NCBI GenBank assembly: GCA_037141135.1
Contig: JBAXDB010000001.1
Span: 9,191 to 73,190 of the forward strand
Direction of reading: 5' to 3'
DNA from: a bacterium
Lineage (GTDB): Bacteria > Verrucomicrobiota > Kiritimatiellia > CAIKKV01 > CAITUY01
Length of the DNA stretch: 64,000 bases
Shown here: positions 1 to 64,000 of the stretch, one piece after another
Numbering within the stretch: the stretch's first letter is position 1
Layout of the letters: each line of letters opens with the position of its first letter
Translations under genes and position numbers: made by a program
Notes under the pieces: generated by a model
Database searches by the model: none
The model's input: only the letters and a program-made list of their open reading frames with translations
Told to the model about the DNA's origin: nothing

Positions 1-2716
1 GCGTTTCCGCGCCGTGGGATCCACATGGGCCTGGGTCGGTAACAGCATATAGGCATAGGCCTTGTGCTTGGAGCGTCCGACCCGGCCTCGCAATTGATAG
101 AGTTCCGCAAGCCCGAAGCGGTCTGCGCGGTCAATTAGAATGGTATTGGCATTGGGAATGTCCAGCCCGCTTTCGATAATGGTGGTGCAAAGCAGGACAT
201 CGAATTCACCTTGTGAGAATTCGCGCATGATCTCTTCCAACGCGCCCGCTGCCAACTGGCCGTGGCCAACCCCAATCCGGGCTTCGGGAACCAGGCGCTG
301 GATCCGTTCGCGCAACCGTTCAATACTATGTACCCTGTTATGCAGGAAGAAGACCTGGCCCTCCCGGTTCAACTCACGCAGGATGGCCTCGCGTATAACC
401 GCATCGGAGTCGGGTGTAACGATGGTTTCAACAGCCAGCCGGTCCTGGGGCGGCGTCTGGATGGTACTCAAATCCCTGGCCCCGGTCATGCTCATGTAAA
501 GCGTGCGGGGTATCGGAGTGGCGGTGAGGGTCAGGACGTCCACCAGCCGTCGGATATGTTTGAAGCGTTCCTTGTGGAGAACACCGAACTTCTGTTCCTC
601 ATCAATGATTACCAACCCGAGATCCTTGAAGGCAATCGTCGGTTGAATCAAGGCATGCGTGCCGATCACGATATCTACCTTGCCCTCCGCCAGACCCTGA
701 ATCACGCGACTGCTTTCACCGCGGGTGCAGAAGCGGCTGAGCATTTCGATCCGGATGGGAAAGGGGGCCATGCGCTCGGTGAAGGTCTGGAAATGCTGCT
801 GGGCAAGAATGGTGGTGGGGACGAGGACAGCAACCTGTTTGCCGGCCATGACGGCCTTGAACGCCAGACGGATGGCCACTTCGGTCTTTCCATAGCCCGC
901 ATCACCACACAGGAGTCGATCCATGGGCCGTTTGGACTCCATATCCTTTTTCGCTTCCCGGATGGCCGATTCCTGGTCATCGGTTTCCTGATAAGGGAAC
1001 GAGGCTTCAAGTTCATGTTGCCAGGGGTTATCCGGTGGAAACGCGAAACCTTCCTGGGAATCCCGGGCCGCCTGAATTTCGAGCAGGGAGGATGCCATGT
1101 CCTGCACCGCATGCTGGGCGGCGAGTTTCTCGTGAATCCAGCGTTTTCCGCCAAGCTGGTGCAGTGCGACCGAGTGTTTACCCACGCCCACATAGCGGGT
1201 CAGAAGATGGGCATGAGCGACTGGGACATATAGCTTGGCGCCTTCGGCGTATTCAATGCACAACGCTTCCTGAAGCTGGTTGCCCACGGTAATTTCACGC
1301 AAGCCGAGGTACCGGCCAACGCCATGATCGATATGCACCACCAGATGGCCCGGTTCCATGTCCGTCCAATCTGTAATTCTGGCACCCCAGCCTGTCTGAG
1401 TCTTGCGGGTGGGCATACGTTTCCGCTGAATCTTGCGGCCATAAAGGTCCGGTTCGGCCACAACCATCAGATTGAACTCGGCACTTGCGAAGCCACCGGT
1501 CAGCGGTGCCATGATGATATCCGGTTTGGACCCCGTGAAGATTGGAGCGTAAACGTCTTCAAAACGGGCATGAGTCCCTTCACTATCAAAGAAGAAAGCC
1601 GTCCTGGTGCCGTTGGCGAGGCTTGAGGCAGTGGTGGTTAGAAAACGGCGGCGGCTGGTCTCAATGGCATCCGGATGCAGGACGTGCCGGCCGGTAATGG
1701 AGGGGAGGGGCTCCACGGGTTGAAAATCAAGCGAGAGCAGGGGACAGGTCTCATCCGGGCGGGAGCCCATGAAGACCTGTCGCAAGGCCGGGCGTGCCAA
1801 CAGGGCGGCCTCCATGGCGGCGAGTCGTTCGACATAGGCGCCAGCTTTGGCTTCCCTAACGGCTTCCTCGTAAATGGCGGCGTGAGACAGGATGGAGTCC
1901 TTATCAGCCCACACGACAATCATATCATGGTCCCCTCCTTGGAGGGGTAAGGGGTGGGTTCTCCTTTTCAAGTGGTCAAATAGAAACGCGCGATTCTCCG
2001 CCTTGGCGCGCAGGAGTATCCATTCGCTGGCGGGTGGGAGGATGGCCTCCGTCACCGGGGCCAGAGAGCGTTGTTCGGCGGGGTCAAAGGTGCGGAGCGA
2101 CTCTACCGTGGAACCGAAGAATTCGATACGCAGCGGCCAGGGACTGGTCAGTGGCCAGATATCGAGGATTCCCCCGCGCAGGGCGGCATCCCCTTGAAAC
2201 TGGACTTCAGCCGAGAAGGAATAGCCGCTCTGTTCCAGGTGAGTGATTAATTCAGTCGGGTCGACCTCATCGCCGGTTTTCAGGGTTCGGGTATGAGCCA
2301 AAAACGCCTCGCGCGACAAGGTCCGTTCCATGAGCGCCTGGGCGCAGGTGGCGATGACACGTGGTATGCCAGATACCAGTGAGGTCAAGGTGTCCAGACG
2401 GGCACCCATGACGCCAAGATCCGGTGAGGTGGCGGTGTTGGTGGGGAGCACCTCCCAACTCGGGAAGACGAGGGGTGGAAGGGTGTCGGGCGGGGTCAGG
2501 GATTGAAGATTGCGCGCCATCCACTCCAGAGTACGGGGACCGTCGGCGATCCATAGGACAGTTGAGTGTGACCAACGTGCAAGTTCCCAGACCAGCCAGG
2601 CTTCGGCGGCGGAGGGGACATCGGGAATATGAATGAGTTTAGCCCGGGAAAAAGCCTCCGCGAGCTTTGCTTGCAGTCGGCTTTCAATAGCTTTTTCCCA
2701 GAGAAAATAACTCATG
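1..2716 (-). CDS. mfd: transcription-repair coupling factor Mfd (3' end runs off left edge of window)
   Basis: The minus-strand frame is open from the ATG at 2716 to position 1; it is absent from the ORF track only because no stop lies in the window. The translation shows Mfd N-terminal domains, the helicase Walker [13 protein letters not shown], a DEEQ box ([10 protein letters not shown]), and [15 protein letters not shown] motif VI. Confidence 0.9.
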
Positions 2717-2792
2717 CTTCAATCATACCGGAAGAGAATAAGGCGGTCAAAGACGCTCTGTAACTGCAATCCTTGCCATTCTGGCTGGCTTC

Positions 2793-3089
2793 ATGCACAT
2801 TTGTGGCGTGCAAAAGGCCAAAAAGCGGAAGCCCTGGTTCTTATACCTCATTGAGTGTGAGGATAAGAGCATTTACACTGGCATCGCTGTGGATGTCACA
2901 GCACGTTATGCTGCTCACCAAAAGGGGACGGGCGCCCGTTACATGCGCGCTCATCCTCCGCGAAAGCTGCTGGCGGTGGTCGAATATACCAGTCGTTCCG
3001 CCGCCTCGCAGGCTGAGTATATGATCAAGCAAATGACGGCAGGGCAGAAGAGGGACTTTGCACGTAGTGCAAAGTCAGTGGGCAGTTGA
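2793..3089 (+). CDS. GIY-YIG domain nuclease family protein (UPF0213/YhbQ-like)
   Basis: WFLYLIECEDKSIYTGIAVDVTARYAAHQKG is a GIY-YIG signature. It is a 98 aa protein whose stop codon lies inside the heptamer repeat array. Confidence 0.75.
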   Translation: MHICGVQKAKKRKPWFLYLIECEDKSIYTGIAVDVTARYAAHQKGTGARYMRAHPPRKLLAVVEYTSRSAASQAEYMIKQMTAGQKRDFARSAKSVGS

Positions 3090-3181
3090 CAGTAGGCAGT
3101 TAGCAGTATGCAGTTGCCCATTCTTAGTTCTGGTATTTAATTTTTGCCTACTGCCCACTGCCTACTGCTTACTGTCAACTG
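3076..3181. repeat. inverted arrays of tandem heptamers (CAGTNNN x6, 29-nt AT-rich loop, NNNACTG x5), probably a bidirectional terminator between convergent genes
   Basis: Direct reading gives cagtggg cagttga cagtagg cagttag cagtatg cagttgc, then a loop, then cctactg cccactg cctactg cttactg tcaactg. The two arms are reverse complements of each other. The stop codons of both flanking CDSs fall inside the arms. Confidence 0.7.
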
Positions 3182-4037
3182 GCATAATCTGAGCCACCAT
3201 CTCAATATTCAGGTTCTGGCGCTGGCCGGATCGATCTACACCGATCAGAAAGCGGGAATAAAACTCCTGGTTCTGGCCACCCCCACCGATGGTGAAGGGG
3301 ACCCCATCACTAACGACCACTTCCGTGCTGAGCGTTTCAAAACGGGTGCGATAGGGTGAATTATCCACAAGGCCGCTCAGTTCAGGTGTGAGTTTGACCC
3401 GAATCATCGGTCCATCACCGATGACAGTAGGTTCTATGACCAGATAGGAGCCTACTCGCTGCCATTTCACCTGTTGTTCGATAATCCGGTGATGGAAGCC
3501 GTATTCCATGATCCAGTCGATATAAGGAACGTCCTCACCAATGGAAAGCGAGGCTTGTTTTCCGCTGATGACCATCAGCTGTTGCCGGGTATTTGAGCTG
3601 GTGGAGCTGTGTTGGTCGATCACAGATGGGGTGATGTGAATAGTGGATCGCATGCCGCCTTGTCCGGAATGTATGATGCGTCCGCTCCCTGCCACAGAGG
3701 CTCCCGATCGATCGCTATCGCCGGTTCCCTTGAAGGTAACCGTGACGCTAACATTTTTCTGCGGGACATTTAGTTGTTTAACCATCATGGCGATCGTGGC
3801 GTGTTGGTTGCTGGAGGCGAGTACCAGAAGTTGGCGGGTACTCCGGTCATAGACGACATGGATATCATTTCCCAGCATCCCTTTGATCATTTCAATGGAA
3901 CTCGGACCATCGGCAAATCCGAGGGGGTAAGCCTTGAATTCCGGAGTGGTTGTGATGATGTTGGTGGTTGCCCAAGTTGGTATGATCAGCCCCATTAATA
4001 AGATGATACAAAGACCCAGCAGTAATTGTGTTTTCAC
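3162..4037 (-). CDS. secreted mini-secretin-like protein (secretin N-domain plus short secretin-type C-domain), orphan
   Basis: It has an N-terminal signal peptide (MKTQLLLGLCIILLMGLIIPTWA). The region LVLASSNQHATIAMMVKQLNVP resembles secretin N domains. The C-terminal TEVVVSDGVPFTIGGGGQ resembles the conserved secretin core. At 291 aa it is far shorter than GspD or PilQ. Confidence 0.45.
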   Translation of the reverse strand: MKTQLLLGLCIILLMGLIIPTWATTNIITTTPEFKAYPLGFADGPSSIEMIKGMLGNDIHVVYDRSTRQLLVLASSNQHATIAMMVKQLNVPQKNVSVTVTFKGTGDSDRSGASVAGSGRIIHSGQGGMRSTIHITPSVIDQHSSTSSNTRQQLMVISGKQASLSIGEDVPYIDWIMEYGFHHRIIEQQVKWQRVGSYLVIEPTVIGDGPMIRVKLTPELSGLVDNSPYRTRFETLSTEVVVSDGVPFTIGGGGQNQEFYSRFLIGVDRSGQRQNLNIEMVAQIMPVDSKQ

Positions 4038-4213
4038 GTGTCGCCTCCCTTGCTGGTGTCATTATCATCCTGTTCCAGCGGTGAAGCAATGTCTTTTCCA
4101 TCGATGTGAAAAGTCGGCACGATCTGTGTAGCTGCCGCTCTGTGAGCGGCAAGGCCAGTGAGTGGGGACGTTTTTGGTTCGAGTTTTTAAATACGCTCCT
4201 ATACTCTGCCGTT

Positions 4214-4912
4214 ATGAATTTGCAGCATGGCATATTTGTTACTGGAACGGATACGGCTGTGGGAAAAACCTTTGTATCTGCGGGGATCCTTGCGGTCTTC
4301 AGGGCGGCGGGCAGGAATGTGGTGCCGATGAAGCCGGTCCAGACCGGGTGTCAATTGAGAAAAGGCACCTTGATCCCACCAGATTTGATGGTTTCACTTA
4401 AGGCTGGGGGCTTGCGCGTTTCTGCAGCCGACAGGGCAGATATGGCTCCGTACTGCTTTAAGCCCGCTTGCTCGCCTCATTTAGCTGCCAAATTGGCTGG
4501 CACGCGCATTTCCTTGAAACGCATTGAGATTGCCTACCGGCGTTTGAGTCGCAAATATGACGGGATAATTGTTGAGGGAGCCGGTGGAGTCCTGGTGCCA
4601 TTGAATGCGAAGGAAACCATGCTGGACCTGATGGTTCGACTGCAGCTTCCTGTCTTACTGGTGGCTAGACCCGGCCTGGGCACCATCAATCACACACTGC
4701 TCTCGCTGCGGGTTCTTGCTGAAGCCAAATTGAAGGTATTAGGCGTGGTTCTGAATCAAACTTCACCGGGCCGATGGGGCCAGATTGAAGAGGATAACCG
4801 CCGTACGATTGAGCGCATGGGAAACGTCAAGGTACTGGCCTGTATCAGAATTCAACGCTCACCTGCGACACGAGGTCGCAGGGATCCTAAACCTTGGCGG
4901 CGTATTCCTTGA
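4214..4912 (+). CDS. bioD: dethiobiotin synthetase
   Basis: GIFVTGTDTAVGKT is a P-loop, and IIVEGAGG and the LVARPGLGTINHT motifs follow. The ATG at 4214 is preferred over the upstream ORF-track start at 4106. The 3' end overlaps the convergent downstream gene. Confidence 0.85.
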   Translation: MNLQHGIFVTGTDTAVGKTFVSAGILAVFRAAGRNVVPMKPVQTGCQLRKGTLIPPDLMVSLKAGGLRVSAADRADMAPYCFKPACSPHLAAKLAGTRISLKRIEIAYRRLSRKYDGIIVEGAGGVLVPLNAKETMLDLMVRLQLPVLLVARPGLGTINHTLLSLRVLAEAKLKVLGVVLNQTSPGRWGQIEEDNRRTIERMGNVKVLACIRIQRSPATRGRRDPKPWRRIP

Positions 4913-5894
4913 AAAGCCGGACGTAGGTCTTGTAGTTCTCGAAAGAGACACCGGGCGGGGTCTGGTGGTCGACGGATGCTATGAAGCCGCCGGACCGCAT
5001 CACCGGCAGCAGCCGCTCAAACTCGGCGCGCATGGCCGCCTCGTCCCGCGACAGGACCATCTTGTCGTATCCGCCTAACATCAGAAACTTCGGATGATTG
5101 CGGCGGATGCGCGCCACGTCTACGCCGGACTGCCGCTCCAGGGGATACACCCCCTGCACCCCAACCTCTTCCAGCCAGGGGATCATCCCCTCCAGCTGGC
5201 CGTCCGTGTCCACCAGCACATTGATCCCGTGCCGCCGGATGACCGGCACCACCTGGCGGTAGTAGGGCGCAAGGAATTCGTCGAATGTCTCCTTCGAGAG
5301 CATGGGGCCGTTGTTGTAGGACATGTCCTCCGCAATCCCGACCATGTCCGGCTTGAAATTCTGAAGCAAGGCCTCGAGCGTCCGCAAATGGAACGCGGCC
5401 AGGTCCCGGTTGATGCGGTGCATCAGCTCCGGGGTATCGTAGAAGGCGTAAAGATGCTGTTCGATCCCCAGCAGGGTGCGCGGCCACCAGAAGAAGCCAT
5501 CGAGCCAAAGGCGGATAGCCACCTCGCCGCGGTCATGCCTGGCCTTCAACGTCCCGGCCCGCTTGACGAGCGATTCGATCGAAGCGTCCGGGTACAAGTG
5601 CGGCAGGATGGCGTCGTAGGAGGCCTCGTTCGTGATGATGCCGGCACCGTGGTGCGCCGCTCTGGGGCAATCCTGCGTGGTCATCGCCGCACAGATGTTG
5701 ATGAGCACATCCAGCCCGAAATGCCGGATCGACGCCTCCCAGTCCAGATCGGCAGGAAAGCCCTCGCGCTTCCAGCGGTCGGTGGTCTCACCCCACCAGG
5801 CCGCCCATTCAAGCATGGGATGGCGATCCACCGGCTGGAAGTTCATCACGGCCAGAAACCGTTCGCGTTCAGTCATGGGCAGCTTACTTGTCAT
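4887..5894 (-). CDS. uroporphyrinogen decarboxylase (URO-D) family protein (MtaA/CmuA-like methyltransferase-fold)
   Basis: Length and motifs (ERERFLAVMNFQPVDRHP...GGYDK) fit the URO-D/MtaA family. The start is placed at the ATG at 5894, which is preceded by a GGAGA RBS; the ORF track extends to a TTG at 5945. Confidence 0.7.
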   Translation of the reverse strand: MTSKLPMTERERFLAVMNFQPVDRHPMLEWAAWWGETTDRWKREGFPADLDWEASIRHFGLDVLINICAAMTTQDCPRAAHHGAGIITNEASYDAILPHLYPDASIESLVKRAGTLKARHDRGEVAIRLWLDGFFWWPRTLLGIEQHLYAFYDTPELMHRINRDLAAFHLRTLEALLQNFKPDMVGIAEDMSYNNGPMLSKETFDEFLAPYYRQVVPVIRRHGINVLVDTDGQLEGMIPWLEEVGVQGVYPLERQSGVDVARIRRNHPKFLMLGGYDKMVLSRDEAAMRAEFERLLPVMRSGGFIASVDHQTPPGVSFENYKTYVRLFKEYAAKV

Positions 5895-6005
5895 GGACTC
5901 ATCTCCTCTTGTGTTGACAGGCAATATCGGATATCTATCAGACAATAACTAGGCGTATATTATCCTTACGTATGGACAATATTATCTTTTAGGAGGGACT
6001 TGGCG

Positions 6006-6941
6006 ATGTCGGTAAAGAATATCCGGATTAAAGGCAGAAGTCTGCCGACCTTGGCACAAATCGGGTTGGCAACGCAATGGTTCCCCCATTATACGAACGA
6101 CAAGCTGATAACCCACCGGCTTGATGTGGTGCTGTTGAGCTTCATTATACGCGGATCCGGCGAGCATTTGATTGATGACCGCCGGTATCCATTTCAGGGG
6201 CCAAGTATCGGGATTACGCATCTAGCCCAAACGCATTGCATCCTCTCTGGCGCCGAGCCTCTTGACATCATGAACATCTACCTGGATCTGGAGCGCTTGC
6301 GACTCCCTGAACTACCGGAGCCCTTGCAGGAGATGGTTACCCGGCTACTGCCACTGAATGCCCGGTTTGTCAACCGCCTCAACCGGGTGCAGCAGCTGGA
6401 TTTGCCGCCGGACTCGGTATTGCCGGAGGTGGCGCAATGGCTGAACCGCGAATTGACCCGGCAACCCCTGGGATGGGAGGGCATGGTGGCGGGGTATTGG
6501 CAGGTCTTCCTCACGGAACTATGCCGCACCGCCTGTTCAACAGGCTTGAAGGCACCGCCCGACCTGCACCCATCGACGGGTCGGCTGGACACGGTTCGCA
6601 CCTTCATTGACCAACATTTCAGGGAGCCTTTATCACTCGCAAAACTGGCCAAGGTGGCAGGGTTGAGTCCCACCTATCTCTGCCGCGCTTTCCGCGCCTA
6701 TGCGGGCAAATCCCTTTTCACTTATTTGCTGGACCGCCGCATCCAGACCGCCATGCTGCGGTTGCGGCAAACTGATGACAAAGTGATCCGGATCGCCCAT
6801 GAAGTCGGCTTCAACGACCTGAGCTACTTCAACCGGTGTTTTAAGCGGCAATGCGGAAGCTCCCCTCGGACCTACCGCCTCACCGGCGGCAGGCGGGGTC
6901 GCAAAATTGGTCACGTCGAGAGCGATTGTTCTTCTGGCTAA
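6006..6941 (+). CDS. AraC family transcriptional regulator (cupin-like N-domain plus HTH_AraC)
   Basis: The C-terminal KLAKVAGLSPTYLCRAFRAYAGKS...IAHEVGFNDLSYFNRCFKRQCGSSP is a classic AraC dual-HTH. It is divergent from the URO-D-family gene. The ATG at 6006 follows an AGGAGGGA RBS. Confidence 0.85.
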   Translation: MSVKNIRIKGRSLPTLAQIGLATQWFPHYTNDKLITHRLDVVLLSFIIRGSGEHLIDDRRYPFQGPSIGITHLAQTHCILSGAEPLDIMNIYLDLERLRLPELPEPLQEMVTRLLPLNARFVNRLNRVQQLDLPPDSVLPEVAQWLNRELTRQPLGWEGMVAGYWQVFLTELCRTACSTGLKAPPDLHPSTGRLDTVRTFIDQHFREPLSLAKLAKVAGLSPTYLCRAFRAYAGKSLFTYLLDRRIQTAMLRLRQTDDKVIRIAHEVGFNDLSYFNRCFKRQCGSSPRTYRLTGGRRGRKIGHVESDCSSG

Positions 6942-6959
6942 AGAAATTCACACGTAATC

Positions 6960-8108
6960 TCAGGGATTGATGCGGTTGATCTGGGTGCCGGGTGGGGCCT
7001 CGATGGTGAGGTAGCCGTCCAGTTCGGAGAATTTCCCCTTGGGGATGCAGGTGAAGCGAAATAGATTCACCCCGTTGGTTTGGCTCCAGGTGGCGCTGTG
7101 ACGAATGCGGTTCCAGGGCCAACCAAACCCCTGAACTTCGCCAGTAATGATAATGCGATCTGAATGAGCCGCTGAGGGCTTCTGCTCAACAATGCAAAAA
7201 TCGGGATAGGGGTGTCCGGGTTTTTCGACAACCAACTCCACAATGGGACTGCCACCTTTTGGAATCACTTCGTTGTAGTAAATCTCTGCAAACGAGGGCG
7301 TGCTAAGCAGGACGGCCCCGATCGTCGCAATGCCCAGTGGCGGGGCCACCCAAAGCAACCATTTGGACCGCCAGATTGATTTATCAAGTGTGACGGAAGG
7401 GTAATCTTCATGAAAAGGGATGTTCATGACAAAGTAATAGATTGCCCAAGCTGCAAGGCAGGGAAAGACCGCTGACCAGAGAACGTCGGATGCGAAATGG
7501 GCGCCTGCTGCCATGCGGGCTATTCCAATGACGGTTCCGTAAACCATGGCTCCGGCCAGGAGGGAAAACCGGATGAGCCTTTTCCGGCGACGTGCTAGAA
7601 AATAGAGAACTATGAAATAATATCCCATTGAACTGTGGCCGCAGGGGAACGATTTGCCTCGGCCGCCAGTGCCCTTTTCATGGAAGCACTGGTATTCCAT
7701 CCGCCCGCCGAATTCCGAAACCATTTTGGGCCGAGGCCGTCCCCAATGATCCTTGAAGACCGTGTTGACCAGAAAGCCTGGGCCGATGACCAGTGTCAGA
7801 AAGATGAAAGCCGCATGACGACGCCATGGCGTTAAGGAGGGGCGATATCGAACCACGACGAGAAAGCCCAGTCCTGCCAGTGCCGTGATGAGCGCGGGGA
7901 TGGTGCCAAAAGTGTAGAGAAACCGAAAGAAGCCATTGAATTCAAGAGGCCAGGCATGAGGCAGCCCCGGGTGATAAAACCAGGATAATATTTTAAGATC
8001 TAGCCTGGGCGTCAAAAATGGAACTACCGCCAGCAGGGTAAGCAGAAGTATCCACGCCAGATCGGGGATCCATAGTCTGCGATAACGGGATGAAGGAGAT
8101 TCAATCAC
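6960..8108 (-). CDS. PAP2 superfamily phosphatase (LpxE/LpxF/PgpB-like) with an extra ~150 aa C-terminal domain
   Basis: All three PAP2 motifs are present: KDHWGRPRP, SFPCGHSS and GAHFASDV. It is multi-TM, and about 150 aa of C-terminal sequence lie beyond the PAP2 core. Confidence 0.8.
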   Translation of the reverse strand: MIESPSSRYRRLWIPDLAWILLLTLLAVVPFLTPRLDLKILSWFYHPGLPHAWPLEFNGFFRFLYTFGTIPALITALAGLGFLVVVRYRPSLTPWRRHAAFIFLTLVIGPGFLVNTVFKDHWGRPRPKMVSEFGGRMEYQCFHEKGTGGRGKSFPCGHSSMGYYFIVLYFLARRRKRLIRFSLLAGAMVYGTVIGIARMAAGAHFASDVLWSAVFPCLAAWAIYYFVMNIPFHEDYPSVTLDKSIWRSKWLLWVAPPLGIATIGAVLLSTPSFAEIYYNEVIPKGGSPIVELVVEKPGHPYPDFCIVEQKPSAAHSDRIIITGEVQGFGWPWNRIRHSATWSQTNGVNLFRFTCIPKGKFSELDGYLTIEAPPGTQINRINP

Positions 8109-9231
8109 AGCGGTTGATTAGGAACAGGCCAAGACCGGTGGCCAGCACCACGGGTATCCATAATATCAAGTGGGGCTGGGTCCAGGGATACTTGGTCAGG
8201 GTTTCGGCTACAATAACGAAAAGATAGAAAGAGAAAATGAGGCCCAGACTGATGCCGATGCCGATCGTAGTTTCCTGCCGATGGGTTTTGGAGGCAAGAG
8301 GAGCGCCGAGCAGGACGAAGACAAAACAGGATATGGCCATCACGATCCGTTTATTGAATTCCACCTTGAGCGCCATGTCTTGCTTGGCCAGAGCCGCGTC
8401 ATCCATTTCTGGAAAAAAGTTTTTGAGATTGCCGCGGATTTCCATGATTTCCAGCATGGACATGTCGCTTTTCCGTTTCACCTTTTTTGAATTATTCGCG
8501 CCCGTCAGACGAGAAAGATCAATGGAATAAGGGAAATGGCTGGCTGTGCCCGCGCCTGGTCGATCTTCGTAAAACGGGTCAATCCGGACATCGTACAGGT
8601 CAATCAAGATGCTCTTTTTGTCTTCTGCTGTACAGACCAAACCGGAGCGGGCCCGGATCTCGCGGGAAGGCGAATTATTCTGCGGGGCCTGATAGATGAT
8701 GATGTCTTCAATTTTATTGTCACGTTTGCTGCCGATATAGAAGGTCATACCCGAGAAATCCCGGATGGGGCGGCCTTCCTCAATCAATTGCAGGGGGGAT
8801 TCCATCCCCAACTGCTGCAGGGCCTCGCGGCGCATGTGATAGCTTTCCGGGATCAAATCGGCATTGAGGTAGAGGCACACTGCGGACATCAGGACGGCAA
8901 AGAGGATGGGTTGTCTCATGATCTGCAGCATCCGGATACCGCTGCTTTTCATGGCTGTGATTTCGCCGTTGGCAGAGAGCTTGCCAAAAGTGAGAAGCGC
9001 TGCCGTGATGATGCTGAAAGGGATTGAGAACCCGATGGCGGAGGGGAGCCCGGCGAGGAAAATCTTTCCAATCAGATAAATCGAGCCGCCCATGGCGATG
9101 GCATCCGCAATGCGGAAAAGGACCATGACGCACATGACAAATGTCAGTACGAGCAGGGTCATCACGAAGGTGACCAGATAGCTGTCGCGAACGTATCGTG
9201 AAACAATGCGCAAGTCAGGAAATCTCCTCAA
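8101..9231 (-). CDS. LptF/LptG family LPS export permease (YjgP/YjgQ)
   Basis: The topology is N-terminal TM helices, a periplasmic beta-jellyroll region, then C-terminal TM helices, at 376 aa. Its end overlaps the PAP2 gene by 8 nt. Confidence 0.75.
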   Translation of the reverse strand: MRRFPDLRIVSRYVRDSYLVTFVMTLLVLTFVMCVMVLFRIADAIAMGGSIYLIGKIFLAGLPSAIGFSIPFSIITAALLTFGKLSANGEITAMKSSGIRMLQIMRQPILFAVLMSAVCLYLNADLIPESYHMRREALQQLGMESPLQLIEEGRPIRDFSGMTFYIGSKRDNKIEDIIIYQAPQNNSPSREIRARSGLVCTAEDKKSILIDLYDVRIDPFYEDRPGAGTASHFPYSIDLSRLTGANNSKKVKRKSDMSMLEIMEIRGNLKNFFPEMDDAALAKQDMALKVEFNKRIVMAISCFVFVLLGAPLASKTHRQETTIGIGISLGLIFSFYLFVIVAETLTKYPWTQPHLILWIPVVLATGLGLFLINRCD

Positions 9232-9285
9232 AAGGTCCCGTTCTTATACTGGTGGAGAGGGGGCTAAGTCAACGCGGAAGGCGGG

Positions 9286-10875
9286 TTACTTGGTATGGGG
9301 TTCGCGCCAGGGGCCGCGATACTCGTAGGCAAAGTAGACTCGGCCGTAAAAACGGGATCGCTCAATCTGCTGAAAGTAAAGCGCCTTCTCCCAAACCCAC
9401 TTATCGTTATCGAGCAGGATGGCGGGGCGGCCCAGCAACTGCGGATTACCCAGATCCGTGTCTGGAAAGTAATCGTAAGAGGATTCCCGTCCCCCCATAT
9501 AACTGTCGGCGCTGCAAACCTGGGGGTGGTTTTTGACATAGAAGGCCAGCAAGGCGGCCCGCCCATAGGTTGATGCGATATAGAACGGCTCCTGACCTGT
9601 GTCCTTTTTCAGTTCTGCGGCGGCGCATTCGACGCTCTTTACAATTTCCTTGAATCCCGTGACACGCTTTAGCATGGGCTGGGTGCTGATTTTGATTCCT
9701 AGAATTTTGGTCCCATTGATGGCGGCTATGGGATATTTGCCCAATGCGATAAACAGGAGGCTGACGAGCCCGATCCCAACGGTCCATCGCCAGAGCTTAC
9801 GGGTGACGGCATCACTGGCGTGATGTGCGGCCAGATAGCTGGCCAGGGGAATAAGGAAAACAGTAAAACCAGCCGCCGGCCAGTTCAGTTTGACGTCGGT
9901 GCGTGATGAAATCAGCAGGTAGAAGGTCAGGATGGGGATGGCGGTGTGCAGGGCGTAAGACATGATGTCCCGGGCGTTCGATGGGGTGTTTTGCGGCTTG
10001 AAGGCTTCGCGCATGGCCCGGAACAGCAGGAATGCCGCCGGGGGAGCCAGAATGGCCAGTGGATAGATGAAGTAGGAGAGCGTCCAGAGCGGGTTGTATG
10101 GCCAGCCGCTATGGGCGGGGGCATCGCCACCGGGCAGCCGGGTGGCACCTATCAGATGGGCCAGAGTGGGCCAGTCTCTCTGAACATTCCAGATGTATAT
10201 GGGCATGGAGAAAAGAATGATGCCGGTGAGAACCGCGACTAGGGCGGGGAGTCGCTGCTTCCAGGATTGAACCACATGGCGGAAGAGGTATAACAGGATG
10301 CCGGGCAATACCAGCAGAATGGTGTATTTGCACAGCATGCCCACTCCAATCATTGAGCCCAGCAGGAAGAACGCGGCAGTGGATGAGGTTTGTTTTTGCT
10401 TCATGTGCCACCCCGTGAAGGCGGCGGTGATCCAACAGACATAGTAGGGACCGGCAGTGGTCATGAATTGGGCGGTTCCCTGGAAGACCGGGATCAGATT
10501 GAACAGGAGAAAGGCAAACCAGCCCGCCCTCATGTTCCCGCCGGAGGCGGACATGGCAAAGCGCGATAATATCAGGCTGGCGGCGAATGAGGCCAAAGCG
10601 GCGGGGAGCCGAACCGCCCACTCTGTGATGCCGAAAAAGTGGACGCTGGCGGCGATCAGCCAGGCGACCACCGGGCCCTTGCTGTAATAGGACCAATCAA
10701 GGCGTCGGGACCAGTCCCAGTACTGGGCTTCATCGGGGACCAGATCGTAGGGACAGACCCAGATCAGGTAGGCGATACGAATGGCCAGAATGGCCAGGGC
10801 GGCGAGCAAAATGCCCGCCCAACCCTTAGCCATTCGCGAGAATGGGTGGTCCAATAACGACATGGACGCAAACAT
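9286..10875 (-). CDS. GT-C glycosyltransferase, ArnT/PMT family (GT83/GT39-like)
   Basis: It has a DEAQYW aspartate motif in the first periplasmic loop and a KGP..AW motif. A multi-TM N-terminal domain is followed by a soluble C-terminal domain, at 529 aa. Confidence 0.75.
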   Translation of the reverse strand: MFASMSLLDHPFSRMAKGWAGILLAALAILAIRIAYLIWVCPYDLVPDEAQYWDWSRRLDWSYYSKGPVVAWLIAASVHFFGITEWAVRLPAALASFAASLILSRFAMSASGGNMRAGWFAFLLFNLIPVFQGTAQFMTTAGPYYVCWITAAFTGWHMKQKQTSSTAAFFLLGSMIGVGMLCKYTILLVLPGILLYLFRHVVQSWKQRLPALVAVLTGIILFSMPIYIWNVQRDWPTLAHLIGATRLPGGDAPAHSGWPYNPLWTLSYFIYPLAILAPPAAFLLFRAMREAFKPQNTPSNARDIMSYALHTAIPILTFYLLISSRTDVKLNWPAAGFTVFLIPLASYLAAHHASDAVTRKLWRWTVGIGLVSLLFIALGKYPIAAINGTKILGIKISTQPMLKRVTGFKEIVKSVECAAAELKKDTGQEPFYIASTYGRAALLAFYVKNHPQVCSADSYMGGRESSYDYFPDTDLGNPQLLGRPAILLDNDKWVWEKALYFQQIERSRFYGRVYFAYEYRGPWREPHTK

Positions 10876-10911
10876 TAATGCGGTTATTGAGGAGCGTCAA
10901 CCCTGACCTTT

Positions 10912-12672
10912 TCACACCTCATGGTGCGCGTAGTGCGTATGCAGAAGCTCATGAGAGAGATGACTCAGCGGTTTTTCAAGGAACTCCTTGTAGAGCGCCT
11001 TGATCGCCGGGTTCTCGTGTGATTTGCGCAGGGGCATGTCGATGTCTTCCACATAAAGGGACTTTGCCCGCGCCTCGCGTTTTTCGCGGTCCGGCAGCAC
11101 GGGTTGACCGCCGCCGCCAATGCAGCCGCCCGGACAGGTCATCACTTCAATAAATGCATATTCTGATTTCCCGGCAGCGATCTCGTCCAGCAGGACCCTT
11201 GCATTTTTAAGTGTATGCGCCACTGCGACCTTCAGGGTTGTTCCCCCCACATCCAGTGCGGCATGTTTGATGCCCTCAAGCCCGCGTACCGCCGTAAGGT
11301 TGATATTGGGCAGAGGCTGGCCTGTGGCCACTTCATATGCTGTGCGGACGGCAGCTTCCATGACGCCACCGGTGGTGCCGAAAATAACTGCGGCGCCCGT
11401 GGATTGACCCAGGGGATCGTCAAAGGACTCCTCCTCGAGGTGGGAAAAATCCAAACCCACGTTCTTGATCATGCGGGCCAGTTCCCGGGTGGTCAGAACG
11501 TAATCCACATCAAAGTAGGGCTCCACGCCTTTCTGCCCCTTCTGCTTCCACCATTTCCAGGCGGACTGCATTTCAGGACGGTGTGCTTCGAATTTTTTTG
11601 CGGTGCAGGGCATGATGGACACCACCACCATGTTGGCCGGGTCGATGCCGACTTTTTCGGCGTAGTAACTCTTGGCCAGGGCGCCGAACATCTGTTGGGG
11701 CGACTTGCACGACGAAAGGTGCTTGAGCAGTTTCGGGTAGAACGTTTCAATAAACGAGATCCACCCCGGCGAACAACTGGTGATCATGGGCAGGGTCCCG
11801 CCCGTGGTCAGCCGTTGCAGAAGTTCTGTTCCCTCCTCCATGATGGTGAGATCGGCCGAGAACTGGGTGTCGAACACGCGGTTGAAGCCCAGTTTCCGCA
11901 AGGCCGCCACCATTTTGCCAGTCACCAGCGCGCCCATTTCCATGCCCATGGCTTCGCCAATGGAGGCCCGGATGGCCGGAGCGGTCTGGACCACCACGAT
12001 TTTCGAGGGATCCCGCAGGGCTTTGAACACCTCGTCGGTTTCGTCGTTTTCCACAATGGCCGCCGTGGGGCAGACCACCGTGCATTGACCGCAGTTTGTG
12101 CAGACGGAATGTTTCAGTCCCTGATCCATGAAGGTCCCGATATGCGTCCGGATGCCTCGGCCGGCGAAATCAATGGCCGCCACACTTTGCACCTCTTTGC
12201 ACACGGCCACACAGCGGCCGCAGAGGATGCACTTGTTGTTGTCCCGGGTGATGGACGGGCTGGTTCCGTCCAGAGCCACCGTTTTTTTGGTGGCCGGGAA
12301 ACGGGCCTGCCGTACGTTCAGGCGCTCCGCCATGGACTGGAGTTCGCAAGAGCCGTTCCGGATGCAGGAGAGGCAATCCATGGGATGGTTTGCCAGCAGC
12401 AGTTCAACGGCCGTTTTGCGGGCCGCCAGCACGCGGGTGGAGGCCGTCTTCACGTCCATGTTCGGGGTGACCTTGGTGACGCAGGAGCGCGTCAGACTTC
12501 TTCCGCCCTTGACTTCCACCACGCATACCCCGCATGAGGCGTTGTCCGCCACATCGCGCAGGTAACATAGTGTGGGCAGATTGATGCCGGCCGACCGGCA
12601 CGCATCGAGAATAGTGGTTCCGGATTCAACATCCACGCGAACTCCGTCAATTGTCATTGAGATTGTTGCCAT
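10912..12672 (-). CDS. hydA: [FeFe]-hydrogenase catalytic subunit (HydA/HndD, M3 architecture: 2Fe-2S, 3x 4Fe-4S, H-cluster domain)
   Basis: It is strongly CpI-like: MPCTAKKFE (L2), EVMTCPGGCIGGGGQP (L3), and L1 reading TSCSPGW. There is an N-terminal 2Fe-2S ferredoxin domain and ferredoxin-type Cys motifs. The start is at the ATG at 12672, preceded by a GGAGG RBS. Confidence 0.9.
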   Translation of the reverse strand: MATISMTIDGVRVDVESGTTILDACRSAGINLPTLCYLRDVADNASCGVCVVEVKGGRSLTRSCVTKVTPNMDVKTASTRVLAARKTAVELLLANHPMDCLSCIRNGSCELQSMAERLNVRQARFPATKKTVALDGTSPSITRDNNKCILCGRCVAVCKEVQSVAAIDFAGRGIRTHIGTFMDQGLKHSVCTNCGQCTVVCPTAAIVENDETDEVFKALRDPSKIVVVQTAPAIRASIGEAMGMEMGALVTGKMVAALRKLGFNRVFDTQFSADLTIMEEGTELLQRLTTGGTLPMITSCSPGWISFIETFYPKLLKHLSSCKSPQQMFGALAKSYYAEKVGIDPANMVVVSIMPCTAKKFEAHRPEMQSAWKWWKQKGQKGVEPYFDVDYVLTTRELARMIKNVGLDFSHLEEESFDDPLGQSTGAAVIFGTTGGVMEAAVRTAYEVATGQPLPNINLTAVRGLEGIKHAALDVGGTTLKVAVAHTLKNARVLLDEIAAGKSEYAFIEVMTCPGGCIGGGGQPVLPDREKREARAKSLYVEDIDMPLRKSHENPAIKALYKEFLEKPLSHLSHELLHTHYAHHEV

Positions 12673-12691
12673 TTTAAAATCCTCCAATTTG

Positions 12692-15600
12692 TTACCAGGG
12701 AACACGAGCATTATCACGAACATCACAACGCAAACACCGCAGTGACTCACTGCGGGCCTGCTGGCCCGAATAGCCCTGCATAATTTCCGTGAAGTTGCCG
12801 CACCGCTCCTTGACCGGAATATCGCGCACCGTTACCTTCGCGCATTTTTTCGGATTTAAAGGAACCTCCATGCCATAGTCGAATTTGCGGAACAACTTAC
12901 TGAACCGGTCTTCGCCGGTCAGTTGCTTGTCGATCGCCTGTGCGGCCCGTTTGGCAAGTCCCATCGCCTCGCTGGCCGTGGCGGGGCCCGTCACCGCATC
13001 ACCCACCGCATAAATATTCGGCGCGGTAGTCTTCAGGGTGAAATTGTCGATGCGCACCGTTCCATTGCGGGCGCACTCGATGCCGTCCCTGGGCAGATCC
13101 TTTGAGCCTACCCGTTCCCCGATGGCCAGGAGAACCGCATCGCAGGGGATTTCAATGGTTTGCCCGGTGGGGATCGGGGTGGGGCGTCCGCTTTTATCCA
13201 ACGTTCCCGGCTTCATTTGCTGGAATCGCACCGCCCGGACCCGGCCCTTGGCATCGCCCAGGAAGGCTTCGGGGGCCATCATATACATGAAGCGAACGCC
13301 CTCGTCTTCGGCACCATCCAGTTCCGTCGCATTGGCGGGCATATCGCTGCGTCCGCGCCGGTAGGTCACCGTCACATCCGAGCCGAGCCTCCACAAGGTT
13401 CTGGCAGCATCAATGGCGACATTCCCGCCGCCAATGATCAGGGTTTTCTTGCCAGGCACGCCGGTCTTTTGCATGTTGAACGCTTCCAGGAAGTGGTAGC
13501 CGGGATAGACGCCCTTGAGTTCTTCGCCGGGCAGGCCGATCTTCTGGTCTTCCTGCGCTCCGATGGCGATGATGACGGCGTCATTCTGTTTGGCCAGCGT
13601 TTTGAGCGGGATATCCTTGCCCACACGCGTTTCGAACACGAAACGGACCCCGAGTTTTTTTATAAAGTCAACTTCCTTGTCCATCACCTCACGCGGCAGC
13701 CGGTAGGCGGGGATTCCGTAGCGCATGATTCCGCCCGCCTTTTTATGTTCGTCATAGATCGACACGCTATGGCCGAGCCGCGCCAAGTAGAAGGCGGCCG
13801 TAAGGCCGGCCGGGCCGGCGCCCACAATGGCGATTTTCCTGCCGGTGGCCGGTTGCTTTTCATCAATGAGCTTCTTGTAGATCGCCTTTTCCTTGCCCAT
13901 TTTGTACATCGTATCGGCCAGATAGCGGTGGATCTCGTTTTGAGCCACCGCCTGATCCAGATCCTCGCGGCGACACCGCATCTGGCAGTGGAAGTGACAG
14001 ACGCGACCAATGCTGCCGGGGAACGGATTGTCACGCAGGGTAAGCTCGAAGGCGTCCTCGATGCGCCCTTCCTTGAGCAAGGTGAGGTAGCCCGGGATAT
14101 TCATATGCAGAGGACAGGAGTTTTCGCAAAGGGCCAGGTACAGGCTTTCGCAGGCACCCGACGAACACCGCCGTTCGCGGATATGCTCCAGATATTCATC
14201 CTTGAAATATTTGAGTGTCGTCAGCACCGGGTTGGCGGCGGTCTGGCCCAGGCCGCACAATGAGGAATCGCGGATGACCTGTGCGAGTGCTTCAAGCTCG
14301 GCGATGTCCTTTTCCGTGCCTTTTCCGTTTGAAATGGACGTCAGAAGGCGCAGGGACTGGGACAACCCCTCGCGGCATGAGGTACACTTGCCGCAGGATT
14401 CAGCGGCAGTGAACCCGACAAAGTAACGGGCCACATCCACCATGCAGTTGTCCTGATCCATGACCACCATACCCCCGGAGCCCATGATCGCACCCAGGGC
14501 GGCGAGCGAATCGTAGTCGACCGGAGTCTTGAAATGTTCCACAGGGATACAGCCGCCTGAGGGTCCGCCGGTTTGCACCGCCTTGATCTTCTTGTTGAAG
14601 GAACCGGTTCCTTCGCCCATGCCGTAAACGATGGTCTCGATGGGCGTTCCGAGCGGCAATTCCACCAGGCCGGTGTTTTTTACCTTGCCCACGAGGGAAA
14701 AGACCTTGGTGCCCGCGCTTTGCGCCGTTCCGATCCCGTTGAACCACCCGGAACCCGCCGAAAGGATAGCGGGAACATTGCACAGGGTCTCCACATTATT
14801 GATGTTTGTTGGTGAATTGTTATAGCCACGCTCGGCCGGGTAGGGGGGGCGTGGCAAGGGGCGCCCTGCCTTGCTTTCCGCCGAGGCAATCAAGGCGGTT
14901 TCTTCGCCGCATACAAACGCGCCGGCGCCCTGGATGATCTCGATATCGAAACTGAAGCCCGAGCCCAGGATGTTCTTGCCCAGCAACCCGCGACTGCGTG
15001 CCGCCTGGATTGCCTTATTCAGGCGTTCGACGGCAAGGGGATATTCGGCCCGGATATACACGATACCCGACGGCGTCCCCATGGCATAGGCGCCGATGGC
15101 CATGCCTTCAATCAGCATGTGCGGATCGCTTTCAATTTCGTTCCGGTTCATGTAGGCGCCGGGATCACCCTCGTCGGCATTACAGATGATGAATTTGCCG
15201 GGTGAGGTCTGGGCCTGCATCATTTCCCACTTGCGGCCGGTCGGAAATCCCGCGCCCCCGCGGCCGCGCAGCTTGGAGTCCTTGACGGTTTCAATGACCT
15301 GCGTCGGGGTCATTTTCAGCAACGCCTTTGCTAAGGGGGCATAGCCGCCGACGGCGATATAGTCTTCGATCGATTCGGGATCAATCAGGCCGCAATCCCG
15401 GAGAACGATTTTTTTCTGGCCTTTGAAAAAGGGGATCTCATTCCATGCCGGCGTCTCAGGGTAGCCGGTTCCGAACGATACCTTGCCGGTCACAAAGTCC
15501 CAGGCTTCGATCTTGGCGCGGGCGTTCTTAGACAATGTTTCAGCGGCCTGGGAGTTGGTGGCCGCTTTCAACACCTCGGCGCATTGTTTGACCTGGAACT

Positions 15601-15865
15601 TGCTGAACAGCAGGATGGGCTTGCCGGGGAGATACAGCATGACTAGGGGTTCCTCGGCACAGAAGCCGAAGCAACCGGTGCGTTTCAGTGCGACCGGTGC
15701 TTTCATTTTTTTGATCATGGTACCGAACGCCTCAAACACTTTATCGGCGTCGTTGCCAATACCGCAGGTGCCCAGTCCGACGCTGATCATCGGCTTATGC
15801 GGGGCTACGGAGGCCAGGGCGGTTTGGCGCAGTAAATCAAGATCGTGCAGGCTTTGGATGATCAT
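12692..15865 (-). CDS. hndC: hydrogenase flavoprotein subunit: NuoF-like (HndC) fused to a GltD/NfnB-like NAD(P)H-FAD oxidoreductase domain
   Basis: An N-terminal thioredoxin-like 2Fe-2S domain is followed by the NuoF core (GRGGAGFPTG, ESCGKCTSCREG). A Cys-rich linker follows (CSSGACESLYLALCENSCP), then IAIVGAGPAGLTAA and TLIIGGGNVAIDAA Rossmann folds typical of GltD/NfnB. The protein is 1057 aa. Confidence 0.85.
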   Translation of the reverse strand: MIIQSLHDLDLLRQTALASVAPHKPMISVGLGTCGIGNDADKVFEAFGTMIKKMKAPVALKRTGCFGFCAEEPLVMLYLPGKPILLFSKFQVKQCAEVLKAATNSQAAETLSKNARAKIEAWDFVTGKVSFGTGYPETPAWNEIPFFKGQKKIVLRDCGLIDPESIEDYIAVGGYAPLAKALLKMTPTQVIETVKDSKLRGRGGAGFPTGRKWEMMQAQTSPGKFIICNADEGDPGAYMNRNEIESDPHMLIEGMAIGAYAMGTPSGIVYIRAEYPLAVERLNKAIQAARSRGLLGKNILGSGFSFDIEIIQGAGAFVCGEETALIASAESKAGRPLPRPPYPAERGYNNSPTNINNVETLCNVPAILSAGSGWFNGIGTAQSAGTKVFSLVGKVKNTGLVELPLGTPIETIVYGMGEGTGSFNKKIKAVQTGGPSGGCIPVEHFKTPVDYDSLAALGAIMGSGGMVVMDQDNCMVDVARYFVGFTAAESCGKCTSCREGLSQSLRLLTSISNGKGTEKDIAELEALAQVIRDSSLCGLGQTAANPVLTTLKYFKDEYLEHIRERRCSSGACESLYLALCENSCPLHMNIPGYLTLLKEGRIEDAFELTLRDNPFPGSIGRVCHFHCQMRCRREDLDQAVAQNEIHRYLADTMYKMGKEKAIYKKLIDEKQPATGRKIAIVGAGPAGLTAAFYLARLGHSVSIYDEHKKAGGIMRYGIPAYRLPREVMDKEVDFIKKLGVRFVFETRVGKDIPLKTLAKQNDAVIIAIGAQEDQKIGLPGEELKGVYPGYHFLEAFNMQKTGVPGKKTLIIGGGNVAIDAARTLWRLGSDVTVTYRRGRSDMPANATELDGAEDEGVRFMYMMAPEAFLGDAKGRVRAVRFQQMKPGTLDKSGRPTPIPTGQTIEIPCDAVLLAIGERVGSKDLPRDGIECARNGTVRIDNFTLKTTAPNIYAVGDAVTGPATASEAMGLAKRAAQAIDKQLTGEDRFSKLFRKFDYGMEVPLNPKKCAKVTVRDIPVKERCGNFTEIMQGYSGQQARSESLRCLRCDVRDNARVPW

Positions 15866-16377
15866 CGGCGTTCCTCCTTTTGAAGTTTTTCAATGAGCCC
15901 GAGCAATTTGCCAGGGGTGATATGCGAGTGAATGATGCCGTCAATCGCCACCACAGGCGCAAGGGCACACTGTCCGAAGCAGGCGACCGTCCGCACCGTA
16001 AAGATTTTGTCAGGGGTGGTGAACGAGGCTTCCTCATCTTCCTCAAAGTCGCTGAATCCCAATTTTGCGGCCGCCTCCATGAGGAGGGTGCGTGAGCCGC
16101 GGGTGTGGCAGGCGGTGCCCCTGCAAACCACGATCGTGTGTTTGCCCTGTGGCTTAAGGTTGAAGAACGAATAAAAAGTGGCCACCGAATAAACCTGAGA
16201 CATCGGTATGCCCGCTTTTTTTGCGACCTCCTTGAGCGTGTCCTCGCTTAAGTGGTTATGCGCGTCGTTGACTTGAAGCTCCTCGAGAATACTGAGCAGG
16301 CTGCCAGGCTTCCCCTGATATTTATGGATCGCCGATTCAAGCGCAGGAGTTCTCTTCTTTTCTGGTTTTTTCTTCAT
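15862..16377 (-). CDS. hndA: NuoE-like 2Fe-2S thioredoxin-like hydrogenase subunit (HndA/HydC)
   Basis: VCRGTACHTRGS...VACFGQCALAP is the NuoE/24 kDa 2Fe-2S motif. It overlaps hndC by 4 nt. Confidence 0.85.
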   Translation of the reverse strand: MKKKPEKKRTPALESAIHKYQGKPGSLLSILEELQVNDAHNHLSEDTLKEVAKKAGIPMSQVYSVATFYSFFNLKPQGKHTIVVCRGTACHTRGSRTLLMEAAAKLGFSDFEEDEEASFTTPDKIFTVRTVACFGQCALAPVVAIDGIIHSHITPGKLLGLIEKLQKEERR

Positions 16378-16389
16378 ACTTTCCCCTTT

Positions 16390-16405
16390 TTGTCGATGTG
16401 GACAA
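16390..16405. promoter_or_regulatory. palindrome TTGTCGATGTGGACAA 13-28 nt upstream of the hndA start, in the AT-rich divergent hyd promoter region
   Basis: It is a perfect 5-bp inverted repeat (TTGTC/GACAA) with a 6-nt spacer. It sits in the 161-bp AT-rich region between divergent hndA and hydG. The TTGT...ACAA ends resemble Rex-type half-sites but the spacing is shorter. Confidence 0.3.
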
Positions 16406-16538
16406 ATCTACGAAAGTTAGGACATTATCAGGAAATATATTTGACATCAATCCGTAACGTTAAATATTTAACTATTTTTAATTTGATCTCGATGAATGTT
16501 TCCCATGATAATGTAGCCGCAAAAAGTCAGGAAAATAT

Positions 16539-17942
16539 ATGGACGATATACAGATGGGGAAGAGTATAATTTGCGAAGCTGACATCGAGCGGCAGTTACT
16601 CGCGGGGCAGGGTGAGGATGCTGGTAGGATCCGTGAGATACTGGCCAAGGCGGCTCTGGCCCAGGGGTTGACAGATGCGGAAGTGGCGGTTCTGATGGAG
16701 ATCCGGAGCCCTGCGTTGGCCCACGAGTTGTTTCAGACTGCCAGTCAGGTCAAGGACATCATTTACGGCAAGCGGCTGGTTATTTTTGCCCCGCTCTACA
16801 TTTCGAACCTGTGCGGTAACGAATGTCTTTACTGCGCGTTCCGGGCGCGCAACACGGCTATCAAACGCCGCGCGCTCACGCAGGAGGAGATTGCCCACGA
16901 GGTGAAAGCCCTGGTGGAGCAGGGCCACAAACGCTTGTTGGTGGTGGCTGGCGAATCTTATCCGCGGGAGGGGTTCGACTATGTGCTCAAGGCCATCGAA
17001 ACCGTCTACAGTGTCAAGTCCGGCCGCGGCGAGATCCGTCGCGTTAACGCGAACGTGGCGCCCCTCACGATCGATGAATTCAAGCAACTCAAAGCCGCCA
17101 AGATCGGCACTTACCAGCTTTTCCAGGAGACGTATCACAGGGCCACCTACAGCCGGATGCACGTGGCGGGCCGCAAGAAGGATTTCGACTGGCGCGTGAC
17201 GGGGATTGATCGTGCCATGACGGCGGGCATCAATGATGTGGGGATCGGCGTGCTGCTTGGTCTCTGCGACTGGAAGTTCGAGGTTATGGCCCTGCTCCAG
17301 CACATCCATCATCTGGAAAAGGAATTCGGGGTGGGGCCCCACACGATCAGTGTGCCGCGTTTGGAGCCTGCCACTGGATCGGATGTTTCGATTCAGCCGC
17401 CGAGCCCGGTGACCGATGACGATTTCCGCAAGATTGTCGCCATTCTCCGCCTGGCCGTTCCCTATACGGGCATCATCATGTCCACCCGCGAAAACGCGCA
17501 GATGCGGCGCGAAGGGTTTGATCTGGGCATCTCGCAGATCTCAGCGGGCAGCCGCACGGATCCGGGCGGCTATTCGACGGATAGCTCCGGCGAAGTAAAC
17601 GGTCAGTTCTCATTGGGTGACCACCGCTCCCTCGATGAGGTGATTGCAGATGTGGCCGCGCTGGGCTACATTCCATCTTTCTGCACCGGGTGTTACCGGC
17701 TTGGGCGAACCGGCGCGGATTTCATGGACATGGCCAAACCCGGTGAGATCAAGTCGCATTGCGGCCCCAACGCGGTCTCGACCTTTGCCGAATACCTGCT
17801 GGACTATGCTTCGCCCGTTACCCGCGAGGCCGGGTTCCAGTTGATCGATAAGGTTATCGGTGATATGACCGGCGTGGCGAAAGAACGGTCCGAACGCCTC
17901 CTGAAGCAAGTCAAGGAAGGGAAGCGGGACGTTTACTGCTAA
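16539..17942 (+). CDS. hydG: [FeFe]-hydrogenase maturase HydG (radical SAM tyrosine lyase)
   Basis: The ThiH-like radical SAM motif CGNECLYCAF is present, with the C-terminal auxiliary-cluster motif CTGCYRLGRTG...HCGPN. Confidence 0.9.
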   Translation: MDDIQMGKSIICEADIERQLLAGQGEDAGRIREILAKAALAQGLTDAEVAVLMEIRSPALAHELFQTASQVKDIIYGKRLVIFAPLYISNLCGNECLYCAFRARNTAIKRRALTQEEIAHEVKALVEQGHKRLLVVAGESYPREGFDYVLKAIETVYSVKSGRGEIRRVNANVAPLTIDEFKQLKAAKIGTYQLFQETYHRATYSRMHVAGRKKDFDWRVTGIDRAMTAGINDVGIGVLLGLCDWKFEVMALLQHIHHLEKEFGVGPHTISVPRLEPATGSDVSIQPPSPVTDDDFRKIVAILRLAVPYTGIIMSTRENAQMRREGFDLGISQISAGSRTDPGGYSTDSSGEVNGQFSLGDHRSLDEVIADVAALGYIPSFCTGCYRLGRTGADFMDMAKPGEIKSHCGPNAVSTFAEYLLDYASPVTREAGFQLIDKVIGDMTGVAKERSERLLKQVKEGKRDVYC

Positions 17943-17944
17943 TA

Positions 17945-19342
17945 ATGAGAACCGAGCAGGATTCATTGGGTGAGCGGCAGGTGCCTGAGGGCGCACTCTA
18001 TGGTATTCACACGCTGCGGGCATTGGAGAATTTCCCGCTCAGCGGGCGTCCGGTGCATCCGGCGCTGGCCGCGGCGTATGGGACCGTGAAGCTCGCCTGC
18101 GTACGGACCAACCGGCGCCTTGGCATGTGGGCGGATGAGGCCCTGGTGGATGCCCTGGAGTCCGCCTGCCGCGAACTGATGGACGGGCGGCTGGTGGAGC
18201 ATATCCGCGTGGATGCCCTGCAGGGCGGTGCGGGAACATCCACCAACATGAACGTGAACGAGGTGCTGGCGAACCGGGCTCTGGAACTGCTCGGGCAACC
18301 GTGCGGCGCGTATAATGTCATTTCCCCACTCAACGATCTCAACCTGCACCAGTCCACGAATGACACCTTCCCCACGGCGTTGCGGCTGGCTGCCATCAGG
18401 AGTCTGCATGCCCTGGAGGCGCGGGTGACGTCCTTGCAGGAGGCCTTCCAGGCCAAGGAGAAAGAATTTGCGGATGTCGTCAAAGTCGGCCGAACGGAGT
18501 TTCAGGATGCGGTGTTGATCACGTTGGGGCGCGAAATGGGCGCGTATGCCGAGGCCTTTAATCGTGATCGCTGGCGACTCTACAAATGTGAGGAGCGGCT
18601 GCGCGTGGTGAATCTGGGCGGCACGGCCGTGGGCACTGGCCTGGGGGCGCCGCGTGATTACATCTTCCGCGTGGTGGATGAACTGCGCGAACTGACCGGC
18701 ATCGGTTTTGCGCGCGCCGAGAATCTGGTGGACGCCACGCAGAACACGGATGTGCTGGTGGAGGTATCTGGTATTCTCAAGGCCTGTGCGACCTCGCTCA
18801 TTAAGATTGCCAACGATGTACGGCTGCTTTCCAGCGGGCCGGATGCCGGGCTGGGCGAACTGCGACTGCCGGCGATGCAGGCTGGCTCCTCGATCATGCC
18901 GGGCAAGGTGAACCCGGTGATCCCCGAGGCGGTGGTGCAGGCCGCCTTGCGGGTGCTGGGCAATGACAGCACTATTGCCATGGCCTCGGCCATGGGCAGT
19001 CTGGAATTGAATGCGTTTATGCCGCTCATGGCGGATTGCCTGCTTGAAAGCCTGGATCTGTTAACCCGGGCCTGCGCCCTGTTCGATGAGCTTTGCGTAC
19101 GTGGTTTGGTCGCTTGTGCGGAGCAGTGTCGCGTACATGTTGATGGCACGGTCGCTGCCGCAACGGCGCTGGTGCCGGTGTTGGGCTATGAACGGGCTGC
19201 AGAGTTGGCCGCTGAAGTTGCAAGGTCCGGTCGGCCGCTGCGGGACCTGATAGTGGAGAGGGGCATTCTGACCGCCGAAGCTTTCACTGAACTAATTTCC
19301 GCCGAAGCCGTTTGCCGCCTCGGCCATCCTAAACAAAAATGA
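17945..19342 (+). CDS. aspartate ammonia-lyase/fumarase class II family protein embedded in the hyd maturase operon
   Basis: GSSIMPGKVNP is the fumarate-lyase signature. It is translationally coupled: 2 nt after hydG, with a 4-nt overlap to hydF. Confidence 0.85.
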   Translation: MRTEQDSLGERQVPEGALYGIHTLRALENFPLSGRPVHPALAAAYGTVKLACVRTNRRLGMWADEALVDALESACRELMDGRLVEHIRVDALQGGAGTSTNMNVNEVLANRALELLGQPCGAYNVISPLNDLNLHQSTNDTFPTALRLAAIRSLHALEARVTSLQEAFQAKEKEFADVVKVGRTEFQDAVLITLGREMGAYAEAFNRDRWRLYKCEERLRVVNLGGTAVGTGLGAPRDYIFRVVDELRELTGIGFARAENLVDATQNTDVLVEVSGILKACATSLIKIANDVRLLSSGPDAGLGELRLPAMQAGSSIMPGKVNPVIPEAVVQAALRVLGNDSTIAMASAMGSLELNAFMPLMADCLLESLDLLTRACALFDELCVRGLVACAEQCRVHVDGTVAAATALVPVLGYERAAELAAEVARSGRPLRDLIVERGILTAEAFTELISAEAVCRLGHPKQK

Positions 19343-20577
19343 ATAAGACTCCAAAAGGGTATCGGCTGCATATCGGCATCTTTGGCCGGCGCAATGTGGG
19401 CAAATCGAGCGTGCTGAATGCGATTACCAGTCAGCAGGTGTCGATCGTCTCCGACGTGGCCGGCACGACGACTGATCCGGTGGAGAAGCCCATGGAACTG
19501 CTGCCGCTCGGGCCGGTTCTCTTTATCGATACTGCCGGGGTGGATGATGAAGGCATGCTCGGCGACTTGCGCGTGCAGCGCACGAAGCAGGTGCTCGAAC
19601 GGACCGACCTGGGACTGATTATTACCGAGGGCCGCACATGGGGTTCCTACGAGCAGACGCTGGCGGCAGAACTCAAGCGGCGCAAGGTGACGGTTCTTGT
19701 TATCTTTAACAAATCGGATGTGGCCACTGTGGATGCGGACCTTATGGCCCGGCTTCTGGCCGAAGGTATTCGCAGTCTGGCCGTCTCGGCCCGGACGGGT
19801 GCGGGGATCCAATCGCTGCGGCGGCTCCTTGTGGAGTTGGCGCCGGAGGACTTTATTGCCAGTCCCAAGATTGCGGGCGATCTGGTGCCGCCGGGCGACT
19901 GTGCGGTGTTGGTGGTGCCGGTGGATAAAGAAGCGCCCAAGGGACGCCTGATTCTGCCGCAGGTGCAGACGATCCGTGATCTGCTGGACAACGATTCCTA
20001 TTGCCTGGTCGTCAAAGAACGCGAATTGCGTGAGGCCTTGGGGCGGCTGAACCGGCCTCCGGCGCTCGTGGTGACAGATTCCCAGGCGTTTCTCAAGGTG
20101 GCGGCGGATACGCCTGAGTCTGTGCCTCTGACATCGTTTTCGATTCTATTTGCCCGATTTCACGCGGATTTGGACGAGATGGTGCGGGGGGCTCTGGCGA
20201 TTGCGAAGCTCAAGGGCGGTGACCACGTTCTGATCGCCGAGGCCTGCTCGCATCACCCGATCGGTGAGGACATCGGCACGATCAAGATTCCGCGCTGGCT
20301 GACGCAGTATGTGGGTGGTAAGCTGGAGTTCGAGTACACCCGCGGTCATGATTTTCCTGCCGACCTGGCGAAGTACAAGCTCATCATTCATTGCGGGGCC
20401 TGCATGTGGAACCGGCGTGAGATGCTTTCGCGGCACCTGGTGGCACGGGAAGCTGGTGTGCCCATGACCAACTACGGGCTGGCGATTGCGTTCTCGCTCG
20501 GGATCTTTGAGCGCGCCCTGCGGCCCTTTCCCGGTGCCTATGAAATTTACCGGAAAAGTCAGGGAGTGACGATATGA
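19339..20577 (+). CDS. hydF: [FeFe]-hydrogenase maturase GTPase HydF
   Basis: The GTPase motifs GRRNVGKSS and DTAG are present, and the C-terminal cluster-binding motifs CSHHP and HCGAC. Confidence 0.9.
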   Translation: MNKTPKGYRLHIGIFGRRNVGKSSVLNAITSQQVSIVSDVAGTTTDPVEKPMELLPLGPVLFIDTAGVDDEGMLGDLRVQRTKQVLERTDLGLIITEGRTWGSYEQTLAAELKRRKVTVLVIFNKSDVATVDADLMARLLAEGIRSLAVSARTGAGIQSLRRLLVELAPEDFIASPKIAGDLVPPGDCAVLVVPVDKEAPKGRLILPQVQTIRDLLDNDSYCLVVKERELREALGRLNRPPALVVTDSQAFLKVAADTPESVPLTSFSILFARFHADLDEMVRGALAIAKLKGGDHVLIAEACSHHPIGEDIGTIKIPRWLTQYVGGKLEFEYTRGHDFPADLAKYKLIIHCGACMWNRREMLSRHLVAREAGVPMTNYGLAIAFSLGIFERALRPFPGAYEIYRKSQGVTI

Positions 20578-21710
20578 GTGCGCTGGCCGATCTGGTGCAA
20601 CAGACGGAATTCAGCCGCGAGGAGATTGCGTTCCTGCTGGGCAGGCGTGACAAGGCTGAAGTGGAAATGTTGCGTAAGGCTGCGGAGGCATTGTGCTTCG
20701 CCTGCGTGGGCAACAAGGTTCACTTCCGCGGACTGGTAGAGTTCTCAAACATCTGCGTGTGCGACTGTCACTACTGCGGGATCCGCAAAAGCAACCCGGC
20801 CCCAACGCGCTTCTTCCTGACCCTGGATGAGGTGATGCAAGCCGCGCACTGGTGCGCGGAGCAGGGCTACGGGTCGCTCGTGCTGCAGTCGGGTGAGCGG
20901 CGTGATGAGCCGTTCATCCAGTTTGTGGAAAATGCGGTCCGGATGATCAGGGCCGGGACGCGGACGGTGAAGCAGCCCGACGGGCTTGGCATCACCCTGT
21001 GTGTGGGGGAGCAGACGCGGGAGACCTATACGCGGTTCAAGGCGGCGGGAGCGCATCGTTACCTGCTGCGCATTGAATCGTCTTCTCCGCGGCTGTTTCG
21101 CCAGTTGCATCCCCCGGGGCAGACTCTTGAGCAGCGGGTGCAGTGTCTGCATTGGCTGCGCGAAGCGGGTTTCCAGGTGGGGACAGGCGTGATGATCGGG
21201 TTCCCCGGCCAGACGCTGGAAGACCTGGCGGATGATGTGCTGTTTTTCCAGTCGCAGGACGTGGATATGATTGGCATGGGGCCCTACATTGTGCATAAGC
21301 AGACGCCCATGGCGGTGCATGAGGCCGGGATGGCCCTGAGGCGCGATGAGATTTACCAGTTGGCGCTCAACATGATTGCGGTGACGCGGCTGGTACTGCG
21401 GAACGTGAACATTGCGGCGACCACGGCGCTTCAGGCGATGAAGCCCACGGGCCGTGAGGAAGGCCTGACCTATGGGGCCAACGTGATCATGCCGCAACTT
21501 ACCCCCACGGAGTTCCGCAAGGATTACCAGCTCTATGAAGGCAAGCCGTGTCTGGACGAAAATCGCGACTTGTGCAAGATGTGTCTTGAAAAGCGCATTG
21601 CCGGTATCGGCAGGGTCATTGGCTATCACGAATGGGGCGATTCGCGGCACGCCCGCGACCGGCAGGCCGCTGCGCCGCTTCATGAAGATCTGAATTGTCT
21701 TCAGCGATGA
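20574..21710 (+). CDS. hydE: [FeFe]-hydrogenase maturase HydE (radical SAM, BioB-like)
   Basis: The radical SAM motif is CVCDCHYCGIR. It overlaps hydF by 4 nt. Confidence 0.85.
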   Translation: MSALADLVQQTEFSREEIAFLLGRRDKAEVEMLRKAAEALCFACVGNKVHFRGLVEFSNICVCDCHYCGIRKSNPAPTRFFLTLDEVMQAAHWCAEQGYGSLVLQSGERRDEPFIQFVENAVRMIRAGTRTVKQPDGLGITLCVGEQTRETYTRFKAAGAHRYLLRIESSSPRLFRQLHPPGQTLEQRVQCLHWLREAGFQVGTGVMIGFPGQTLEDLADDVLFFQSQDVDMIGMGPYIVHKQTPMAVHEAGMALRRDEIYQLALNMIAVTRLVLRNVNIAATTALQAMKPTGREEGLTYGANVIMPQLTPTEFRKDYQLYEGKPCLDENRDLCKMCLEKRIAGIGRVIGYHEWGDSRHARDRQAAAPLHEDLNCLQR

Positions 21711-21732
21711 CTCCGCATACACTCTCGCCCCT

Positions 21733-22518
21733 ATGATTAGGTTGGCTAAAGATATTTTTGCGCGTCGTGATCTGCTTTCGATGCTGGTGGTCCGGAACGT
21801 CAAGATCCGCTATAAGGAGTCGGTTTTAGGGTTTCTCTGGACCCTGTTGGGGCCCGTTTTCCTGATTGCGATCTATGCCTTTTTCATGAAACTCATCATG
21901 AAGTTCCCGATGCCCATGACCGTGCTGGTGTCGGGTATTTTTGTCTGGCAATTCCTTGCCATGTGTCTTGGCGACTCATCTTTTGCCATTATCGGTAACG
22001 CCAATCTTGTTAAAAAAGCCTGCTTCCCGAGGGTGCTGCTGCCGTTGTCCATTGTGCTGGCCAATTTCGTGAATTTTCTGCTCTCCCTGCTGGTAATGCT
22101 GGTGTATTTGATGTTCATGGGACCTCATCTGGAGGGCTTCGCCTGGTTACCCCTGGCTATGGTGATTCATCTGGCGCTTTGCACAGGGGTCAGCCTGGCA
22201 CTAAGCGCCTTGAATGTTTTCTTCCGGGATGTCCAGCATATGACCGGTATCTTTACCATGGCGTGGTTTTTTCTGACCCCGGTGGTCTACGATATCTCCA
22301 TGATTTCTTCCATTACAGACAAGCATCCGATTCTCGGGCCGTTATATTTTTTGAATCCCATGGCCGGCATTCTGGCGCTTTACCGGTCGGCCTTGTTGGG
22401 GAGTCCGCTGCCGGATTTTTATTTGATTGCCCTCTCGATGGGAATGACATTCGTGGTGTTTGTGGCCGGAATAATGATTTTTCAAAAACTCCAACCCCGA
22501 TTTGCGGACGAGCTGTAA
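21733..22518 (+). CDS. ABC-2 type polysaccharide/O-antigen exporter permease (Wzm/KpsM/TagG-like)
   Basis: It has six TM helices and an ABC-2 family profile, followed by a Wzt-like ATPase. Confidence 0.75.
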   Translation: MIRLAKDIFARRDLLSMLVVRNVKIRYKESVLGFLWTLLGPVFLIAIYAFFMKLIMKFPMPMTVLVSGIFVWQFLAMCLGDSSFAIIGNANLVKKACFPRVLLPLSIVLANFVNFLLSLLVMLVYLMFMGPHLEGFAWLPLAMVIHLALCTGVSLALSALNVFFRDVQHMTGIFTMAWFFLTPVVYDISMISSITDKHPILGPLYFLNPMAGILALYRSALLGSPLPDFYLIALSMGMTFVVFVAGIMIFQKLQPRFADEL

Positions 22519-22519
22519 C

Positions 22520-23704
22520 ATGAGTGATATTGCCATACAGGTTGAAGGGGTGGGGAAGCGGTTCCGGTTAAGGAGTCCCGGTGGCCGCACATTGAAATCC
22601 ATGGTTATGGATATGATTCATGCGCCCGGAAGTGAGCGCGACCTATGGGCGTTGAAAGACGTTAATTTCACCGTCGAGCGCGGGACTACTTTGGGTTTAA
22701 TTGGAGCCAACGGGGCTGGCAAAAGCACGCTGCTGTCCGTATTGGCCGGAACCATGATTCCGACTGAAGGAAAGATCAGGACCACGGGTGTGATTTCCTC
22801 CCTGCTGGAACTCGGGGCGGGTTTCCATCCTGATCTCACGGGACGTGAAAATGTTTTCCTGGCCGGCGCCATCATGGGTTTGACGCGGGAACAAATGACC
22901 CGCCGGTTTGATGCCATTCTAAACTTTGCGGATATCGGCACCTTTATTGACCAGCCGGTGAAGCATTATTCTTCCGGTATGTATGTCCGGCTGGGATTTG
23001 CCGTGGCGGTCGAGGTGGATCCGGACATTCTTCTGATCGATGAAGTCCTTGCCGTCGGGGATGCTTCCTTTCAACGTAAGTGTCTGCGGCGGATGGCTGA
23101 TTTCCGCGAGCAGAAGAAGACGATGTTGATCATTTCACATGATCTGGGCACCATTCAATCCGTGAGTGATAAGATTCTGTTTCTGGATCATGGCCGGGTG
23201 TTGGGGCATGGGGATCCCGGTCAAGTGGTGGGCCAGTATGAAACGTTTGGGCGTAACCAGGCGAGTGCGGAACGGAGTCGGGAATGGGGTACGCGCGATG
23301 TCATTCTGACCGGTGCCGAATTTTCGGATGAGGCGGGAAATGCCACCACGAAATTCAAGTGGGGCGGCTCCCTGACGGTCCGGTTGAGCTATGAGGTCAA
23401 GAACCCGGTGGGGGCGTCGATTTTCGGGTTTGGGATTAGTGACGAGGCGGGGCGGTTGGTTCATGGAAGCAATACGGAGATTGCGTCCGTGACGATTCCG
23501 GGACTGTCCGGTTGCGGGCAGGTCGTATTGAAGCTTCCGCGCCTGAATCTGGCCCGGGGCACTTACTTTTTCTCGTTTTCAGTTCATTCGGCCGATCACA
23601 AGGTGAACTATCACCGGATGGACAATGCCTACGCCATCGGGGTGGAGACGGAAAAGAATTTTGAAGGAATCTGCCATATACCAAGCGAATGGAGCATAGG
23701 GTGA
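22520..23704 (+). CDS. ABC transporter ATP-binding protein Wzt/TagH-like with C-terminal carbohydrate-binding domain
   Basis: Walker A (GANGAGKST), the signature SSGMYVRLGFA, and Walker B (LLIDE) are present. About 150 aa of C-terminal extension are typical of Wzt O-antigen-binding domains. Confidence 0.8.
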   Translation: MSDIAIQVEGVGKRFRLRSPGGRTLKSMVMDMIHAPGSERDLWALKDVNFTVERGTTLGLIGANGAGKSTLLSVLAGTMIPTEGKIRTTGVISSLLELGAGFHPDLTGRENVFLAGAIMGLTREQMTRRFDAILNFADIGTFIDQPVKHYSSGMYVRLGFAVAVEVDPDILLIDEVLAVGDASFQRKCLRRMADFREQKKTMLIISHDLGTIQSVSDKILFLDHGRVLGHGDPGQVVGQYETFGRNQASAERSREWGTRDVILTGAEFSDEAGNATTKFKWGGSLTVRLSYEVKNPVGASIFGFGISDEAGRLVHGSNTEIASVTIPGLSGCGQVVLKLPRLNLARGTYFFSFSVHSADHKVNYHRMDNAYAIGVETEKNFEGICHIPSEWSIG

Positions 23705-24555
23705 GCAATCTTGCCGAAAATCCAGTTGTGCAGGACCTGATTGGCAGGGCTTTGGCCGAAGATATCGGCCAGGGCGATGTGACCACCTTGTCCGTGGTGC
23801 CTGAAACCAGTCGCGGTAAGGCTGTGATTCTGTCCCGTGGAAATTATGTGGTATCCGGGGGCTCTGTTGCAGAGGCGGTTTTCGCCAGGGTGGAACCTGC
23901 GCTCAGGTGCAAATGTCTGGTAGAGGATGGAACGACTGTAAAGCCGGATCAGGTATTGATGACCATTGAGGGGCCCATTAGCGGCATTCTTACTGGCGAG
24001 CGGACCGCGCTGAACTTTATGCAGCGGATGACTGGGATCGCCTCGCGCACCCGTGAATTTGTGGACAAGGTAAAGCCATTCGGGACTAAAATCCTTGATA
24101 CCCGCAAGACGACCCCCACGTTGCGCATTCTTGAAAAATATGCCGTGACTTGTGGTGGCGGGACTAATCACCGGATGGGGTTGTATGATATGGTGCTTAT
24201 CAAGGACAATCACCGTCGGCTTTGGCAGGAGGCTGGTATCAGCAATCTGCAGGGGGCGGTGGCTGCGGCGCGGGCCAGATTCCCCGGTATTCCCGTCGAG
24301 GTGGAAGTGGAATCCGAAGAGGAATTGTGTGATGCGTTGCGTGCCCGTCCCGAATGGATCATGCTGGATAACATGCCGCCTGAGCGGATGAAGGCATGTG
24401 TCGTTCTTTGCGCAAAACGCTGCAAGTTGGAGGCTTCAGGCGGGGTTTCACTGGCCACGGTTGCCTGCATTGCGGCCACGGGTGTGGATGCCATTTCCAT
24501 TGGCGGTTTGACTCATTCTGCGCCGGCAGCGGATTTATCATTGGAATTGGAATAA
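23689..24555 (+). CDS. nadC: nicotinate-nucleotide pyrophosphorylase (carboxylating), quinolinate phosphoribosyltransferase
   Basis: LTGERTALNFMQRMTGIAS...LDTRKTTP...IMLDNM are NadC hallmarks. Confidence 0.85.
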   Translation: MEHRVSNLAENPVVQDLIGRALAEDIGQGDVTTLSVVPETSRGKAVILSRGNYVVSGGSVAEAVFARVEPALRCKCLVEDGTTVKPDQVLMTIEGPISGILTGERTALNFMQRMTGIASRTREFVDKVKPFGTKILDTRKTTPTLRILEKYAVTCGGGTNHRMGLYDMVLIKDNHRRLWQEAGISNLQGAVAAARARFPGIPVEVEVESEEELCDALRARPEWIMLDNMPPERMKACVVLCAKRCKLEASGGVSLATVACIAATGVDAISIGGLTHSAPAADLSLELE

Positions 24556-25313
24556 TGGACTATTTTTTCGTTATAGATATCGGAAATACCAGCACCCATC
24601 TCGGACTGGCGCGTGGCCGGCGGATAATCCGTCAGGGCCGGATGCCGACGCGTGAGGGGCGTGATGAGCGTAAAATCATGGCGCTTTTGCGCAAAATGGC
24701 CGCAGGGCGAACGGTAAATGATGCGGTTCTATGTTCGGTGGTGCCTGGGCTTAATCCGCTATGGGGGCAGGTTCTCCAAAAACTATGCGGGAAGGCTCCC
24801 TTACTGGTGGGCCACCGCATTAATTTGAATATCAAGGTGGATTATCCGCAGCCCGAAACGATCGGTGCGGACCGGTTGGCGGATACGGCGGCCGCGTGGG
24901 AACGATATGAGTCCGCTGTGATTGTAGCCGATTTCGGCACGGCGCTGACCTTTGATGTGGTTACCGGTGATGGCCGTTACGTGGGGGGTGTGATTGCGCC
25001 CGGCCTGCCATTAATGACCGACTATCTTGCCGAGCGGACGGCCTTGTTGCCGGAGATCGGGTTAGATGGGAAGTTTAAAAACATCGGGCGCTCCACCAGT
25101 GAGGCCATGCGAATTGGAGTGGTGGTAGGTTATCGGGGTATGGTTCGTGAAATCCTCAATCATGTGAAGGCCGGGATGACTGAGCGCAAGATCCGGTTCT
25201 GTGCCACGGGCGGGTATGCCGGCCTGGCTTTGAAGGGTCTCGACACCCCGGTGGATATTATTCCGGATTTAACTTTGGATGGCCTGGTTTTATTGAGGGA
25301 GCTTAATCTCTGA
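24555..25313 (+). CDS. coaX: type III pantothenate kinase
   Basis: FVIDIGNTSTHLGL is the N-terminal ASKHA motif of CoaX. The ATG overlaps the nadC stop (TAATG). Confidence 0.8.
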   Translation: MDYFFVIDIGNTSTHLGLARGRRIIRQGRMPTREGRDERKIMALLRKMAAGRTVNDAVLCSVVPGLNPLWGQVLQKLCGKAPLLVGHRINLNIKVDYPQPETIGADRLADTAAAWERYESAVIVADFGTALTFDVVTGDGRYVGGVIAPGLPLMTDYLAERTALLPEIGLDGKFKNIGRSTSEAMRIGVVVGYRGMVREILNHVKAGMTERKIRFCATGGYAGLALKGLDTPVDIIPDLTLDGLVLLRELNL

Positions 25314-25771
25314 TGATTGGACGAATACTGGGTGTTGACTACGGGACAAAGCGGGTGGGGATTGCGATCAGTGATCCCATGGCCATGCTGGCGACCCCGC
25401 TATGCGTGGAGACGATACGCTCGGTCGACGAAGCGATAACCGCAGTGTGCCGGATTGCCCGTGACCGGGGTGCGGTCAAGATTGTTGTTGGGATTCCCAT
25501 AAATATGGATGGCTCCAGTGGTGCCATGGCCTTGGAGGCCGGGAAATTTGTCGAGTTGTTGCGGACGGCCAGTGGCTTGCCGGTGGACATTACCGATGAG
25601 CGTTTAAGCACCAGTTTGGTGGAGCGCATGCTGTTGCAGGCGGATGTATCCCGTGAACGGCGCAAGGAGGTTCGCGACAAACTGGCCGCCCAGGTTATTT
25701 TGCAGGGCTATCTGGACGCCAAGGAGTATAGTAGTAGGCAGTCGGCAGTAGACAGTGAACTTTCGACTTAA
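25313..25771 (+). CDS. ruvX: YqgF/RuvX Holliday-junction-resolvase-like putative pre-16S rRNA nuclease, with a heptamer-repeat-encoded C-terminal tail
   Basis: ILGVDYGTKRVGIAISD is the YqgF signature. The last ~12 codons are encoded by CAGT heptamer repeats. Confidence 0.8.
   Translation: MIGRILGVDYGTKRVGIAISDPMAMLATPLCVETIRSVDEAITAVCRIARDRGAVKIVVGIPINMDGSSGAMALEAGKFVELLRTASGLPVDITDERLSTSLVERMLLQADVSRERRKEVRDKLAAQVILQGYLDAKEYSSRQSAVDSELST
25725..25760. repeat. tandem CAGTNNN heptamers (about 3-5 units) at the 3' end of ruvX
   Basis: aggcagt cggcagt agacagt, preceded by degenerate agt-ending units. Confidence 0.6.
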
Positions 25772-26040
25772 GCTGTTGCTACACCAGTTGAATCTGACCC
25801 TCCCGGATCAGACTCCGCCAAGAATCTATGCGTCGACTTCCGATCACCAATACCTCGGTCCCAGCCACGTTGTCCGCTTTTCATAGGCGGGAACTGAATG
25901 GGTTTGATGATCTGAAATAATTACAATTTGACAGTTGCGTTGATTATATATTTATTGATGGACTTTTGAGCAACTCCCTGCTTTCCGCTGTGTTTGATGA
26001 GTTGCCCGGTGTGTGATGATAATTAAGGAATGTTGCTGAT

Positions 26041-27690
26041 ATGTCTACACGTGATTCTATGCCTTTTGATATTATTGGTGTGGGTTGTGGGGTGGCAACG
26101 CTCTCAACCGTGTTGCAACTGCTTAAACGTGTGAAGCGTGAGCCCGATGGTTCTCTTCAGGCCCCCAGCATTCTGATCATTGATAAGGCACCGTCGGTTG
26201 GGGCTCATAACTTGTCGGGGGCCGTTGTGGACACGGCGTCCCTGGCTGATCTGCTGGAATACGAAGATTTTGCAGGGTTGCCGCAGTATACCACGGTCAA
26301 AGAAGAGAGCTTTCGATATTTAACCCCAACCGGTTCGATGAAAGTCCCCTGGGTGCCGAAAACGATGCATGCGGAAGGCTATCCGATTGTATCCGTTTCC
26401 GCGCTGACCCGTCATCTGGCAGGTTTATGCGAAAGGGCCGGGGCCGAAATTTATTCGGGTTTTGCCGCCGTTGAGTTATTGAGGGAGAATGGACGCATCG
26501 TCGGGGTGCGCGTGGGCGACAAGGGGGTCGGTAAAAATGGCGAGCGCCGCTCGAGTTTTGAACTTGGGCCCGACTTGATGGCGTCCATGGTTATTCTGGG
26601 TGAAGGGGCTTGCGGCTTCCTGACCGAGAAGCTGTTTACTGATGAGGGTATGGCTGGCGCTAATCTCCAGACCTATGCGGTCGGCATCAAAGAATTGATT
26701 GAGACCCCCGAGTGCAAGGGGCGGGCCGGCACCATTATGCACGCTTTCGGATATCCTCTGGATTCCAAGACCTATGGGGGCGGGTTTATTTATTGCCTGA
26801 GTGACACCATGACGGCGGTTGGAATGGTCACCGCGCTGGATTACAGGAATCCCACGACCAATCCCCATGATCTGTTCAGGCTCTTTAAACATCACCCAGC
26901 GGTTCTTCCGTTCATTGCGGGAGGCAAGGTTTTGGAATACGGGGCCAAAGTCCTTCCTGAAGGAGGCATCAATTCCGTTCCCAAGTTGGTTGCGGATGGT
27001 GCTGTGATTGTGGGCGACGGTGCCGGGCTGAGTAATTCATTGCGCCTGAAAGGGGTTCATCTGGCGGTTCAATCTGGAATTGCCGCCGGGGATGCCTTGT
27101 TTGAGGGCTGGAAAAACAACAAGGATTTCTCCGTTGCCGCCCTGCAGAAATATCCTGAAAATCTTAAGGATTCGGTGCCCTGGCGTGAGTTGGAGAAGAT
27201 TAAGAACGTGCGGGCCGGTTTTACTTATGGATCCCTGCCTGGCATGGCGGTGATCGGGATGAGTCATTTCAGCTGCGGCCTGCTGCCGCCCGGGCGGATA
27301 GCCCTGGAAGAGGACCGGGAAGCAATGAAAGCCAAGGCGGATGTGAAGCCCTGCGCTTTGCCCCCGAAGGTTGGCGCGGATGAGGCGAATCTCCAGTTGG
27401 ACAGGCTCTCGGATTTATTCTTATCTAAAACGCACCATGAAGAAAACCAACCTTCTCATTTGAAAATTACGGACCCCGATAAGTGCAAGATTTGCATCAA
27501 GAAATATGGCGCCCCTTGCACGCTGTTCTGCCCTGCGCAAGTGTATGTGCTGACGGACGATCAACAGGGCATTCATATTGATTTTTCAAATTGTCTGCAC
27601 TGCAAGACCTGCCAGATAAAAGATCCCCTGAATAATATCCAGTGGACGCCCCCCGAAGGGGGTGGTGGTCCCGTGTATTCGAAGATGTAA
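26041..27690 (+). CDS. electron-transfer flavoprotein:quinone oxidoreductase (ETF-QO / FixC-like, with C-terminal 4Fe-4S domain)
   Basis: An N-terminal FAD Rossmann fold (DIIGVGCGVA) and C-terminal ferredoxin-like cysteines (CKICIKKYGAPCTLFCP, CLHCKTC) are present, at 549 aa. Confidence 0.8.
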   Translation: MSTRDSMPFDIIGVGCGVATLSTVLQLLKRVKREPDGSLQAPSILIIDKAPSVGAHNLSGAVVDTASLADLLEYEDFAGLPQYTTVKEESFRYLTPTGSMKVPWVPKTMHAEGYPIVSVSALTRHLAGLCERAGAEIYSGFAAVELLRENGRIVGVRVGDKGVGKNGERRSSFELGPDLMASMVILGEGACGFLTEKLFTDEGMAGANLQTYAVGIKELIETPECKGRAGTIMHAFGYPLDSKTYGGGFIYCLSDTMTAVGMVTALDYRNPTTNPHDLFRLFKHHPAVLPFIAGGKVLEYGAKVLPEGGINSVPKLVADGAVIVGDGAGLSNSLRLKGVHLAVQSGIAAGDALFEGWKNNKDFSVAALQKYPENLKDSVPWRELEKIKNVRAGFTYGSLPGMAVIGMSHFSCGLLPPGRIALEEDREAMKAKADVKPCALPPKVGADEANLQLDRLSDLFLSKTHHEENQPSHLKITDPDKCKICIKKYGAPCTLFCPAQVYVLTDDQQGIHIDFSNCLHCKTCQIKDPLNNIQWTPPEGGGGPVYSKM

Positions 27691-27693
27691 AGA

Positions 27694-28845
27694 TCACTCC
27701 AACCTGGGGTTGAGAAACCCGGTATTGGGGTCGGTGATCTTCTGCAGGTAGGTCAGGAGTTCGCGATCATACTCGGCATCCGCATCCAAACCCATTTCCC
27801 GGTAAATGCCGCGCAGGCGGTAGTAGCTTTCTTCAGCCTCGCGGGCGCTGCCATAGCGCTGTTCCGGCTTGGGATCAAGAAAACGTTTCAGGAGCCGCAC
27901 GATGCGTTTACTTTTCTGGAGGTAGGGTGGAAGCATGGTTTCCACCCGGCCAAACATGGAAAGCTTGAACTGCAGCAGGGTCTCGTCATCCATGTCATTG
28001 CAGGCCTGCAAGGATTCGCCGCATAACATTTCCAGGGCTACCAGCCCGGTGCTGAAGAGGTCGGTTTGCGCGCGACCTGGTTCCAGCCGGTGTGTTTCGG
28101 GGGCCATGTAAATGGGGCTCCCGAGCAAAATACTGATTTTTTCGCCTATCTCAACCGCACGGCCAAAGTCAACCAGCTTTACGGAACCCATGCGGTCGAT
28201 CATGATGTTGGAGGGCTTAATGTCGGCATGGAGGTAATTGGCCTCGTGCAGGACCATCAACCCCATGAGAATCTTGCGCAGAATATAAAGGGCCACACCG
28301 GGCTGAAGCATGAAGCGGGCCTCTTCTAACCGGAAGAGGGTATTCATGTAATGGTCCCATTCCTCATCGGTGGACTGACTGCGGGCAATGGCGAGGTGTG
28401 AGCCACTCAAAAGGTATTGCAAATCAATGCCGTCAATCACCGACATCTGAAGATAGCCGATTCCGTTGGACTCATCGTAACTGTCGCGGGTGACAAGATT
28501 ATCGCTGTGGACCGGTTGAAGTTTCGAGACCTGACTGGCAAGGCGGCCCATATCGATCCAGTATTTATCGGCAGATGAATAGATTCCCGGGTCATGGATT
28601 TTAATGGCGTGCCGGGTATGGCAGCCCCGCCCCCCCTGGCGGGTGGCCAGGAAAACCACCCCTTGCCGGCCTTTGCCGAGTTCGCGGGAAAACTGGTAGG
28701 GAATGGGGTGGAGGATGCAGCGGCTTTTGATAATGGAATGATATTCAGCGATGAGCCGGCGAATGTCCGGATCAACAGGCGGGGAGGGCGGCTGGCTCTC
28801 CAGGACTGTTTCATCATCATAGATAAGAGTCGATGGCGTTGTCAT
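27694..28845 (-). CDS. Hanks-type serine/threonine protein kinase
   Basis: The catalytic loop HADIKPSNIMI, DFG, and the APE-like SPIYMAPE motif are present. It is convergent with ETF-QO with only 3 nt between the stops. Confidence 0.8.
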   Translation of the reverse strand: MTTPSTLIYDDETVLESQPPSPPVDPDIRRLIAEYHSIIKSRCILHPIPYQFSRELGKGRQGVVFLATRQGGRGCHTRHAIKIHDPGIYSSADKYWIDMGRLASQVSKLQPVHSDNLVTRDSYDESNGIGYLQMSVIDGIDLQYLLSGSHLAIARSQSTDEEWDHYMNTLFRLEEARFMLQPGVALYILRKILMGLMVLHEANYLHADIKPSNIMIDRMGSVKLVDFGRAVEIGEKISILLGSPIYMAPETHRLEPGRAQTDLFSTGLVALEMLCGESLQACNDMDDETLLQFKLSMFGRVETMLPPYLQKSKRIVRLLKRFLDPKPEQRYGSAREAEESYYRLRGIYREMGLDADAEYDRELLTYLQKITDPNTGFLNPRLE

Positions 28846-28959
28846 TTATAGTATGAACCCTATCATAGCGGATTCTGGCTGGCAATCATGGCGGTAATGG
28901 CTTAGAGTGCATCCGTTTTGATTTTTGCCCGGGATCGGGTATTGAGCGAGGAATCATTT

Positions 28960-31900
28960 ATGCAGTGGTTGTTGAAAAAAATTATCGGGACGAAAAATCA
29001 GCGTGATGTGAAAAAGATGCAGCCGCTGGTGCTTCGAATCAATGAACTTGAACAGCAGTATCAGGCGCTCACCGAGGATCAACTCAAGGCCAAAACTATT
29101 GAATTCAAGGAACGGTTGGCCAAGGGGCAAACGCTGGATGACCTCCTGTGCGAGGCCTTTGCGGTTGTGAAAAATGCCTGCCGCCGGTTGTGTGGCACGC
29201 ACTTTGATGTGTGTGGCCACGAACTGACATGGGAAATGATCCCCTTTGACACCCAGTTGATGGGTGGCATGGCGCTGCATCATGGTAAAATCGCCGAAAT
29301 GGCGACCGGTGAAGGCAAGACCCTGGTGGCCACTCTGCCGCTGTATTTGAACGCGTTAAGCGGTTCAAATGTTCATCTGGTGACGGTTAACGATTATCTG
29401 GCCCGGCGTGACTCGCAATGGATGGGGCTCCTTTTGCAATATCTTGGGCTTTCGGTGGGGTGTATCCAAAACCAGATGAATCCCGAGGAGCGTCGTGCGG
29501 AGTACGGCAAGGATATCACTTATGGCACTAACAGCGAGTTCGGCTTTGATTATCTGCGCGACAATGGCATGGCCTGGCGTGCCGAAGATCAGGTTCAGCG
29601 CGGTCACTTCTACGCCATCGTTGACGAAATCGACAGCATCCTGATTGACGAGGCGCGGACGCCGCTGATCATTTCCGGGCCCGCCCCGGTTTCTTCGCAC
29701 CAGTATCAGGAGGTAAAGCCCCGCGTGGAACGATTGGTGCGGCGTCAGTCCGAATTGTGCAACCAATTGATTGTTGAAGCACGGACCGCCATTGAGCAGA
29801 AGGATGACGATCTGGCCATGGAGAAGCTTTACATGGTCCGGCGCGGCATGCCAAAGCACAAGCAGTTAACGCATCTGCTTGAGGAACCCTCCGTGCGGCG
29901 TCTGGTGGAGAAGGTTGAAGGCATAATGCTGACCGATATGCACAAGGAGCAGGCCCGTGCGCTCCGGGAGCAGCTGTTTTTTGTGATTGATGAGAAGGGG
30001 CACGATGCCACCCTGACGGAAAAAGGATGCGAGGAGATGAGTCCCTCCGATCCTGATGCCTATGTTCTGCCGGACCTGGTGTCGGTGATGTCGGATATCG
30101 ACGGGGATGCCAGCTTGAGCGAATCGGAACGGGCCAAAAAGAAACTGGAGTTCCAGGAGCGGGTGGCTCAACGCAGTGAGCGCATTCATAATGTGGATCA
30201 ACTGATCAAAGCCTACTGCCTGTATGAAAAGGATGTCCAGTACGTGGTGCAGGATAATCAGGTGTTGATTGTGGATGAGTACACCGGTCGCATTCTGCCG
30301 GGTCGCCGCTGGAGTGACGGGCTGCATCAGGCGGTGGAAGCCAAAGAAAGTGTGAAGATCGAGCGGGAAACCCAGACCCTTGCGACGATTACCATTCAGA
30401 ATTATTTCCGGTTATATAAGAAGCTGGCCGGCATGACGGGTACGGCGGAGACGGAAGCGGATGAGTTTCACCAGATTTACAAACTCGATGTGATGGTCAT
30501 TCCCACCAACCGGCCGGTGCGTCGGGTGGATAAGAATGATGTGGTCTACAAGACCCAACGGGAAAAATTCAAGGCGATTGTCGATGAGATTGCCGAGTGC
30601 CATGAACGGCAACAGCCGGTGCTGGTGGGAACGATTTCGGTTGAGACTTCTGAATTGGTCAGCCGGATGTTGAATCGGGCGAAGATTCCCCATAGCGTTC
30701 TGAATGCCAAAAATCATGAGCGTGAGGCGGATATCGTGGCCCGCGCGGGGCAGAAGGGGGCGGTGACCATCGCCACCAATATGGCCGGCCGTGGAACGGA
30801 TATCAAACTGGGTGAGGGGGTTATCTGGGTGCCGCGCGAGGTGATCGTGTCGCAGCTTAAGCTGACAGAAAAACTCGATGGCAAATCCATGAAGGAGCAG
30901 TTGACGGAAAAGCCCTGCGGACTGTATGTGATCGGTTCCGAGCGGCATGAGTCACGGCGTATTGACCGTCAGTTGCGCGGCCGCTGTGCACGCCAGGGTG
31001 ATCCCGGAATGTCACGTTTCTATGTGTCGCTGGAAGACGATCTGATGCGGTTGTTCGGTTCCGACCGGATTGCCAGCTTTATGGAAAAATTCGGCATGGA
31101 GGAGGGCGAAATGCTCGAACATTCCATGTTGAACCGCTCCATTGAAACCGCCCAGCGCCGCGTCGAGCAGCAGAACTTTTCCATTCGCAAGCGTACGCTT
31201 GAGTATGACGACGTGATGAATAAACAGCGGTCGATCATCTATTCGTTCCGGGGGGATATCGTTCGCGGCATTGAAACCCGCGAGCAGCTGTATGATGTCA
31301 TTTACGATGTGATCTCCACCCATGTGGACTCCATGCTGGAGGGGGGCAAAGAGGATGCCATTGAGGCCTTCCTGATCTGGGTGCACACCACCTTCCCGAT
31401 TACCGTGAAGCGTGAGGAGTTAAGCCTGGGGAAAGAGGATCTTGAGAAGGTCGTGAGGATGATCTTTGAACGCGTCAAGGATGCCTACGAGGTCAAAGTG
31501 GCTTCGGAAGGTGGCGCCCTGATGCAGAATGTGGAGCGCCAGGTGATGTTGCAGGCCATTGATCTGCATTGGCAGGACTACCTTAGGGGGATCGACGGGC
31601 TGCGGCAGGGTATCGGGATGCGGGCCTATGGCCAGAGGGATCCTCTAATCGAATACAAGCGTGAAGCGTATGATATGTTTGCCACCTTGATGGATGATAT
31701 CCGTGAAGATATCTGTGAAAAGATTTTCCGGGCTTCGGCCCAGATGCTGGCGTTCGAGCGGTTTATGCGGGAGATGCCCACCCAGACCATCCACGACGGT
31801 GTGGTCGCGCTGGGTCAGCCTGCGGAGTCGACCGCTCAGCCGGCCCGCTCTGCGGTGCGTGGCGGTGATGCCGTTATGCAGGCGGCGTTGAAAGCCGCCT

Positions 31901-32001
31901 CCACGCCGGTCCAGCGCACGACTGCGAAAGTCGGGCGTAATGATGCCTGTCCCTGCGGGAGTGGCAAGAAATACAAAAAATGCTGTGGGGAAAATACTTG
32001 A
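28960..32001 (+). CDS. secA: preprotein translocase ATPase SecA
   Basis: The MATGEGKTL Walker A, DEAD-like motor motifs and the C-terminal zinc finger CPCGSGKKYKKCCG are present. The ATG at 28960 follows a GAGG RBS. Confidence 0.95.
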   Translation: MQWLLKKIIGTKNQRDVKKMQPLVLRINELEQQYQALTEDQLKAKTIEFKERLAKGQTLDDLLCEAFAVVKNACRRLCGTHFDVCGHELTWEMIPFDTQLMGGMALHHGKIAEMATGEGKTLVATLPLYLNALSGSNVHLVTVNDYLARRDSQWMGLLLQYLGLSVGCIQNQMNPEERRAEYGKDITYGTNSEFGFDYLRDNGMAWRAEDQVQRGHFYAIVDEIDSILIDEARTPLIISGPAPVSSHQYQEVKPRVERLVRRQSELCNQLIVEARTAIEQKDDDLAMEKLYMVRRGMPKHKQLTHLLEEPSVRRLVEKVEGIMLTDMHKEQARALREQLFFVIDEKGHDATLTEKGCEEMSPSDPDAYVLPDLVSVMSDIDGDASLSESERAKKKLEFQERVAQRSERIHNVDQLIKAYCLYEKDVQYVVQDNQVLIVDEYTGRILPGRRWSDGLHQAVEAKESVKIERETQTLATITIQNYFRLYKKLAGMTGTAETEADEFHQIYKLDVMVIPTNRPVRRVDKNDVVYKTQREKFKAIVDEIAECHERQQPVLVGTISVETSELVSRMLNRAKIPHSVLNAKNHEREADIVARAGQKGAVTIATNMAGRGTDIKLGEGVIWVPREVIVSQLKLTEKLDGKSMKEQLTEKPCGLYVIGSERHESRRIDRQLRGRCARQGDPGMSRFYVSLEDDLMRLFGSDRIASFMEKFGMEEGEMLEHSMLNRSIETAQRRVEQQNFSIRKRTLEYDDVMNKQRSIIYSFRGDIVRGIETREQLYDVIYDVISTHVDSMLEGGKEDAIEAFLIWVHTTFPITVKREELSLGKEDLEKVVRMIFERVKDAYEVKVASEGGALMQNVERQVMLQAIDLHWQDYLRGIDGLRQGIGMRAYGQRDPLIEYKREAYDMFATLMDDIREDICEKIFRASAQMLAFERFMREMPTQTIHDGVVALGQPAESTAQPARSAVRGGDAVMQAALKAASTPVQRTTAKVGRNDACPCGSGKKYKKCCGENT

Positions 32002-33647
32002 TCCGGCTGCCAGGGTGGATTCGCGAGTCGTGGCGATGGGTGGCAGCCGCAGTCTCGGGCTTGTTGCTGGCGCTCGCGTTTCCCCCTTTTGAGTCTGGTC
32101 AGATTGCCTGGGTGGCCTTGATCCCGCTCTTATTGGCGCTTCTGACGCCAGCACAGGACAAACCCGTATTTTGTTGGCAATCGCCCTTTATGCTGGGGTT
32201 AACCTCAGGCCTGTTCTTCTGGCTTATTACCCTGAGTTGGCTGTTCCGGTTGTTCGATACCTCACCTGCGCCCGCGGTATTGATCGTGGTCAGCTGGCTG
32301 TTGCTGTGTGGCTACTGCGCTCTTTACCTGGGCATTTTTGCCATGTCGGTCACGTGGATAGTCAGTAAAGTGGGGAAGGATAAAATCTGGAAAACGTTGC
32401 TGCTGATCCTCCTGATCCCGATATTGTGGGTGGGTGGCGAGGTCATTCGTTCGTTTCTATTCTCCGGCTTCCCGTGGAACCTGTTGGCGATTTCCCAGTT
32501 CCGGAATGTGGTTTTGATTCAAGCGGCACAGTGGGTAGGGGCGCCCGGTGTGTCAGGGGTGTTGATGCTGGTCAATACAGGCCTTGCATTCACCGTATTG
32601 CGTTATATTCCCTACCGCAGGCAGAAACATTACACCCCGCATTTGGAACTTTTTGTTGCATTGCTGAGTGTGGGGCTTTGTTTCCGTTCAGGAGTTGGCC
32701 TTGTCAGGGAATATGCCCCTTCGAGCGGCTTTGTCACGATTACCGCCATTCAACCGGCGATCCCTCAGATAACGAAATGGACTGAAGAGCAGGTGAATCT
32801 GATACACGCCACATTCCGCCGTTTAATGGCGCAGGCGGTGAAGGATCCGGATGGCAGCCCTGACCTCATTATCTGGCCTGAAACCGCAACGCCGTATTGT
32901 GTCAGGGATGAAAAGGGGGCGTCAAAAGATTTTGTTGAGGAACTCAGCCGGTGGGGAAGTCCCTTGTTGGTGGGATCCGTCGACGAGGTCAGCAGCGGTC
33001 GGAACGTGCTGTATTATAATGCGAGTTTTCTGTTCAATACCAATGGTGTTGTGGCCCGGCACTATTACAAGCAGCATCTTGTCCCATTTGGCGAGTATGT
33101 GCCCCTGAGCGGTATTTTCCCGGGGCTGGCGTCGCTGGCGCCCATGGGCTGGAACTGTTCCGCAGGACAGGAAGCAACTGTGTTTACGCTGGGGACCGGC
33201 AAAAGCTGGGCCTTTTCATGCCTGATTTGTTTTGAAGATATCATGGCGGATTTGTCCCGCAATGCTGTCAGGAACGGAGCCCGGTTGTTGGTGAATCAGA
33301 CGAATGATGCCTGGTTTGACCGTTCTGCAGGGCCGGAACAACATCTGGCACACTGCGTATTCCGGTGTGTGGAAAACCGGGTGGCGGCAGTGCGGGTGGC
33401 AAATTCGGGGATTTCCTGCCTGATTGAACCGACCGGGCTGATTGTTGAGCAGACGGAGAATGGGATTGGTCGATCGCCGGAATCCACCGTGTTGCGGTGG
33501 CAGGTGCCGATTCCCGGGGATGATTTTGAGTTGACCGCTTATACCCGGTATGGAGATTGGTTATTGGGCATTCCCTGCGGAGTTGTCGCCGCAGTGTGTT
33601 TTATGCTAGCCTGTTTGTGCCTGCGGCGTAAGACGTCGCTTGTGTGA
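31980..33647 (+). CDS. lnt: apolipoprotein N-acyltransferase
   Basis: An N-terminal multi-TM region is followed by a CN-hydrolase domain (WPE, ICFE, the Cys of CLICFED). The start overlaps the secA 3' end, so the exact start is uncertain. Confidence 0.8.
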   Translation: MLWGKYLIRLPGWIRESWRWVAAAVSGLLLALAFPPFESGQIAWVALIPLLLALLTPAQDKPVFCWQSPFMLGLTSGLFFWLITLSWLFRLFDTSPAPAVLIVVSWLLLCGYCALYLGIFAMSVTWIVSKVGKDKIWKTLLLILLIPILWVGGEVIRSFLFSGFPWNLLAISQFRNVVLIQAAQWVGAPGVSGVLMLVNTGLAFTVLRYIPYRRQKHYTPHLELFVALLSVGLCFRSGVGLVREYAPSSGFVTITAIQPAIPQITKWTEEQVNLIHATFRRLMAQAVKDPDGSPDLIIWPETATPYCVRDEKGASKDFVEELSRWGSPLLVGSVDEVSSGRNVLYYNASFLFNTNGVVARHYYKQHLVPFGEYVPLSGIFPGLASLAPMGWNCSAGQEATVFTLGTGKSWAFSCLICFEDIMADLSRNAVRNGARLLVNQTNDAWFDRSAGPEQHLAHCVFRCVENRVAAVRVANSGISCLIEPTGLIVEQTENGIGRSPESTVLRWQVPIPGDDFELTAYTRYGDWLLGIPCGVVAAVCFMLACLCLRRKTSLV

Positions 33648-33665
33648 AGAGGGAGTGAAGTAAAT

Positions 33666-34791
33666 ATGAATGAAGATATTCAGGGCCGCATTCAGGAAAT
33701 GCGGGAGAAAACCGATGAGATGCGAGGTTATCTTTGACGTCGCCAAACGCAAAGCCACTTTAAACGAACTTGAGGCCCAAACCGCTATGCCTGGTTTTTG
33801 GGATGACCCGAACAAGGCCAAGGCGCATCTCGGGCGCGTGAATGAAATCAAGGCGGTGTTGGATCCATTCGCCCGGATTGACAAACTGGTGGAAGAAGCC
33901 GGGCTGATGGTCGAATTATCCGAGGCGGAAGAGCCTGGTCCGCTCCGGGATCACGCCCTGAGCGACGCCGCCAAGGACCTTGATCGTGCTGAAGTTCTTT
34001 TTAATGAATTAGAGACGCGGTCGCTTTTGAGCGGTCCACTCGACCGGAGTAATGCCTTTGTGACCGTCCATGCCGGCGCCGGTGGCACGGAATCCTGCGA
34101 CTGGGCCAATATGCTCTTCCGCATGTTTCAACGCTTTGCTTCGAAAAAAGGCTTTGAAGTTGAAGTCCTTGACATTCAGGCAGGGGATGAAGCTGGAATC
34201 AAATACGCTACCTTCGCTGTGCGCGGCCCTTTTGCCTATGGTTTCATGAAATGTGAACGGGGCATTCACCGGTTGGTGCGGATCAGTCCCTTCGACTCCA
34301 ATAAGCGGCGCCACACCTCCTTTGCGTCATTGGACGTCATTGCCGAGTTGGACGAGGATATTGAGGTCGAGATTGATGAAAAGGATCTGCGGATTGACAC
34401 CTTCCGGTCCAGCGGTTCGGGTGGACAGCACGTCAACAAGACAGACTCAGCCATCCGTATCACCCATATGCCGACCGGACTTGTCGTGTCCTGTCAGGCG
34501 GAACGTTCCCAGCACATGAACAAGGCCAAGTCGATGCAGATGCTGAAGGCCAAGATTTATGAGCTTGAGATGGATAAGAAGCGCAAGGAAATGGAGCGCT
34601 TCTATGGCCAGAAGGGCGAAATCGCCTGGGGCAGCCAAATCCGCTCCTATGTTTTCCAGCCCTACACCATGGTGAAAGATCATCGTACGGATGCCGAAAC
34701 CAGTAATGTCGAGGCTGTCATGGACGGTGATTTGGATCGTTTCATTGAGGCTTACCTGAAGAAGGAAAAAGTGGCTGAGAGGAAGGGGTAA
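33666..34791 (+). CDS. prfB: peptide chain release factor 2 with programmed +1 ribosomal frameshift (frame 0 33666..33737, then +1 frame 33736..34791)
   Basis: The frame-0 [26 protein letters not shown] ends at the in-frame TGA of the canonical CTT TGA C shift site, which is preceded by an SD-like GAGG. The +1 frame continues [14 protein letters not shown]... through the SGGQHVN (GGQ) motif and the RF2 domains. Confidence 0.9.
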
Positions 34792-34795
34792 GGCG

Positions 34796-35680
34796 ATGTC
34801 AGTACGCAGCATGACCGGTTATGGGCGTGGCGATGCCACGGCAAAAGGCCTCCGTGTTGAGGTCGAATTGAACTCTGTCAACCGCAAGCAATTGGAAGTC
34901 CGGATTTCGCTGCCGCGCGCCTGGCAGTCATTGGAATCGCGGGTTGGGGAATTGGTTCAGGAAGCCATTTCGCGGGGCCAGGTATCCGGTTCAATCGTGG
35001 TGCATGTTTCCGAAGCTTTGCGCGCGAAAAGCCTGAAAGTTAACAAAGAACTCGCCATGGTCTATGTGACCGAACTTCGCAAGACAGCCAAGGCATTGAA
35101 GTTGAAGGATGACCTTTCCGCGAGTTTAGTGTTGAGTCTTCCGGAGGTGGTGAGTTATTCCGGGGTGGATCAGGATGTGGATTATGTCTGGCCGGTGATG
35201 GAAAAGGGGGTCAAGGCCGCGATGGCCCAGCTCCTGGTCATGCGGCTCAAGGAAGGGGCGGCGCTGACCCATGATTTGGAGAACCGGTTGAAAAAACTCG
35301 AGGAACATCTCGACTGCATCCGGCAGGAAGCTCCTCAAGTGACGAAACGGTATCGTGAAGCACTCCGCAAACGTCTGGCACAGGCGGCGGTGACCTTGGA
35401 TGTCACGGATCCGGTGGTGACGAAGGATCTGGCCCTGTTTGCCGATCGGTCGGATATCACCGAGGAGATTACGCGGTTGGAGAGCCATCTCAAGCAGGCC
35501 TACGCCTTGTTCAAATCCCGCGAACCCGTGGGGCGGACCTTGGATTTTCTCGCCCAGGAGATGTTTCGGGAAATCAATACCATTGGATCAAAGGCCAATG
35601 AGGTCCGGATCACGCGGCAGGTGATTGAATTCAAAACCGAGTTGGAACGGATCCGGGAACAGGTTCAGAATATCGAATAG
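34796..35680 (+). CDS. yicC: YicC/YloC family stress-induced protein
   Basis: MTGYG at the N-terminus and the conserved C-terminal EINTIGSKAN...EFK are present, at 294 aa. Confidence 0.8.
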   Translation: MSVRSMTGYGRGDATAKGLRVEVELNSVNRKQLEVRISLPRAWQSLESRVGELVQEAISRGQVSGSIVVHVSEALRAKSLKVNKELAMVYVTELRKTAKALKLKDDLSASLVLSLPEVVSYSGVDQDVDYVWPVMEKGVKAAMAQLLVMRLKEGAALTHDLENRLKKLEEHLDCIRQEAPQVTKRYREALRKRLAQAAVTLDVTDPVVTKDLALFADRSDITEEITRLESHLKQAYALFKSREPVGRTLDFLAQEMFREINTIGSKANEVRITRQVIEFKTELERIREQVQNIE

Positions 35681-35706
35681 CAATTATGAAGTATGAAGGA
35701 TGAAGC

Positions 35707-36318
35707 ATGAAAGGGGCAGGTCAGAGGAGGGCGTTGTTAATTGTGGTATCGGCACCGTCAGGGGCTGGTAAGACAACGTTGTGTAACCGGCTGCTTGCCG
35801 AGCATGCCTGTATGACACGTTCCATCTCCTGTACGACCCGTGCCCCGCGCGGGGCGGAGGTGGATGGGCAGCACTATCATTTTTTGACACTTGCCGAATT
35901 CAACCGTCGTCTTGCAGAAGGATTGTTCCTGGAGCATGCTGTTGTGCATGGCAATCAGTACGGAACGCTGCGCAGCAACGTGGAGTCAGCGCTTAAGGCG
36001 GGTAAGGATGTACTCCTGGTGATTGATGTCCAGGGGGCGGCTCAAGTTCGCCGGGCGGCCCAAGCCCTGGGGGGGACCCTGGGCCGCGCCTATGTCGATA
36101 TATTTATCGCGCCACCCTCGTTGGAGACCCTGCGTGAGCGGCTTCAAAAACGGGGTGAGGATACCTCGGAAGTGATTGAGCGCCGATTGATCAATGCCCG
36201 GGGTGAAATGGAGCGGGGGCGTGAATACCAATACCGTGTGGTGAACGACAATTTGGAGCAGGCATATGCCGAACTGAATTCCATCATCAACGCGGAACAT
36301 GAACGGACATCATGTTAA
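35707..36318 (+). CDS. gmk: guanylate kinase
   Basis: The P-loop SAPSGAGKTT and the GMP-binding SCTTRAPRGAEVDGQHYHF are present. Confidence 0.9.
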   Translation: MKGAGQRRALLIVVSAPSGAGKTTLCNRLLAEHACMTRSISCTTRAPRGAEVDGQHYHFLTLAEFNRRLAEGLFLEHAVVHGNQYGTLRSNVESALKAGKDVLLVIDVQGAAQVRRAAQALGGTLGRAYVDIFIAPPSLETLRERLQKRGEDTSEVIERRLINARGEMERGREYQYRVVNDNLEQAYAELNSIINAEHERTSC

Positions 36319-37115
36319 TTGATACCCATGCCCATTTCCGGGAAGCCATGACGTCCGGCGATCTTGCCGGGATCATGGAGCGGGCTCGGTTTGCCGGGGT
36401 GGGGCGGATCATGGCGGTGGGGTGCGAACCTGAAACCAATGCGGCTGCCTTGCGCATGGCGACGGCCTATCCGGATCGCGTCAAGGCCGCAGTTGCTTAC
36501 GATCGGAGCCTGGCGGGGTCTGATGCCAAGGTTGACGATATCCGGCTATTGATCCAATCGGCTCCCGTCGGGCAGGTCACGGCCATCGGGGAGATCGGTC
36601 TTGATTTCTATTATGAACCCGAGACAGCTGAACTCCAGCAGGCATTGATGGATGCACAGCTTTCATTGGCCCGGGAACTTCGATTGCCGGTGATTGTGCA
36701 TAGCCGGCAGGCGGATGCCGAAACGTTGGCTTTATTGTCGGCCCATGCAAAAGGATGGGCAGGTGCGCCTGACCGGATCGGGGTTCTGCATTGTTTTACC
36801 GGTGAGGAAGCGTTTGCCAGGCAGTTGCTGGAATTGGGGTTCATGATCAGTTTCAGCGGGATTGTCACCTTCCGGAATGCTGGTCCGTTGCGCATGGTGG
36901 CCAAAATGATCCCTGATGACCGGTTATTGCTTGAGACCGATTCCCCGTATCTTGCCCCTGTACCCCATCGCGGCAAGCCCAATGAGCCCTGCTATCTGCC
37001 TGCCGTGGCGGCCATTATTGCCGGGGTACGGGGAGTAATGGTGGAAGCAATTGCACACATAACTTCGGACAACGCGCTGCGGCTCTTTCAGATGAATATG
37101 CAAAATCAGGAGTGA
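36312..37115 (+). CDS. tatD: TatD family metal-dependent DNase/hydrolase
   Basis: IDTHAHF, EIGLDFYY, VIVHSR and LETDSPYLAP are present. Confidence 0.85.
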   Translation: MLIDTHAHFREAMTSGDLAGIMERARFAGVGRIMAVGCEPETNAAALRMATAYPDRVKAAVAYDRSLAGSDAKVDDIRLLIQSAPVGQVTAIGEIGLDFYYEPETAELQQALMDAQLSLARELRLPVIVHSRQADAETLALLSAHAKGWAGAPDRIGVLHCFTGEEAFARQLLELGFMISFSGIVTFRNAGPLRMVAKMIPDDRLLLETDSPYLAPVPHRGKPNEPCYLPAVAAIIAGVRGVMVEAIAHITSDNALRLFQMNMQNQE

Positions 37116-37468
37116 CTGCTCAGCGATACAAAATTCAGGATTCAAAATTCAGTATTCAGAATTCAGACGTGAAGACCATCGTGCGTAAGGTGCAGTGGCA
37201 GATCAAGTTCCTCAAGCCTTTTGCGTCTGAGCGTGTCATGATTTTCGTGAACGAGCCTGTGCTGGCCGCCTATGGGAGCAGTACTTATATCTATGTTTCC
37301 GAGGAGGCGGATAATCAGTATCAGCCTGCGTTAAATTACGTGCAGGCACAGTTGGCCAAGTATCAGGCTGATGATAATCTGAAATTGGTAGGCCGATATT
37401 GGAAATTGCTCCAGTATTTTGAACATCATCGTGCAAATTGGGTAAAAGACAGGGAGTCCGACTCATGA
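37112..37468 (+). CDS. hypothetical protein (118 aa); N-terminus encoded by NNATTCA heptamer repeats
   Basis: The ORF is translationally coupled to tatD (ATGA overlap) and has no recognisable domain. Confidence 0.4.
   Translation: MTAQRYKIQDSKFSIQNSDVKTIVRKVQWQIKFLKPFASERVMIFVNEPVLAAYGSSTYIYVSEEADNQYQPALNYVQAQLAKYQADDNLKLVGRYWKLLQYFEHHRANWVKDRESDS
37131..37167. repeat. tandem heptamers NNATTCA x5 (aaattca ggattca aaattca gtattca gaattca)
   Basis: The 7-nt periodicity is read directly. The array is related to the CAG-centred heptamer family seen elsewhere in the window. Confidence 0.7.
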
Positions 37469-37648
37469 AAACGACTAATCTGGAAGTGCTAAGGGAAGTA
37501 AGGAATGAAGGCAAAAGTCATTGCGGTGTAGAACATGTACGGGGAAATGGTTATCTGGTTCTGAATTCCCGCCAAAAAATGACCACCCCGGCTACTCTTG
37601 CGAGAGAGCCCCATGGGCTCTTGTTACCGGGGTGGGACCTTTTCTAAT
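37466..37648 (+). CDS. possible small ORF (60 aa, MKTTNLEVLREVRNEGKSHCGVEH...), doubtful
   Basis: It is an ATG ORF in the same frame as the ORF-track 37438..37647 entry. It has no similarity I recognise, and its 3' end is occupied by a terminator hairpin. Confidence 0.2.
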
Positions 37649-37650
37649 TA
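37575..37650 (+). terminator. Rho-independent terminator candidate (nested GC-rich hairpin followed by a TTTTCT tract) ending the prfB-yicC-gmk-tatD transcript
   Basis: CCACCCCGG ... CCGGGGTGG is a 9-bp outer stem around an inner GAGAGCCC/GGGCTCTT stem, followed by GACCTTTTCT. Confidence 0.55.
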
Positions 37651-37727
37651 ATATGTCATAGGAATAACCCGGGGGTGGAACCGTGTCAAAACAAATTGGG
37701 CCAAATAACGTATTGAATATGAACATG

Positions 37728-38918
37728 ATGAAAATCATCTGCGCGACAAATATGCCGTTTGCGATGGAAGCTTTCAGCACCCTGGGGGACACCCGCATTC
37801 TGGAAGGCCGTCATATCAAGCCGGAGGATGTGCGGGAGACGGAGATTCTGGCGCTGCGATCCACTACAAAGGTTAATCGCGAACTACTTGAGGGGAGCAA
37901 GGTCCGGTTTGTTGGCACTGCGACGATCGGGACGGACCACCTCGATATCGCCTATTTTGATAAGGCGGGCATCAAATGGTGTTATGCGCCGGGGTGTAAT
38001 GCCAATAGCGTTTCTGAATATGTAACCGCCGCCTTGCTGTATCTGGCCTGCAAGCATGGGTTCACACTGCGCGGGAAAACCATAGGCGTCATCGGGGTTG
38101 GCAATGTGGGGCGACTTGTGGTGCAGAAGGCACGGGCATTGGGGATGCGGGTTTTGCTGAATGATCCGCCGAGGGAGAGAGCGGAAGCCAGTGGGCAGTG
38201 GGCAGTGAGCAGTGGGCAAAATGGTGAGGAGGCACCCCACTTTGTCAGCTTGGATCAGGTGTTGGCGGAGGCGGATATCATTACGGTGCATGTGCCGCTG
38301 ACCAAAGAAGGGCCGGATAAGACGATTCATCTGGCTGATGCGGCATTTTTCAAGCGGGCAAAAAAGGGGCTTATTTTCCTGAATGCAGCGCGGGGCCCGG
38401 TGGTGGATTCGTCTGCCTTGATCCACGCCTTGGATGAAGGACAGGTCAGCCATGTTATTCTGGACACATGGGAAGGGGAGCCCAATTACCGCCTGAATGT
38501 ATTGGCGCATGTTGATATTGCAACCCCCCATATTGCGGGACATTCCTTTGAAGGCAAGGTGATGGGGACGGTCATAGTTTACCGCGAAGTCTGCAAGTTC
38601 CTGGGGGTTCCGGCGACATGGTCTCATGAGTCCCTGATGCCGCCCCCCTTGGTGCCTGAAGTCAGGGTGGACGTTGCCGGGCGCGACGACCAGTCGGTTT
38701 TACGTGAGGTGGTACGGCAGGTTTATGACCTTGAAGGTGATGATCGCCGGTTCCGGGAATCCGCTGTGCTCGATGAAAAAACAAGAATGAAGAATTTCGA
38801 CCATTTACGCAGCAATTACCCTGAACGGCGGGAGTTTCAGTACACCAAGGTGAAACTGAATGGTGGGAGTAATGATTTGCGTTGTGCATTTACTGGCCTT
38901 GGCTTTAAAGTGATCTGA
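37728..38918 (+). CDS. pdxB: erythronate-4-phosphate dehydrogenase (PdxB; D-2-hydroxyacid dehydrogenase fold plus PdxB C-terminal domain) carrying an in-frame heptamer-repeat insertion
   Basis: MKIICATNMPF aligns to the E. coli PdxB N-terminus. GVIGVGNVGRLV is the NAD Rossmann motif. The start is chosen at the ATG at 37728; the ORF track extends to a GTG at 37683. Confidence 0.75.
   Translation: MKIICATNMPFAMEAFSTLGDTRILEGRHIKPEDVRETEILALRSTTKVNRELLEGSKVRFVGTATIGTDHLDIAYFDKAGIKWCYAPGCNANSVSEYVTAALLYLACKHGFTLRGKTIGVIGVGNVGRLVVQKARALGMRVLLNDPPRERAEASGQWAVSSGQNGEEAPHFVSLDQVLAEADIITVHVPLTKEGPDKTIHLADAAFFKRAKKGLIFLNAARGPVVDSSALIHALDEGQVSHVILDTWEGEPNYRLNVLAHVDIATPHIAGHSFEGKVMGTVIVYREVCKFLGVPATWSHESLMPPPLVPEVRVDVAGRDDQSVLREVVRQVYDLEGDDRRFRESAVLDEKTRMKNFDHLRSNYPERREFQYTKVKLNGGSNDLRCAFTGLGFKVI
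38189..38220. repeat. tandem CAGTGGG-type heptamers x4.5 inside the pdxB CDS (encodes ASGQWAVSSGQNG)
   Basis: cagtggg cagtggg cagtgag cagtggg caaa. Confidence 0.7.
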
Positions 38919-38925
38919 ATCTCTT

Positions 38926-40188
38926 ATGAACGCGATCATTCTATCGATTGGTGATGAGCTAATTCTCGGGCAGACCTTGGACTCCAATTCCGCCTGGTTA
39001 AGTTCCCGTTTGGCTGATCGCGGTATTATCCCCTTATATCATAAAACGATAGCTGACAATCTGGACGCCACTGTTAGTGCCCTGCGACTAGCCTGTGAAG
39101 AGACGGATTTGGTGATTGTTACAGGTGGGTTGGGGCCGACGATGGATGATCTTACCCGGCAGGCGTTTGCTGCCATGATCAATAAACCCCTGGATTTGCA
39201 TCCTCCATCACTGGAGCGGATGCGTGCCTTTTTTAAGCAGCTTGGGCGCGATATGCCGGCATCAAATCGAATCCAAGCCCATGTTCCACGAGGCGCGGAA
39301 GTCCTTGATAATGACTGGGGAACGGCGCCGGGTATCAAACTTAAAGTTGGGAAAACGTTGCTTTTTGCATTACCCGGTGTGCCCATCGAGATGGAAAAGA
39401 TGGCTGAGCGTTATATTTTCCCTCTTTTCGAGCGGAGTTCCGGCAGCGTCGTAGTGGTGGAGTCGCTCTCCACCTTCGGTGCAGGGGAATCTGTGGTTGC
39501 CGAGAAATTGGGTGAAATCATGCGGCGTGATCGCAATCCGCTGGTGGGGACAACCGTTTCCGGCGGGGTGGTGACGATCCGGCTGCGGAGTGAGGCGCCT
39601 ACATCCGATTTGGCGCAGAAACAACTTACCCGGACGGTTGCGCTGGTGAAGGAGCGGCTGGGGGTACTTGTTTTTGCTGAAGGGAAGCAGACGTTAGCAG
39701 AAGTTGTGGGGCAATTGGCGAAGGCAAAATCCAAGCGTCTGGTCACCGCTGAAAGCTGTACCGGCGGGTTGGTGGGCAAGATGCTGTCTGACGTTCCGGG
39801 AGCCAGTGCCTGGTTTGATGGCGGGTGGGTGACGTATTCAGATGCCATGAAGGTCCAGGCACTGTCAGTTCCAGCCACGTTAATTGAGCAGGGAGGGGCC
39901 GTGAGTGAATCGGTTGCCTGCGCGATGGCGGAGGGGGCTCTGAAGAAATCAACGGCTGATTTATCGGCGGCGCTGACAGGTGTTGCCGGTCCGGATGGTG
40001 GGACTGAGGAGAAGCCTGTAGGAATGGTCTGGATCGCCATTGGGTGCAGGCATGGGGCACGGATTGAGACCAAGGCCGAGTGCTTTCGATTTCCTGGCGG
40101 TCGTGAGATGATACGTGACCGGGCCGCCAAAACCGCTCTCAATTTGCTGCGCCTTGAACTGCTGAAAGTCGTTGGTTACCGGTTGTAA
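38926..40188 (+). CDS. cinA: competence/damage-inducible protein CinA (MoCF-like domain plus PncC nicotinamide-nucleotide amidohydrolase domain)
   Basis: MNAIILSIGDELILGQTLDSNSAWL is the CinA N-terminus, and the C-terminal CinA/PncC domain is TAESCTGGL. Confidence 0.85.
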   Translation: MNAIILSIGDELILGQTLDSNSAWLSSRLADRGIIPLYHKTIADNLDATVSALRLACEETDLVIVTGGLGPTMDDLTRQAFAAMINKPLDLHPPSLERMRAFFKQLGRDMPASNRIQAHVPRGAEVLDNDWGTAPGIKLKVGKTLLFALPGVPIEMEKMAERYIFPLFERSSGSVVVVESLSTFGAGESVVAEKLGEIMRRDRNPLVGTTVSGGVVTIRLRSEAPTSDLAQKQLTRTVALVKERLGVLVFAEGKQTLAEVVGQLAKAKSKRLVTAESCTGGLVGKMLSDVPGASAWFDGGWVTYSDAMKVQALSVPATLIEQGGAVSESVACAMAEGALKKSTADLSAALTGVAGPDGGTEEKPVGMVWIAIGCRHGARIETKAECFRFPGGREMIRDRAAKTALNLLRLELLKVVGYRL

Positions 40189-41698
40189 CACTGTTGCTGC
40201 GCAGAGGACCAACGGCAGGGGTTGGTTTGCGGTGTTCCCGTTTCGGGATGCCGTAAAGCATGGCGATCCGGCGATTGGCTTCCGGGAGCATGGCTTTATC
40301 CATCACAAGATCCAGTCCCAGGCTTTTTAGCCGAATGCGGGTGATTCCTTCATCTTGATCCCGGATGGCAAAGACGTCCTTCATACTTGTCACCGGCTTG
40401 TTGTTGAGTTGGGTGACCAACTCATCGCGAATTTCCTGATATCCGACATTGATTGGATCTGGAAGGACGCCGGTGAGGATGATGACCCGCTCGCCTGGTT
40501 TGGTGGGGGCCTGCGCACGTGTCAGGTAAAGATCGACCAGGCGCGGGTTGGATCGAACCATCCACTGCGCTCCGTAGGCGAGTAGATAATCGGCAGAAAG
40601 CTCCCGGAAGATAAAGCCGCCTTCCACGAGATATTCGGCCTGTTCACCCTCAATATTCAGTGGAACCAGGGATTTTGAGTCGCTATAGGCGTCCAGCTTG
40701 AGTTGCACCTCTTCACTTTTCTTGTTTCGCCAGCGTGTGATGGTGATGATATCGCCGGGGTGCCGGCGGCCGGATATTTGATGGATCAGAACCAGTCGCC
40801 CGAAGTCTGGATCGGTATAATACCCCTGCGAATCAACGGCGTATCCATCCCATTTCAATATGACATCTCCTGACTGCAGAACAGCAGCAGCACCGCTCCC
40901 GGGAATGGTTCTCAAGACCAGTACACCTTGGCGGTCATCGGTGAGTCCATAAAACTTCCGGGCGGCCGGAGCGACCAGGGGAGCCCAGGTCATCCCGGCA
41001 ATCGCAATGCCGCGATAGGGTGGGGCGCTGACATCATCGACGAACCGTTTCAGGATGGCGGTCGGCAGCACTAGACTGGTCTGGGTGGCGTCGTCATATT
41101 CCATGATCAGACCGGCCAACTTTCCCTCGTGGTAGGCAGGTGACCCCACACGCTCCAGTTTGAGGTCGGTCAGGGCTTGAAAGGTTAAAATGCTGAGGGG
41201 CGCATTGGGAAGTTGCGCGATCTGAATCGCGGTAATTCGGCCTTCCCCGCTTTGCTGCTGGCCCGCCGCGTCGAATTGAACGAGTTGGATTTTGGCGCCC
41301 GTCCTGAGGGGGGCACCCCACTGGACCGGGACATAGCCAGTGGTTGGGGCCGCCAACAGGGCGGCATTGATCCGGGGATCGGCTTCAATCACCCGGGCCG
41401 TGGTTTTGCTGGCACCGCCAGGAGGCTGTATCTCTATCAGTGTGGCATTTCTGACGAGATCCTCGGTGGTGATCAACTGGCCGTCCGTGATAACGATTCC
41501 ATAGCCGGTACGTGATTCCGGACGGGCTTTTTTCCATGGAAAATGGGAGTCAAATTTCTGGACGGTGACCAGGACTTCGACCACGCTGGCGGGAAGGCTG
41601 TTGGTTTCGGCCCGGGTCGCCGGAGTGATCAACACCGCCAGACCCAGCGCTAAAACCGTTTGTCTTATAAATTGAGAGATGTGCGAGGTGAGTTTCAT
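40139..41698 (-). CDS. S1C protease-like pseudoenzyme with PDZ domain; a paralog of the upstream DEG/Nma111-like protease that has lost the His/Asp/Ser triad
   Basis: It is clearly homologous to the protein at 41698..43221 (SVVEVLVTVQKFDSHFPW versus SVVKIFVTVQQEDFRQPW). TNAHVV is replaced by TTEDLV, DIAVL by INAALL, and GNSGGP is absent. It has a signal peptide. The start overlaps the upstream stop (TAATG). Confidence 0.7.
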   Translation of the reverse strand: MKLTSHISQFIRQTVLALGLAVLITPATRAETNSLPASVVEVLVTVQKFDSHFPWKKARPESRTGYGIVITDGQLITTEDLVRNATLIEIQPPGGASKTTARVIEADPRINAALLAAPTTGYVPVQWGAPLRTGAKIQLVQFDAAGQQQSGEGRITAIQIAQLPNAPLSILTFQALTDLKLERVGSPAYHEGKLAGLIMEYDDATQTSLVLPTAILKRFVDDVSAPPYRGIAIAGMTWAPLVAPAARKFYGLTDDRQGVLVLRTIPGSGAAAVLQSGDVILKWDGYAVDSQGYYTDPDFGRLVLIHQISGRRHPGDIITITRWRNKKSEEVQLKLDAYSDSKSLVPLNIEGEQAEYLVEGGFIFRELSADYLLAYGAQWMVRSNPRLVDLYLTRAQAPTKPGERVIILTGVLPDPINVGYQEIRDELVTQLNNKPVTSMKDVFAIRDQDEGITRIRLKSLGLDLVMDKAMLPEANRRIAMLYGIPKREHRKPTPAVGPLRSNSVTTGNQRLSAVQGAAN

Positions 41699-43221
41699 TA
41701 CTTGGACTCCTGCGACTGGACATGACTGAAGGCGGGAATGCTGTATTGCGGCAGAATCTGGGCATCAGCGTCCACGGTTTGGGTGGCATCCATGATCAGG
41801 GGATCATCCCGTCCTTCAAACCGGAACACGTGGAAGCCCTGCGATGTTTTTTTCAAGGCCTCTGGAATATCGCTGATGTTACGGATGGGCTGACCATTGA
41901 TCGAGGCTAGAATCTGGTTGAAGTGACTGGCGCAATAAGTGTTGATGGGATGAGGAAGGCGGCCGGTGAGCAGGACGAACTGGGTGCGGTCCTTAATCAG
42001 GTTATCCAGTTTGGCATAGCGAGCGGTGTAGAGCAGGTGTTGGGCTGCCGGGGTATTGAGTTCGGCGCCAAGGGTGGCCAGATAACCGCGACTGAGCGGG
42101 GAAAATATCAGACCGCCGACAATATAGTATTCCGACTTTTCGTCGTAGGTTTGACGAAAGATGAAGAGATCCGGCTTGCGCTTGAGTGGAACCACGATGG
42201 CGAGCGTATTATCCTCGCGCCAGATGGTGAAGTTTATGGTCTCGGTGCACTGTTTGCGCTCGATGAATTCACTATATTCAACGCTATTGCCATCCAGCCG
42301 GACCGAGCCGTCGTTGGCAATGGAGTGGCCGTCAATGGAAAGCAGGACGTCGCGTGGCTTGAGCAGGCCTGCGGCGGCGCCATAGGGATCCACATTGGCA
42401 ACTACCACGCCGCTTGCGCTGGCGGGAAGCTTGAGATTGGCGCGCAGTGCCGGGTTTTCCGTGCGCAGATAATCAACTCCCATTTCCGGATAACCATCAT
42501 AAACGCCGTCTTCAATATCTTTTAGAAAGTGCTCAATCACGGGAAGGGGGATGGTGTAGCCGATGTTTTGAGCGCCGACAATTCCCTGGAAGGCAATGCC
42601 AATCACCTTATTATTGAAGAGGACCGGCCCGCCGCTGTTACCGGGATTAATGGCGGCATCCACCTGCATTACAAGATGTGAATCGATGGAACTGTGGGTA
42701 TAGAGGTTGTAGTCAATCCGGGAAACGACGCCCTTGGTGAGGGAAAGTCGACCGCCTCCCATTGGATAGCCGAGCACAATCACGGCGTCATTTAAACTGG
42801 GGAGGGTGGAGCCGAATGTCAGGGGTTTGGTCCCCTCAAAAAACGATTCATCTTTAACTTCCAGCACGGCGATGTCGCAGTCGTGGGCGATAAAGCGAAC
42901 CTTGGCCGGGAATTTCCTGGTATCGCCTTCTCGCTGCACCTCGATAAAGCGTGCATCGGAGACAACGTGGGCGTTGGTCAGCAGGCGTTTCCCTTTAATG
43001 ATAAAGCCTGAGCCGCTGCCGCTCATAGGCGGGCTGGACTGCCATGGTTGACGAAAATCCTCCTGTTGCACAGTAACGAATATTTTGACAACAGATTGGC
43101 GCTGCTGGTCAATCCCTGCGATGCTTGCAAAGGGGAGGCCCATGGCGACGGCCAGTAGAAGACCCCGGAGGTTATTATAACGAAGATGTTTTGATAATTG
43201 CATGGGTGCGACAATATCCAA
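41698..43221 (-). CDS. trypsin-like S1C serine protease with PDZ domain, DEG2/DEG9/Nma111-like
   Basis: TNAHVV (His), DCDIAVL (Asp) and GNSGGPVL (Ser) are present. KVIGIAFQG...NIGYTIP..IEHFL is characteristic of plant DEG2-type and yeast Nma111-type proteases. It has a signal peptide. Confidence 0.75.
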   Translation of the reverse strand: MDIVAPMQLSKHLRYNNLRGLLLAVAMGLPFASIAGIDQQRQSVVKIFVTVQQEDFRQPWQSSPPMSGSGSGFIIKGKRLLTNAHVVSDARFIEVQREGDTRKFPAKVRFIAHDCDIAVLEVKDESFFEGTKPLTFGSTLPSLNDAVIVLGYPMGGGRLSLTKGVVSRIDYNLYTHSSIDSHLVMQVDAAINPGNSGGPVLFNNKVIGIAFQGIVGAQNIGYTIPLPVIEHFLKDIEDGVYDGYPEMGVDYLRTENPALRANLKLPASASGVVVANVDPYGAAAGLLKPRDVLLSIDGHSIANDGSVRLDGNSVEYSEFIERKQCTETINFTIWREDNTLAIVVPLKRKPDLFIFRQTYDEKSEYYIVGGLIFSPLSRGYLATLGAELNTPAAQHLLYTARYAKLDNLIKDRTQFVLLTGRLPHPINTYCASHFNQILASINGQPIRNISDIPEALKKTSQGFHVFRFEGRDDPLIMDATQTVDADAQILPQYSIPAFSHVQSQESK

Positions 43222-43394
43222 TCACTCAAAGGCTGTACAGAGGAATGACGCTTACTTAAGGTAATTTTCCGCACAACCAACCCCTAACCCCTCCAAGGAT
43301 GGGATCCATCCTATCCAACACATGGTGGTTGGCACTAAACAACTCATTAATCTGGTGCGGTATTAATGGCCACTGATGTACAGACTCCGTAAAT

Positions 43395-45143
43395 TCAGAA
43401 AAAGGCAGCCGTAAGGATAGCCTCGGCTGCGTTTGTCCAGGTCTTTGAGATTGCCCGGCCTTTCGGCAGTTGAATCATCAGCCGCCGGGAGGCTATTTTG
43501 TTTGCAAGCGAGACCGAGGCATACCGGTCAATCAGATGCGGTGGGGCGTGGTGAATGATGGCAATCAGGTTATCCAACAAATCCAAAGGTTCTTCGGTTT
43601 GCGGAACCAGTACAAATTGAAAAAGGTTGTCCGGTAATGTCCGCATGGCCTGCTGGATGAATTTCGTGAGGGGTGCCCGCTGTGTGAACAGGTCAGGTCC
43701 TTTGAAAAGAAAAGCCCGGCGGGTTTGAGTGCCTGAAAGTTTTTCCTTCCCGTGGTCCGTTACTGTGATTTGTTCGGGAAAAAGGTCGAGCTTCCTTCCG
43801 ATGAATTGCGGAGTGGGCACATCCGAGCGGAGTTTGGGGTGCCGGGCGACAAAAGTTTCAATAGCCTGAAAGGCCGGGTGATCCATGCTGGACGTTTTTG
43901 TCACTGCATAAGGGGGGAGGGGCAGCGATTGGATACCCCACTCATGTTGCCGGTCTCTCAATTCGGTGCCTGGCAGGAGCAGGGTTTGCAGGCATTGGAT
44001 GTTGGTGCTTCTCAATTTGAGTGCCCATCTCAATGACTCCTTGACCTCTTCGACTCGCTGAAGCGGGAGCCCATACATGATGTCCACGGTAACTTTGATG
44101 CCGCGTCGGGTCAAGAGGTTGATCCCCGCATCCAACCGGGACAGGGTGGTCGGGCGGCGGATAGCCTTGAGAACGGTGGCATCCCGGCTTTGCACACCGA
44201 CTTCAATCTCCACAAAATGGGCGGCAACCATCAGGCCGGCCTCTTCCGTGGTCAAACGACTGGCATTGAGTTCGGCAAAAAAGGAGAGGGCGCCGTCCTT
44301 ATTGAAGGCGGCAAGTCGGGTCAGAATCTCATGGAATCTGGGATGGGCATTAAAGGTGGGATCCACAAAGCGGATTTCGCGGGCTCCGATTTTTTTCAAG
44401 GCGTCAATTCGTGCCATGATGGCGTCGGGGTTAAGAAACGACATGGAACGGCGCAGGTGCGGGTAGCGGCAGTAAGTGCAGCGCATGGGACAGCCCCGCG
44501 AGGTTTCCAGGTAGGCCATGCCCTTGGCGTCAGGCCGGCAGGCGGCATGGCCGGGTGGTGGGATTTGGTGCGACAGTTCGACGGGACGGGGGATGGTATG
44601 CCCCCAGCGGTAGCCTTTGGGTGTCCGGAGCGCGACAGAGGAATAATTCACCGGTTTTCGGGTTCGGAAGGACCGGAGCAAGGCGGGAAAAACCACCTCT
44701 CCTTCGCCAACCGTGATGGCGTCGGCAATGGTTTTTTTGAACAGGAATGGATGCGAATAGGCCGCCTCGGGCCCGCCCAAAAGGATGCGGGTATGAGGGC
44801 GGTGCTTTTTCAAGGCCTGCATCAAACGCAGGGTTCTTTCAATGTTCCAGAGATACATGGTGCAGGCGATGAGGTCGGGCTTTCTGATGAGAATCTCCGC
44901 AAGCATGGTCGGATTGTCATGTGAGCAAGCAGTGGCGGGAAGCTGGAGAAATTCATAGTAAGCATCTTCCCCCGCCCGTTCGGCCGCGTATTGTAGATAG
45001 GTGGCAGCAAGTGGGATGTTTTCAGTATCCCCATGAATATCATTATCCAATTGGGGTAGCTGGAGAAATAAGATTTTCTTGCGTTGTGCCATAGCCGTGC
45101 TTTTAGCATTGGCCATTGAGAATGGCAAGGAGGGGTAGGACAT
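43395..45143 (-). CDS. B12-binding domain radical SAM protein (class B radical SAM) with ~200 aa C-terminal extension
   Basis: An N-terminal B12-binding-like domain is followed by CPMRCTYCRY (CxxxCxxC). The start is uncertain: 45143, or the internal Met at 45116 or 45092. Confidence 0.7.
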   Translation of the reverse strand: MSYPSLPFSMANAKSTAMAQRKKILFLQLPQLDNDIHGDTENIPLAATYLQYAAERAGEDAYYEFLQLPATACSHDNPTMLAEILIRKPDLIACTMYLWNIERTLRLMQALKKHRPHTRILLGGPEAAYSHPFLFKKTIADAITVGEGEVVFPALLRSFRTRKPVNYSSVALRTPKGYRWGHTIPRPVELSHQIPPPGHAACRPDAKGMAYLETSRGCPMRCTYCRYPHLRRSMSFLNPDAIMARIDALKKIGAREIRFVDPTFNAHPRFHEILTRLAAFNKDGALSFFAELNASRLTTEEAGLMVAAHFVEIEVGVQSRDATVLKAIRRPTTLSRLDAGINLLTRRGIKVTVDIMYGLPLQRVEEVKESLRWALKLRSTNIQCLQTLLLPGTELRDRQHEWGIQSLPLPPYAVTKTSSMDHPAFQAIETFVARHPKLRSDVPTPQFIGRKLDLFPEQITVTDHGKEKLSGTQTRRAFLFKGPDLFTQRAPLTKFIQQAMRTLPDNLFQFVLVPQTEEPLDLLDNLIAIIHHAPPHLIDRYASVSLANKIASRRLMIQLPKGRAISKTWTNAAEAILTAAFF

Positions 45144-45160
45144 TTAAATCCGAGAATAAG

Positions 45161-45251
45161 CACCCTCACCCCAGCCCTCCCCTGAAGGGAGAGGGGTTGG
45201 GACCTCCAATCTTACCTCGCCCCTTGGGGGAGAGGACTAAGGTGAGGGGTA
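45161..45251. repeat. REP-like GC-rich palindromic element, two inverted units (caCCCTCaCCCcagCCCTCCCCTgAAGGGAGAGGGG ... ACCTCGCCCCTTGGGGGAGAGGACTAAGGTGAGGGGT)
   Basis: It is intergenic between divergent genes. The same ~37-nt unit recurs at 52251..52287 and 60415..60451. Confidence 0.7.
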
Positions 45252-45362
45252 TCGAATGCAAAATCTTGAAGTTGTGTAAATTGTGTCGATTATGATAGAA
45301 AAGATATTTCGTTATGTGGTTACGAGGAAGAGTTATCAAACAGCCGAAGGGATAATGCGAGC

Positions 45363-47399
45363 ATGAAGGACATTGCAGTTAGCGACGTTCGGAATTTTGT
45401 TTTATTGGGTCATACGGCGAGTGGGAAAACGACGTTGGCGGATGCGTTATTATATAAAATGGGCGCCAGTGACAGGCTGGGTTCGGTGGATCAGGGGTCC
45501 AGTCTGGGTGATTACACTGATGAGGAAAAAGCCCGCAAAACAACCATTTATGCAAAGTCTTTCTGTGGCACCTATAAAAGTTCCGATGGCCACAACATGG
45601 ACATTGTTTTCTGTGATACTCCCGGGTATGCCGACTTTTTTGGACAGGTCATTCAGGCGAGTCGTATTGCCGGCGCCGCCCTGATCACCGTGGATGCGCA
45701 TGCCGGTATTCAGATTGGCACCATGAAAGCCTGGAAGCAGGCCTCGACGCTGGATATCCCCCGCGCCATTGTGGTGACGGGACTGGATCGCGAGAATTCG
45801 CCTTTTGATAAGGTCATGGCTGATATCAAGGCGACCTGGGGTGATCGCTGTATTCCCGTTCTGATGCCGCTGCCAGATAACAGCGGGGTGGTGGATGTGT
45901 TGGCGGCGACCAATGTGCCGGACGAGGTCAGTGAGGCATTAACGGAGGCCAAGAACGCCCTGGTGGAAATGGCCGCGGAGACGGATGACACCCTGATCGA
46001 GAAATATCTTGCAGGTCAACCTTTGTCCGCCCGGGAAATTGCCGATGGCTTGCGGCATGCCGTGTTCGATCGCAAATTGGTTCCGGTATTTGCCTGCATG
46101 GCCCTTAAGAACATCGGGGTGGGTGAACTGCTGGATGGAATTGCCCGTTTCTTTCCATCTCCTGCTGATCGTCCTGTGAAGGATGCCGACGGCAAAGCCA
46201 TTGATACGGCTCCCACCGCCCCGTTTGTCGGTTATGTCTGGCGTACGGTTAATGATCCCTTCATTGGCCACATGAGTTTCGTCTATGTCTGTGGGGGGAC
46301 GTTGAAACCCGACATGGAAGTGATGAATATCAACAAGGATCAAAAGGAACGTGTAGTCCAGTTTGTATCGTTGAACGGCAAGAAGCAGACGCCGATCACC
46401 GAGGCGGAAGCTGGTGATATCGTGGCGATTTCAAAGCTGAAGGTCACGACTCTTGGCGATGCGCTTTGTCAGGCTCCGGCGAAGAGCACCTTCGCCCCGT
46501 TTTCCTTTCCAAATCCTGTGATGTGGTATGCCGTGGCAGCCAAAACACAAGGGGATGAGGACAAGATCGGTACCGCCTTGCATAAACTGGCGGAAGATGA
46601 TCCCACGATTCATGTGGAGCGCCATGCAGACACCCATGAGACGATTATTGCTGGAATGGGTGATACCCATCTGGCGGTGGCCGTGGAGCGCATGAAGAAG
46701 CGGAACAATGTCGAAGTGACCATGAGCACGCCGAAGGTGGCTTATAAAGAAACGGTGACCGGACGCGGCGAAGGGCATTACAAGCACAAGAAGCAGTCTG
46801 GCGGGCGCGGTCAGTATGGTGAGGTTTACCTGAAGGTCGAGCCGCTTCTGGAGGGGGATGAAGATATTTTTGTGGATGCGCTTGTCGGTGGGTCGATTCC
46901 CCATAATTTCGTGCCGGCCGTTCATAAGGGTGTGGTTGATGGGATGACGAAGGGCTCGCTGGCTGGGTGCCCGGTGGTCCGGATTAAATCCACCGTTTAT
47001 GACGGATCCTACCATGATGTTGATTCCTCGGAAGTGGCATTTAAGATTGCCGCCGGCCGTGCGTTCCGTGAGGCGATGAGTAAAGCCAAGCCTGTCCTGC
47101 TGGAGCCGATCATGTCGGTAAAGATTACGATCCCCGACCACTTTATGGGGGACATCAACGGAGATATGAGCCATCGGCGCGGTCGGATTGTGGGGATGGA
47201 TGCAGGGGATGGCCTGCAGGTTATCACGGCCGATATTCCCCAGTCGGAACTGTTCAATTATTGTGCCGAACTGCGCAGTATGACCGGGGGCCGGGGTTCG
47301 TTTGAGATGGCATTTGCGAGGTATGATGTCGTGCCGGCTTCGGTGGCCCAGAAGATTATTGCGGCCGCTGCCAAGAATAAAGAAGAGGAGCAGGATTAA
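45363..47399 (+). CDS. elongation factor G family protein, divergent paralog (His-to-Tyr change in G3, NKxD replaced by TGLD)
   Basis: It has full EF-G architecture at 678 aa. G1 is GHTASGKTT and G3 is DTPGYADF (canonical DTPGHVDF). G4 is VVTGLDR (canonical VNKMDR). The domain IV loop SYHDVDSSE is conserved. Confidence 0.8.
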   Translation: MKDIAVSDVRNFVLLGHTASGKTTLADALLYKMGASDRLGSVDQGSSLGDYTDEEKARKTTIYAKSFCGTYKSSDGHNMDIVFCDTPGYADFFGQVIQASRIAGAALITVDAHAGIQIGTMKAWKQASTLDIPRAIVVTGLDRENSPFDKVMADIKATWGDRCIPVLMPLPDNSGVVDVLAATNVPDEVSEALTEAKNALVEMAAETDDTLIEKYLAGQPLSAREIADGLRHAVFDRKLVPVFACMALKNIGVGELLDGIARFFPSPADRPVKDADGKAIDTAPTAPFVGYVWRTVNDPFIGHMSFVYVCGGTLKPDMEVMNINKDQKERVVQFVSLNGKKQTPITEAEAGDIVAISKLKVTTLGDALCQAPAKSTFAPFSFPNPVMWYAVAAKTQGDEDKIGTALHKLAEDDPTIHVERHADTHETIIAGMGDTHLAVAVERMKKRNNVEVTMSTPKVAYKETVTGRGEGHYKHKKQSGGRGQYGEVYLKVEPLLEGDEDIFVDALVGGSIPHNFVPAVHKGVVDGMTKGSLAGCPVVRIKSTVYDGSYHDVDSSEVAFKIAAGRAFREAMSKAKPVLLEPIMSVKITIPDHFMGDINGDMSHRRGRIVGMDAGDGLQVITADIPQSELFNYCAELRSMTGGRGSFEMAFARYDVVPASVAQKIIAAAAKNKEEEQD

Positions 47400-47408
47400 G
47401 TCCAGCTG

Positions 47409-48317
47409 GTGAATCCCTTTGTTGCATCCATGACGCGTTGTGAGTTGTGTCCCAGGCGATGCGGGGTCAACCGGGCGGAAGGACAGTTGGGGTATTGCCA
47501 GGCGGGTGGGACGGTTGAGGTCTATCGATACGGGTTACATCACGGTGAAGAGCCGCCGGTCTCGGGGGTGAGAGGCTCCGGGACGGTGTTTTTCAGCCGT
47601 TGTACGTTAAGTTGTTTGTACTGTCAGAATTATCCCTGGAGCCAGGAGGGACAGGGCCGGGCGGTGACGGTGGATGAGATGGCGGAAATGCTGAGGTCAC
47701 TGTGCCGGGATGGGTGTCATAATTGGAACCTGGTGAGCCCGACGCCCTGGTTGCCATGGATTCATGAGGCCTGGAGCCGGGTGGTTGCGGATGGACTCTC
47801 GCGGCCAATCGTGTATAACACGAGCGGATTTGAGAGGGTTGAGCAGCTGCGTGCGCTGGCTGGCTGGGTAAATGTCTATTTGACGGATTTGAGGTATGCG
47901 CAGGATACGTCGGCGAAGGCCGGTTCAGATTGTGCCGGTTATGTCGAGGCGGCGCGGGCGGCGCTGTTGGAAATGTGGAGCCAGACGGGCCCGTTGAAAA
48001 TGGATGAGGAGGGCGTGGCGGAACAAGGGACGATTTGCCGGTTGCTGGTGTTGCCGGGACGCGCCGCTGAGGCGGTGGCCAATCTGGAATGGTTGGCGGC
48101 AGCCGTGGGGACGGAGATCCCAGTGAGTGTCATGGCCCAGTATACGCCGGCATACAAGGCTCTGAATGAGGCGCCGTGGGATCGACGCCCGACACAGGAT
48201 GAGTACGGGGATGTGGTTGAGGCAATGGAGCGGTTGGGATTTTCTGAAGGTTGGATTCAGGAATATGAAACCCCGTCGCAGGACAGTTTGGTTGGATTCA
48301 AGATGAGCCCGGGTTAA
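47409..48317 (+). CDS. radical SAM protein, PflA-like; N-terminal CxLCPxxC(x9)GxC plus CTLSCLYCQN pattern resembles AmmeMemoRadiSam-system radical SAM enzymes
   Basis: TRCELCPRRCGVNRAEGQLGYCQ precedes the CxxxCxxC motif. It starts 10 nt after the EF-G paralog stop (GTG start). Confidence 0.55.
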   Translation: MNPFVASMTRCELCPRRCGVNRAEGQLGYCQAGGTVEVYRYGLHHGEEPPVSGVRGSGTVFFSRCTLSCLYCQNYPWSQEGQGRAVTVDEMAEMLRSLCRDGCHNWNLVSPTPWLPWIHEAWSRVVADGLSRPIVYNTSGFERVEQLRALAGWVNVYLTDLRYAQDTSAKAGSDCAGYVEAARAALLEMWSQTGPLKMDEEGVAEQGTICRLLVLPGRAAEAVANLEWLAAAVGTEIPVSVMAQYTPAYKALNEAPWDRRPTQDEYGDVVEAMERLGFSEGWIQEYETPSQDSLVGFKMSPG

Positions 48318-48354
48318 TCGGGTTTGATTAAATATCAGGAAAGCGAGGAATGAG

Positions 48355-49113
48355 ATGAGCGGTCATAGTAAGTGGAAGACAATTCAGCACAAGAAGGGCG
48401 CGGCGGATGCCAAGCGTGGTAAGATTTTCAGCAAGATGGCGAAGGAATTGATGGTTGTGGCCAAGGCCGGAGGCGGGAGCCCCGATACCAATGCCGCCCT
48501 GCGCAACCTGATCGTCCGATGCAAGGCAGCCAGTATGCCCAATGAAAACATTGACCGTGCCATCAAGAAGGGTACCGGTGAATTGGCGGCGGAAATCATG
48601 GAGGACATCACCTACGAAGGTTTTGCCGCCGGCGGCGTCGGGGTGGTGGTCAAGGTGTTGACTGATAATAAAAATCGGGCAGCGGCAGAACTGCGTCACA
48701 TTTTCTCCAAGAACGGCTCGAGCCTTGCGGCGCCGGGTTCGGTGTCACGCGGCTTCAAGCGGCGTGGCCAGATTTTCGTGGATGCGAAGACCATTGAGGA
48801 GGACAAGTTGATGGATATCGTCCTGAACGCCGGTGCGGATGACATGAGCCAGGATGGCGAGCAGTTTGAGATTCTCACCGATCCCAATGCGTTTCAAGTG
48901 GTTCTGGACGCCCTTGAGAAGGCTGGCGTAAAAACTTCCGAGGATTCAGCCATCCGACTTGTGCCCGAGACATATGTGTCCATTACCGACAAAACCGTGG
49001 CCAAGGCGGTTATGAAGTTTGTGGAGACGCTGGAAGATAATGATGATGTACAGGACGTGTACACCAACATGGATATGGACGACAGCGTTCTGGCACTGAT
49101 CTCAGCGGAATAA
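48355..49113 (+). CDS. yebC: YebC/PmpR family DNA-binding transcriptional regulator
   Basis: MSGHSKWKTIQHKKGAADAKRGKIFSK is the hallmark N-terminus. Confidence 0.9.
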   Translation: MSGHSKWKTIQHKKGAADAKRGKIFSKMAKELMVVAKAGGGSPDTNAALRNLIVRCKAASMPNENIDRAIKKGTGELAAEIMEDITYEGFAAGGVGVVVKVLTDNKNRAAAELRHIFSKNGSSLAAPGSVSRGFKRRGQIFVDAKTIEEDKLMDIVLNAGADDMSQDGEQFEILTDPNAFQVVLDALEKAGVKTSEDSAIRLVPETYVSITDKTVAKAVMKFVETLEDNDDVQDVYTNMDMDDSVLALISAE

Positions 49114-49610
49114 TGCGCGTTCTCGGGATAGATACCTCGTTACGTTCAACTGGCGTGGGCGTGGTGGAGTCCTGTGCCGGCAAAATGGTGGCGATCGAGT
49201 ACGGTCGGATTCACAATGCCGACCGTCTTTCTTTGTCGGAGTGTCTCCGGCGGATTGATGGCGGGATCCGCGAGATGATCGCGCGGACGAAGCCGGAGTT
49301 GGCGGCCATAGAGGATATCTTTTTCGCCAAAAACGCCCGGACGGCCATGGTGCTTGGTGAAGCCCGGGGCGTGGTGATTGCCGTGTGCGCAACCTCCGGG
49401 ATTCCGGTGTACGAATATGCGCCGCGCCGGGTCAAGCAGTCTGTCACCGGGATTGGATCCGCCGACAAATTGCAGGTGCGTAAAATGACCATGGTGGTTC
49501 TGGGTTTGAAAGAAGAGCCGCAGGAGGATGCCGGGGATGCATTGGCGATCGCCCTGTGCCATCTCAACAGCCGGAATCCAATCGCTGAACTGGCCCCGAA
49601 ACCAATCTAG
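49113..49610 (+). CDS. ruvC: crossover junction endodeoxyribonuclease RuvC
   Basis: MRVLGIDTSLRSTGVGVVE is present, together with the acidic catalytic residues. It is coupled to yebC (ATGA-type overlap). Confidence 0.9.
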   Translation: MRVLGIDTSLRSTGVGVVESCAGKMVAIEYGRIHNADRLSLSECLRRIDGGIREMIARTKPELAAIEDIFFAKNARTAMVLGEARGVVIAVCATSGIPVYEYAPRRVKQSVTGIGSADKLQVRKMTMVVLGLKEEPQEDAGDALAIALCHLNSRNPIAELAPKPI

Positions 49611-49638
49611 GATTGGCGACAACCGCGAGGGACTATTT

Positions 49639-50232
49639 ATGATTACATTCCTTGAGGGAATTCTTGACGAGAAAGAACCTACACACGTCGTGCTTAATGT
49701 TGGCGGGGTGGGGTATGAAGTGGTGATTTCCCTGAACAGTTATGATCGTCTGCCAGCGCCGGGTGAAAAGGTGCGGTTGTTGACCCATGATCACATCCGG
49801 GAAGATGAGCATAGGCTGTTCGGGTTCATGACGGCGGATGAACGGCGGGTGTTCACCCTGTTGCTGGGGGTGTCCGGTATAGGGCCCAAGATTGCTCTCT
49901 CCGCGCTCAGCGGAATGACAGTCCGTGAAATCAAGGTGGCTATCAAGGATGGCGATGTGAAGAGGCTTAGCTCCATTTCCGGGATAGGCAAAAAGACGGC
50001 CGAACGCATGGTCATCGAACTACGTGACAAATTCGGTGCCGGAGAAATCCTGGCGGCCTCAACCACGGGGCAGTCCGAAACGGATGTCAAATTGCGTGAC
50101 GCGATTCTGGCGCTGATTTCACTGGGTTACAAACGCACTGAGGCCCAGGAACTGGTGCTGCGGGTTATCAATCAGCCCAACATGGCGGGTGCGACAGTTG
50201 AAGACATTGTGAGAAAATCTCTGGCAGGGTAA
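49639..50232 (+). CDS. ruvA: Holliday junction DNA helicase subunit RuvA
   Basis: MITFLEGIL...VLNVGGVGYEV is present, with HhH motifs (GIGPKIA, GIGKKTAERMV). The ATG at 49639 is preferred over the ORF-track start at 49528. Confidence 0.9.
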   Translation: MITFLEGILDEKEPTHVVLNVGGVGYEVVISLNSYDRLPAPGEKVRLLTHDHIREDEHRLFGFMTADERRVFTLLLGVSGIGPKIALSALSGMTVREIKVAIKDGDVKRLSSISGIGKKTAERMVIELRDKFGAGEILAASTTGQSETDVKLRDAILALISLGYKRTEAQELVLRVINQPNMAGATVEDIVRKSLAG

Positions 50233-50257
50233 ATGAAAAACTAAACAGGAGAAAAAT

Positions 50258-50794
50258 ATGGCAGAACTAAAGGGATCGAAGACGGAAAAGAATTTGCAGG
50301 ACGCATTTGCTGGTGAATCCCAGGCCCGCAACAAGTACTCCTATTTCGCCTCGACGGCGAAGAAGGAAGGCTATGAGCAGATCGCGGCGATTTTCCTGGA
50401 AACAGCCGAACAGGAAAAGACGCATGCCAAATTGCATTTTAAGGCCTTGAGTGGCATTGGGGACACGCTTGCGAATTTGAAGGCGGCGGCAGGGGGTGAG
50501 CATGAGGAGTGGACGGAAATGTATCCTCGCATGGCCAGGGAAGCCCGCGCGGAAGGTTTTGACGAGATTGCCCGGCTATTTGAAGGGATTGCCAAGATTG
50601 AGAAGGAGCACGAGGAACGTTATAAAGCCCTGCTGAAGAACTTGGAAGAGGGCAAAGTGTTCAAGAAGGATGTTAAGGTCAAATGGCGTTGCCGTGAGTG
50701 TGGCTTTGTCTACGAAGGAACCAACGCCTTGTCAAAGTGCCCGGTTTGTGAGCATCCGCAAGCCTTTTTCGAGATCACCCCGGCAAATTATTGA
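50258..50794 (+). CDS. rbr: rubrerythrin (diiron ferritin-like domain plus C-terminal rubredoxin-like CxxC...CxxC domain)
   Basis: EAQEKTHAK and the ExxH diiron motifs are present, with the C-terminal CRECGFVYEG...CPVCEHP. Confidence 0.9.
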   Translation: MAELKGSKTEKNLQDAFAGESQARNKYSYFASTAKKEGYEQIAAIFLETAEQEKTHAKLHFKALSGIGDTLANLKAAAGGEHEEWTEMYPRMAREARAEGFDEIARLFEGIAKIEKEHEERYKALLKNLEEGKVFKKDVKVKWRCRECGFVYEGTNALSKCPVCEHPQAFFEITPANY

Positions 50795-50833
50795 TCGATC
50801 TGAATAAATCCTGCGTCTCATTCGTCTAAATTC

Positions 50834-51436
50834 ATGGAGGCAATTGTTTCAATCGAGCTTCTTGAACGTGCCAGGAAGGGCGATATGGACGCTTTTCTGG
50901 CATTGTTCGAGGAGTCACGTGCAACGATTCATGCGGTGGCGTGGCGGTTGGTTGGGCCGGATGAAGCTGAAGATGTTGTGATGGAAACCTATCTGCGGGC
51001 CTGGAAGTCGGTCCCCGGCTTCACAGGGCGGTCCAGTGTAAGGACATGGTTGTGCAGGATTGCGCATAACTGCTCGGTGGACTGGTTAAGGAAACGGCGC
51101 CATGTGGTTCAGCCGCAAGACTTTGGAGAGGATGATGAGTCGGGGACTGGGGGCGGTGAGGGGGGGCAATTTGCTGATACCAGCCAGCGTGCCCCTTCCG
51201 AGGTTATGGCAGGAGCTGAATTGCAGGTTGCGATTGATTCGGCCTTGGAAACAGTCTCTCCCGAGCATCGTGTGGTGTTATTATTGAGATTTTCGGATGG
51301 TTTGAGTTACTCCGAAATTGCGGAGGCCACCGGGGTATCGATCGGTACTGTCATGTCCAGGCTGTTTAATGGGCGACGTAAACTTATTAAGGCACTTGCG
51401 AACCTTGGCATAAAGACGTCAGGAGGGTGGCTATGA
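50834..51436 (+). CDS. RNA polymerase sigma-70 factor, ECF subfamily
   Basis: Region 2 (VVMETYLRAWKS) and region 4 HTH (LSYSEIAEATGVSIGTVMSRL) are present. Confidence 0.85.
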   Translation: MEAIVSIELLERARKGDMDAFLALFEESRATIHAVAWRLVGPDEAEDVVMETYLRAWKSVPGFTGRSSVRTWLCRIAHNCSVDWLRKRRHVVQPQDFGEDDESGTGGGEGGQFADTSQRAPSEVMAGAELQVAIDSALETVSPEHRVVLLLRFSDGLSYSEIAEATGVSIGTVMSRLFNGRRKLIKALANLGIKTSGGWL

Positions 51437-51804
51437 ACAAAGGCACATGGCTAGAAATTGAGGCAGGCTTGATACGCCGGAAAACGCCGGCGATGCGAAG
51501 CGCGGTTGAATCGTTTCAGCAGGACTTCAAGGCGCGCGCCACTTTTATTCGGCAGGAAACTGTAGCTGAGACAGCGCTGTCATGGTTCCCAGTTTTGAAC
51601 TGGCGTTATGTGGTTCCCGCGGCAGCGGCGCTACTGATTGCAGGGCTTGTGATGTGGCCTTCTCCAACCGCTCTGGTTACCCAGATTAAGTCGTTGCAAG
51701 TGTTTTCACCCCACAGCTCTGTGATTATTATGGTGGATGAGAAAGAGCCCGGAACGGTGGTTTGGGTGACTGATTTGGAGTCCGGCGATGGGAATGCGGG
51801 ATAA
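51427..51804 (+). CDS. putative single-pass anti-sigma factor
   Basis: It overlaps the sigma-factor 3' end, at 125 aa, with a central TM helix (VVPAAAALLIAGLVMW). Confidence 0.5.
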   Translation: MAMNKGTWLEIEAGLIRRKTPAMRSAVESFQQDFKARATFIRQETVAETALSWFPVLNWRYVVPAAAALLIAGLVMWPSPTALVTQIKSLQVFSPHSSVIIMVDEKEPGTVVWVTDLESGDGNAG

Positions 51805-51807
51805 GAC

Positions 51808-52218
51808 ATGAATGTTAACCTTAAAATAATCTTGTTCCTTGGCATGATGTTAAGTGCGGGAGTAGCTTTTGCGGGTTCAACCTTGAGCATCAGGTTGGTT
51901 GAAGCCAGTAATGCCGGCCAGGGGATGGGTACCGGATTAGGTGATGTTGCGCACTTGCTACAGAATAATCTGCCCTATAAAACATTTCAATTGCTGGCGA
52001 GTCGTTCCATGTCGTTGCCGGCAAGTAGTGCGGCTTCATTAAGCGCCGGAATTGTCGCCCGTTGTTCTGGCGGGCAGGATAACATGCATGTGATTCTTGA
52101 ACGCGGTGGCAAAAAAATCATGCAGACCACCGTTGAACTCCGTGATGGAACCCCTTTAATCATTGGCGGGATTTCGTCCGGGCAGGGGAAGTTGATTGTC
52201 GTGCTGCTTGCGAAATGA
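51808..52218 (+). CDS. secreted hypothetical protein (signal peptide), third gene of the ECF operon
   Basis: MNVNLKIILFLGMMLSAGVAFAG is a signal peptide. No domain is recognised. Confidence 0.5.
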   Translation: MNVNLKIILFLGMMLSAGVAFAGSTLSIRLVEASNAGQGMGTGLGDVAHLLQNNLPYKTFQLLASRSMSLPASSAASLSAGIVARCSGGQDNMHVILERGGKKIMQTTVELRDGTPLIIGGISSGQGKLIVVLLAK

Positions 52219-52221
52219 AAG

Positions 52222-52350
52222 CAGTATTCAGAATTCAGGTCGAAACTTTTCCCTCGCCCCTTGAGGGAGAGGGTTAGGGTGAGGGGTTTCCATAGTCAGA
52301 ATCCAGAATGTCCACCATTCGGAATCCTGACTACTGATGACTGAATCCTG
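52222..52350. repeat. composite intergenic repeat between convergent genes: CAG-heptamers (gcagtat tcagaat tcaggtc), a REP-like unit (52251..52287), then inverted heptamers (actactg atgactg aatcctg)
   Basis: Direct reading. The architecture mirrors the 3076..3181 element, with a REP unit inserted in the loop. Confidence 0.6.
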
Positions 52351-52355
52351 ATTTC

Positions 52356-52817
52356 TTAGAATCCGTACGCGACTTTCAATTGATCTTCAGTAGGCAATGC
52401 CGGGTAATACTCGCCTCGTGGCCCGACATATTGATTGCCCAAGCGCCGCATGGTCACCGGAGTATACGAGCCATTGGAGTTTTTTACATTAATGACCGTC
52501 GTGTTGGCGGCTTCGTTGGCAGCGCCGATTTGAGCGTTCATGGCGCCCATTTGAGCGTTCGATTTATCTGTTTGGTGTCCCATAGCCCCGCCCATCAGTC
52601 CGCCCAGCGCCGCGCCAGCAACCATGCCTTCACGGTTGCCGAATGCGCCGTGACTATTATTGCCTATGATACCGCCAGCGATGGCTCCTAAAGCTGCGCC
52701 AATTGCCGCTTGATTAAAAGTTGAAGGATTCTCCTGATATTGAGGAGTGGAACATCCCACCATGACGAGCCCAGCCATTGCGATGCCTGCCGATTTGAGA
52801 ATCATTGTCTTTTTCAT
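52356..52817 (-). CDS. glycine-zipper-containing lipoprotein (lipobox LVMVGC; 17-kDa-antigen-like)
   Basis: A signal peptide plus lipobox is followed by a Gly-rich GxxxG zipper (AIGAALGAIAGGIIG...GAALGGLMGGAMG). Confidence 0.65.
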   Translation of the reverse strand: MKKTMILKSAGIAMAGLVMVGCSTPQYQENPSTFNQAAIGAALGAIAGGIIGNNSHGAFGNREGMVAGAALGGLMGGAMGHQTDKSNAQMGAMNAQIGAANEAANTTVINVKNSNGSYTPVTMRRLGNQYVGPRGEYYPALPTEDQLKVAYGF

Positions 52818-53025
52818 ATCAATCTCCCTTTAGTGAATCTTTTCATCATTAAGTCTGGTCTTTTTTATACCATGACCGTTTATATTCGTATAGACGGAAG
52901 TGATCGCTTTTTTATTCATTGATTGTAATAATCCTGGTAGTCAGAATGTTGGTATTAAACAACATGAATAATAATAAAATAACAATGCAATAAATGATGG
53001 GTTTGACACGTTATACATATCAACA

Positions 53026-54141
53026 ATGCAGATGCAAAATCAGCCCAGGATTGAAAAAAAAACGCTCATTTGCGGTCAGGCGGAATTAGTCGCCTCCAAA
53101 CTGTTTTTGCCAGCTCGTACCGAGCACGTGATTACGGCTTGTGGCCATGATGGTGTGGCATTGGAGCAGTTGCTGCACGACGAAATGATGGCTGAAGAAG
53201 CGCAGCCTGTCAGCCGGTTAATTTTTGGAGGGGGCCGTTACTATGAGGCGTTGGGCGAGGCCTATTTACGGGAGGACGGCTGTCTTCTGCGGCTAAAAGA
53301 GGCAACCTGTAGTGACGGCCAAATGTGCGCCATGCAGGCCACGGCCATTTCGGGGACATCATTGTTTCCATTGCGTCAGAAAGGGCGCAACATAGGCGTG
53401 ATTTATGAAGATGAGTGTGCCCGCTATTGTCGCTTAACGGGGGTTATTCCTCTTGTTATGACCGCCTCGCGGGAAGAGCAGACACTTGCCGTTTTTGAGA
53501 TGCTGGATTGGATTCTTACGACCAATGGGTTCTGCTTTACGGACACCATTCGCACCTGGTTCTATCTTGATCATTTGCTGGACTGGTATAAGGAGTTTAA
53601 TGATGTCCGGACTCGTTTTTTTGAAGTGCGAGGAGTCTTTAACAAACTTGTGCCGGCCAGTACGGGCATCGGGGCGGCCAATCCCTGGGGGGCGGCCTTG
53701 ACCTGCGATCTGCTCGCCATTCAACCGAGGACGGCGGATGTTTCCATTGAAGTTGCGTCTTCGCCCCTGCAGGACTCGGCTCTCAGATATGCCAGTTCTT
53801 TCAGCCGTGCCGTTGAAGTTCGCATGCCATCGCACCGCAGCCTGCTGATATCAGGAACCGCGAGTATTGATGCTGAGGGTAAAACACAATTTGCGGGTGA
53901 TCATACCCGCCAGATCGAGCGGACCCTTGAGGTCGTGACGGCCCTCCTTGAATCCCGCAACATGGCTTGGAAGGATGTGAACCGGGGAATCGCTTATTTT
54001 AAGGATATGGAAGATCGATCGATTTTCGATGCCATTTGCCGAACTTATGGTATACAACTATTCCCGTTGGCGTTGTCGCAGGCGGATGTGTGTCGACATG
54101 ACCTGCTGTTTGAACTGGAAGTTGATGCCGTCAAAATATAG
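53026..54141 (+). CDS. tandem RidA/YjgF-fold protein, possibly chorismatase (FkbO/Hyg5/XanB2-like)
   Basis: It is about 370 aa, with two YjgF-like halves. The C-terminus HDLLFELEVDAVKI matches RidA-type ends. Confidence 0.4.
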   Translation: MQMQNQPRIEKKTLICGQAELVASKLFLPARTEHVITACGHDGVALEQLLHDEMMAEEAQPVSRLIFGGGRYYEALGEAYLREDGCLLRLKEATCSDGQMCAMQATAISGTSLFPLRQKGRNIGVIYEDECARYCRLTGVIPLVMTASREEQTLAVFEMLDWILTTNGFCFTDTIRTWFYLDHLLDWYKEFNDVRTRFFEVRGVFNKLVPASTGIGAANPWGAALTCDLLAIQPRTADVSIEVASSPLQDSALRYASSFSRAVEVRMPSHRSLLISGTASIDAEGKTQFAGDHTRQIERTLEVVTALLESRNMAWKDVNRGIAYFKDMEDRSIFDAICRTYGIQLFPLALSQADVCRHDLLFELEVDAVKI

Positions 54142-54154
54142 GAAAAAAGATATT

Positions 54155-55363
54155 ATGCACACAATTTGGTTTGCTGTTCTGTCCCTGATGTTATCGTTTG
54201 TTTCTCTTTCAAATGCAGGAAACGCGACCGGTTGGCGTGGCGATGCCACCGGCCGTTATCCTGCGGCCACTCCACCTGTTTCCTGGTCTAAAACCAACAA
54301 TGTCGTCTGGAATACGCGTTTGCCTCATTTTTCCAATGCGACTCCATTGCTCCTCAAAAACAGACTTCTGGTATGTGCCGAGCCCTCTACTTTAATTTGC
54401 CTCGATGCCGTCAACGGGCAGATTTTGTGGCAGAAGACTAACACGTACGCGGATGTCCTCTCACCGTCCGAAATTGAACAGGCCAGACTTGTTTATACCA
54501 ATCTGGCATCCAACCCGCGAACTCATGATGTTACAGGGTTTACTTCGCCTTCGCCGGTAACGGACGGGAAGCGCATTTATGCGGTGTTTGGGAATGGTGT
54601 GGCGGCTTGCTATGAATTGGATGGAACGCGGGTATGGGGCCGGCTGATTGAACGGCCGCAACATGATTGGGGCCACAGTGCGTCACCGTTGTTGATTGGC
54701 AATAAGATGCTGGTACATGTGCTCAAGATGACCGCTTTGGATGTGTCCACTGGAAAGACATTGTGGGCTACCGAATCACCTCCGGGATGGGGGACATCCG
54801 TTTCTGCGCGGCTGGGTGAAGTGGAAGTGGTGATCACACCTAAAGGTGACATTTTCAGGGTTTCTGATGGGACAAAACTCGCTAAGTCTGTAGCCAAGCT
54901 GGATTACTGTGCACCGGTGGTTGAGAAAGATATTGTCTATTTTGTAGAAAATGGCGGCAAAGCTATTCGTCTTCCTGCCACAGTTTCCGAGCCGGTAAAA
55001 GTTGAGACTCTTTGGCAGACCAGCCCGGTGGCGGAGCGCTATTACGCCTCACCGGTATACTATAAGGATCGTCTCTATGCGGTCCAGCAAAGGGGAGTCC
55101 TCAGTACCATCGATGCGGTTACCGGCAAGGTCTTGTCTGAGAATAAATTAGAACTTGGCGGCACCTTTTATCCCAGCGTTACTCTGGCCGGACACAATCT
55201 TTTCGTGAGCAGTGACAATGGTGTGACGGTTGTATTTGATGTGGACGATGCAGGAAAAGAAATTGCGCGGAACTCGCTGGAACCTTTCCGGAGTTCTCCC
55301 GTTTTCGATGGCACCCGCCTCTACATACGTACGCTTGCCGGCGTTTATTGCATTGGTAAATGA
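54155..55363 (+). CDS. PQQ-like beta-propeller repeat protein (BamB-like), secreted
   Basis: A signal peptide is followed by repeated G.v.A.D..tG..lW motifs (e.g. CLDAVNGQILWQ and ALDVSTGKTLWA). Confidence 0.7.
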   Translation: MHTIWFAVLSLMLSFVSLSNAGNATGWRGDATGRYPAATPPVSWSKTNNVVWNTRLPHFSNATPLLLKNRLLVCAEPSTLICLDAVNGQILWQKTNTYADVLSPSEIEQARLVYTNLASNPRTHDVTGFTSPSPVTDGKRIYAVFGNGVAACYELDGTRVWGRLIERPQHDWGHSASPLLIGNKMLVHVLKMTALDVSTGKTLWATESPPGWGTSVSARLGEVEVVITPKGDIFRVSDGTKLAKSVAKLDYCAPVVEKDIVYFVENGGKAIRLPATVSEPVKVETLWQTSPVAERYYASPVYYKDRLYAVQQRGVLSTIDAVTGKVLSENKLELGGTFYPSVTLAGHNLFVSSDNGVTVVFDVDDAGKEIARNSLEPFRSSPVFDGTRLYIRTLAGVYCIGK

Positions 55364-56733
55364 GGGATTTCCACGACGTGATAATGCCCTTGATTGAAGA
55401 CCTGTCTGGCGGAAGAGGGCGGCTTCCATTGAAATCGATCTGAATAGATTAGTAGGCTGCCAAGCTTGAGGGGGGTTGGCGCAAGGTGCAGCGGGGTAGG
55501 CCAATAGCCGGCTTTCAGGAAGATCGTACTTTCATCAATGGTCGTCATGGCGGCAGAAACAACTTGAGTCGGATTCTGCGCGCGTGCCCATTCAACTAAG
55601 GCCGTGAGATTCTTTTCCGGCGGATCTTGAAAATGGATGGGCAGGAGTTGGATGGCCAGGCTGACAGCAATGATGAGCAGGGCGGTGAGGTTCAGTCCCC
55701 GCCGGTACCATTGGCGTAAGGGACTCCATGCACATGTGGCAATGCCATAGGCGGCGATCATGGCCATCATCGGATAAAGCGGGAGCTCGTAGCGTGGTCG
55801 CTTGTCCGGGAACAGGGTGAGTCCGATCGCCCAGAATCCTATCCACACTGAGGCAAGTAAAAACATTTGGCGGTGATGTCGGGAGACAGGGTGTCGCCAC
55901 CAGCGAAACAGGCCTGCAATCAGGGCAATCATCCAGGGCCAATAGGAGCGCCCAATTTCAACAATGTAGTACCATACGGGTTCACGGTTGCGGAGTCCTT
56001 GTAGCCGGGCCACCACCTCATGGCCGAAGTATTGGCGGGTGAAGGCCTCGCCATAGAGGTGAATCATGGAGGCGTGCCATGGAAGGGCAATGAGAAGCGC
56101 CGTCAAGGTAAGGGCGAGAATGGATGAAGCAGATCCTAACCGGTTCTTTCGCTCAAAAAACTGCCAGACGAAAAGAATGGGAATCACCATAAACGCCATT
56201 AATGGTTTGCACATCAGGGCCAGCCCGAGGGGAATTCCGGCGAGCCAGGATACGTTTTGACGATTGCCTTTGATGGCTGCCAGCCAGATCCAGACGGCGG
56301 CCAGCATAAACAGGAGCTGCCACATATCCAGACAGATCTCGCGGGAGCGGCGGAAGAACTCATAAGAGAGGGCCATCACGGAACCGGTGAGCAGGGCGAG
56401 GATTCTGCCTGAAAGTCGACGGGAAATCCCGACGGTGAGCAACACGCACCCAGCGGCGGCGAGAATGGAGGGGAGTCTTGCGGCGGCGAGGTTGATGCCG
56501 AATAAATGCAGGAAAAGCCCGTGGATCCAGAACACCAGCGGTGGTTTGTTGAAATAGCAGACAGACGGATGCTCATGGGGCGTCCAGAACAGGGTGGGGT
56601 TTTGCCAACCTTGCAATCCGACCGCGGCATAATGCGCGGTTTCTGCCCTGAAATCGCCCTGATCAAGATGGGGCAGGGTGACGGCCAGAAGGAACAACAC
56701 CGGCAACGCATAGATCCAGAATCGTCGTTTCAT
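55345..56733 (-). CDS. GT-C glycosyltransferase, ArnT/PMT family (GT39/GT83-like), second copy in the window
   Basis: KPPLVFW and RLPSILAAAG motifs typical of ArnT/PMT_2 are present, at 462 aa and multi-TM. Confidence 0.7.
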   Translation of the reverse strand: MKRRFWIYALPVLFLLAVTLPHLDQGDFRAETAHYAAVGLQGWQNPTLFWTPHEHPSVCYFNKPPLVFWIHGLFLHLFGINLAAARLPSILAAAGCVLLTVGISRRLSGRILALLTGSVMALSYEFFRRSREICLDMWQLLFMLAAVWIWLAAIKGNRQNVSWLAGIPLGLALMCKPLMAFMVIPILFVWQFFERKNRLGSASSILALTLTALLIALPWHASMIHLYGEAFTRQYFGHEVVARLQGLRNREPVWYYIVEIGRSYWPWMIALIAGLFRWWRHPVSRHHRQMFLLASVWIGFWAIGLTLFPDKRPRYELPLYPMMAMIAAYGIATCAWSPLRQWYRRGLNLTALLIIAVSLAIQLLPIHFQDPPEKNLTALVEWARAQNPTQVVSAAMTTIDESTIFLKAGYWPTPLHLAPTPLKLGSLLIYSDRFQWKPPSSARQVFNQGHYHVVEIPHLPMQ

Positions 56734-56795
56734 AATGAGTTAGTCGTTGGAAGATATTGCATCTGGGGGCGGCTTGCACTAATTTTCTGGCACAC

Positions 56796-57998
56796 ATGTT
56801 AACTGCATTCATAGGGCGATCCATCGAAGAGCGGGCGTTTGCGGCGTTACTGGCGACCGTTTGTACCATCACTTTCTCCATTGCGTTGGGACAACTCTGT
56901 GCCGCAGTGTGTTTGTTGCTGTTCCTGATGGGGCTTTTTGCGAAACAGATTACGTGGCGCAATCCGCCCGGTTTGGGAATCGCGGTAGCGTTTGTGGTTT
57001 TTGCGATCATACTCTCTGCCATTCTGGGAGACATCGCCGGTCTCTGGACGAGAGTCGGGCGGTTATTCTGGTTTATTCTTATACCTGTCACGGCTTCCCT
57101 GGTGGCAGTAACTGGGCGCGATCGCAAAGTGATTGCGGCATTTCTGGGCGGTTGTGCGGTGTTGGGGGTTAAAGATCTTGTGGTGTATCCGATACTGGCC
57201 TGGCGTAAACCCCTTCCGGATTATCTGACTGCCCTGATTGACAAAGGATCCATGACCGATGGGCAGATGCTGATGTTGGGAGTGGTGGGGACGGTGCTGA
57301 TTTTGTTGATGGCGGTCAAGGAGCGGCGCTCCATGCCCTGGTGGTGGTGGGTGATCCTGCTGGCCCAAGTAGCGGGCCTCGTGATCAACTTCAAGCGCGG
57401 ATCATGGTTCTGTGCCATGATCCTGATCGGGATTGCGGTGTTGTTGCAACTCCGGTGGCGTGCCTGGGTGGTCATGGCGTCATTACTTGTGATCTTTTTC
57501 GCGCTCCCTCCTGTACAAACCCGGATGCTTCAATTGAAGCGGGAATTCAATGTTGAGGGTGGGGGCCGGTTGACCATGTGGTTCAAAATCGCCCCCGCCT
57601 TGATACGGGACCACCCTGCCGGAATTGGATTCGGGTGTCTGACCAACGAAAAAATGAAACAGGTTTTCAGGCATGTGGAGCCGAACCGGAATCATCTGCA
57701 TGCCAATTGGGCGCAGGTGTTGGTTGAAACAGGCTGGGCCGGGCTGGCGCTGTATCTCGTATGGATGGTGAAAATGTTGCTGAACAACCTCGCCTGGGTG
57801 CGGCGCTTACGAACGGCGACAGCGGCGGAAAGAGGTGTGGCGTGGGTGGCGCTTTCCATTTTGGCCGGACTATTGTTAAACGGCCTGGTTGAGTATAATT
57901 TCGGGGATACCGAATTGATGTTTATCTATGCCGTCATTATGGGCTTAACAGGTGCTTGCATAGGCAAGTCTGTATCGGTAAAGTGGCGCGCATTATGA
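56796..57998 (+). CDS. O-antigen ligase/polymerase family protein (Wzy_C domain; WaaL-like)
   Basis: It is multi-TM with the conserved periplasmic-loop motif NRNHLHANWAQVLVETGWAGL. The ORF track starts at a TTG at 56757; the ATG at 56796 is preferred. Confidence 0.7.
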   Translation: MLTAFIGRSIEERAFAALLATVCTITFSIALGQLCAAVCLLLFLMGLFAKQITWRNPPGLGIAVAFVVFAIILSAILGDIAGLWTRVGRLFWFILIPVTASLVAVTGRDRKVIAAFLGGCAVLGVKDLVVYPILAWRKPLPDYLTALIDKGSMTDGQMLMLGVVGTVLILLMAVKERRSMPWWWWVILLAQVAGLVINFKRGSWFCAMILIGIAVLLQLRWRAWVVMASLLVIFFALPPVQTRMLQLKREFNVEGGGRLTMWFKIAPALIRDHPAGIGFGCLTNEKMKQVFRHVEPNRNHLHANWAQVLVETGWAGLALYLVWMVKMLLNNLAWVRRLRTATAAERGVAWVALSILAGLLLNGLVEYNFGDTELMFIYAVIMGLTGACIGKSVSVKWRAL

Positions 57999-58399
57999 AA
58001 CAGGGCGACAAATTGAAATGTAAACCGGCAATAAGTTCGGTGCTCATTCAAGCCATTGTGCCGGCTGTAGTCGGGCTGATTTTTTTGGTTTTGAAAAAGC
58101 CTGTGACCGCCAAGGTGTTATGGGGCATCAGCGGTTTATTACTCGTTTCCGGGCTCTTTATTCCTGCCGTTTTCAACCGGATTGAGCAGTTTGGCCGCTG
58201 GTTCGGGAAATGGGCGGGAACCGTCATTACCTGGGGCCTTATGGTTCCGGTATTCTATCTTGTTTTTGTGCCTGGCCGCTTGATTTTAAAGTTGCGCGGC
58301 ATCGACCCGATGTGTCGGAAATTTCCGACGGATGCCAAGACTTACTGGGTGCCCCGCAAGCCGGTAACGAACATGGCGGAATATAAGAGGCAATTCTGA
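57995..58399 (+). CDS. small 3-TM membrane protein, SxtJ-like (partner of carbamoyltransferases)
   Basis: It is 134 aa. The start overlaps the upstream stop (ATGA), and the stop overlaps the carbamoyltransferase start. The family assignment is made from size, topology and context. Confidence 0.45.
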   Translation: MKQGDKLKCKPAISSVLIQAIVPAVVGLIFLVLKKPVTAKVLWGISGLLLVSGLFIPAVFNRIEQFGRWFGKWAGTVITWGLMVPVFYLVFVPGRLILKLRGIDPMCRKFPTDAKTYWVPRKPVTNMAEYKRQF

Positions 58400-60228
58400 T
58401 GAATATTCTAGGCATCAGTGCATTTTATCATGATTCAGCGGCCGCTTTGGTTTGTGACGGCGAAATCATTGCTGCCGCACAGGAAGAGCGTTTTACCCGG
58501 AAAAAGCACGACCCCAATTTCCCTCTTAACGCTGTGAAGTATTGCCTGGCGGAACTTGAGAAGCGTGGCGGCACCCTCGATGCCGTCACCTTTTATGACA
58601 AACCTATCCGCAAGTTTGAGCGTATTTTAAAAACCTACTTCAGCACGGCTCCGGCAGGGTTGCAGTCCTTTATGATGGCCGTTCCGCTCTGGTTGAAGGA
58701 AAAACTCTGGATTCCGATGGAAATCGAGGAAACACTTGAGAAATGCGGGCTCAAAACAATCCCCACCATTTTTTTCCCCGAGCATCATGAATCCCATGCC
58801 GCAAGTGCCTTTTTCCCGTCACCTTTCAAATCCGCGGCGATTTTGACATTGGATGGAGTCGGGGAGTGGGCTACAAGTACGATCGGTCGTGGGGACGGCA
58901 ACAAGTTGGAGATCCTTGAGGATTTGCATTTTCCGCACTCGCTGGGATTGCTTTATTCCGCCTTTACTTATTTTACTGGGTTCCGCGTGAATTCCGGGGA
59001 ATATAAACTCATGGGCTTGGCCCCTTATGGGGAGCCGAAGTATGTGGATGTCATATGGGATAACCTTCTGGATATGCGCGAGGATGGCTCCTTCCGGTTA
59101 AATCTGAAGTATTTTGGTTTTGTCGACGGGCTCACCATGACCAATGATGCCTTCGCCGGTCTGTTTGGCGGGCCTGCCCGATCCTCCGAGAGTGAAATAA
59201 CCCAGCGTGAAATGGACATCGCCCGCTCCATTCAGGTCGTGACTGAAGAAATTGTGATCCGCATGGCGCGTCACGCCAAAAAAATTACCGGCGAAGATTA
59301 TTTATGCATGGCGGGCGGTGTGGCCCTGAATTGCGTGGCCAATGGCCGGCTTTTACGTGATGGCATTTTCAAGGATATCTGGATTCAACCGGCGGCCGGG
59401 GATGCCGGTGGCGCCTTGGGTGCGGCTCTCATGGTCGCTTATCAGGTCATGAAGCATCCGCGTCAGGCGGATAATGTTCATGACTTTATGAAAGGGTCGT
59501 TACTGGGGCCGGATATTCAGGATGCTGCCGTTGAGGCATTCCTCAAGGCCAATAACTATCCCGGGCACAAGTATGATCGTCAGCCGTGGGCCGATGAAAT
59601 TGCGAAGCTCATTGCCGCGGAAAACGTTATCGGCCTTGTCCAGGGGCGAATGGAATTCGGGCCCCGCGCCTTGGGTGGCCGTTCCATCATCGGGGATGCC
59701 AGGTCGCGGAAAATGCAGTCGGTCATGAATCTCAAGATCAAGTATCGCGAGTCTTTCCGGCCCTTTGCGCCGGCCTGTCTGGCGGAGCGGGTGAGTGATT
59801 ATTTTGAACTGGATCGGCCATCGCCTTATATGTTGCTGGTGGCGCAGGTACAAAAAGCGCGTTGCAAGGGGCTTGAGGATGCGGGGCAGCTATCGATTCG
59901 TGACCGCATCAATCAGGTGCGGTCGGATATCCCCGCCATAACCCATGTTGATTATTCTGCGCGGGTACAGACGGTGTCACCCGAAAGCAATGCGGGTTAT
60001 TACGATATCATTAAGGCGTTTGAAAAGCAGACGGGGTATGGCGTGGTCATCAATACCTCCTTCAATGTCCGGGGCGAGCCGATTGTCTCAACGCCTGAGG
60101 ATGCCTATCGCTGCTTTATGCGGACGGAGATGGATTACCTTGTGTTGGGCTCGTTTATTTTATCGAAAAAAGAACAGCCGCCGTGGCAGGATAAAGCCAA
60201 TTGGCGGACGGAATATGCTTTAGATTAA
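58399..60228 (+). CDS. carbamoyltransferase, NodU/CmcH family
   Basis: MNILGISAFYHDSAAALV is the ASKHA/Kae1-like N-terminus, with the carbamoyltransferase C-terminal domain, at 609 aa. Confidence 0.85.
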   Translation: MNILGISAFYHDSAAALVCDGEIIAAAQEERFTRKKHDPNFPLNAVKYCLAELEKRGGTLDAVTFYDKPIRKFERILKTYFSTAPAGLQSFMMAVPLWLKEKLWIPMEIEETLEKCGLKTIPTIFFPEHHESHAASAFFPSPFKSAAILTLDGVGEWATSTIGRGDGNKLEILEDLHFPHSLGLLYSAFTYFTGFRVNSGEYKLMGLAPYGEPKYVDVIWDNLLDMREDGSFRLNLKYFGFVDGLTMTNDAFAGLFGGPARSSESEITQREMDIARSIQVVTEEIVIRMARHAKKITGEDYLCMAGGVALNCVANGRLLRDGIFKDIWIQPAAGDAGGALGAALMVAYQVMKHPRQADNVHDFMKGSLLGPDIQDAAVEAFLKANNYPGHKYDRQPWADEIAKLIAAENVIGLVQGRMEFGPRALGGRSIIGDARSRKMQSVMNLKIKYRESFRPFAPACLAERVSDYFELDRPSPYMLLVAQVQKARCKGLEDAGQLSIRDRINQVRSDIPAITHVDYSARVQTVSPESNAGYYDIIKAFEKQTGYGVVINTSFNVRGEPIVSTPEDAYRCFMRTEMDYLVLGSFILSKKEQPPWQDKANWRTEYALD

Positions 60229-60237
60229 GGGACACTC

Positions 60238-60402
60238 ATGCGCTTTTTAAAACATTTGGGTAGGTTGCTTAAAGAGTTCGGGAGCTTTGCCTGGCACAAC
60301 AAGGCCTGGTGGATCATTCCCGTCGTGTTGGTGCTCCTGTTGCTGGGGTTCTTCATTGCGACCAGCACCGCCGTAGCCCCGTTCATCTACACTCTTTTCT
60401 GA
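60238..60402 (+). CDS. DUF5989-like small membrane protein (54 aa), not in the ORF track
   Basis: ATG at 60238 follows an AAGGGA RBS. The translation is MRFLKHLGRLLKEFGSFAWHNKAWWIIPVVLVLLLLGFFIATSTAVAPFIYTLF. The KxWW...APFIYTLF pattern matches the small proteins found 3' of carbamoyltransferases. Confidence 0.55.
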   Translation: MRFLKHLGRLLKEFGSFAWHNKAWWIIPVVLVLLLLGFFIATSTAVAPFIYTLF

Positions 60403-60414
60403 GTCTGAAATCTG

Positions 60415-60451
60415 CACCCTCGCCCTTCAGGGGAGAAGGCTGGGGTGATGG
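60415..60451. repeat. REP-like GC-rich palindromic unit (CACCCTCGCCCTTCAGGGGAGAAGGCTGGGGTGATGG)
   Basis: This is the third locus of the same element, lying between convergent genes. Confidence 0.65.
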
Positions 60452-60459
60452 TGTATACC

Positions 60460-61179
60460 TTATGAGCTCTTGATCAGGCTGGCATCAAGCTGGCGCAAAT
60501 AGCGCTTCCGATACCATACAAATCCGAACAGGTCGAAAATCGTCCGGGGTAGGCGTTTCATGTTGGTGTATTTAGACGTCCCCATGGTGCGGGCGCGGTG
60601 ATCCACTGCTACTTCCTTGATTTTGCGGCCGTTCAGTGTGAAGTAGGCCGGCATGAATCGATGCACCCCTTCGACATGAGGAAGGTCGTTGACGCACACT
60701 TTGCGAAAAACCTTAAGACTGCACCCCGTGTCGCGGATCCCATCGTGAGTGGCCCAGTTGCGGACACGGTTGGCAAGGCGTGAGCCCACGCGCCGGGCCC
60801 AGGTATCCTTGCGTTTTGCCCGGTACCCGCACACCGCATCATAGCCCTGGAGTTCCTCCAGCATGCGGGGAATATCGGCCGGATTGTTTTGCAGATCACC
60901 GTCAATGGTCACCAGGATATCGCCGGCCGCCAGTTGGAGGCCTACCAGCATCGCATGACTTTGGCCGCGGTTCTGGTCGTAGTGAAGCCCCCGAACGGTC
61001 GGGAAGCGGGTTTGAGCTTCCATGACGCGAGCCCAGGTCTGATCGCGGCTGCCATCGTCGACAAGCAGGACTTCCAGATCTGGAATGGCGGGATGGAGTT
61101 TGTGGAGTTCCTCCGCGAGCGGCATGACATTGTCCTGTTCATTATAAACCGGTGCTACGATGGAAACCTTCATAGTCAT
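60460..61179 (-). CDS. GT2 polyprenyl-phosphate glycosyltransferase (ArnC/GtrB/DPM1-like)
   Basis: VSIVAPVYNE, LLVDDGSRD, the DGDLQN (DxD) motif and the C-terminal amphipathic region are present. The start ATG overlaps the ftsQ stop (TAATG). Confidence 0.8.
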   Translation of the reverse strand: MTMKVSIVAPVYNEQDNVMPLAEELHKLHPAIPDLEVLLVDDGSRDQTWARVMEAQTRFPTVRGLHYDQNRGQSHAMLVGLQLAAGDILVTIDGDLQNNPADIPRMLEELQGYDAVCGYRAKRKDTWARRVGSRLANRVRNWATHDGIRDTGCSLKVFRKVCVNDLPHVEGVHRFMPAYFTLNGRKIKEVAVDHRARTMGTSKYTNMKRLPRTIFDLFGFVWYRKRYLRQLDASLIKSS

Positions 61180-62054
61180 TAATACTCCTGTGCTGGGATA
61201 TACTGATCGGAAAACGTAAGGTCCAGATTAACCAACCGGCGCCCGCGTTCCTCGGAGGCGCGCAGGGCACTGGCAAGCGTTATCAGTTTATGCTCCGCCT
61301 TTTGCCGGAGGTCCGGCAGGTTTTTATCCATATTTTCCCAGCCGACCTTGATTTTTTCGCCAGCCGTCAGATACATCTCGAGGTGATCTTTCAGGCCTAC
61401 CTCAAGGGACGCGATTTTAACCTGTTCTCCTAATTTTGACCGGTTGCAGATATCGATGATTTCAATCGCATTCATGGCAGATTGGTCCACCCGGCCTCCG
61501 GGCTTGAGGCCGGTATCCGCGTAACCGGTGATGAGGGGATAATCCCGCCCGCCTGCCCGCAGGTTGAAGACGTAGCCTTCCCGATCCACTGCCAGCGATC
61601 CCCAACGGCCCAGGCGGGCGACTGGGATGCGTTCAATGACTTCGATGATCAGGGTGTCGGGTAGGCGGCGTTGTAATTTAACCGACTTGGCGATGGGTGC
61701 TTTGCGCAGGAAATCAGAGCGAAGCGAGGTGAGGTTTGCTGCGAACATGTTGGTCCCTTCGCCAATGTGCATGTACTCCCGAACATGCGCCGGGGTGATG
61801 GTGGCACCTTCAACATGTATTTCTAGTTTGCGAATGGTGTATTTCGGATTATCCCAGAATAAAACCGCGCCAAGTTTCCACGTCAACATGGCGCCCAGGC
61901 CAACAGCAAGAAGGCCGGCAAGGGGGATCCAGACAACTTTAGGTAGAGGCAGTTGTTTTTCATTCTGCCGCTGGTCGCGTCGGGTATTGATCTTTGCAAC
62001 GTCTCCGCGGCGGCCTTTGTCAGGTTCCGCAGTTTTATCCTGTTTAAACCACAT
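61179..62054 (-). CDS. ftsQ: cell division protein FtsQ/DivIB (POTRA domain)
   Basis: A single TM helix (VWIPLAGLLAVGLGAMLTW) is followed by POTRA and beta domains, directly downstream of ddl. Confidence 0.7.
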   Translation of the reverse strand: MWFKQDKTAEPDKGRRGDVAKINTRRDQRQNEKQLPLPKVVWIPLAGLLAVGLGAMLTWKLGAVLFWDNPKYTIRKLEIHVEGATITPAHVREYMHIGEGTNMFAANLTSLRSDFLRKAPIAKSVKLQRRLPDTLIIEVIERIPVARLGRWGSLAVDREGYVFNLRAGGRDYPLITGYADTGLKPGGRVDQSAMNAIEIIDICNRSKLGEQVKIASLEVGLKDHLEMYLTAGEKIKVGWENMDKNLPDLRQKAEHKLITLASALRASEERGRRLVNLDLTFSDQYIPAQEY

Positions 62055-62985
62055 ATTGCCCTCCTGCCTGCGGTATAACCGCCGAATCCAGCGTTGCCAT
62101 TTCCATGATCTGCCGGCATAGCGCGGGGAATGAAATTCCTGCAGCTTGAGCGGCCTCGGGAAGCAGGCTGGTTTCTGTGAACCCCGGAATGTTATTCAAC
62201 TCCAATACGAACAATTCGCCCGACTCCGTAAGCCTGAAGTCCACCCGGCCCAGTCCACGGCAGCCGAGCGCCTTGAAGGTGTGTAAGGCAATGTCACGGG
62301 CTCGATCGGCCAAATCCTTGCTGAGAGGGGCCGGGCAGAGATGTTGGGACTGGCCCTTGCTGTACTTTGCATCGAAATCGTACCACCCATCAGGTGCCAG
62401 AATTTCGATGGCTGGCAGGGCGGTGCTGCCGATCACGCCCACTGTCAATTCACGTCCCGAGATAAAAGCTTCAACGATGATTTCCCCGTCATACCGGAGT
62501 GATTCTAGAAAAGCGGCATCCCATTCATCTGGGCGGCTGACTTTAAAGATGCCAATGGTTGAGCCCTGACATGGTGGCTTAACCACAACCGGCAAGGGGA
62601 GGGTAAGGCGACCTGACGGTCCGAGCGTCTCGTAAGTGGCCGTCGGAATTCCTTCCCGGACGAATACCCTTTTGCTCAGTCGTTTATCAAAGGCGGTCAG
62701 GCTGGACTTGGGGCCCGAGCCGGTGTAGGGGATTTGTCGGGACTCGAGAAGTTTCTGAATTTGGCCATCCTCGCCAAACTCCCCGTGCAGGGCGATAAAT
62801 ACGGCATCGACAGGTTCCGGAAGATCAAGAGTCCGTCCCGTGACATCCACTTCCAGCACGTCATATCCCGCTGTCCGCAGGCCGGCGGCAACCGCCGCGC
62901 CTGACTTCAGTGAAATCGCTCGTTCTGAAGATGGGCCGCCTTTGAGAACGGCAACTTTTTTAAATGGGCCCGGTGGGGTTTTCAC
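62044..62985 (-). CDS. ddl: D-alanine--D-alanine ligase
   Basis: VAVLKGGPSSERAISLKSG, ALHGEFGEDG and ATP-grasp motifs (ELNNIPG) are present. Confidence 0.9.
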   Translation of the reverse strand: MKTPPGPFKKVAVLKGGPSSERAISLKSGAAVAAGLRTAGYDVLEVDVTGRTLDLPEPVDAVFIALHGEFGEDGQIQKLLESRQIPYTGSGPKSSLTAFDKRLSKRVFVREGIPTATYETLGPSGRLTLPLPVVVKPPCQGSTIGIFKVSRPDEWDAAFLESLRYDGEIIVEAFISGRELTVGVIGSTALPAIEILAPDGWYDFDAKYSKGQSQHLCPAPLSKDLADRARDIALHTFKALGCRGLGRVDFRLTESGELFVLELNNIPGFTETSLLPEAAQAAGISFPALCRQIMEMATLDSAVIPQAGGQYVV

Positions 62986-62998
62986 GTTTTGTCCTGAT

Positions 62999-64000
62999 CT
63001 ATATATAGAGTTTAAGAACGGCCTCGCCGGTATCCCAGCGTTTCAGACGGTTGATATCGGTTGTTAATTGCGCCCACTGGGCGGAAAGGTCGGCACGGGT
63101 GGTTTCATCCGTGTCCATCTGTAGTTGTTGTTCGATCTGACTGCGGCGGTTTTGCAACTCATTACGCCACATCCCCAGAATCAGGCCTTCGACCGCCTGC
63201 CTGTCATTCCCCTCCACCCCGGCCTTGTGTGGTGCACTCAGCACCTGTGCGGCGAATGTGGAAAGATTGCGCTCCGCGTCATCACGCTCGGTCAGCAATT
63301 GCATGACATCCACTCCTTCCCGTGAGCTGTCGCGCAGTATTTCGAGAAATGCGCGGCAGGTGGGGTCGGTGATCATGGTGAAGGGCAGGAAGAGTTCCAT
63401 GATGGTCACCAGATCGGGATTGGTGCCCAGATGTTCCGCGAGAAGAACTTCGCTGATCGGCCGTTGGACTGCGACGGGTTGGGTACTCGTGCTGGCAGCC
63501 GGGGGCGGGGTGTTTCGCCGCAAGTGTTTCAGTTCGACGTTCAGGGCATCGGACGAAATGCCAAGACGCCGTGCAACGGTTTGAACCAATACGTCCCTTT
63601 GGATTGCGTTGGGACTCTGGCTGATGGTCGCCAATGCGGCCCGGCTGACCTTCATCATGCCCACTTCCGTGCGGATATCTTCCTGGCTCAGCAGGAGGTT
63701 TAGCTGGAAGTCTATGGCGGGAACGGCTTGGGATAGTGCCCTTGCGAAAGTCGGGGCCCCTTGTTTTAAAATGATCGAATCAGGATCCTCGCCTTGCGGC
63801 AGGCTGGCGACTCTGACCGCCAGGCCCATCTGCATGAAGATGACTGATGCCTTGAGAGCGGCGTTGCGTCCGGCTTCATCAGAATCAAACACCAGCACCA
63901 CGCCATCGGCGTACCGCTTCAGGATCCTGGCATGATCCTCGGTGAAAGCCGTGCCTTGTGCCGCGACGGCGGTCTTGAAGCCAGCCTGATGGCAGCGGAT
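62999..64000 (-). CDS. dnaG: DNA primase DnaG, C-terminal part (5' end beyond right edge)
   Basis: The minus-strand frame is open from beyond 64000 to a TAG at 62999. The Toprim end LVFDSDEAGRNAALKA...GEDPDS aligns to E. coli DnaG. The ORF-track Met at 63901 is internal. Confidence 0.8.
   Translation of the reverse strand: MRCHQAGFKTAVAAQGTAFTEDHARILKRYADGVVLVFDSDEAGRNAALKASVIFMQMGLAVRVASLPQGEDPDSIILKQGAPTFARALSQAVPAIDFQLNLLLSQEDIRTEVGMMKVSRAALATISQSPNAIQRDVLVQTVARRLGISSDALNVELKHLRRNTPPPAASTSTQPVAVQRPISEVLLAEHLGTNPDLVTIMELFLPFTMITDPTCRAFLEILRDSSREGVDVMQLLTERDDAERNLSTFAAQVLSAPHKAGVEGNDRQAVEGLILGMWRNELQNRRSQIEQQLQMDTDETTRADLSAQWAQLTTDINRLKRWDTGEAVLKLYI

Follow-up and report, generated by a model that had tools for sequence, protein, structure and literature searches.

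The +1 frameshift of Escherichia coli prfB and the autoregulation of release factor 2 (RF2) were reportedly described by Craigen and Caskey in 1986, and in RefSeq the E. coli gene is entered as a two-piece CDS noted "programmed frameshift". Work on the shift and on autoregulation in E. coli and Bacillus subtilis is summarised in a survey that recovered the prfB frameshift motif in 8,164 of 12,753 bacterial genomes (64%), the stop being TGA in 98.6% of the motifs, TAA in 1.4% and TAG in none (PMC12421855). The same survey describes a near-invariant CTTTGA followed by C, with an SD-like consensus approaching AGGGGG placed 3 nt before the slippery sequence, notes that in-frame prfB genes have lost both the SD-like and the slippery elements, and treats the motif as ancestral with repeated losses (PMC12421855). 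The strings 'Kiritimatiell' and 'Verrucomicrobi' are absent from its main text, in which the Kiritimatiellia lineage may simply not have been singled out. A further point of comparison is provided by Flavobacterium johnsoniae and the Bacteroidia, for which PMC10798248 describes limited use of Shine-Dalgarno (SD) sequences for initiation together with retention of the internal SD of prfB.

In the present study we analysed a prfB locus from an uncultured member of the Kiritimatiellia, contained in a stretch of DNA of 64,000 nucleotides with a GC content of 55%, which is referred to below in its entirety as the window. On the whole, the evidence makes it almost certain that the gene beginning at 33666 is prfB, coding for the class-I peptide chain release factor 2 by way of a classical +1 programmed ribosomal frameshift. 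Three rival explanations, namely an assembly or sequencing error, a pair of independently translated units, and a pseudogene or a reassigned or read-through TGA, are improbable even when taken jointly, and are weighed below alongside the evidence that bears on each of them.

Reading frames of prfB and identity of the product

Frame 0 begins at the ATG at 33666. Upstream of it, and in the same frame, lies the TGA of lnt (33645-33647), and no other start codon comes between the two. From the ATG, frame 0 holds 23 sense codons before it meets a TGA at 33735-33737. The GAC at 33736 opens the +1 frame, which continues for 351 codons to the TAA at 34789-34791 and carries both SPF (34285-34293), the RF2-type tripeptide for stop-codon recognition, and GGQ (34420-34428), the motif for peptidyl hydrolysis. 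An earlier sequence-only reading had described the same start, 23-residue frame and TGA, and had taken the +1 frame from GAC to be RF2 through the GGQ motif; every coordinate and sequence that it gave for the start, frame and stop holds, and the open +1 frame with its two motifs bears out the assignment. The features of the locus are the following.

33651..33658, + strand: Shine-Dalgarno-like sequence GGGAGTGA for initiation, between lnt and prfB (18-nt gap) and 8-15 nt ahead of the start codon
33666..33734, + strand: frame-0 segment of prfB, with the true start ATG and 23 sense codons, corresponding to the N-terminal helix region of RF2
33724..33728, + strand: internal SD-like GAGGT, 3 nt (TAT) upstream of CTT, with a predicted 5-bp duplex and codon invariance within the clade
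33729..33731, + strand: TAT (Tyr), the E-site codon at the shift, the same in E. coli
33732..33738, + strand: shift site CTT TGA C, aligned to E. coli prfB, with the slippery CTTT, the RF2-specific TGA at 33735-33737 and a 3' C
33736..34791, + strand: +1-frame segment of prfB, from GAC (Asp24) to the TAA at 34789-34791, with the PCRF and RF-1 domains, SPF and GGQ

Joining frame 0 (33666-33734) to frame +1 (33736-34788) yields a product of 374 aa, which scores 503.8 bits against the prfB model TIGR00020 (cutoff 370) and covers all of model positions 1-353. With scores of 273.9 and 267.2 bits against cutoffs of 400 and 423, the same product falls short of both RF1 models, and the prfH model gives 115 bits. 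Pfam places the PCRF domain (PF03462) at residues 30-221 and the RF-1 domain (PF00472) at residues 230-340, and the best matches among solved structures are all RF2, with E-values from 2.5e-115 to 1e-89. Residues 5-365 align to residues 7-362 of E. coli RF2 (1ml5_Z) with no gap at the junction RGYL/D, where ...EMRGYLDVAKRK... of the window stands against ...VLRGYLDYDAKK... of E. coli RF2; this gapless alignment implies that Leu23 and Asp24 correspond to Leu25 and Asp26 of the E. coli protein. The comparison with E. coli prfB around codons 25-26, which the earlier reading had put forward as a check, thus gives a continuous protein junction, and at the DNA level the site matches column for column. 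The peptide encoded by frame 0 itself shows homology to the N-terminus of RF2, matching residues 7-25 of the E. coli protein and positions 1-15 of the model. The TGA is codon 24 of the prfB leader, with homology lying in frame 0 before it and in frame +1 after it. These frames show that a full-length RF2 requires a +1 shift at codon 24, as had been proposed for the CTT TGA C of this gene.

The computed list of open reading frames contains instead an ORF at 33670..34791 (373 aa), which is the +1 frame extended back to an ATG that overlaps the true start by four bases. This listing would be in keeping with a pair of units, that is, a short ORF at 33666-33737 and an RF2 initiated separately at the ATG at 33670, 33715 or 33787. 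Codons of this kind are taken as starts in the database proteins of the clade, in one relative (L081) the leader has been called as a separate 55-aa gene, and the +1-only products pass the TIGR00020 cutoff, the ORF from 33670 scoring 493.9 bits over model positions 11-353 and the product starting at the ATG at 33787 scoring 478.5 bits over positions 34-353. Against this stands the distribution of homology, since RF2 N-terminal similarity is present in the frame-0 peptide and absent from the N-terminus of the +1 frame. The first 22 residues of the 33670 ORF are non-homologous, and alignment with the RF2 model does not begin until residue 18 (position 11 of the model); as the first 17 residues are unaligned, the N-terminus is not RF2-like, and its description as spurious in the earlier reading was correct. 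That reading had also named the finding that would count against it, namely a start downstream of the TGA that keeps the N-terminal RF2 residues. In the +1 frame of the window there are no start codons between the TGA and 33787, because the codon after GAC is GTC, and the first one downstream, the ATG at 33787 (Met41), would remove about 40 conserved N-terminal residues. Hence this objection fails. The stop at the prfB site is, moreover, never TAG (PMC12421855), a further point against two separate units, which we regard as very improbable.

Formally, a gene with a stop in frame so close to its 5' end looks like a pseudogene, and a TGA in this position might alternatively be reassigned or read through (genetic codes 4 or 25, or selenocysteine). 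The +1 frame is, however, intact for all of its 351 codons, with SPF, GGQ and full-length coverage of the RF2 model, and the gene is under purifying selection within a clade spanning 72-93% identity. Readthrough of the TGA in frame 0 leads only to 11 non-homologous codons followed by a stop. As for reassignment, the 53 crude ORFs of the window end in TGA in 23 cases (upstream lnt among them), in TAA in 23 and in TAG in seven. A decayed gene or a recoded TGA is therefore extremely improbable. Since TGA is an ordinary stop here, RF2 is needed; the locus shows that the source organism reads its genes with the standard code, in which TGA is a true stop, and possesses a working RF2.

The initiation region is consistent with translation from 33666. 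The duplex of GGGAGTGA with the 16S tail ACCUCCUUA, a near-universal tail assumed for this lineage, has a predicted energy of -7.6 kcal/mol, and GGAG-type motifs occur at similar positions before the prfB start in three relatives (L082-L084). Six clade sequences have this ATG at the same place in the alignment, and it also lines up with the start region of the E. coli gene; together with the GGAG-type SD upstream, this upholds 33666 as the true start, the position that the earlier reading had considered fixed. Across the window, 30% of ORF starts have an SD-type duplex of -6 kcal/mol or lower ahead of them, as against 11% of random positions, a moderate enrichment given that the starts are crudely assigned; this enrichment at gene starts makes a functional anti-SD tail plausible.

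An interval of 18 nt separates prfB from lnt upstream, and the genes follow one another as secA-lnt-prfB-yicC-gmk-tatD. The same order is found in L083, and secA-lnt-prfB-yicC is kept in L084; in L082 a gene on the opposite strand has been inserted after prfB, and in L081 the upstream neighbour is different. A scan of 28500-37500 for promoter and terminator consensus sequences gave only near-background matches and found no promoter-like site in the lnt-prfB gap, so that prfB is likely to be co-transcribed with lnt. Some other characteristics of this neighbourhood may be recorded. A terminator-like hairpin with a T-rich tail lies at 33575-33594, inside the 3' end of lnt and about 70 nt before the prfB start; terminator-like consensus matches in the region are close in number to the shuffled expectation. 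The lnt ORF, starting at the ATG at 31980, overlaps the end of secA (stop 32001) by 22 nt, and this overlap may be real or may reflect an lnt start placed too far upstream by the first-start rule. No tRNA genes were found in the whole 64-kb window.

The shift site and its conservation in relatives

The local string around the site reads gcGAGGT TAT CTT TGA C (33724-33738). A C immediately 3' of TGA constitutes a weak-termination context. In an alignment of leader DNA from E. coli prfB, the window and four clade members, TATCTTTGAC is invariant; BLAST against E. coli genomes had aligned the core alone (query 596-987), and the annotated E. coli locus was then aligned directly. There are 10 copies of the heptamer CTTTGAC in the window as against 7.37 expected, and with a count so near expectation the heptamer carries no weight by itself. 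It is the position of the site, with RF2 homology on both sides and conservation in relatives, that is far beyond chance. Folding of the RNA at 33700-33820 is no better than in shuffled controls (z = -0.33), and this lack of structure fits prfB shifting, which needs no downstream structure. An Rfam scan of the whole 64-kb window returned no family at threshold, and hence no curated RNA element at the site.

CTT followed by a stop is found at the homologous prfB codon in 59 of 80 related genomic loci, as CTT TGA C in 55, CTT TAA C in three and CTT TGA G in one. The gene is uninterrupted in 19 further loci, and two are unscored, namely L047, where the contig edge intervenes, and L030, where the SPF..GGQ pattern was unmatched. 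The closest genome is a Kiritimatiellia MAG (L001) at 93% identity. Together with L081-L084 it makes up a set of five independent assemblies, with 72-93% protein identity, which share the identical 19-nt string ATG CGA GGT TAT CTT TGA C and also keep the 23-codon leader and the aligned ATG.

A codon alignment of the six clade sequences (the window, L001 and L081-L084) was used to assess constraint on the nucleotides. The same codon is used in all six at 24 of the 207 degenerate columns with an invariant amino acid, and the rates of codon invariance lie between 6 and 15% across the two-, four- and six-fold degenerate classes. Codons 19-24 are six invariant codons in succession, the sole run longer than one in prfB in this alignment, and the product of the class rates for the five degenerate codons of the run is about 1e-5. 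Within it CGA GGT is invariant in the six sequences, whereas Arg and Gly codons elsewhere vary freely. This invariant run shows selection on the nucleotides themselves, the SD-like CGAGGT included. A natural control is provided by an uninterrupted Kiritimatiellia gene (L002), in which RGYLD is encoded by CGC GGC TAT CTG GAC, without the SD-like string and without CTTT. Codon comparison thus shows all elements of the classical motif to be present and, by this measure, under purifying selection at the nucleotide level. Independent initiation of a second unit would leave unexplained why the SD-like element and the slippery codons show no synonymous change.

The same comparisons bear on the notion that one spurious T, introduced by assembly or sequencing, has broken an uninterrupted gene. 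A single-base difference would suffice to produce the observed frames, and an uninterrupted prfB does exist in other Kiritimatiellia (L002-L004). The identical 19-nt site, however, recurs in the five independent assemblies, which come from different samples, and CTT followed by a stop is present at the 59 of 80 loci across several phyla. Removal of the T would not recreate the in-frame relatives, from which the SD-like string and CTTT are missing as well, and the break falls at the canonical codon along with every element of the motif. An error of this kind is accordingly the least probable of the three rivals, and the chance of it is vanishingly small.

Several observations from this survey of loci deserve mention in their own right. 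Within the Kiritimatiellia the motif is patchy: it occurs in the clade of the window (39 of 39 protein clusters, with identities of 70% or more), and in the next clade (L002-L004, 61-64% identity) prfB is uninterrupted, with the SD-like element and CTTT lost and the RGYL residues kept. Three loci from Lachnospiraceae/Eisenbergiella (L054, L059 and L060, with the site at about 3006 in each) have CTT TAA C in place of CTT TGA C; as TAA is read by both RF1 and RF2, feedback through such a site would be less specific to RF2. One locus from Zixibacteria (L077, site 3009) has CTT TGA G, the sole case among the 59 sites in which the base after the stop is other than C. In L030 (Lachnospiraceae) the SPF..GGQ pattern missed the RF2 core despite a tblastn match at 52% identity, which could be due to a variant of the motif, to a frameshift or to a masked stretch. 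The locus L004 (CAVDHG010000150.1), filed as Agathobacter rectalis, carries a Kiritimatiellia-like uninterrupted prfB that is 61% identical to that of the window and closely resembles L003. A bacterial RF2 is likewise found on L047 (WUQU01000276.1), a contig filed as a Bathyarchaeota archaeon, and in both cases the genome bin looks contaminated.

The internal Shine-Dalgarno-like element and the proposed mechanism

The internal SD-like element of the window departs somewhat from the usual form. Calculated with the same assumed 16S tail as above, GAGGU is predicted to pair with ACCUC of the tail at positions -8 to -4 from CUU, forming 5 bp at -6.6 kcal/mol. Most relatives have GGAGG(U) or AGGGGG(U) paired through position -3, with predicted energies of -10 to -13 kcal/mol, and the range over all surveyed sites is -1.4 to -13.4 kcal/mol. 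In the 16S register the element of the window lies one nucleotide further from CUU than the AGGGGG of E. coli or the GGAGG of most relatives. This offset 5-bp variant is common to L001, L081-L084 and a locus from Gemmatimonadota (L061). The GAGG that the earlier reading had identified as an internal SD-like sequence is therefore present, but it is better described as GAGGU, with 5 bp, weaker than the canonical element and offset by one base.

The efficiency of frameshifting in E. coli is sensitive to the spacing between the SD and the P-site codon; given this sensitivity and the one-nucleotide offset, the efficiency in the organism of the window could differ. The strict conservation of synonymous sites nevertheless argues that the SD-like element is probably functional as it stands. 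One might go further and suppose that the unusual SD sets a lineage-specific level of RF2, through a lower or retuned efficiency or an altered 16S 3' tail, and is perhaps an intermediate on the way to loss of the motif. The synonymous freezing of CGAGGU at 7-28% protein divergence and the existence of sister lineages without the motif are what suggest this idea, which we consider unlikely.

Among the relatives there are also frameshift-bearing prfB genes in which hardly any internal SD can be recognised. In a locus from Auribacterota (L014, site 3006) the string is 'aagaaaa TTT CTT TGA C' (-1.4 kcal/mol). Three loci from Planctomycetota/Phycisphaerae (L023, L040 and L071) have 'cgggac TGG CTT TGA C', at -4.3 kcal/mol, and here the E-site codon is one for Trp.

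By analogy with the E. coli system, expression of prfB in the window may be envisaged as follows. Translation would start at the ATG at 33666 and, after 23 codons, would bring UGA-C into the A site while peptidyl-tRNA-Leu occupies CUU in the P site. The UGA would be read only by RF2, and the C that follows would slow termination. With RF2 plentiful, termination at UGA would release the 23-residue peptide; with RF2 scarce, the ribosome would pause there. During the pause GAGGU could pair with the anti-SD of 16S rRNA at a very short spacing, destabilising the pairing in the E and P sites, whereupon tRNA-Leu would re-pair from CUU to UUU, one base forward. GAC would then be decoded as residue 24 and the 374-aa RF2 completed, so that RF2 would exert negative feedback on its own synthesis. 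It is from this analogy that we infer the slip and its efficiency at this prfB, as well as the pairing of SD with anti-SD and the autoregulation; the site makes autoregulation by RF2 very likely. The earlier reading had held the site to confirm autoregulatory recoding; the need for the +1 shift stands, but as regards autoregulation the claim was too strong, given that this part derives from the mechanism in E. coli and from the RF2 specificity of the TGA.

Annotation of prfB and comparison with known systems

The frameshift itself is already known, the mechanism being a textbook one and its distribution having been published (PMC12421855), and the site opens no new question; its main value is for annotation. 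The prfB CDS should be entered as join(33666..33734, 33736..34791) and marked as a programmed +1 frameshift; its product is a 374-aa RF2, and the 373-aa ORF from 33670 is wrong. All 39 of the nearest protein clusters in a public collection are truncated or mis-started at the shift point. In 13 of them the residues CEVIFD are seen, which are the +1-frame reading of TGC GAG GTT ATC TTT GAC, and an N-terminus with the in-frame RGYLD occurs in none of the 39. Public prfB gene calls for the clade of the window are thus systematically wrong at the 5' end, and mis-calls of this kind are widespread among the protein sets derived from public metagenomes. The separately annotated 55-aa leader gene of L081 spans 2877-3044 of that locus.

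With respect to the Bacteroidia (PMC10798248), the likeness is that gene starts in the window make only moderate use of SD sequences and that the internal SD of prfB is strictly conserved. Bacteroidia sequester the anti-SD tail; nothing in the present data suggests as much for the Kiritimatiellia, and the prfB start of the window has a GGAG-type SD. The published survey of prfB offers a closer match. The site of the window fits its consensus of an SD-like element, 3 nt, CTTT, TGA and C, and the patchy occurrence of the motif in the Kiritimatiellia and the PVC group matches the repeated losses proposed there. The in-frame relatives found here likewise lack both the SD-like and the slippery elements, the three CTT TAA C loci (L054, L059 and L060) match the 1.4% TAA class, and nothing in the present set differs qualitatively from that picture (PMC12421855).

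Comparison with E. coli prfB reveals differences of detail around a common core. The leader has 23 sense codons in the window as against 25 in E. coli, and just upstream of TATCTTTGAC E. coli has CTT AGG GGG where the window has ATG CGA GGT, so that the SD-like element is CGAGGU (5 bp) in the window and AGGGGG(U) (6-7 bp) in E. coli. The neighbourhoods are also distinct, with secA-lnt-prfB-yicC-gmk-tatD in the window and recJ-prfB-lysS in E. coli. The genes are nevertheless orthologous, and TAT CTT TGA C is identical at the homologous Tyr-Leu-stop-Asp; both have an RF2-specific TGA followed by C, a purine-rich SD-like element just upstream, and the residues RGYL/D across the junction.

What the first reader, a model, noticed from the sequence alone, without database searches (positions are those of the whole stretch)
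40139..43221. Split Nma111/DEG-type protease: active S1C-PDZ protease followed by a translationally coupled triad-less pseudoprotease paralog
The upstream gene has an intact His/Asp/Ser triad and the DEG2/Nma111-like IGIAFQ...NIGYTIP block. The downstream paralog is clearly homologous along its length but has TTEDLV for TNAHVV, INAALL for DIAVL, and no GNSGGP. Eukaryotic Nma111/DEG7 are single polypeptides with an active N-terminal and a degenerate C-terminal protease repeat. Here the same active-plus-dead arrangement exists as two co-transcribed secreted proteins (TAATG overlap). This suggests an obligate heteromeric protease/pseudoprotease complex in the periplasm.
Basis: partly seen in the sequence, partly recalled or inferred. 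Interest (0 to 1): 0.6.

Follow-up and report, generated by a model that had tools for sequence, protein, structure and literature searches.

The report
Active HtrA protease with dead partner
Two overlapping genes encode a working periplasmic Deg2/Deg9-type HtrA protease and a full-length copy of it that has lost all three catalytic residues; this active-plus-dead pair is conserved across several bacterial phyla and seems undescribed, so it may be the first bacterial HtrA built from two different subunits.

Summary
On the minus strand, g1 (41698-43203/43221) is a Deg2/Deg9-type S1C protease with an intact His85/Asp116/Ser196 triad. Its stop overlaps the start of g2 (40139-41698) in TAATG. g2 is a full-length paralog (25% identity; AF2 model TM 0.9 to Deg2/Deg9) with Asp/Asn/Val at the triad positions and no conserved His or Ser elsewhere in that domain.

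This is not an assembly artefact. In all 38 split pairs examined, an active gene lies directly upstream of the dead one, usually with overlapping stop and start. The taxa include Kiritimatiellia, Lentisphaerae/Victivallales, cultured Pontiella desulfatans, a Spirochaetia cluster and a Myxococcota-labelled contig. About 140 dead-type 50%-identity cluster representatives form one clade inside the Deg2 type. g2 is under purifying selection (dN/dS about 0.1).

The "split Nma111" label fails as homology. Both genes match Deg2/Deg9 strongly (390 and 238 bits) and either DEG7 half only marginally (26 bits or less). The resemblance is architectural and convergent. One natural 1020-aa active-linker-dead fusion exists.

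The most likely mechanism, which is inferred and not shown, is a hetero-oligomeric periplasmic cage in which the dead subunit provides scaffolding, substrate binding or gating through its PDZ domains.

The parts
41698..43203 (-). g1: active Deg2/Deg9-type HtrA (S1C) protease, 501 aa from ATG 43203 (the mechanical ORF extends to TTG 43221, 507 aa; residue numbers in this report use the 507-aa frame)
   Evidence: Trypsin_2 + PDZ + PDZ_3; Deg2 and Deg9 structures at E about 1e-80; 38% identity to AtDEG2
43132..43203 (-). g1 signal-peptide-like N-terminus (MQLSKHLRYNNLRGLLLAVAMGLPFASIAG)
   Evidence: Read directly from the sequence; no dedicated predictor was run. All partner orthologs have similar hydrophobic N-termini.
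42967..42969 (-). g1 catalytic His85 codon (CAC)
   Evidence: invariant in 30/30 partner actives
42874..42876 (-). g1 catalytic Asp116 codon (GAC)
42634..42636 (-). g1 catalytic Ser196 codon (AGC) within GNSGGP
41696..41710 (-). Coupling junction: GGAG (41710-41707), g1 stop TAA (41700-41698) and g2 start ATG (41698-41696), sharing base 41698
   Evidence: A stop/start overlap (ATGA/GTGA or TAATG/TGATG) is present in about 23 of 28 loci, usually with a GGAG-like motif.
40139..41698 (-). g2: catalytically dead full-length Deg2/Deg9-type paralog (pseudoprotease), 519 aa
   Evidence: 25% identity to g1; AF2 pLDDT 92.7; Foldseek TM 0.89-0.90 to 5ilb, 5il9 and 4fln
41609..41698 (-). g2 signal-peptide-like N-terminus (MKLTSHISQFIRQTVLALGLAVLITPATRA|E)
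   Evidence: Read from the sequence; helix 7-23 with low pLDDT in the model; equivalent N-termini in all dead orthologs.
41024..41596 (-). g2 degenerate protease-fold domain (residues about 35-225) with Asp80 (41459-41461), Asn111 (41366-41368) and Val184 (41147-41149) at the triad positions
40679..41023 (-). g2 PDZ1 (residues about 226-340). It keeps the Y-x-G-x3-A-G-phi loop and carries the dead-family-specific hairpin motif WDG..IDSQGYYxDPDFGR.
40238..40666 (-). g2 PDZ2 (Pfam PDZ_3, residues 345-487) with the internal-ligand strand Tyr356 and the G360-G361 turn
   Evidence: features defined in PMC3481350

Best explanation
This is a self-contained two-gene periplasmic module. It encodes a catalytically competent Deg2/Deg9-type HtrA protease (g1) and, translationally coupled to it, a cognate paralog (g2) that keeps the whole Deg2 protomer fold but has no active site.

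Shown:
- The dead copy is an old, single-origin, purifying-selected lineage.
- It is always encoded immediately downstream of an active partner.
- Both proteins have export-type N-termini.
- g2 keeps the residues that lock a Deg2 protomer into the rigid cage-building unit: the LA-loop Trp, the beta21 Tyr, the GG turn and the Tyr561 equivalent. It also keeps the PDZ1 binding-loop pattern.

Inferred: the two proteins are made in roughly equal amounts and co-assemble into a hetero-oligomeric HtrA cage, most simply a trimer of g1 stacked on a trimer of g2 (mixed trimers are not excluded). In that cage only g1 cuts. g2 would supply scaffold, PDZ-mediated substrate capture or gating, and possibly allosteric control of g1. 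The likely job is quality control or processing of envelope and secreted proteins.
For: Homology and loss of the triad.

Fold: AF2 pLDDT 92.7 and TM 0.9 to Deg2/Deg9 over the whole protomer.

Synteny: 27/27 genome loci, plus 6/6 distant dead representatives including Pontiella desulfatans, a Spirochaetia cluster and a Myxococcota-labelled contig, plus 4 more pairs. No other neighbour is conserved.

Coupling: stop/start overlap in about 23/28 loci, with an internal SD-like motif.

Selection: dN/dS about 0.09-0.12, with constraint shifted from the protease domain to the PDZ domains.

Single clade of 61/61 dead sequences inside the Deg2 type. Actives that lack a dead neighbour cluster elsewhere, with plant Deg2/9.

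Positions that form the trimer-trimer interfaces in the Deg2 crystal are conserved differently in the two families. Partner actives have Q/Y/K on helix alphaH and Arg at the Val490 equivalent. Dead proteins have Val at the 490 equivalent, Asp/Glu at the 542 equivalent and Glu at the 168 equivalent.

A natural single-chain fusion, active-linker-dead (P0351, 1020 aa), has no second signal peptide, and its nearest relatives are split pairs.

Precedents from the literature: the DEG7 degenerate domain drives trimerisation (PMC3194040); MamO activates MamE (PMC4794232).
Against: No physical interaction was tested or modelled, because no multimer prediction was available. Operon adjacency and coupling also fit two separate homo-oligomers working in one pathway. 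The interface-residue pattern is confounded by phylogeny: it amounts essentially to one PVC clade, and non-PVC pairs lack the Arg/Asp combination. Monophyly of the dead clade has only 53% NJ bootstrap support, and long-branch attraction is possible. The fusion is a single metagenomic contig. The signal peptides were judged by eye. No substrate is known.
Confidence: 0.6

Rival explanations
1. Stand-alone holdase. g2 forms its own homo-oligomeric, non-proteolytic cage that binds unfolded envelope proteins, like the chaperone mode of DegP S210A or of Deg2. It is merely co-expressed with the protease and forms no stable hetero-complex.
For: g2 keeps the complete cage-building architecture and the PDZ1 loop. 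Deg2 itself has chaperone-like activity (PMC3481350). PDZ domains are the best-conserved part of g2.
Against: The strict active-then-dead order in every locus examined, the prevalent stop/start overlap, a distinct clade of partner-type actives and a natural covalent fusion all suggest more than loose co-expression. The active enzyme could already provide chaperone activity.
Confidence: 0.22
2. Repurposed ligand binder. The dead protease fold has gained a new non-peptide function, as with the metal binding of MamO, and only incidentally modulates the neighbouring protease.
For: Bacterial HtrA-like pseudoproteases with new functions exist (MamO, PMC4794232). The dead family has its own conserved motifs, for example TTE[DS]LVRN and IDSQGYYxDPDFGR in the close family.
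Against: Across the broad dead family almost nothing in the protease domain is conserved beyond structural residues. There is no conserved His, Cys or Ser cluster. The family-wide conserved positions lie in PDZ1, PDZ2 and the LA lock. The TTEDLVRN motif is restricted to the PVC subfamily.
Confidence: 0.08
3. Split (or pre-fusion) ortholog of eukaryotic Nma111/DEG7: g1 corresponds to the active N-half and g2 to the degenerate C-half of the fused protein.
For: The order of an active and a dead unit is the same, each with a protease fold plus two PDZ domains. The published DEG7 model is duplication, then fusion, then degeneration (PMC3194040).
Against: The family HMMs score 390 and 238 bits on AtDEG2/AtDEG9 but 26 bits or less on either DEG7 half. 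BLASTP finds only short PDZ fragments. Both DEG7 halves branch outside the Deg2-type clade that contains both g1 and g2. Only one DEG7 sequence was tested, and no fungal Nma111 was available.
Confidence: 0.03
4. Decaying duplicate or assembly artefact with no function.
For: None beyond the loss of catalytic residues.
Against: An intact 519-aa ORF; dN/dS about 0.1; orthologs down to about 27% identity in several phyla; 38 independent split pairs.
Confidence: 0.01

Closest known systems
Plant Deg2 / Deg9 (HtrA clade II; PDB 4FLN, 5IL9, 5ILB)
   Same: g1 is 35-38% identical over its full length, with an intact triad, PDZ1 plus the unusual PDZ2 (Pfam PDZ_3), the LA-loop Trp, the beta21 Tyr internal ligand and the GG turn. 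g2 has the same fold (TM 0.9) and the same lock residues.
   Different: Deg2 and Deg9 are homo-oligomers (a hexamer and an octamer) of active subunits in eukaryotic organelles or the nucleus. Here a bacterial, exported active enzyme is paired with a dedicated dead paralog, and the residues at the Deg2 cage interfaces have diverged asymmetrically.
DEG7 / Nma111 (Ynm3) of plants and fungi
   Same: One active and one degenerate HtrA unit, each with PDZ domains. The degenerate domain of DEG7 is needed for oligomerisation (PMC3194040). One bacterial relative (P0351) has even fused the two units into a 1020-aa chain.
   Different: Not homologous at the subfamily level (26 bits or less against 238-390 bits). 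Here there are two polypeptides, each with its own signal peptide. The location is the periplasm, not the nucleus or chloroplast. The active/dead arrangement arose independently.
Deg5-Deg8 hetero-hexamer of the thylakoid lumen
   Same: Two HtrA paralogs that work as one hetero-oligomeric complex. This is the precedent for a trimer-on-trimer heteromer (my own knowledge plus PMC3640471 and PMC3194040).
   Different: Both Deg5 and Deg8 retain the catalytic triad. Deg5 lacks PDZ domains. They are DegP/Deg1-type, not Deg2-type, and they are not encoded by coupled genes.
MamE / MamO of magnetotactic bacteria
   Same: A bacterial HtrA-family protease together with a degenerate pseudoprotease that promotes the protease's activity (PMC4794232).
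   Different: MamO is fused to a TauE-like transporter domain and binds metal through a di-His motif. It is specific to magnetosome islands. g2 has no conserved His, keeps both PDZ domains and is phylogenetically widespread.
ClpP/ClpR and other active/inactive paralog protease rings
   Same: Catalytically dead paralogs act as obligatory structural subunits of a self-compartmentalising protease. The DEG7 paper cites this analogy.
   Different: A different fold and a different symmetry (heptameric rings), and an ATP-dependent partner.

Membership tests
HtrA/Deg S1C serine protease, Deg2/Deg9 type (for g1) | His-Asp-Ser triad and GNSGGP oxyanion loop in a trypsin fold | tested here: met
   H85, D116 and S196 are present and invariant in 30/30 partner actives.
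HtrA/Deg S1C serine protease, Deg2/Deg9 type (for g1) | Protease + PDZ1 + atypical PDZ2 (PDZ_3) with the beta21 internal ligand, the (A/G)G turn and the LA-loop Trp | tested here: met
   Pfam PDZ_3 at 1e-24. W60, Y365 and G369-G370 align to Deg2 W134, Y440 and A444-G445. Full-length alignment to 4fln and 5il9.
HtrA/Deg S1C serine protease, Deg2/Deg9 type (for g1) | Proteolytic activity and trimer-based oligomer | not testable with these tools
   Needs biochemistry.
HtrA/Deg S1C serine protease, Deg2/Deg9 type (for g2) | Catalytic triad | tested here: not met
   D80/N111/V184. About 140 of about 145 dead-type representatives lack the triad, and there is no conserved alternative His or Ser. g2 is a structural member of the family and not a peptidase.
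HtrA/Deg S1C serine protease, Deg2/Deg9 type (for g2) | Deg2 protomer fold with LA-Trp / beta21-Tyr lock and PDZ_3 | tested here: met
   TM 0.89-0.90 and rmsd 2.4 A to 5ilb, 5il9 and 4fln. W55, Y356 and G360-G361 are conserved in 61/61, 53/61 and 56-61/61 dead sequences.
DEG7 / Nma111 group (HtrA clade III) | [quoted passage not shown] | tested here: not met
   Two separate ORFs, each with its own start and signal peptide. Only one distant relative, P0351, is fused.
DEG7 / Nma111 group (HtrA clade III) | Specific sequence affinity of g1 to the N-half and of g2 to the C-half | tested here: not met
   HMM scores of 26, 0.4, 8 and 6 bits on the DEG7 halves against 390 and 238 bits on DEG2/DEG9. 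The DEG7 halves fall outside the clade. Only AtDEG7 was tested.
Hetero-oligomeric HtrA (Deg5-Deg8-like) | Physical complex of two different HtrA paralogs | not testable with these tools
   Indirect support only: synteny, coupling, a fusion and asymmetric interface residues.
MamO-type repurposed pseudoprotease | Surface di-histidine metal site and a fused transporter domain | tested here: not met
   No conserved His anywhere in the dead protease domain. No extra domain in Pfam.

The most novel reading that the evidence does not exclude
Bacteria of several phyla (PVC group, Spirochaetota, Myxococcota and others) possess an ancient, obligatorily heteromeric HtrA machine, a periplasmic cage built from an active Deg2-type subunit and a dedicated dead subunit. 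The dead subunit determines substrate selection, gating or activation. If so, this would be the first heteromeric bacterial HtrA and an independent, prokaryotic invention of the active-plus-degenerate design seen in Nma111/DEG7. Both the split and the fused state would be observable within one lineage.
Probability: 0.45. Interest if true: 0.7.

Novelty: new variant of a known kind. Interest (0 to 1): 0.55.

Why it matters
To my knowledge, the bacterial HtrA proteases studied so far (DegP, DegQ, DegS and relatives) act as homo-oligomers, and their regulation is explained by identical subunits talking to each other. A widespread, co-translated active/dead pair would add a new regulatory design: a built-in non-catalytic subunit, as in ClpP/ClpR or DEG7.

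It would also give a clean natural system for asking what a protease-fold subunit contributes when it cannot cut. And it shows that the Nma111/DEG7-like design evolved at least twice, here with split and fused forms side by side.

The dead proteins are currently annotated as 'hypothetical', 'PDZ domain-containing' or, misleadingly, 'S1-C subfamily serine protease'. A cultured host, Pontiella desulfatans F1T, makes the idea testable.

Tried and rejected
1. Shifted or alternative triad in g2: rejected. There is no conserved His or Ser in the domain.

2. Assembly duplication: rejected. The two genes are 25% identical, and the pair occurs in 38 independent loci.

3. Homology to DEG7/Nma111: tested with AtDEG7 taken from the supplement of PMC3473262 and rejected. 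Fungal Nma111 sequences could not be obtained. The afdb50 fold library was not available.

4. Further conserved operon partners: none across all loci. A small secreted protein upstream and a coiled-coil protein downstream are conserved only in the Lentisphaerae-type subset. They are absent from the window and have no Pfam match.

5. Radical-SAM neighbour. A radical-SAM gene lies next to the protease in the window, in Pontiella, in L029 and in L036. The genes are not orthologous (only 23% identity to one of them), so this was dismissed as coincidence.

6. Sigma-70 promoter and intrinsic terminator scan: nothing above the shuffled background, so operon boundaries are inferred from gene layout only.

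7. Other HtrA paralogs in the 64-kb window: none.

8. Arg(active)/Asp(dead) co-occurrence at Deg2 interface positions as a coevolution signal: real, but confined to one clade, so it counts as a single event and is treated as suggestive only.

9. Literature searches for a described bacterial Deg2-type active/dead pair, or for HtrA in Kiritimatiellia: nothing found.

10. dN/dS: synonymous sites are saturated (dS above 1.4), so the ratios are only qualitative.

Full report
**What is in the window**

Two minus-strand ORFs fill the reported interval.

- g1 runs 41698..43221 from a TTG. The ATG at 43203 (501 aa) is the start chosen by the gene callers on the identical public contigs, and it fits the ortholog N-termini.
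- g2 runs 40139..41698 (519 aa).
- The junction reads GGAGTCCAAGTAATG. The g1 stop TAA (41700-41698) and the g2 start ATG (41698-41696) share one base, and a GGAG sits 8 nt upstream.
- g2 is the last gene of the unit. Its 3' end overlaps the 3' end of the convergent cinA gene by 50 nt.
- A B12-binding radical-SAM gene lies about 190 nt upstream on the same strand.
- The consensus scans found no sigma-70 promoter and no terminator above background. Co-transcription is therefore inferred from the layout.

**Identity of the two proteins**

g1 has Pfam Trypsin_2, PDZ and PDZ_3. It matches the solved Arabidopsis Deg2 and Deg9 structures over its whole length at E about 1e-80 and is 38% identical to AtDEG2. 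It carries His85, Asp116 and Ser196 in TNAHVV, DCDIAVL and GNSGGP.

g2 aligns with g1 from end to end (25% identity, E 1e-36) and with Deg9/Deg2 (E 1e-39). Pfam detects only PDZ_3 above its curated threshold, and no trypsin domain. The three catalytic positions are Asp80, Asn111 and Val184.

An AlphaFold2 model of g2 built on 88 family members is confident (pLDDT 92.7). It superposes on Deg2 and Deg9 protomers with TM 0.89-0.90 and rmsd 2.4 A over about 465 residues. So g2 is a complete Deg2-fold protein with no active site.

**The pair is real, conserved and old**

- g2 has at least 120 ortholog clusters at 41-100% identity, far above its 25% identity to g1. Essentially none has the triad.
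- A scan of one genome per species found 27 loci in MAGs labelled Kiritimatiellia, Lentisphaerae, Victivallales, Verrucomicrobiota or PVC. In 27 of 27, an intact-triad Deg2-type gene lies immediately upstream on the same strand.
- In about 23 of 28 loci the active gene's stop overlaps the dead gene's start (ATGA/GTGA or TAATG/TGATG), usually with a GGAG-like motif inside the end of the active gene. Every dead ortholog begins with a signal-peptide-like segment.
- No other neighbour is conserved across the set.

A profile of the dead family searched against 1.84 billion cluster representatives gave 1302 hits at E 1e-30 or better. Of the best 150, about 140 of the roughly 145 that cover the protease domain lack the triad, and they fall into several subfamilies. 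g1 itself scores lower (226 bits) than all 150 of them.

Six of these distant dead representatives were checked in their contigs:

- a cluster containing a Spirochaetia protein
- a contig labelled Myxococcota
- Pontiella desulfatans PDESU_03827, from a pure culture (PMC7356697)
- three contigs with no taxon label (L028, L031 and L037)

All six have an active Trypsin+PDZ_3 gene directly upstream. Four more split pairs turned up later. That makes 38 split pairs, and there was no dead gene without an active upstream gene wherever upstream DNA was available.

Two actives that cluster with plant Deg2/9 have no dead neighbour, so solo Deg2-type enzymes also exist in bacteria.

**Evolution**

In a neighbour-joining tree of 111 sequences and 481 columns, all 61 triad-less sequences form one clade nested within the Deg2-type actives. 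Bootstrap support is only 53/100, and long-branch attraction cannot be excluded. Together with the invariant gene order, the simplest history is a single ancient tandem duplication followed by loss of catalysis in the downstream copy.

g2 is under purifying selection. dN/dS is about 0.09-0.12 against close orthologs, similar to g1, although dS is saturated. The g2 protease domain accumulates about twice the non-synonymous change of the g1 protease domain, whereas the g2 PDZ2 changes less than the g1 PDZ2. Across the broad dead family, the invariant or near-invariant residues are the LA-loop Pro-Trp, a few structural residues of the barrel, and many positions in PDZ1 and PDZ2. No His or Ser column is conserved in the protease domain.

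**Test of the 'split Nma111' idea**

Arabidopsis DEG7, DEG2 and DEG9 sequences were taken from Additional file 1 of PMC3473262.

| Query | DEG2 / DEG9 | DEG7 N-half | DEG7 C-half |
|---|---|---|---|
| g1 or g2, BLASTP | strong, full length | short PDZ fragments only, E above 0.01 | short PDZ fragments only, E above 0.01 |
| Active-partner HMM | 390 bits (DEG2) | 26 bits | 0.4 bits |
| Dead-family HMM | 238 bits (DEG9) | 8 bits | 6 bits |

Both DEG7 halves branch outside the group that contains g1, g2 and plant Deg2/9/10. The pair is therefore not a split or ancestral form of DEG7/Nma111. Both genes belong to the Deg2/Deg9 type, and the active-plus-dead design is convergent. One caveat applies: only one DEG7 sequence and no fungal Nma111 could be tested.

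The architectural analogy does hold, and nature has repeated it. A search with g1 and g2 joined in silico found P0351. It is a 1020-aa protein encoded by one uninterrupted ORF with no ambiguous bases. It consists of a signal peptide, an active unit with an intact triad, a linker of about 60 residues rich in Pro, Glu and Ser, and a dead unit with no signal peptide of its own. The other reading frames of the linker hide no stop-plus-signal-peptide. Its C-half scores 360 bits on the dead profile against about 129 bits on the active profile. Its nearest relatives, at about 50% identity, are ordinary overlapping split pairs. This is a Rosetta-stone-type fusion, though it has been seen on only one metagenomic contig.

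**Mechanism**

The Deg2 crystal paper (PMC3481350) defines the relevant features. Trp134 on loop LA stacks on Tyr440 of strand beta21, an internal ligand of PDZ2, next to an (A/G)G turn. This makes the protomer a rigid module, and two trimers then close into a sealed hexamer through defined interfaces.

Both g1 (W60, Y365, G369-G370, Y493) and g2 (W55, Y356, G360-G361, Y482) keep these lock residues, and they are nearly invariant in both families. Both also keep the Y-x-G-x3-[LMA]-G-phi pattern that precedes PDZ1 strand beta13. I read this as g2 retaining the ability to form trimer-based cages and to bind peptides. That is an inference.

At the positions that make the trimer-trimer contacts in Deg2, the two families are each conserved but differ from each other and from solo or plant enzymes:

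| Deg2 position | Partner actives | Dead proteins | Solo or plant enzymes |
|---|---|---|---|
| L466 / T470 / Y474 (helix alphaH) | Gln / Tyr / Lys | variable | variable |
| V490 | Arg | Val | Val |
| V542 | Pro or variable | Asp/Glu | variable |
| K168 | mostly Glu | mostly Glu | mixed |

The asymmetry is what a hetero-interface would produce. However, the Arg/Asp combination is confined to one PVC clade, so it counts as a single evolutionary event.

Taken together, the evidence consists of strict synteny, coupled translation, a distinct clade of partner-type actives, retained cage architecture, asymmetric interface positions and a natural fusion. The best-supported model is a hetero-oligomeric periplasmic HtrA cage in which g2 is a non-catalytic scaffold, substrate-binding or gating subunit. 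I put this at about 0.6.

The main rival is a separate g2 holdase cage that is only co-expressed (about 0.2). A MamO-like repurposed binder is less likely, because nothing in the protease domain beyond structural residues is conserved family-wide. Neither substrates nor stoichiometry are known.

**Comparison with known systems and novelty**

Known precedents are:

- the DEG7 degenerate domain, which mediates trimerisation (PMC3194040)
- the Deg5-Deg8 hetero-hexamer
- MamO/MamE (PMC4794232)
- ClpP/ClpR

I found no paper describing a bacterial Deg2-type active/dead gene pair or a heteromeric bacterial HtrA. The library searched does not cover most subscription-journal papers. Public annotations call the dead proteins hypothetical, PDZ domain-containing, or S1-C serine protease.

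I rate this a new variant of a known kind: an HtrA system with a dedicated pseudoprotease partner that is widespread in bacteria. Interest is about 0.55. The anatomy and conservation are solid and would surprise HtrA specialists moderately. The key claim, a physical heteromer and its role, still needs experiments, and a cultured host and a natural fusion make those experiments straightforward.

Noticed in passing
window 40139-40188: The 3' ends of g2 (minus strand) and the convergent cinA-like gene (38926..40188, plus strand) overlap by 50 nt. There is no room for a terminator between them, and none was found.
   Followed up: partly
L012 3651-4176 and 7852-9142 (also L014-16, L018-21, L025, L027): In the Lentisphaerae/Victivallales-type loci the pair is flanked by two further genes. 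Upstream is a conserved secreted protein of about 170 aa ending in an aromatic, beta-signal-like motif (...GVRLGFEF), possibly a small outer-membrane barrel. Downstream is a membrane-anchored coiled-coil protein of about 370-430 aa. Neither has a Pfam match or a homolog in the window. They could be clients or anchors of the protease pair in that lineage.
   Followed up: partly
L038 537-3599 (protein P0351): A natural single-chain fusion of an active and a dead Deg2-type unit (1020 aa, one signal peptide, linker of about 60 aa). Its nearest relatives (L039, L040, L041, L043) are split pairs. It was seen on only one metagenomic contig.
   Followed up: yes
window 43395-45143; L032 2602-3489; L029 5787-6584; L036 1892-3292: Radical-SAM genes sit next to Deg2-type protease genes in four unrelated contexts. 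They are different radical-SAM families, and only L036 shows any similarity to the window gene (23% identity). This is probably coincidence.
   Followed up: yes
window 41923-42525 (+): A 200-aa ORF antisense to g1 appears 'conserved' in 19 related loci. It is a shadow of the conserved g1 coding frame and not a gene.
   Followed up: partly
window 40142-40240 (g2 residues about 487-519): The C-terminal tail of g2, about 30 residues (KREHRKPTPAVGPLRSNSVTTGNQRLSAVQGAAN), has low model confidence and lies beyond the region aligned with orthologs. Most orthologs are 485-505 aa long.
   Followed up: no
protein P0095 (659 aa): One dead-family cluster representative carries N-terminal TrkA_C/CitMHS Pfam hits ahead of the dead unit. 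This is probably a merged gene call, and it was not examined.
   Followed up: no
dead-family subfamilies: A few dead-family members keep one or two triad residues (for example P0107 has His/Asn/Glu and P0121 has His/Asp/Glu). Ten of the 61 dead-family sequences used for the tree keep the Asp. Loss of the triad was therefore stepwise and differed between lineages.
   Followed up: partly

What the first reader, a model, noticed from the sequence alone, without database searches (positions are those of the whole stretch)
45363..47399. EF-G paralog with His-to-Tyr change in the catalytic G3 motif and loss of NKxD
It has full EF-G domain organisation, including the conserved domain IV tip (SYHDVDSSE). 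However G3 is DTPGYADF, so the catalytic His that activates the water for GTP hydrolysis is Tyr. G4 is TGLD instead of NKMD, losing the guanine-specificity determinants. The G1 P-loop is intact. This predicts a ribosome-binding factor that binds but poorly hydrolyses GTP, or that uses another nucleotide, not a standard translocase. A radical SAM gene starts 10 nt downstream.
Basis: partly seen in the sequence, partly recalled or inferred. Interest (0 to 1): 0.6.

Follow-up and report, generated by a model that had tools for sequence, protein, structure and literature searches.

The report
EFG II-type elongation factor G paralog
This gene encodes a member of the already described "EFG II / EF-G2" family of second-copy elongation factor G proteins, in which tyrosine in place of the catalytic histidine is the family norm, so the feature is real but ordinary for its family.

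Summary
ORF 45363-47399 (+) encodes a 678-aa protein with all five EF-G domains, G3 = DTPGYADF, G4 = TGLD, an intact Walker-A P-loop and EF-G-like domain IV tip loops.

It is not an oddity of this gene. It is a typical member of the EFG II (EF-G2) subfamility described by Margus 2011 and Atkinson 2015:
- It hits NCBIfam NF009381 at 806 bits. The family archetype, T. thermophilus EF-G2 (PDB 1WDT), hits it at 810 bits.
- It carries 5 of 6 EFG II diagnostic residues and lies outside the EFG I clade.
- Among its 150 nearest 50%-identity cluster representatives, the "catalytic" position is Tyr in 88, Phe in 24 and His in only 2.
- 1WDT itself reads DAPGYGDF / TKLD. M. smegmatis EF-G2 is published with His to Tyr and TKLD.

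What is particular to this Kiritimatiellia/Lentisphaeria clade is Lys to Gly in G4. TGLD is near-invariant in 119 sequences and the guanine-specifying Asp is kept. The clade also shares the gene order EFG II, (radical SAM), yebC, ruvC, ruvA.

The most likely function is a slow, weakly hydrolysing or non-hydrolysing alternative translocase or stress factor working beside a canonical EF-G. I could not check for that canonical EF-G here.

Verdict: new member of a known kind, low interest.

The parts
45363..47399 (+). EFG II (EF-G2)-type elongation factor G paralog, 678 aa. Identical to NCBI MEI7879271.1, 'MAG: elongation factor G [bacterium]'.
   Evidence: ORF. Five EF-G domains. NF009381 at 806 bits (cutoff 583) and TIGR00484 below its cutoff. 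Exact database match.
45408..45434 (+). G1 / P-loop GHTASGKTT. EFG II signature: Gly16 where EFG I has Ala, and Leu25 follows where EFG I has Thr. Ala19 replaces the monovalent-cation Asp.
   Evidence: G16, H17, G21, K22 and T23 are conserved in 118/119 clade members.
45534..45548 (+). G2 / switch I RKTTI. This is a relaxed form of the trGTPase RGITI motif. The Mg-coordinating Thr/Ser is kept.
   Evidence: Position 61 is T93/S26. The relaxed G2 is an EFG II hallmark.
45615..45638 (+). G3 / switch II DTPGYADF. Tyr89 (45627-45629) sits at the position of the catalytic His.
   Evidence: alignment. Y114/F4/S1 in the clade. Y88/F24/H2 in 150 family representatives.
45777..45788 (+). G4 TGLD in place of NKxD. 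Asn to Thr also occurs in T. thermophilus and M. smegmatis EF-G2 (TKLD). Lys to Gly is specific to this clade. Asp is retained.
46800..46820 (+). Domain IV loop 1, GGRGQYG, preceded by the EFG II-typical KK (residues 476-477).
   Evidence: Near-invariant in the clade. K476 and K477 match EFG II type II positions 471/472.
47007..47033 (+). Domain IV loop 2, SYHDVDSSE. This is the EF-G-like tip that reaches the decoding centre.
   Evidence: H551, V553, D554, S555 and S556 are 119/119.
47409..48317 (+). PflX-like radical SAM protein (activase-type CxxxCxxC plus an N-terminal Cys motif). Probably co-transcribed. Function unknown.
   Evidence: Pfam Radical_SAM. No NCBIfam family above cutoff. Sources name homologs 'putative pyruvate formate lyase activating enzyme'. 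Present between EFG II and yebC in 47/70 related loci.
48355..49113 (+). YebC/TACO1-family protein. It follows the EFG II gene in 69/70 related loci.
49113..49610 (+). RuvC. Its start overlaps the yebC stop by one base.
   Evidence: (Pfam RuvC in an ortholog locus).
49639..50232 (+). RuvA.

Best explanation
The gene encodes an EFG II (EF-G2)-type paralog of elongation factor G from an uncultured freshwater Kiritimatiellia bacterium (PVC group).

Shown here:
- It has the full five-domain EF-G architecture.
- It belongs to the same profile family as T. thermophilus EF-G2 and carries the EFG II diagnostic residues.
- Its nucleotide-binding core (GxxxxGKT, switch I Thr/Ser, DxPG, G4 Asp) and its domain IV tip loops are under strong purifying selection.
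- The hydrolysis apparatus is remodelled. Tyr replaces the catalytic His. Ala or Gly replaces the monovalent-cation Asp. Thr replaces both hydrophobic-gate Ile residues. TGLD replaces NKMD.

Inferred from characterised family members:
- It binds GTP as a conformational switch, docks at the ribosomal factor-binding site and inserts domain IV into the 30S A site like EF-G.
- It hydrolyses GTP slowly or not at all. It therefore acts as a slow, energy-sparing alternative translocase or a stress-phase ribosome-binding factor, alongside a canonical EF-G encoded elsewhere.
- Loss of the G4 Asn and Lys should lower nucleotide affinity without changing guanine specificity.
- It is probably co-transcribed with a PflX-like radical SAM gene, yebC and ruvC-ruvA.
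For: Architecture.

Family membership:
- NF009381 scores 806 bits for this protein and 810 bits for 1WDT EF-G2. TIGR00484 is below its cutoff for both.
- Margus type I positions Gly16, Leu25, Thr295, Gly339 and Lys358 are all in the EFG II state. Type II positions match in 6 of 7.
- In an NJ tree the five EFG I references are monophyletic in 200/200 bootstraps and the window protein lies outside them.
- Tyr/Phe at the His position and the GHxxxGKT P-loop are the rule in the 150 nearest representatives.
- The 1WDT chain reads GHAGSGKTT / DAPGYGDF / TKLD.

Purifying selection: motif and domain IV conservation in 119 sequences.

Function of relatives:
- M. smegmatis EF-G2 (Tyr98, TKLD) has minimal ribosome-dependent GTPase activity, no recycling activity and a stress role. 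H88Y nearly abolishes GTPase activity in M. smegmatis EF-G1.
- B. thetaiotaomicron EF-G2 is non-essential, strongly induced on carbon limitation, and enables translocation without GTP hydrolysis.

Co-occurrence with a main EF-G: EFGII occurs with EFG or spdEFG1/2 in the published tables.

Gene order.
Against: - No biochemistry exists for this clade.
- T. thermophilus EF-G2 carries the same Tyr and TKLD, yet is reported to have GTPase and translocation activity. Weak hydrolysis therefore cannot be read from the motif alone.
- I could not verify a canonical EF-G in this or any related genome.
- EFG II functions differ between lineages, so transfer of function at 38% identity is uncertain.
Confidence: 0.7

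Rival explanations
1. It is a GTPase-competent EFG II. Despite Tyr89 it hydrolyses GTP on the ribosome by an alternative catalytic arrangement, as reported for T. thermophilus EF-G2 and as in GTPases that carry a hydrophobic residue at the catalytic position. It would then work as a reasonably active second translocase.
For: - 1WDT EF-G2 has DAPGYGDF / TKLD and is reported to have intrinsic and ribosome-dependent GTPase activity plus poly(Phe) or translocation activity.
- Switch I, the P-loop His17 and the G' region are well conserved in the clade.
Against: - This clade additionally lacks the G4 Lys.
- M. smegmatis EF-G2, with the same Tyr, has minimal GTPase activity, and H88Y nearly abolishes GTPase activity in M. 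smegmatis EF-G1.
- Both hydrophobic-gate positions and the monovalent-cation Asp are changed.
Confidence: 0.22
2. It is the only EF-G of these organisms, that is, the housekeeping translocase of Kiritimatiellia/Lentisphaeria, running without a catalytic His.
For: - A canonical fusA could not be looked for.
- The gene is vertically inherited across two classes and sits in a housekeeping gene cluster.
- The domain IV tip is EF-G-like.
Against: - In 305 genomes a single EF-G gene was always EFG I.
- In the rows of Atkinson's table that were retrieved, EFGII accompanies EFG or spdEFG1/2. These include the PVC members Opitutus and Isosphaera. The one exception is the M. smegmatis row, which lists EFGII without EFG although EF-G1 exists.
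- The protein evolves as fast as YebC (mean identity 66.3% against 66.5% over 72 loci), unlike a core EF-G.
- It is not next to rpsL-rpsG.
Confidence: 0.04
3. The altered G4 switches nucleotide specificity, so that the protein uses ATP or XTP, or the protein is a nucleotide-free pseudo-GTPase.
For: The Asn and Lys of NKxD are replaced (TGLD) and G5 is poorly conserved.
Against: - The G4 Asp, which reads the guanine N1/N2, is 119/119.
- GKT, DxPG and the switch I Thr/Ser are near-invariant. That pattern is not expected for a protein that no longer binds GTP.
Confidence: 0.03
4. The EFG II protein, the radical SAM enzyme and YebC form one functional module. For example, the radical SAM enzyme might modify the factor or the ribosome, and EFG II might cooperate with the anti-stalling factor YebC.
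For: - There is a 9-nt spacer to the radical SAM ORF.
- The radical SAM gene is present in 47/70 related loci and in 20/20 close relatives. yebC is present in 69/70.
- A 44%-identical EFG II also lies near yebC, with a different gene in between.
- YebC family proteins act on ribosomes stalled at polyproline (PMC12234827, PMC11990639).
Against: - The radical SAM gene is absent from a third of the loci.
- Six other EFG II lineages show no yebC or radical SAM neighbour.
- yebC-ruvC is a common gene pair on its own.
- The pattern is also explained by inherited synteny within one PVC lineage.
Confidence: 0.1
5. It is a Tet(M)/Tet(O)-like ribosomal protection protein.
For: It has the same overall domain organisation. 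There is a weak NCBIfam tet_protect hit.
Against: - tet_protect scores 272 bits against a cutoff of 775.
- Identity to plasmid Tet(M), Tet(O) and Tet(S) is 24-25%.
- Tet(M) is the most distant reference in the tree data.
- The domain IV loops are of the EF-G type.
Confidence: 0.01

Closest known systems
T. thermophilus EF-G2 (EFG-2; PDB 1WDT/2DY1), archetype of the EFG II subfamily
   Same: - Same best NCBIfam model, NF009381, at 810 against 806 bits.
- Same five domains.
- Same P-loop type (GHxxSGKTT followed by Leu).
- Thr-type G2.
- Tyr at the catalytic His position.
- Thr for Asn in G4.
- KK before domain IV loop 1.

   Different: - Only 38% identical overall.
- 1WDT keeps the G4 Lys (TKLD), whereas this protein has TGLD.
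- Domain IV loop 1 is GGHGQYG in 1WDT and GGRGQYG here.
- Gene context differs.
M. smegmatis EF-G2 (PDB 9K0Z/9K10)
   Same: - EFG II member in Atkinson's classification.
- His to Tyr and NKMD to TKLD are explicitly described for it.
- Non-canonical P-loop.
[quoted passage not shown]

   Different: - Its P-loop, G2 and G5 are much more degenerate (GPSGG; none of the G2 or G5 residues conserved). Here His17 and the switch I Thr are kept.
- It scores lower against the query than canonical EF-G does (409 against 489 bits).
B. thetaiotaomicron EF-G2 (BT2167; NF058620; PDB 7UVP/8DMF)
   Same: - EFGII in Atkinson's table.
- It is an alternative, non-essential EF-G that sustains translocation without GTP hydrolysis and is induced on carbon limitation. 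This is the best-documented physiological model for the family.
   Different: - NF058620 scores 539 bits against a cutoff of 1000 here, so this protein is not an ortholog of the Bacteroides subgroup.
- The Bacteroidetes G2 variant YGYSV is not present.
- I did not see its G3 residue.
Canonical EF-G (EFG I, fusA; TIGR00484)
   Same: - Domain organisation.
- Domain IV tip loops.
- 50-55% identity in domains IV and V.
   Different: - Below the TIGR00484 cutoff.
- 30% identity in the G domain.
- AHIDAGKT, RGITI, DTPGH and NKMD are all altered.
- Not in the str operon.
- Outside the EFG I clade.

Membership tests
EFG II / EF-G2 subfamily (Margus 2011; Atkinson 2015; NCBIfam NF009381) | Full EF-G five-domain architecture (G with G', II, III, IV, V). 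| tested here: met
   Pfam GTP_EFTU, EF-G_D2, EFG_III, EFG_IV and EFG_C are all above their cutoffs.
EFG II / EF-G2 subfamily (Margus 2011; Atkinson 2015; NCBIfam NF009381) | Best profile match is the model that also captures the archetype T. thermophilus EF-G2, above its curated cutoff. | tested here: met
   NF009381 scores 806.2 bits (cutoff 583) for the window protein and 809.6 bits for 1WDT EF-G2.
EFG II / EF-G2 subfamily (Margus 2011; Atkinson 2015; NCBIfam NF009381) | Type I diagnostic residues (1WDT numbering): Gly16, Leu25, Ser61, Thr291, Gly333, Lys/Arg352. | tested here: met
   The window protein has Gly16, Leu25, Thr295, Gly339 and Lys358 in the EFG II state. Position 61 is Thr, as in 1WDT itself; in the clade it is T93/S26.
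EFG II / EF-G2 subfamily (Margus 2011; Atkinson 2015; NCBIfam NF009381) | The trGTPase G2 consensus RGITI is relaxed to xxx(S/T)x. | tested here: met
   RKTTI here, and RK(I/T)(T/S)I across the clade.
EFG II / EF-G2 subfamily (Margus 2011; Atkinson 2015; NCBIfam NF009381) | Falls outside the EFG I clade in a phylogeny. | tested here: met
   NJ tree of 76 sequences and 671 columns. The five EFG I references are monophyletic in 200/200 bootstraps, and the window protein is on the other side with 1WDT EF-G2. The method is simple and the deep order within EFG II is unresolved.
EFG II / EF-G2 subfamily (Margus 2011; Atkinson 2015; NCBIfam NF009381) | Encoded outside the str operon and accompanied by a main EF-G (EFG I or spdEFG1/2) in the same genome. 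| tested here: inconclusive
   Outside the str operon: met. The accompanying main EF-G could not be tested.
EFG II / EF-G2 subfamily (Margus 2011; Atkinson 2015; NCBIfam NF009381) | G4 NKxD conserved (as stated in 2011). | tested here: not met
   TGLD here. The criterion itself no longer holds for the family. Among 150 representatives Asn is 109, Lys 89 and Asp 135, and 1WDT has TKLD.
Canonical EF-G (EFG I, TIGR00484 equivalog) | Score at or above the curated cutoff. | tested here: not met
   588.6 bits against a cutoff of 659.4.
Canonical EF-G (EFG I, TIGR00484 equivalog) | Canonical motifs AHIDAGKT, RGITI, DTPGH and NKxD. | tested here: not met
   GHTASGKT, RKTTI, DTPGY and TGLD.
Canonical EF-G (EFG I, TIGR00484 equivalog) | Located in the rpsL-rpsG-fusA(-tuf) operon. 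| tested here: not met
   The neighbours are a divergent B12-binding radical SAM gene upstream and radical SAM, yebC and ruvC downstream. E. coli provides the contrast.
Tet(M)/Tet(O) ribosomal protection proteins (NF012153) | Score at or above the curated cutoff and Tet-type domain IV loops. | tested here: not met
   271.9 bits against a cutoff of 775. Identity to Tet(M), Tet(O) and Tet(S) is 24-25%. The domain IV loops are of the EF-G type.
Functional guanine-nucleotide-binding switch (TRAFAC GTPase core) | Walker A GxxxxGK[ST], switch I Thr/Ser, DxxG and the G4 Asp are conserved. | tested here: met
   All are 118-119 of 119 in the clade, apart from T93/S26 at switch I. Actual binding and hydrolysis cannot be tested with these tools.

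The most novel reading that the evidence does not exclude
Kiritimatiellia/Lentisphaeria might have no canonical EF-G at all and translate with this His-less, Lys-less EFG II as their only translocase. I could not inspect any whole genome of the clade, so this is not excluded.

A milder novel reading is that EFG II, the PflX-like radical SAM enzyme and the anti-stalling factor YebC form a dedicated translation module in this lineage. I put that reading at about 0.1.
Probability: 0.04. Interest if true: 0.85.

Novelty: new member of a known kind. Interest (0 to 1): 0.2.

Why it matters
It matters little as a discovery. The protein belongs to a subfamily described in 2007-2015, and the His-to-Tyr change has been explicitly analysed in mycobacterial EF-G2.

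Three points are modestly useful:
1. With present-day metagenomic sampling, the catalytic His is absent from almost all sampled EFG II proteins (2 His in 150 representatives). The G4 Asn and Lys are far less conserved than reported in 2011.
2. A PVC clade has fixed TGLD, that is, no G4 Lys. This gives a natural variant for testing how much nucleotide affinity an EF-G-like switch needs.
3. Public annotation calls these proteins simply 'elongation factor G', which hides the paralogy.

Tried and rejected
1. Finding the canonical fusA of this lineage.
- None is in the window or in the 80 related genome loci (tblastn with T. thermophilus EF-G).
- No seed sequence from this lineage was available for the protein database, whose output is limited to the 120 best hits.
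- A literature search for Kiritimatiell* plus 'elongation factor G' gave 0 papers.
- Atkinson's and Margus's supplements contain no Lentisphaerae or Kiritimatiellia.

2. Other dead ends.
- Han 2023 (PMC9841332) is not held, so B. thetaiotaomicron EF-G2 properties are cited second-hand.
- Atkinson's consensus-alignment PDF was too garbled to read the EFGII switch II consensus.
- A PDB search with representative P0129 only returned canonical EF-G on top. It was useful only for the T. thermophilus EF-G sequence.
- The radical SAM protein has no informative PDB relative (E = 0.13 to PflA) and no NCBIfam family above cutoff.
- The exact radical SAM protein P0271 is not on record for contig look-up.

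3. Tested and limited: a general EFG II-yebC link. Six other EFG II lineages lack it. Only P0121 (same clade) and P0124 show it.

4. Not attempted: structure prediction. Homology is unambiguous, and the tool does not return side-chain geometry for Tyr89.
Full report
**Observation**

The ORF at 45363-47399 (+) is real. It starts with ATG and encodes 678 aa. Pfam finds the complete EF-G domain series above cutoff: GTP_EFTU, EF-G_D2, EFG_III, EFG_IV and EFG_C.

A HMMER alignment to T. thermophilus EF-G (2BM1) places DTPGYADF on DTPGHVDF and VVTGLDRE on FANKMDKT. The His-to-Tyr and NKMD-to-TGLD readings are therefore correct. The nucleotide coordinates of all motifs were verified by translation.

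The domain IV tip loops GGRGQYG and SYHDVDSSE are present. A radical SAM ORF follows after a 9-nt spacer if its GTG start at 47409 is used. An ATG at 47430 is the alternative start. The conserved MNPF N-terminus in homologs favours the GTG.

The protein is identical to NCBI MEI7879271.1, 'MAG: elongation factor G [bacterium]', on a 77-kb contig.

**Is it more than chance?**

Yes. The 120 best database homologs are 58-92% identical and come from Kiritimatiellia, Lentisphaerota and Victivallales MAGs. Of these, 118 were long enough to align; with the window protein they make the 119 sequences counted here:
- The catalytic position is Tyr in 114, Phe in 4 and Ser in 1.
- G4 is T (115), G (118), L (106), D (119).
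- The Walker A residues, DxPG, the switch I Thr/Ser and both domain IV loops are essentially invariant.

These are fixed, selected states of a clade.

**What it is**

The protein is not a canonical EF-G:
- It scores 588.6 bits on TIGR00484, whose cutoff is 659.4.
- It is 38% identical to T. thermophilus EF-G, and only 30% identical in the G domain.
- It does not lie next to rpsL-rpsG.

Its best NCBIfam model is NF009381 at 806 bits. I recalled the sequence of T. thermophilus EF-G2, the archetype of the EFG II subfamily. Its first 268 residues matched PDB chain 1WDT_A exactly. That protein also has NF009381 as its best model, at 810 bits, and also fails TIGR00484.

Margus et al. 2011 list residues that distinguish EFG II from EFG I. 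The window protein has Gly16, Leu25, Thr295, Gly339 and Lys358, all in the EFG II state. At the sixth position it has Thr, as 1WDT does. Six of the seven 'type II' positions also match.

In a neighbour-joining tree with 200 bootstraps, five EFG I references form a clade in 200/200 replicates and the window protein lies outside it. The references were E. coli, T. thermophilus, a Ralstonia megaplasmid copy, Embleya and Phocaeicola. The window clade groups with the three representatives that share TG(L/I)D in 200/200 replicates.

**Tyr is the family norm**

I scored the protein against 1.84 billion 50%-identity cluster representatives. The 150 best hits (36-55% identity) all have EFG II-type P-loops, and none has AHIDAGKT. 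At the catalytic position they carry Tyr (88), Phe (24), other residues (36) and His (2).

The solved structure 1WDT reads GHAGSGKTT / HRTTV / DAPGYGDF / VVVTKLDK. A 2026 preprint on mycobacterial EF-G states that in M. smegmatis EF-G2 the catalytic His88 is replaced by Tyr98 and NKMD by TKLD. It also reports that H88Y almost abolishes GTPase activity in EF-G1.

The part particular to this clade is Gly in place of the G4 Lys. Gly at that position occurs in 12 of 150 representatives, and the T-G-(L/I)-D form occurs only in the three closest representatives.

The 2011 statement that NKxD is conserved in EFG II no longer holds. In these representatives Asn is 73%, Lys 59% and Asp 90%.

**How it probably works**

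Shown: the parts needed to bind a guanine nucleotide and to switch conformation are conserved (P-loop, Mg-binding Thr/Ser, DxPG, G4 Asp). So is the domain IV tip that reaches the decoding centre, including the EFG II-typical Lys-Lys before loop 1.

Shown: the parts needed for fast ribosome-triggered hydrolysis are changed. These are the catalytic His, the monovalent-cation Asp (Atkinson 2015 notes Gly there in EFGII) and both hydrophobic-gate Ile residues.

Inferred from relatives: the protein binds the ribosome like EF-G and promotes or stabilises translocation with little or no GTP hydrolysis.
- M. smegmatis EF-G2 has minimal ribosome-dependent GTPase activity, no recycling activity and a stress-associated role.
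- B. thetaiotaomicron EF-G2 is classed as EFGII in Atkinson's table. It is non-essential, strongly induced on carbon limitation, and supports translocation without GTP hydrolysis.

A caveat applies. T. thermophilus EF-G2 has the same Tyr and is reported to have intrinsic and ribosome-dependent GTPase activity and translocation activity. The motif alone therefore does not decide the question. I give the 'still hydrolyses' variant about 0.2.

A change of nucleotide specificity is unlikely because the Asp is invariant. From general GTPase knowledge, loss of Asn and Lys should mainly weaken affinity. That point is inference.

**Genome context**

In 80 related loci from GTDB species genomes, 70 have at least 2.5 kb of sequence downstream. 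The EFG II gene is followed by yebC in 69 of these, ruvC in 68 and ruvA in 42. The radical SAM gene sits between EFG II and yebC in 47, including all 20 loci at 66% identity or more. The upstream B12-binding radical SAM gene is not conserved.

Six more distant EFG II lineages have no yebC or radical SAM neighbour. One lineage (P0124, 44% identity) has EFG II, pfkB, yebC.

The radical SAM protein is an uncharacterised PflX-like enzyme. Sources name its homologs 'putative pyruvate formate lyase activating enzyme', and it has no informative PDB or NCBIfam match.

YebC-family proteins are now known as translation factors for polyproline stalling. A functional link is therefore conceivable, but inherited synteny explains the data equally well.

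**What could not be done**

Published surveys speak against a sole EFG II:
- In 305 genomes a single EF-G was always EFG I.
- In the rows of Atkinson's table that I retrieved, EFGII accompanies EFG (Thermus, Bacteroides, Opitutus) or spdEFG1/2 (Isosphaera). The one exception is the M. smegmatis row, which lists EFGII without EFG although EF-G1 exists.
- The protein evolves at the pace of YebC (66.3% against 66.5% mean identity to the window copy over 72 loci), not at the pace of a core EF-G.

I leave 0.04 for the sole-EF-G reading.

**Verdict**

The gene is a new, unstudied member of the known EFG II / EF-G2 family, with a clade-specific G4 variant. Interest is low, about 0.2.

Noticed in passing
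window 45363-50232; loci L001-L080: The gene order EFG II, (radical SAM), yebC, ruvC, ruvA is conserved across Kiritimatiellia, Lentisphaerota and Victivallales MAGs. Of 70 loci with enough downstream sequence, yebC follows in 69 and ruvC in 68. YebC is a recently recognised anti-stalling translation factor.
   Followed up: partly
window 47409-48317; loci L001-L080: A PflX-like radical SAM gene sits between EFG II and yebC in 47 of 70 loci, including all 20 loci at 66% EFG II identity or more. It is absent from the rest. It has no characterised relative (best PDB hit PflA, E = 0.13).
   Followed up: partly
L085 (GCA_020719505.1, DYQF01000105.1) 2006-6260: A 44%-identical EFG II (P0124; DTPGYADF, TKAD) is followed by a PfkB-family kinase, then yebC, then an RNase H gene. 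This is a second EFG II-yebC neighbourhood with a different intervening gene.
   Followed up: no
representatives P0121-P0270: Across the 150 nearest EFG II representatives, the catalytic His is present in only 2. The G4 Asn, Lys and Asp are conserved at only 73%, 59% and 90%. This contradicts the 2011 statement that NKxD is conserved in EFG II.
   Followed up: yes
P0129, P0133, P0153: These three EFG II-type proteins exceed the TIGR00484 'equivalog' cutoff for canonical EF-G (690-755 bits against 659). P0129 and P0133 have Tyr/Phe at the catalytic position and non-canonical P-loops. P0153 keeps the His but has a non-canonical P-loop. Automated annotation therefore does not separate the paralogs. 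The window protein itself is named plain 'elongation factor G' at NCBI, and a 2016 MAG ortholog is named 'hypothetical protein'.
   Followed up: partly
window 43395-45143 (-): A B12-binding-domain radical SAM protein (582 aa) is transcribed divergently from the EFG II gene. Its best NCBIfam matches, all far below cutoff, are MJ_1487-type and PhpK-type methyltransferase families. It is not conserved at this position in relatives; there is only one weak hit, in L075.
   Followed up: partly
window 40139-43221 (-): Two tandem genes carry a C-terminal PDZ_3 domain. The second (41698-43221) has a trypsin-like HtrA/Deg-type protease domain. The first (40139-41698) has no recognised catalytic domain in Pfam.
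   Followed up: no
window 1-64000: GC skew is positive in 31 of 32 2-kb bins, and cumulative skew rises from 0 to 3.46. This suggests the whole window lies on one replichore with the + strand leading.
   Followed up: no
window 50258-51436 (+): Rubrerythrin and ECF sigma factor genes directly follow ruvA. Both are conserved in the closest relatives (L001, L002), which hints at an anaerobe's oxidative-stress context.
   Followed up: no
L025 (Lentisphaerae bacterium GWF2_57_35) 16122-17564 (-): A second, distant EF-G-family gene (26% identity to T. thermophilus EF-G over about 480 aa) lies about 4 kb downstream of the EFG II gene. It is probably RF3 or another trGTPase and was not identified.
   Followed up: no
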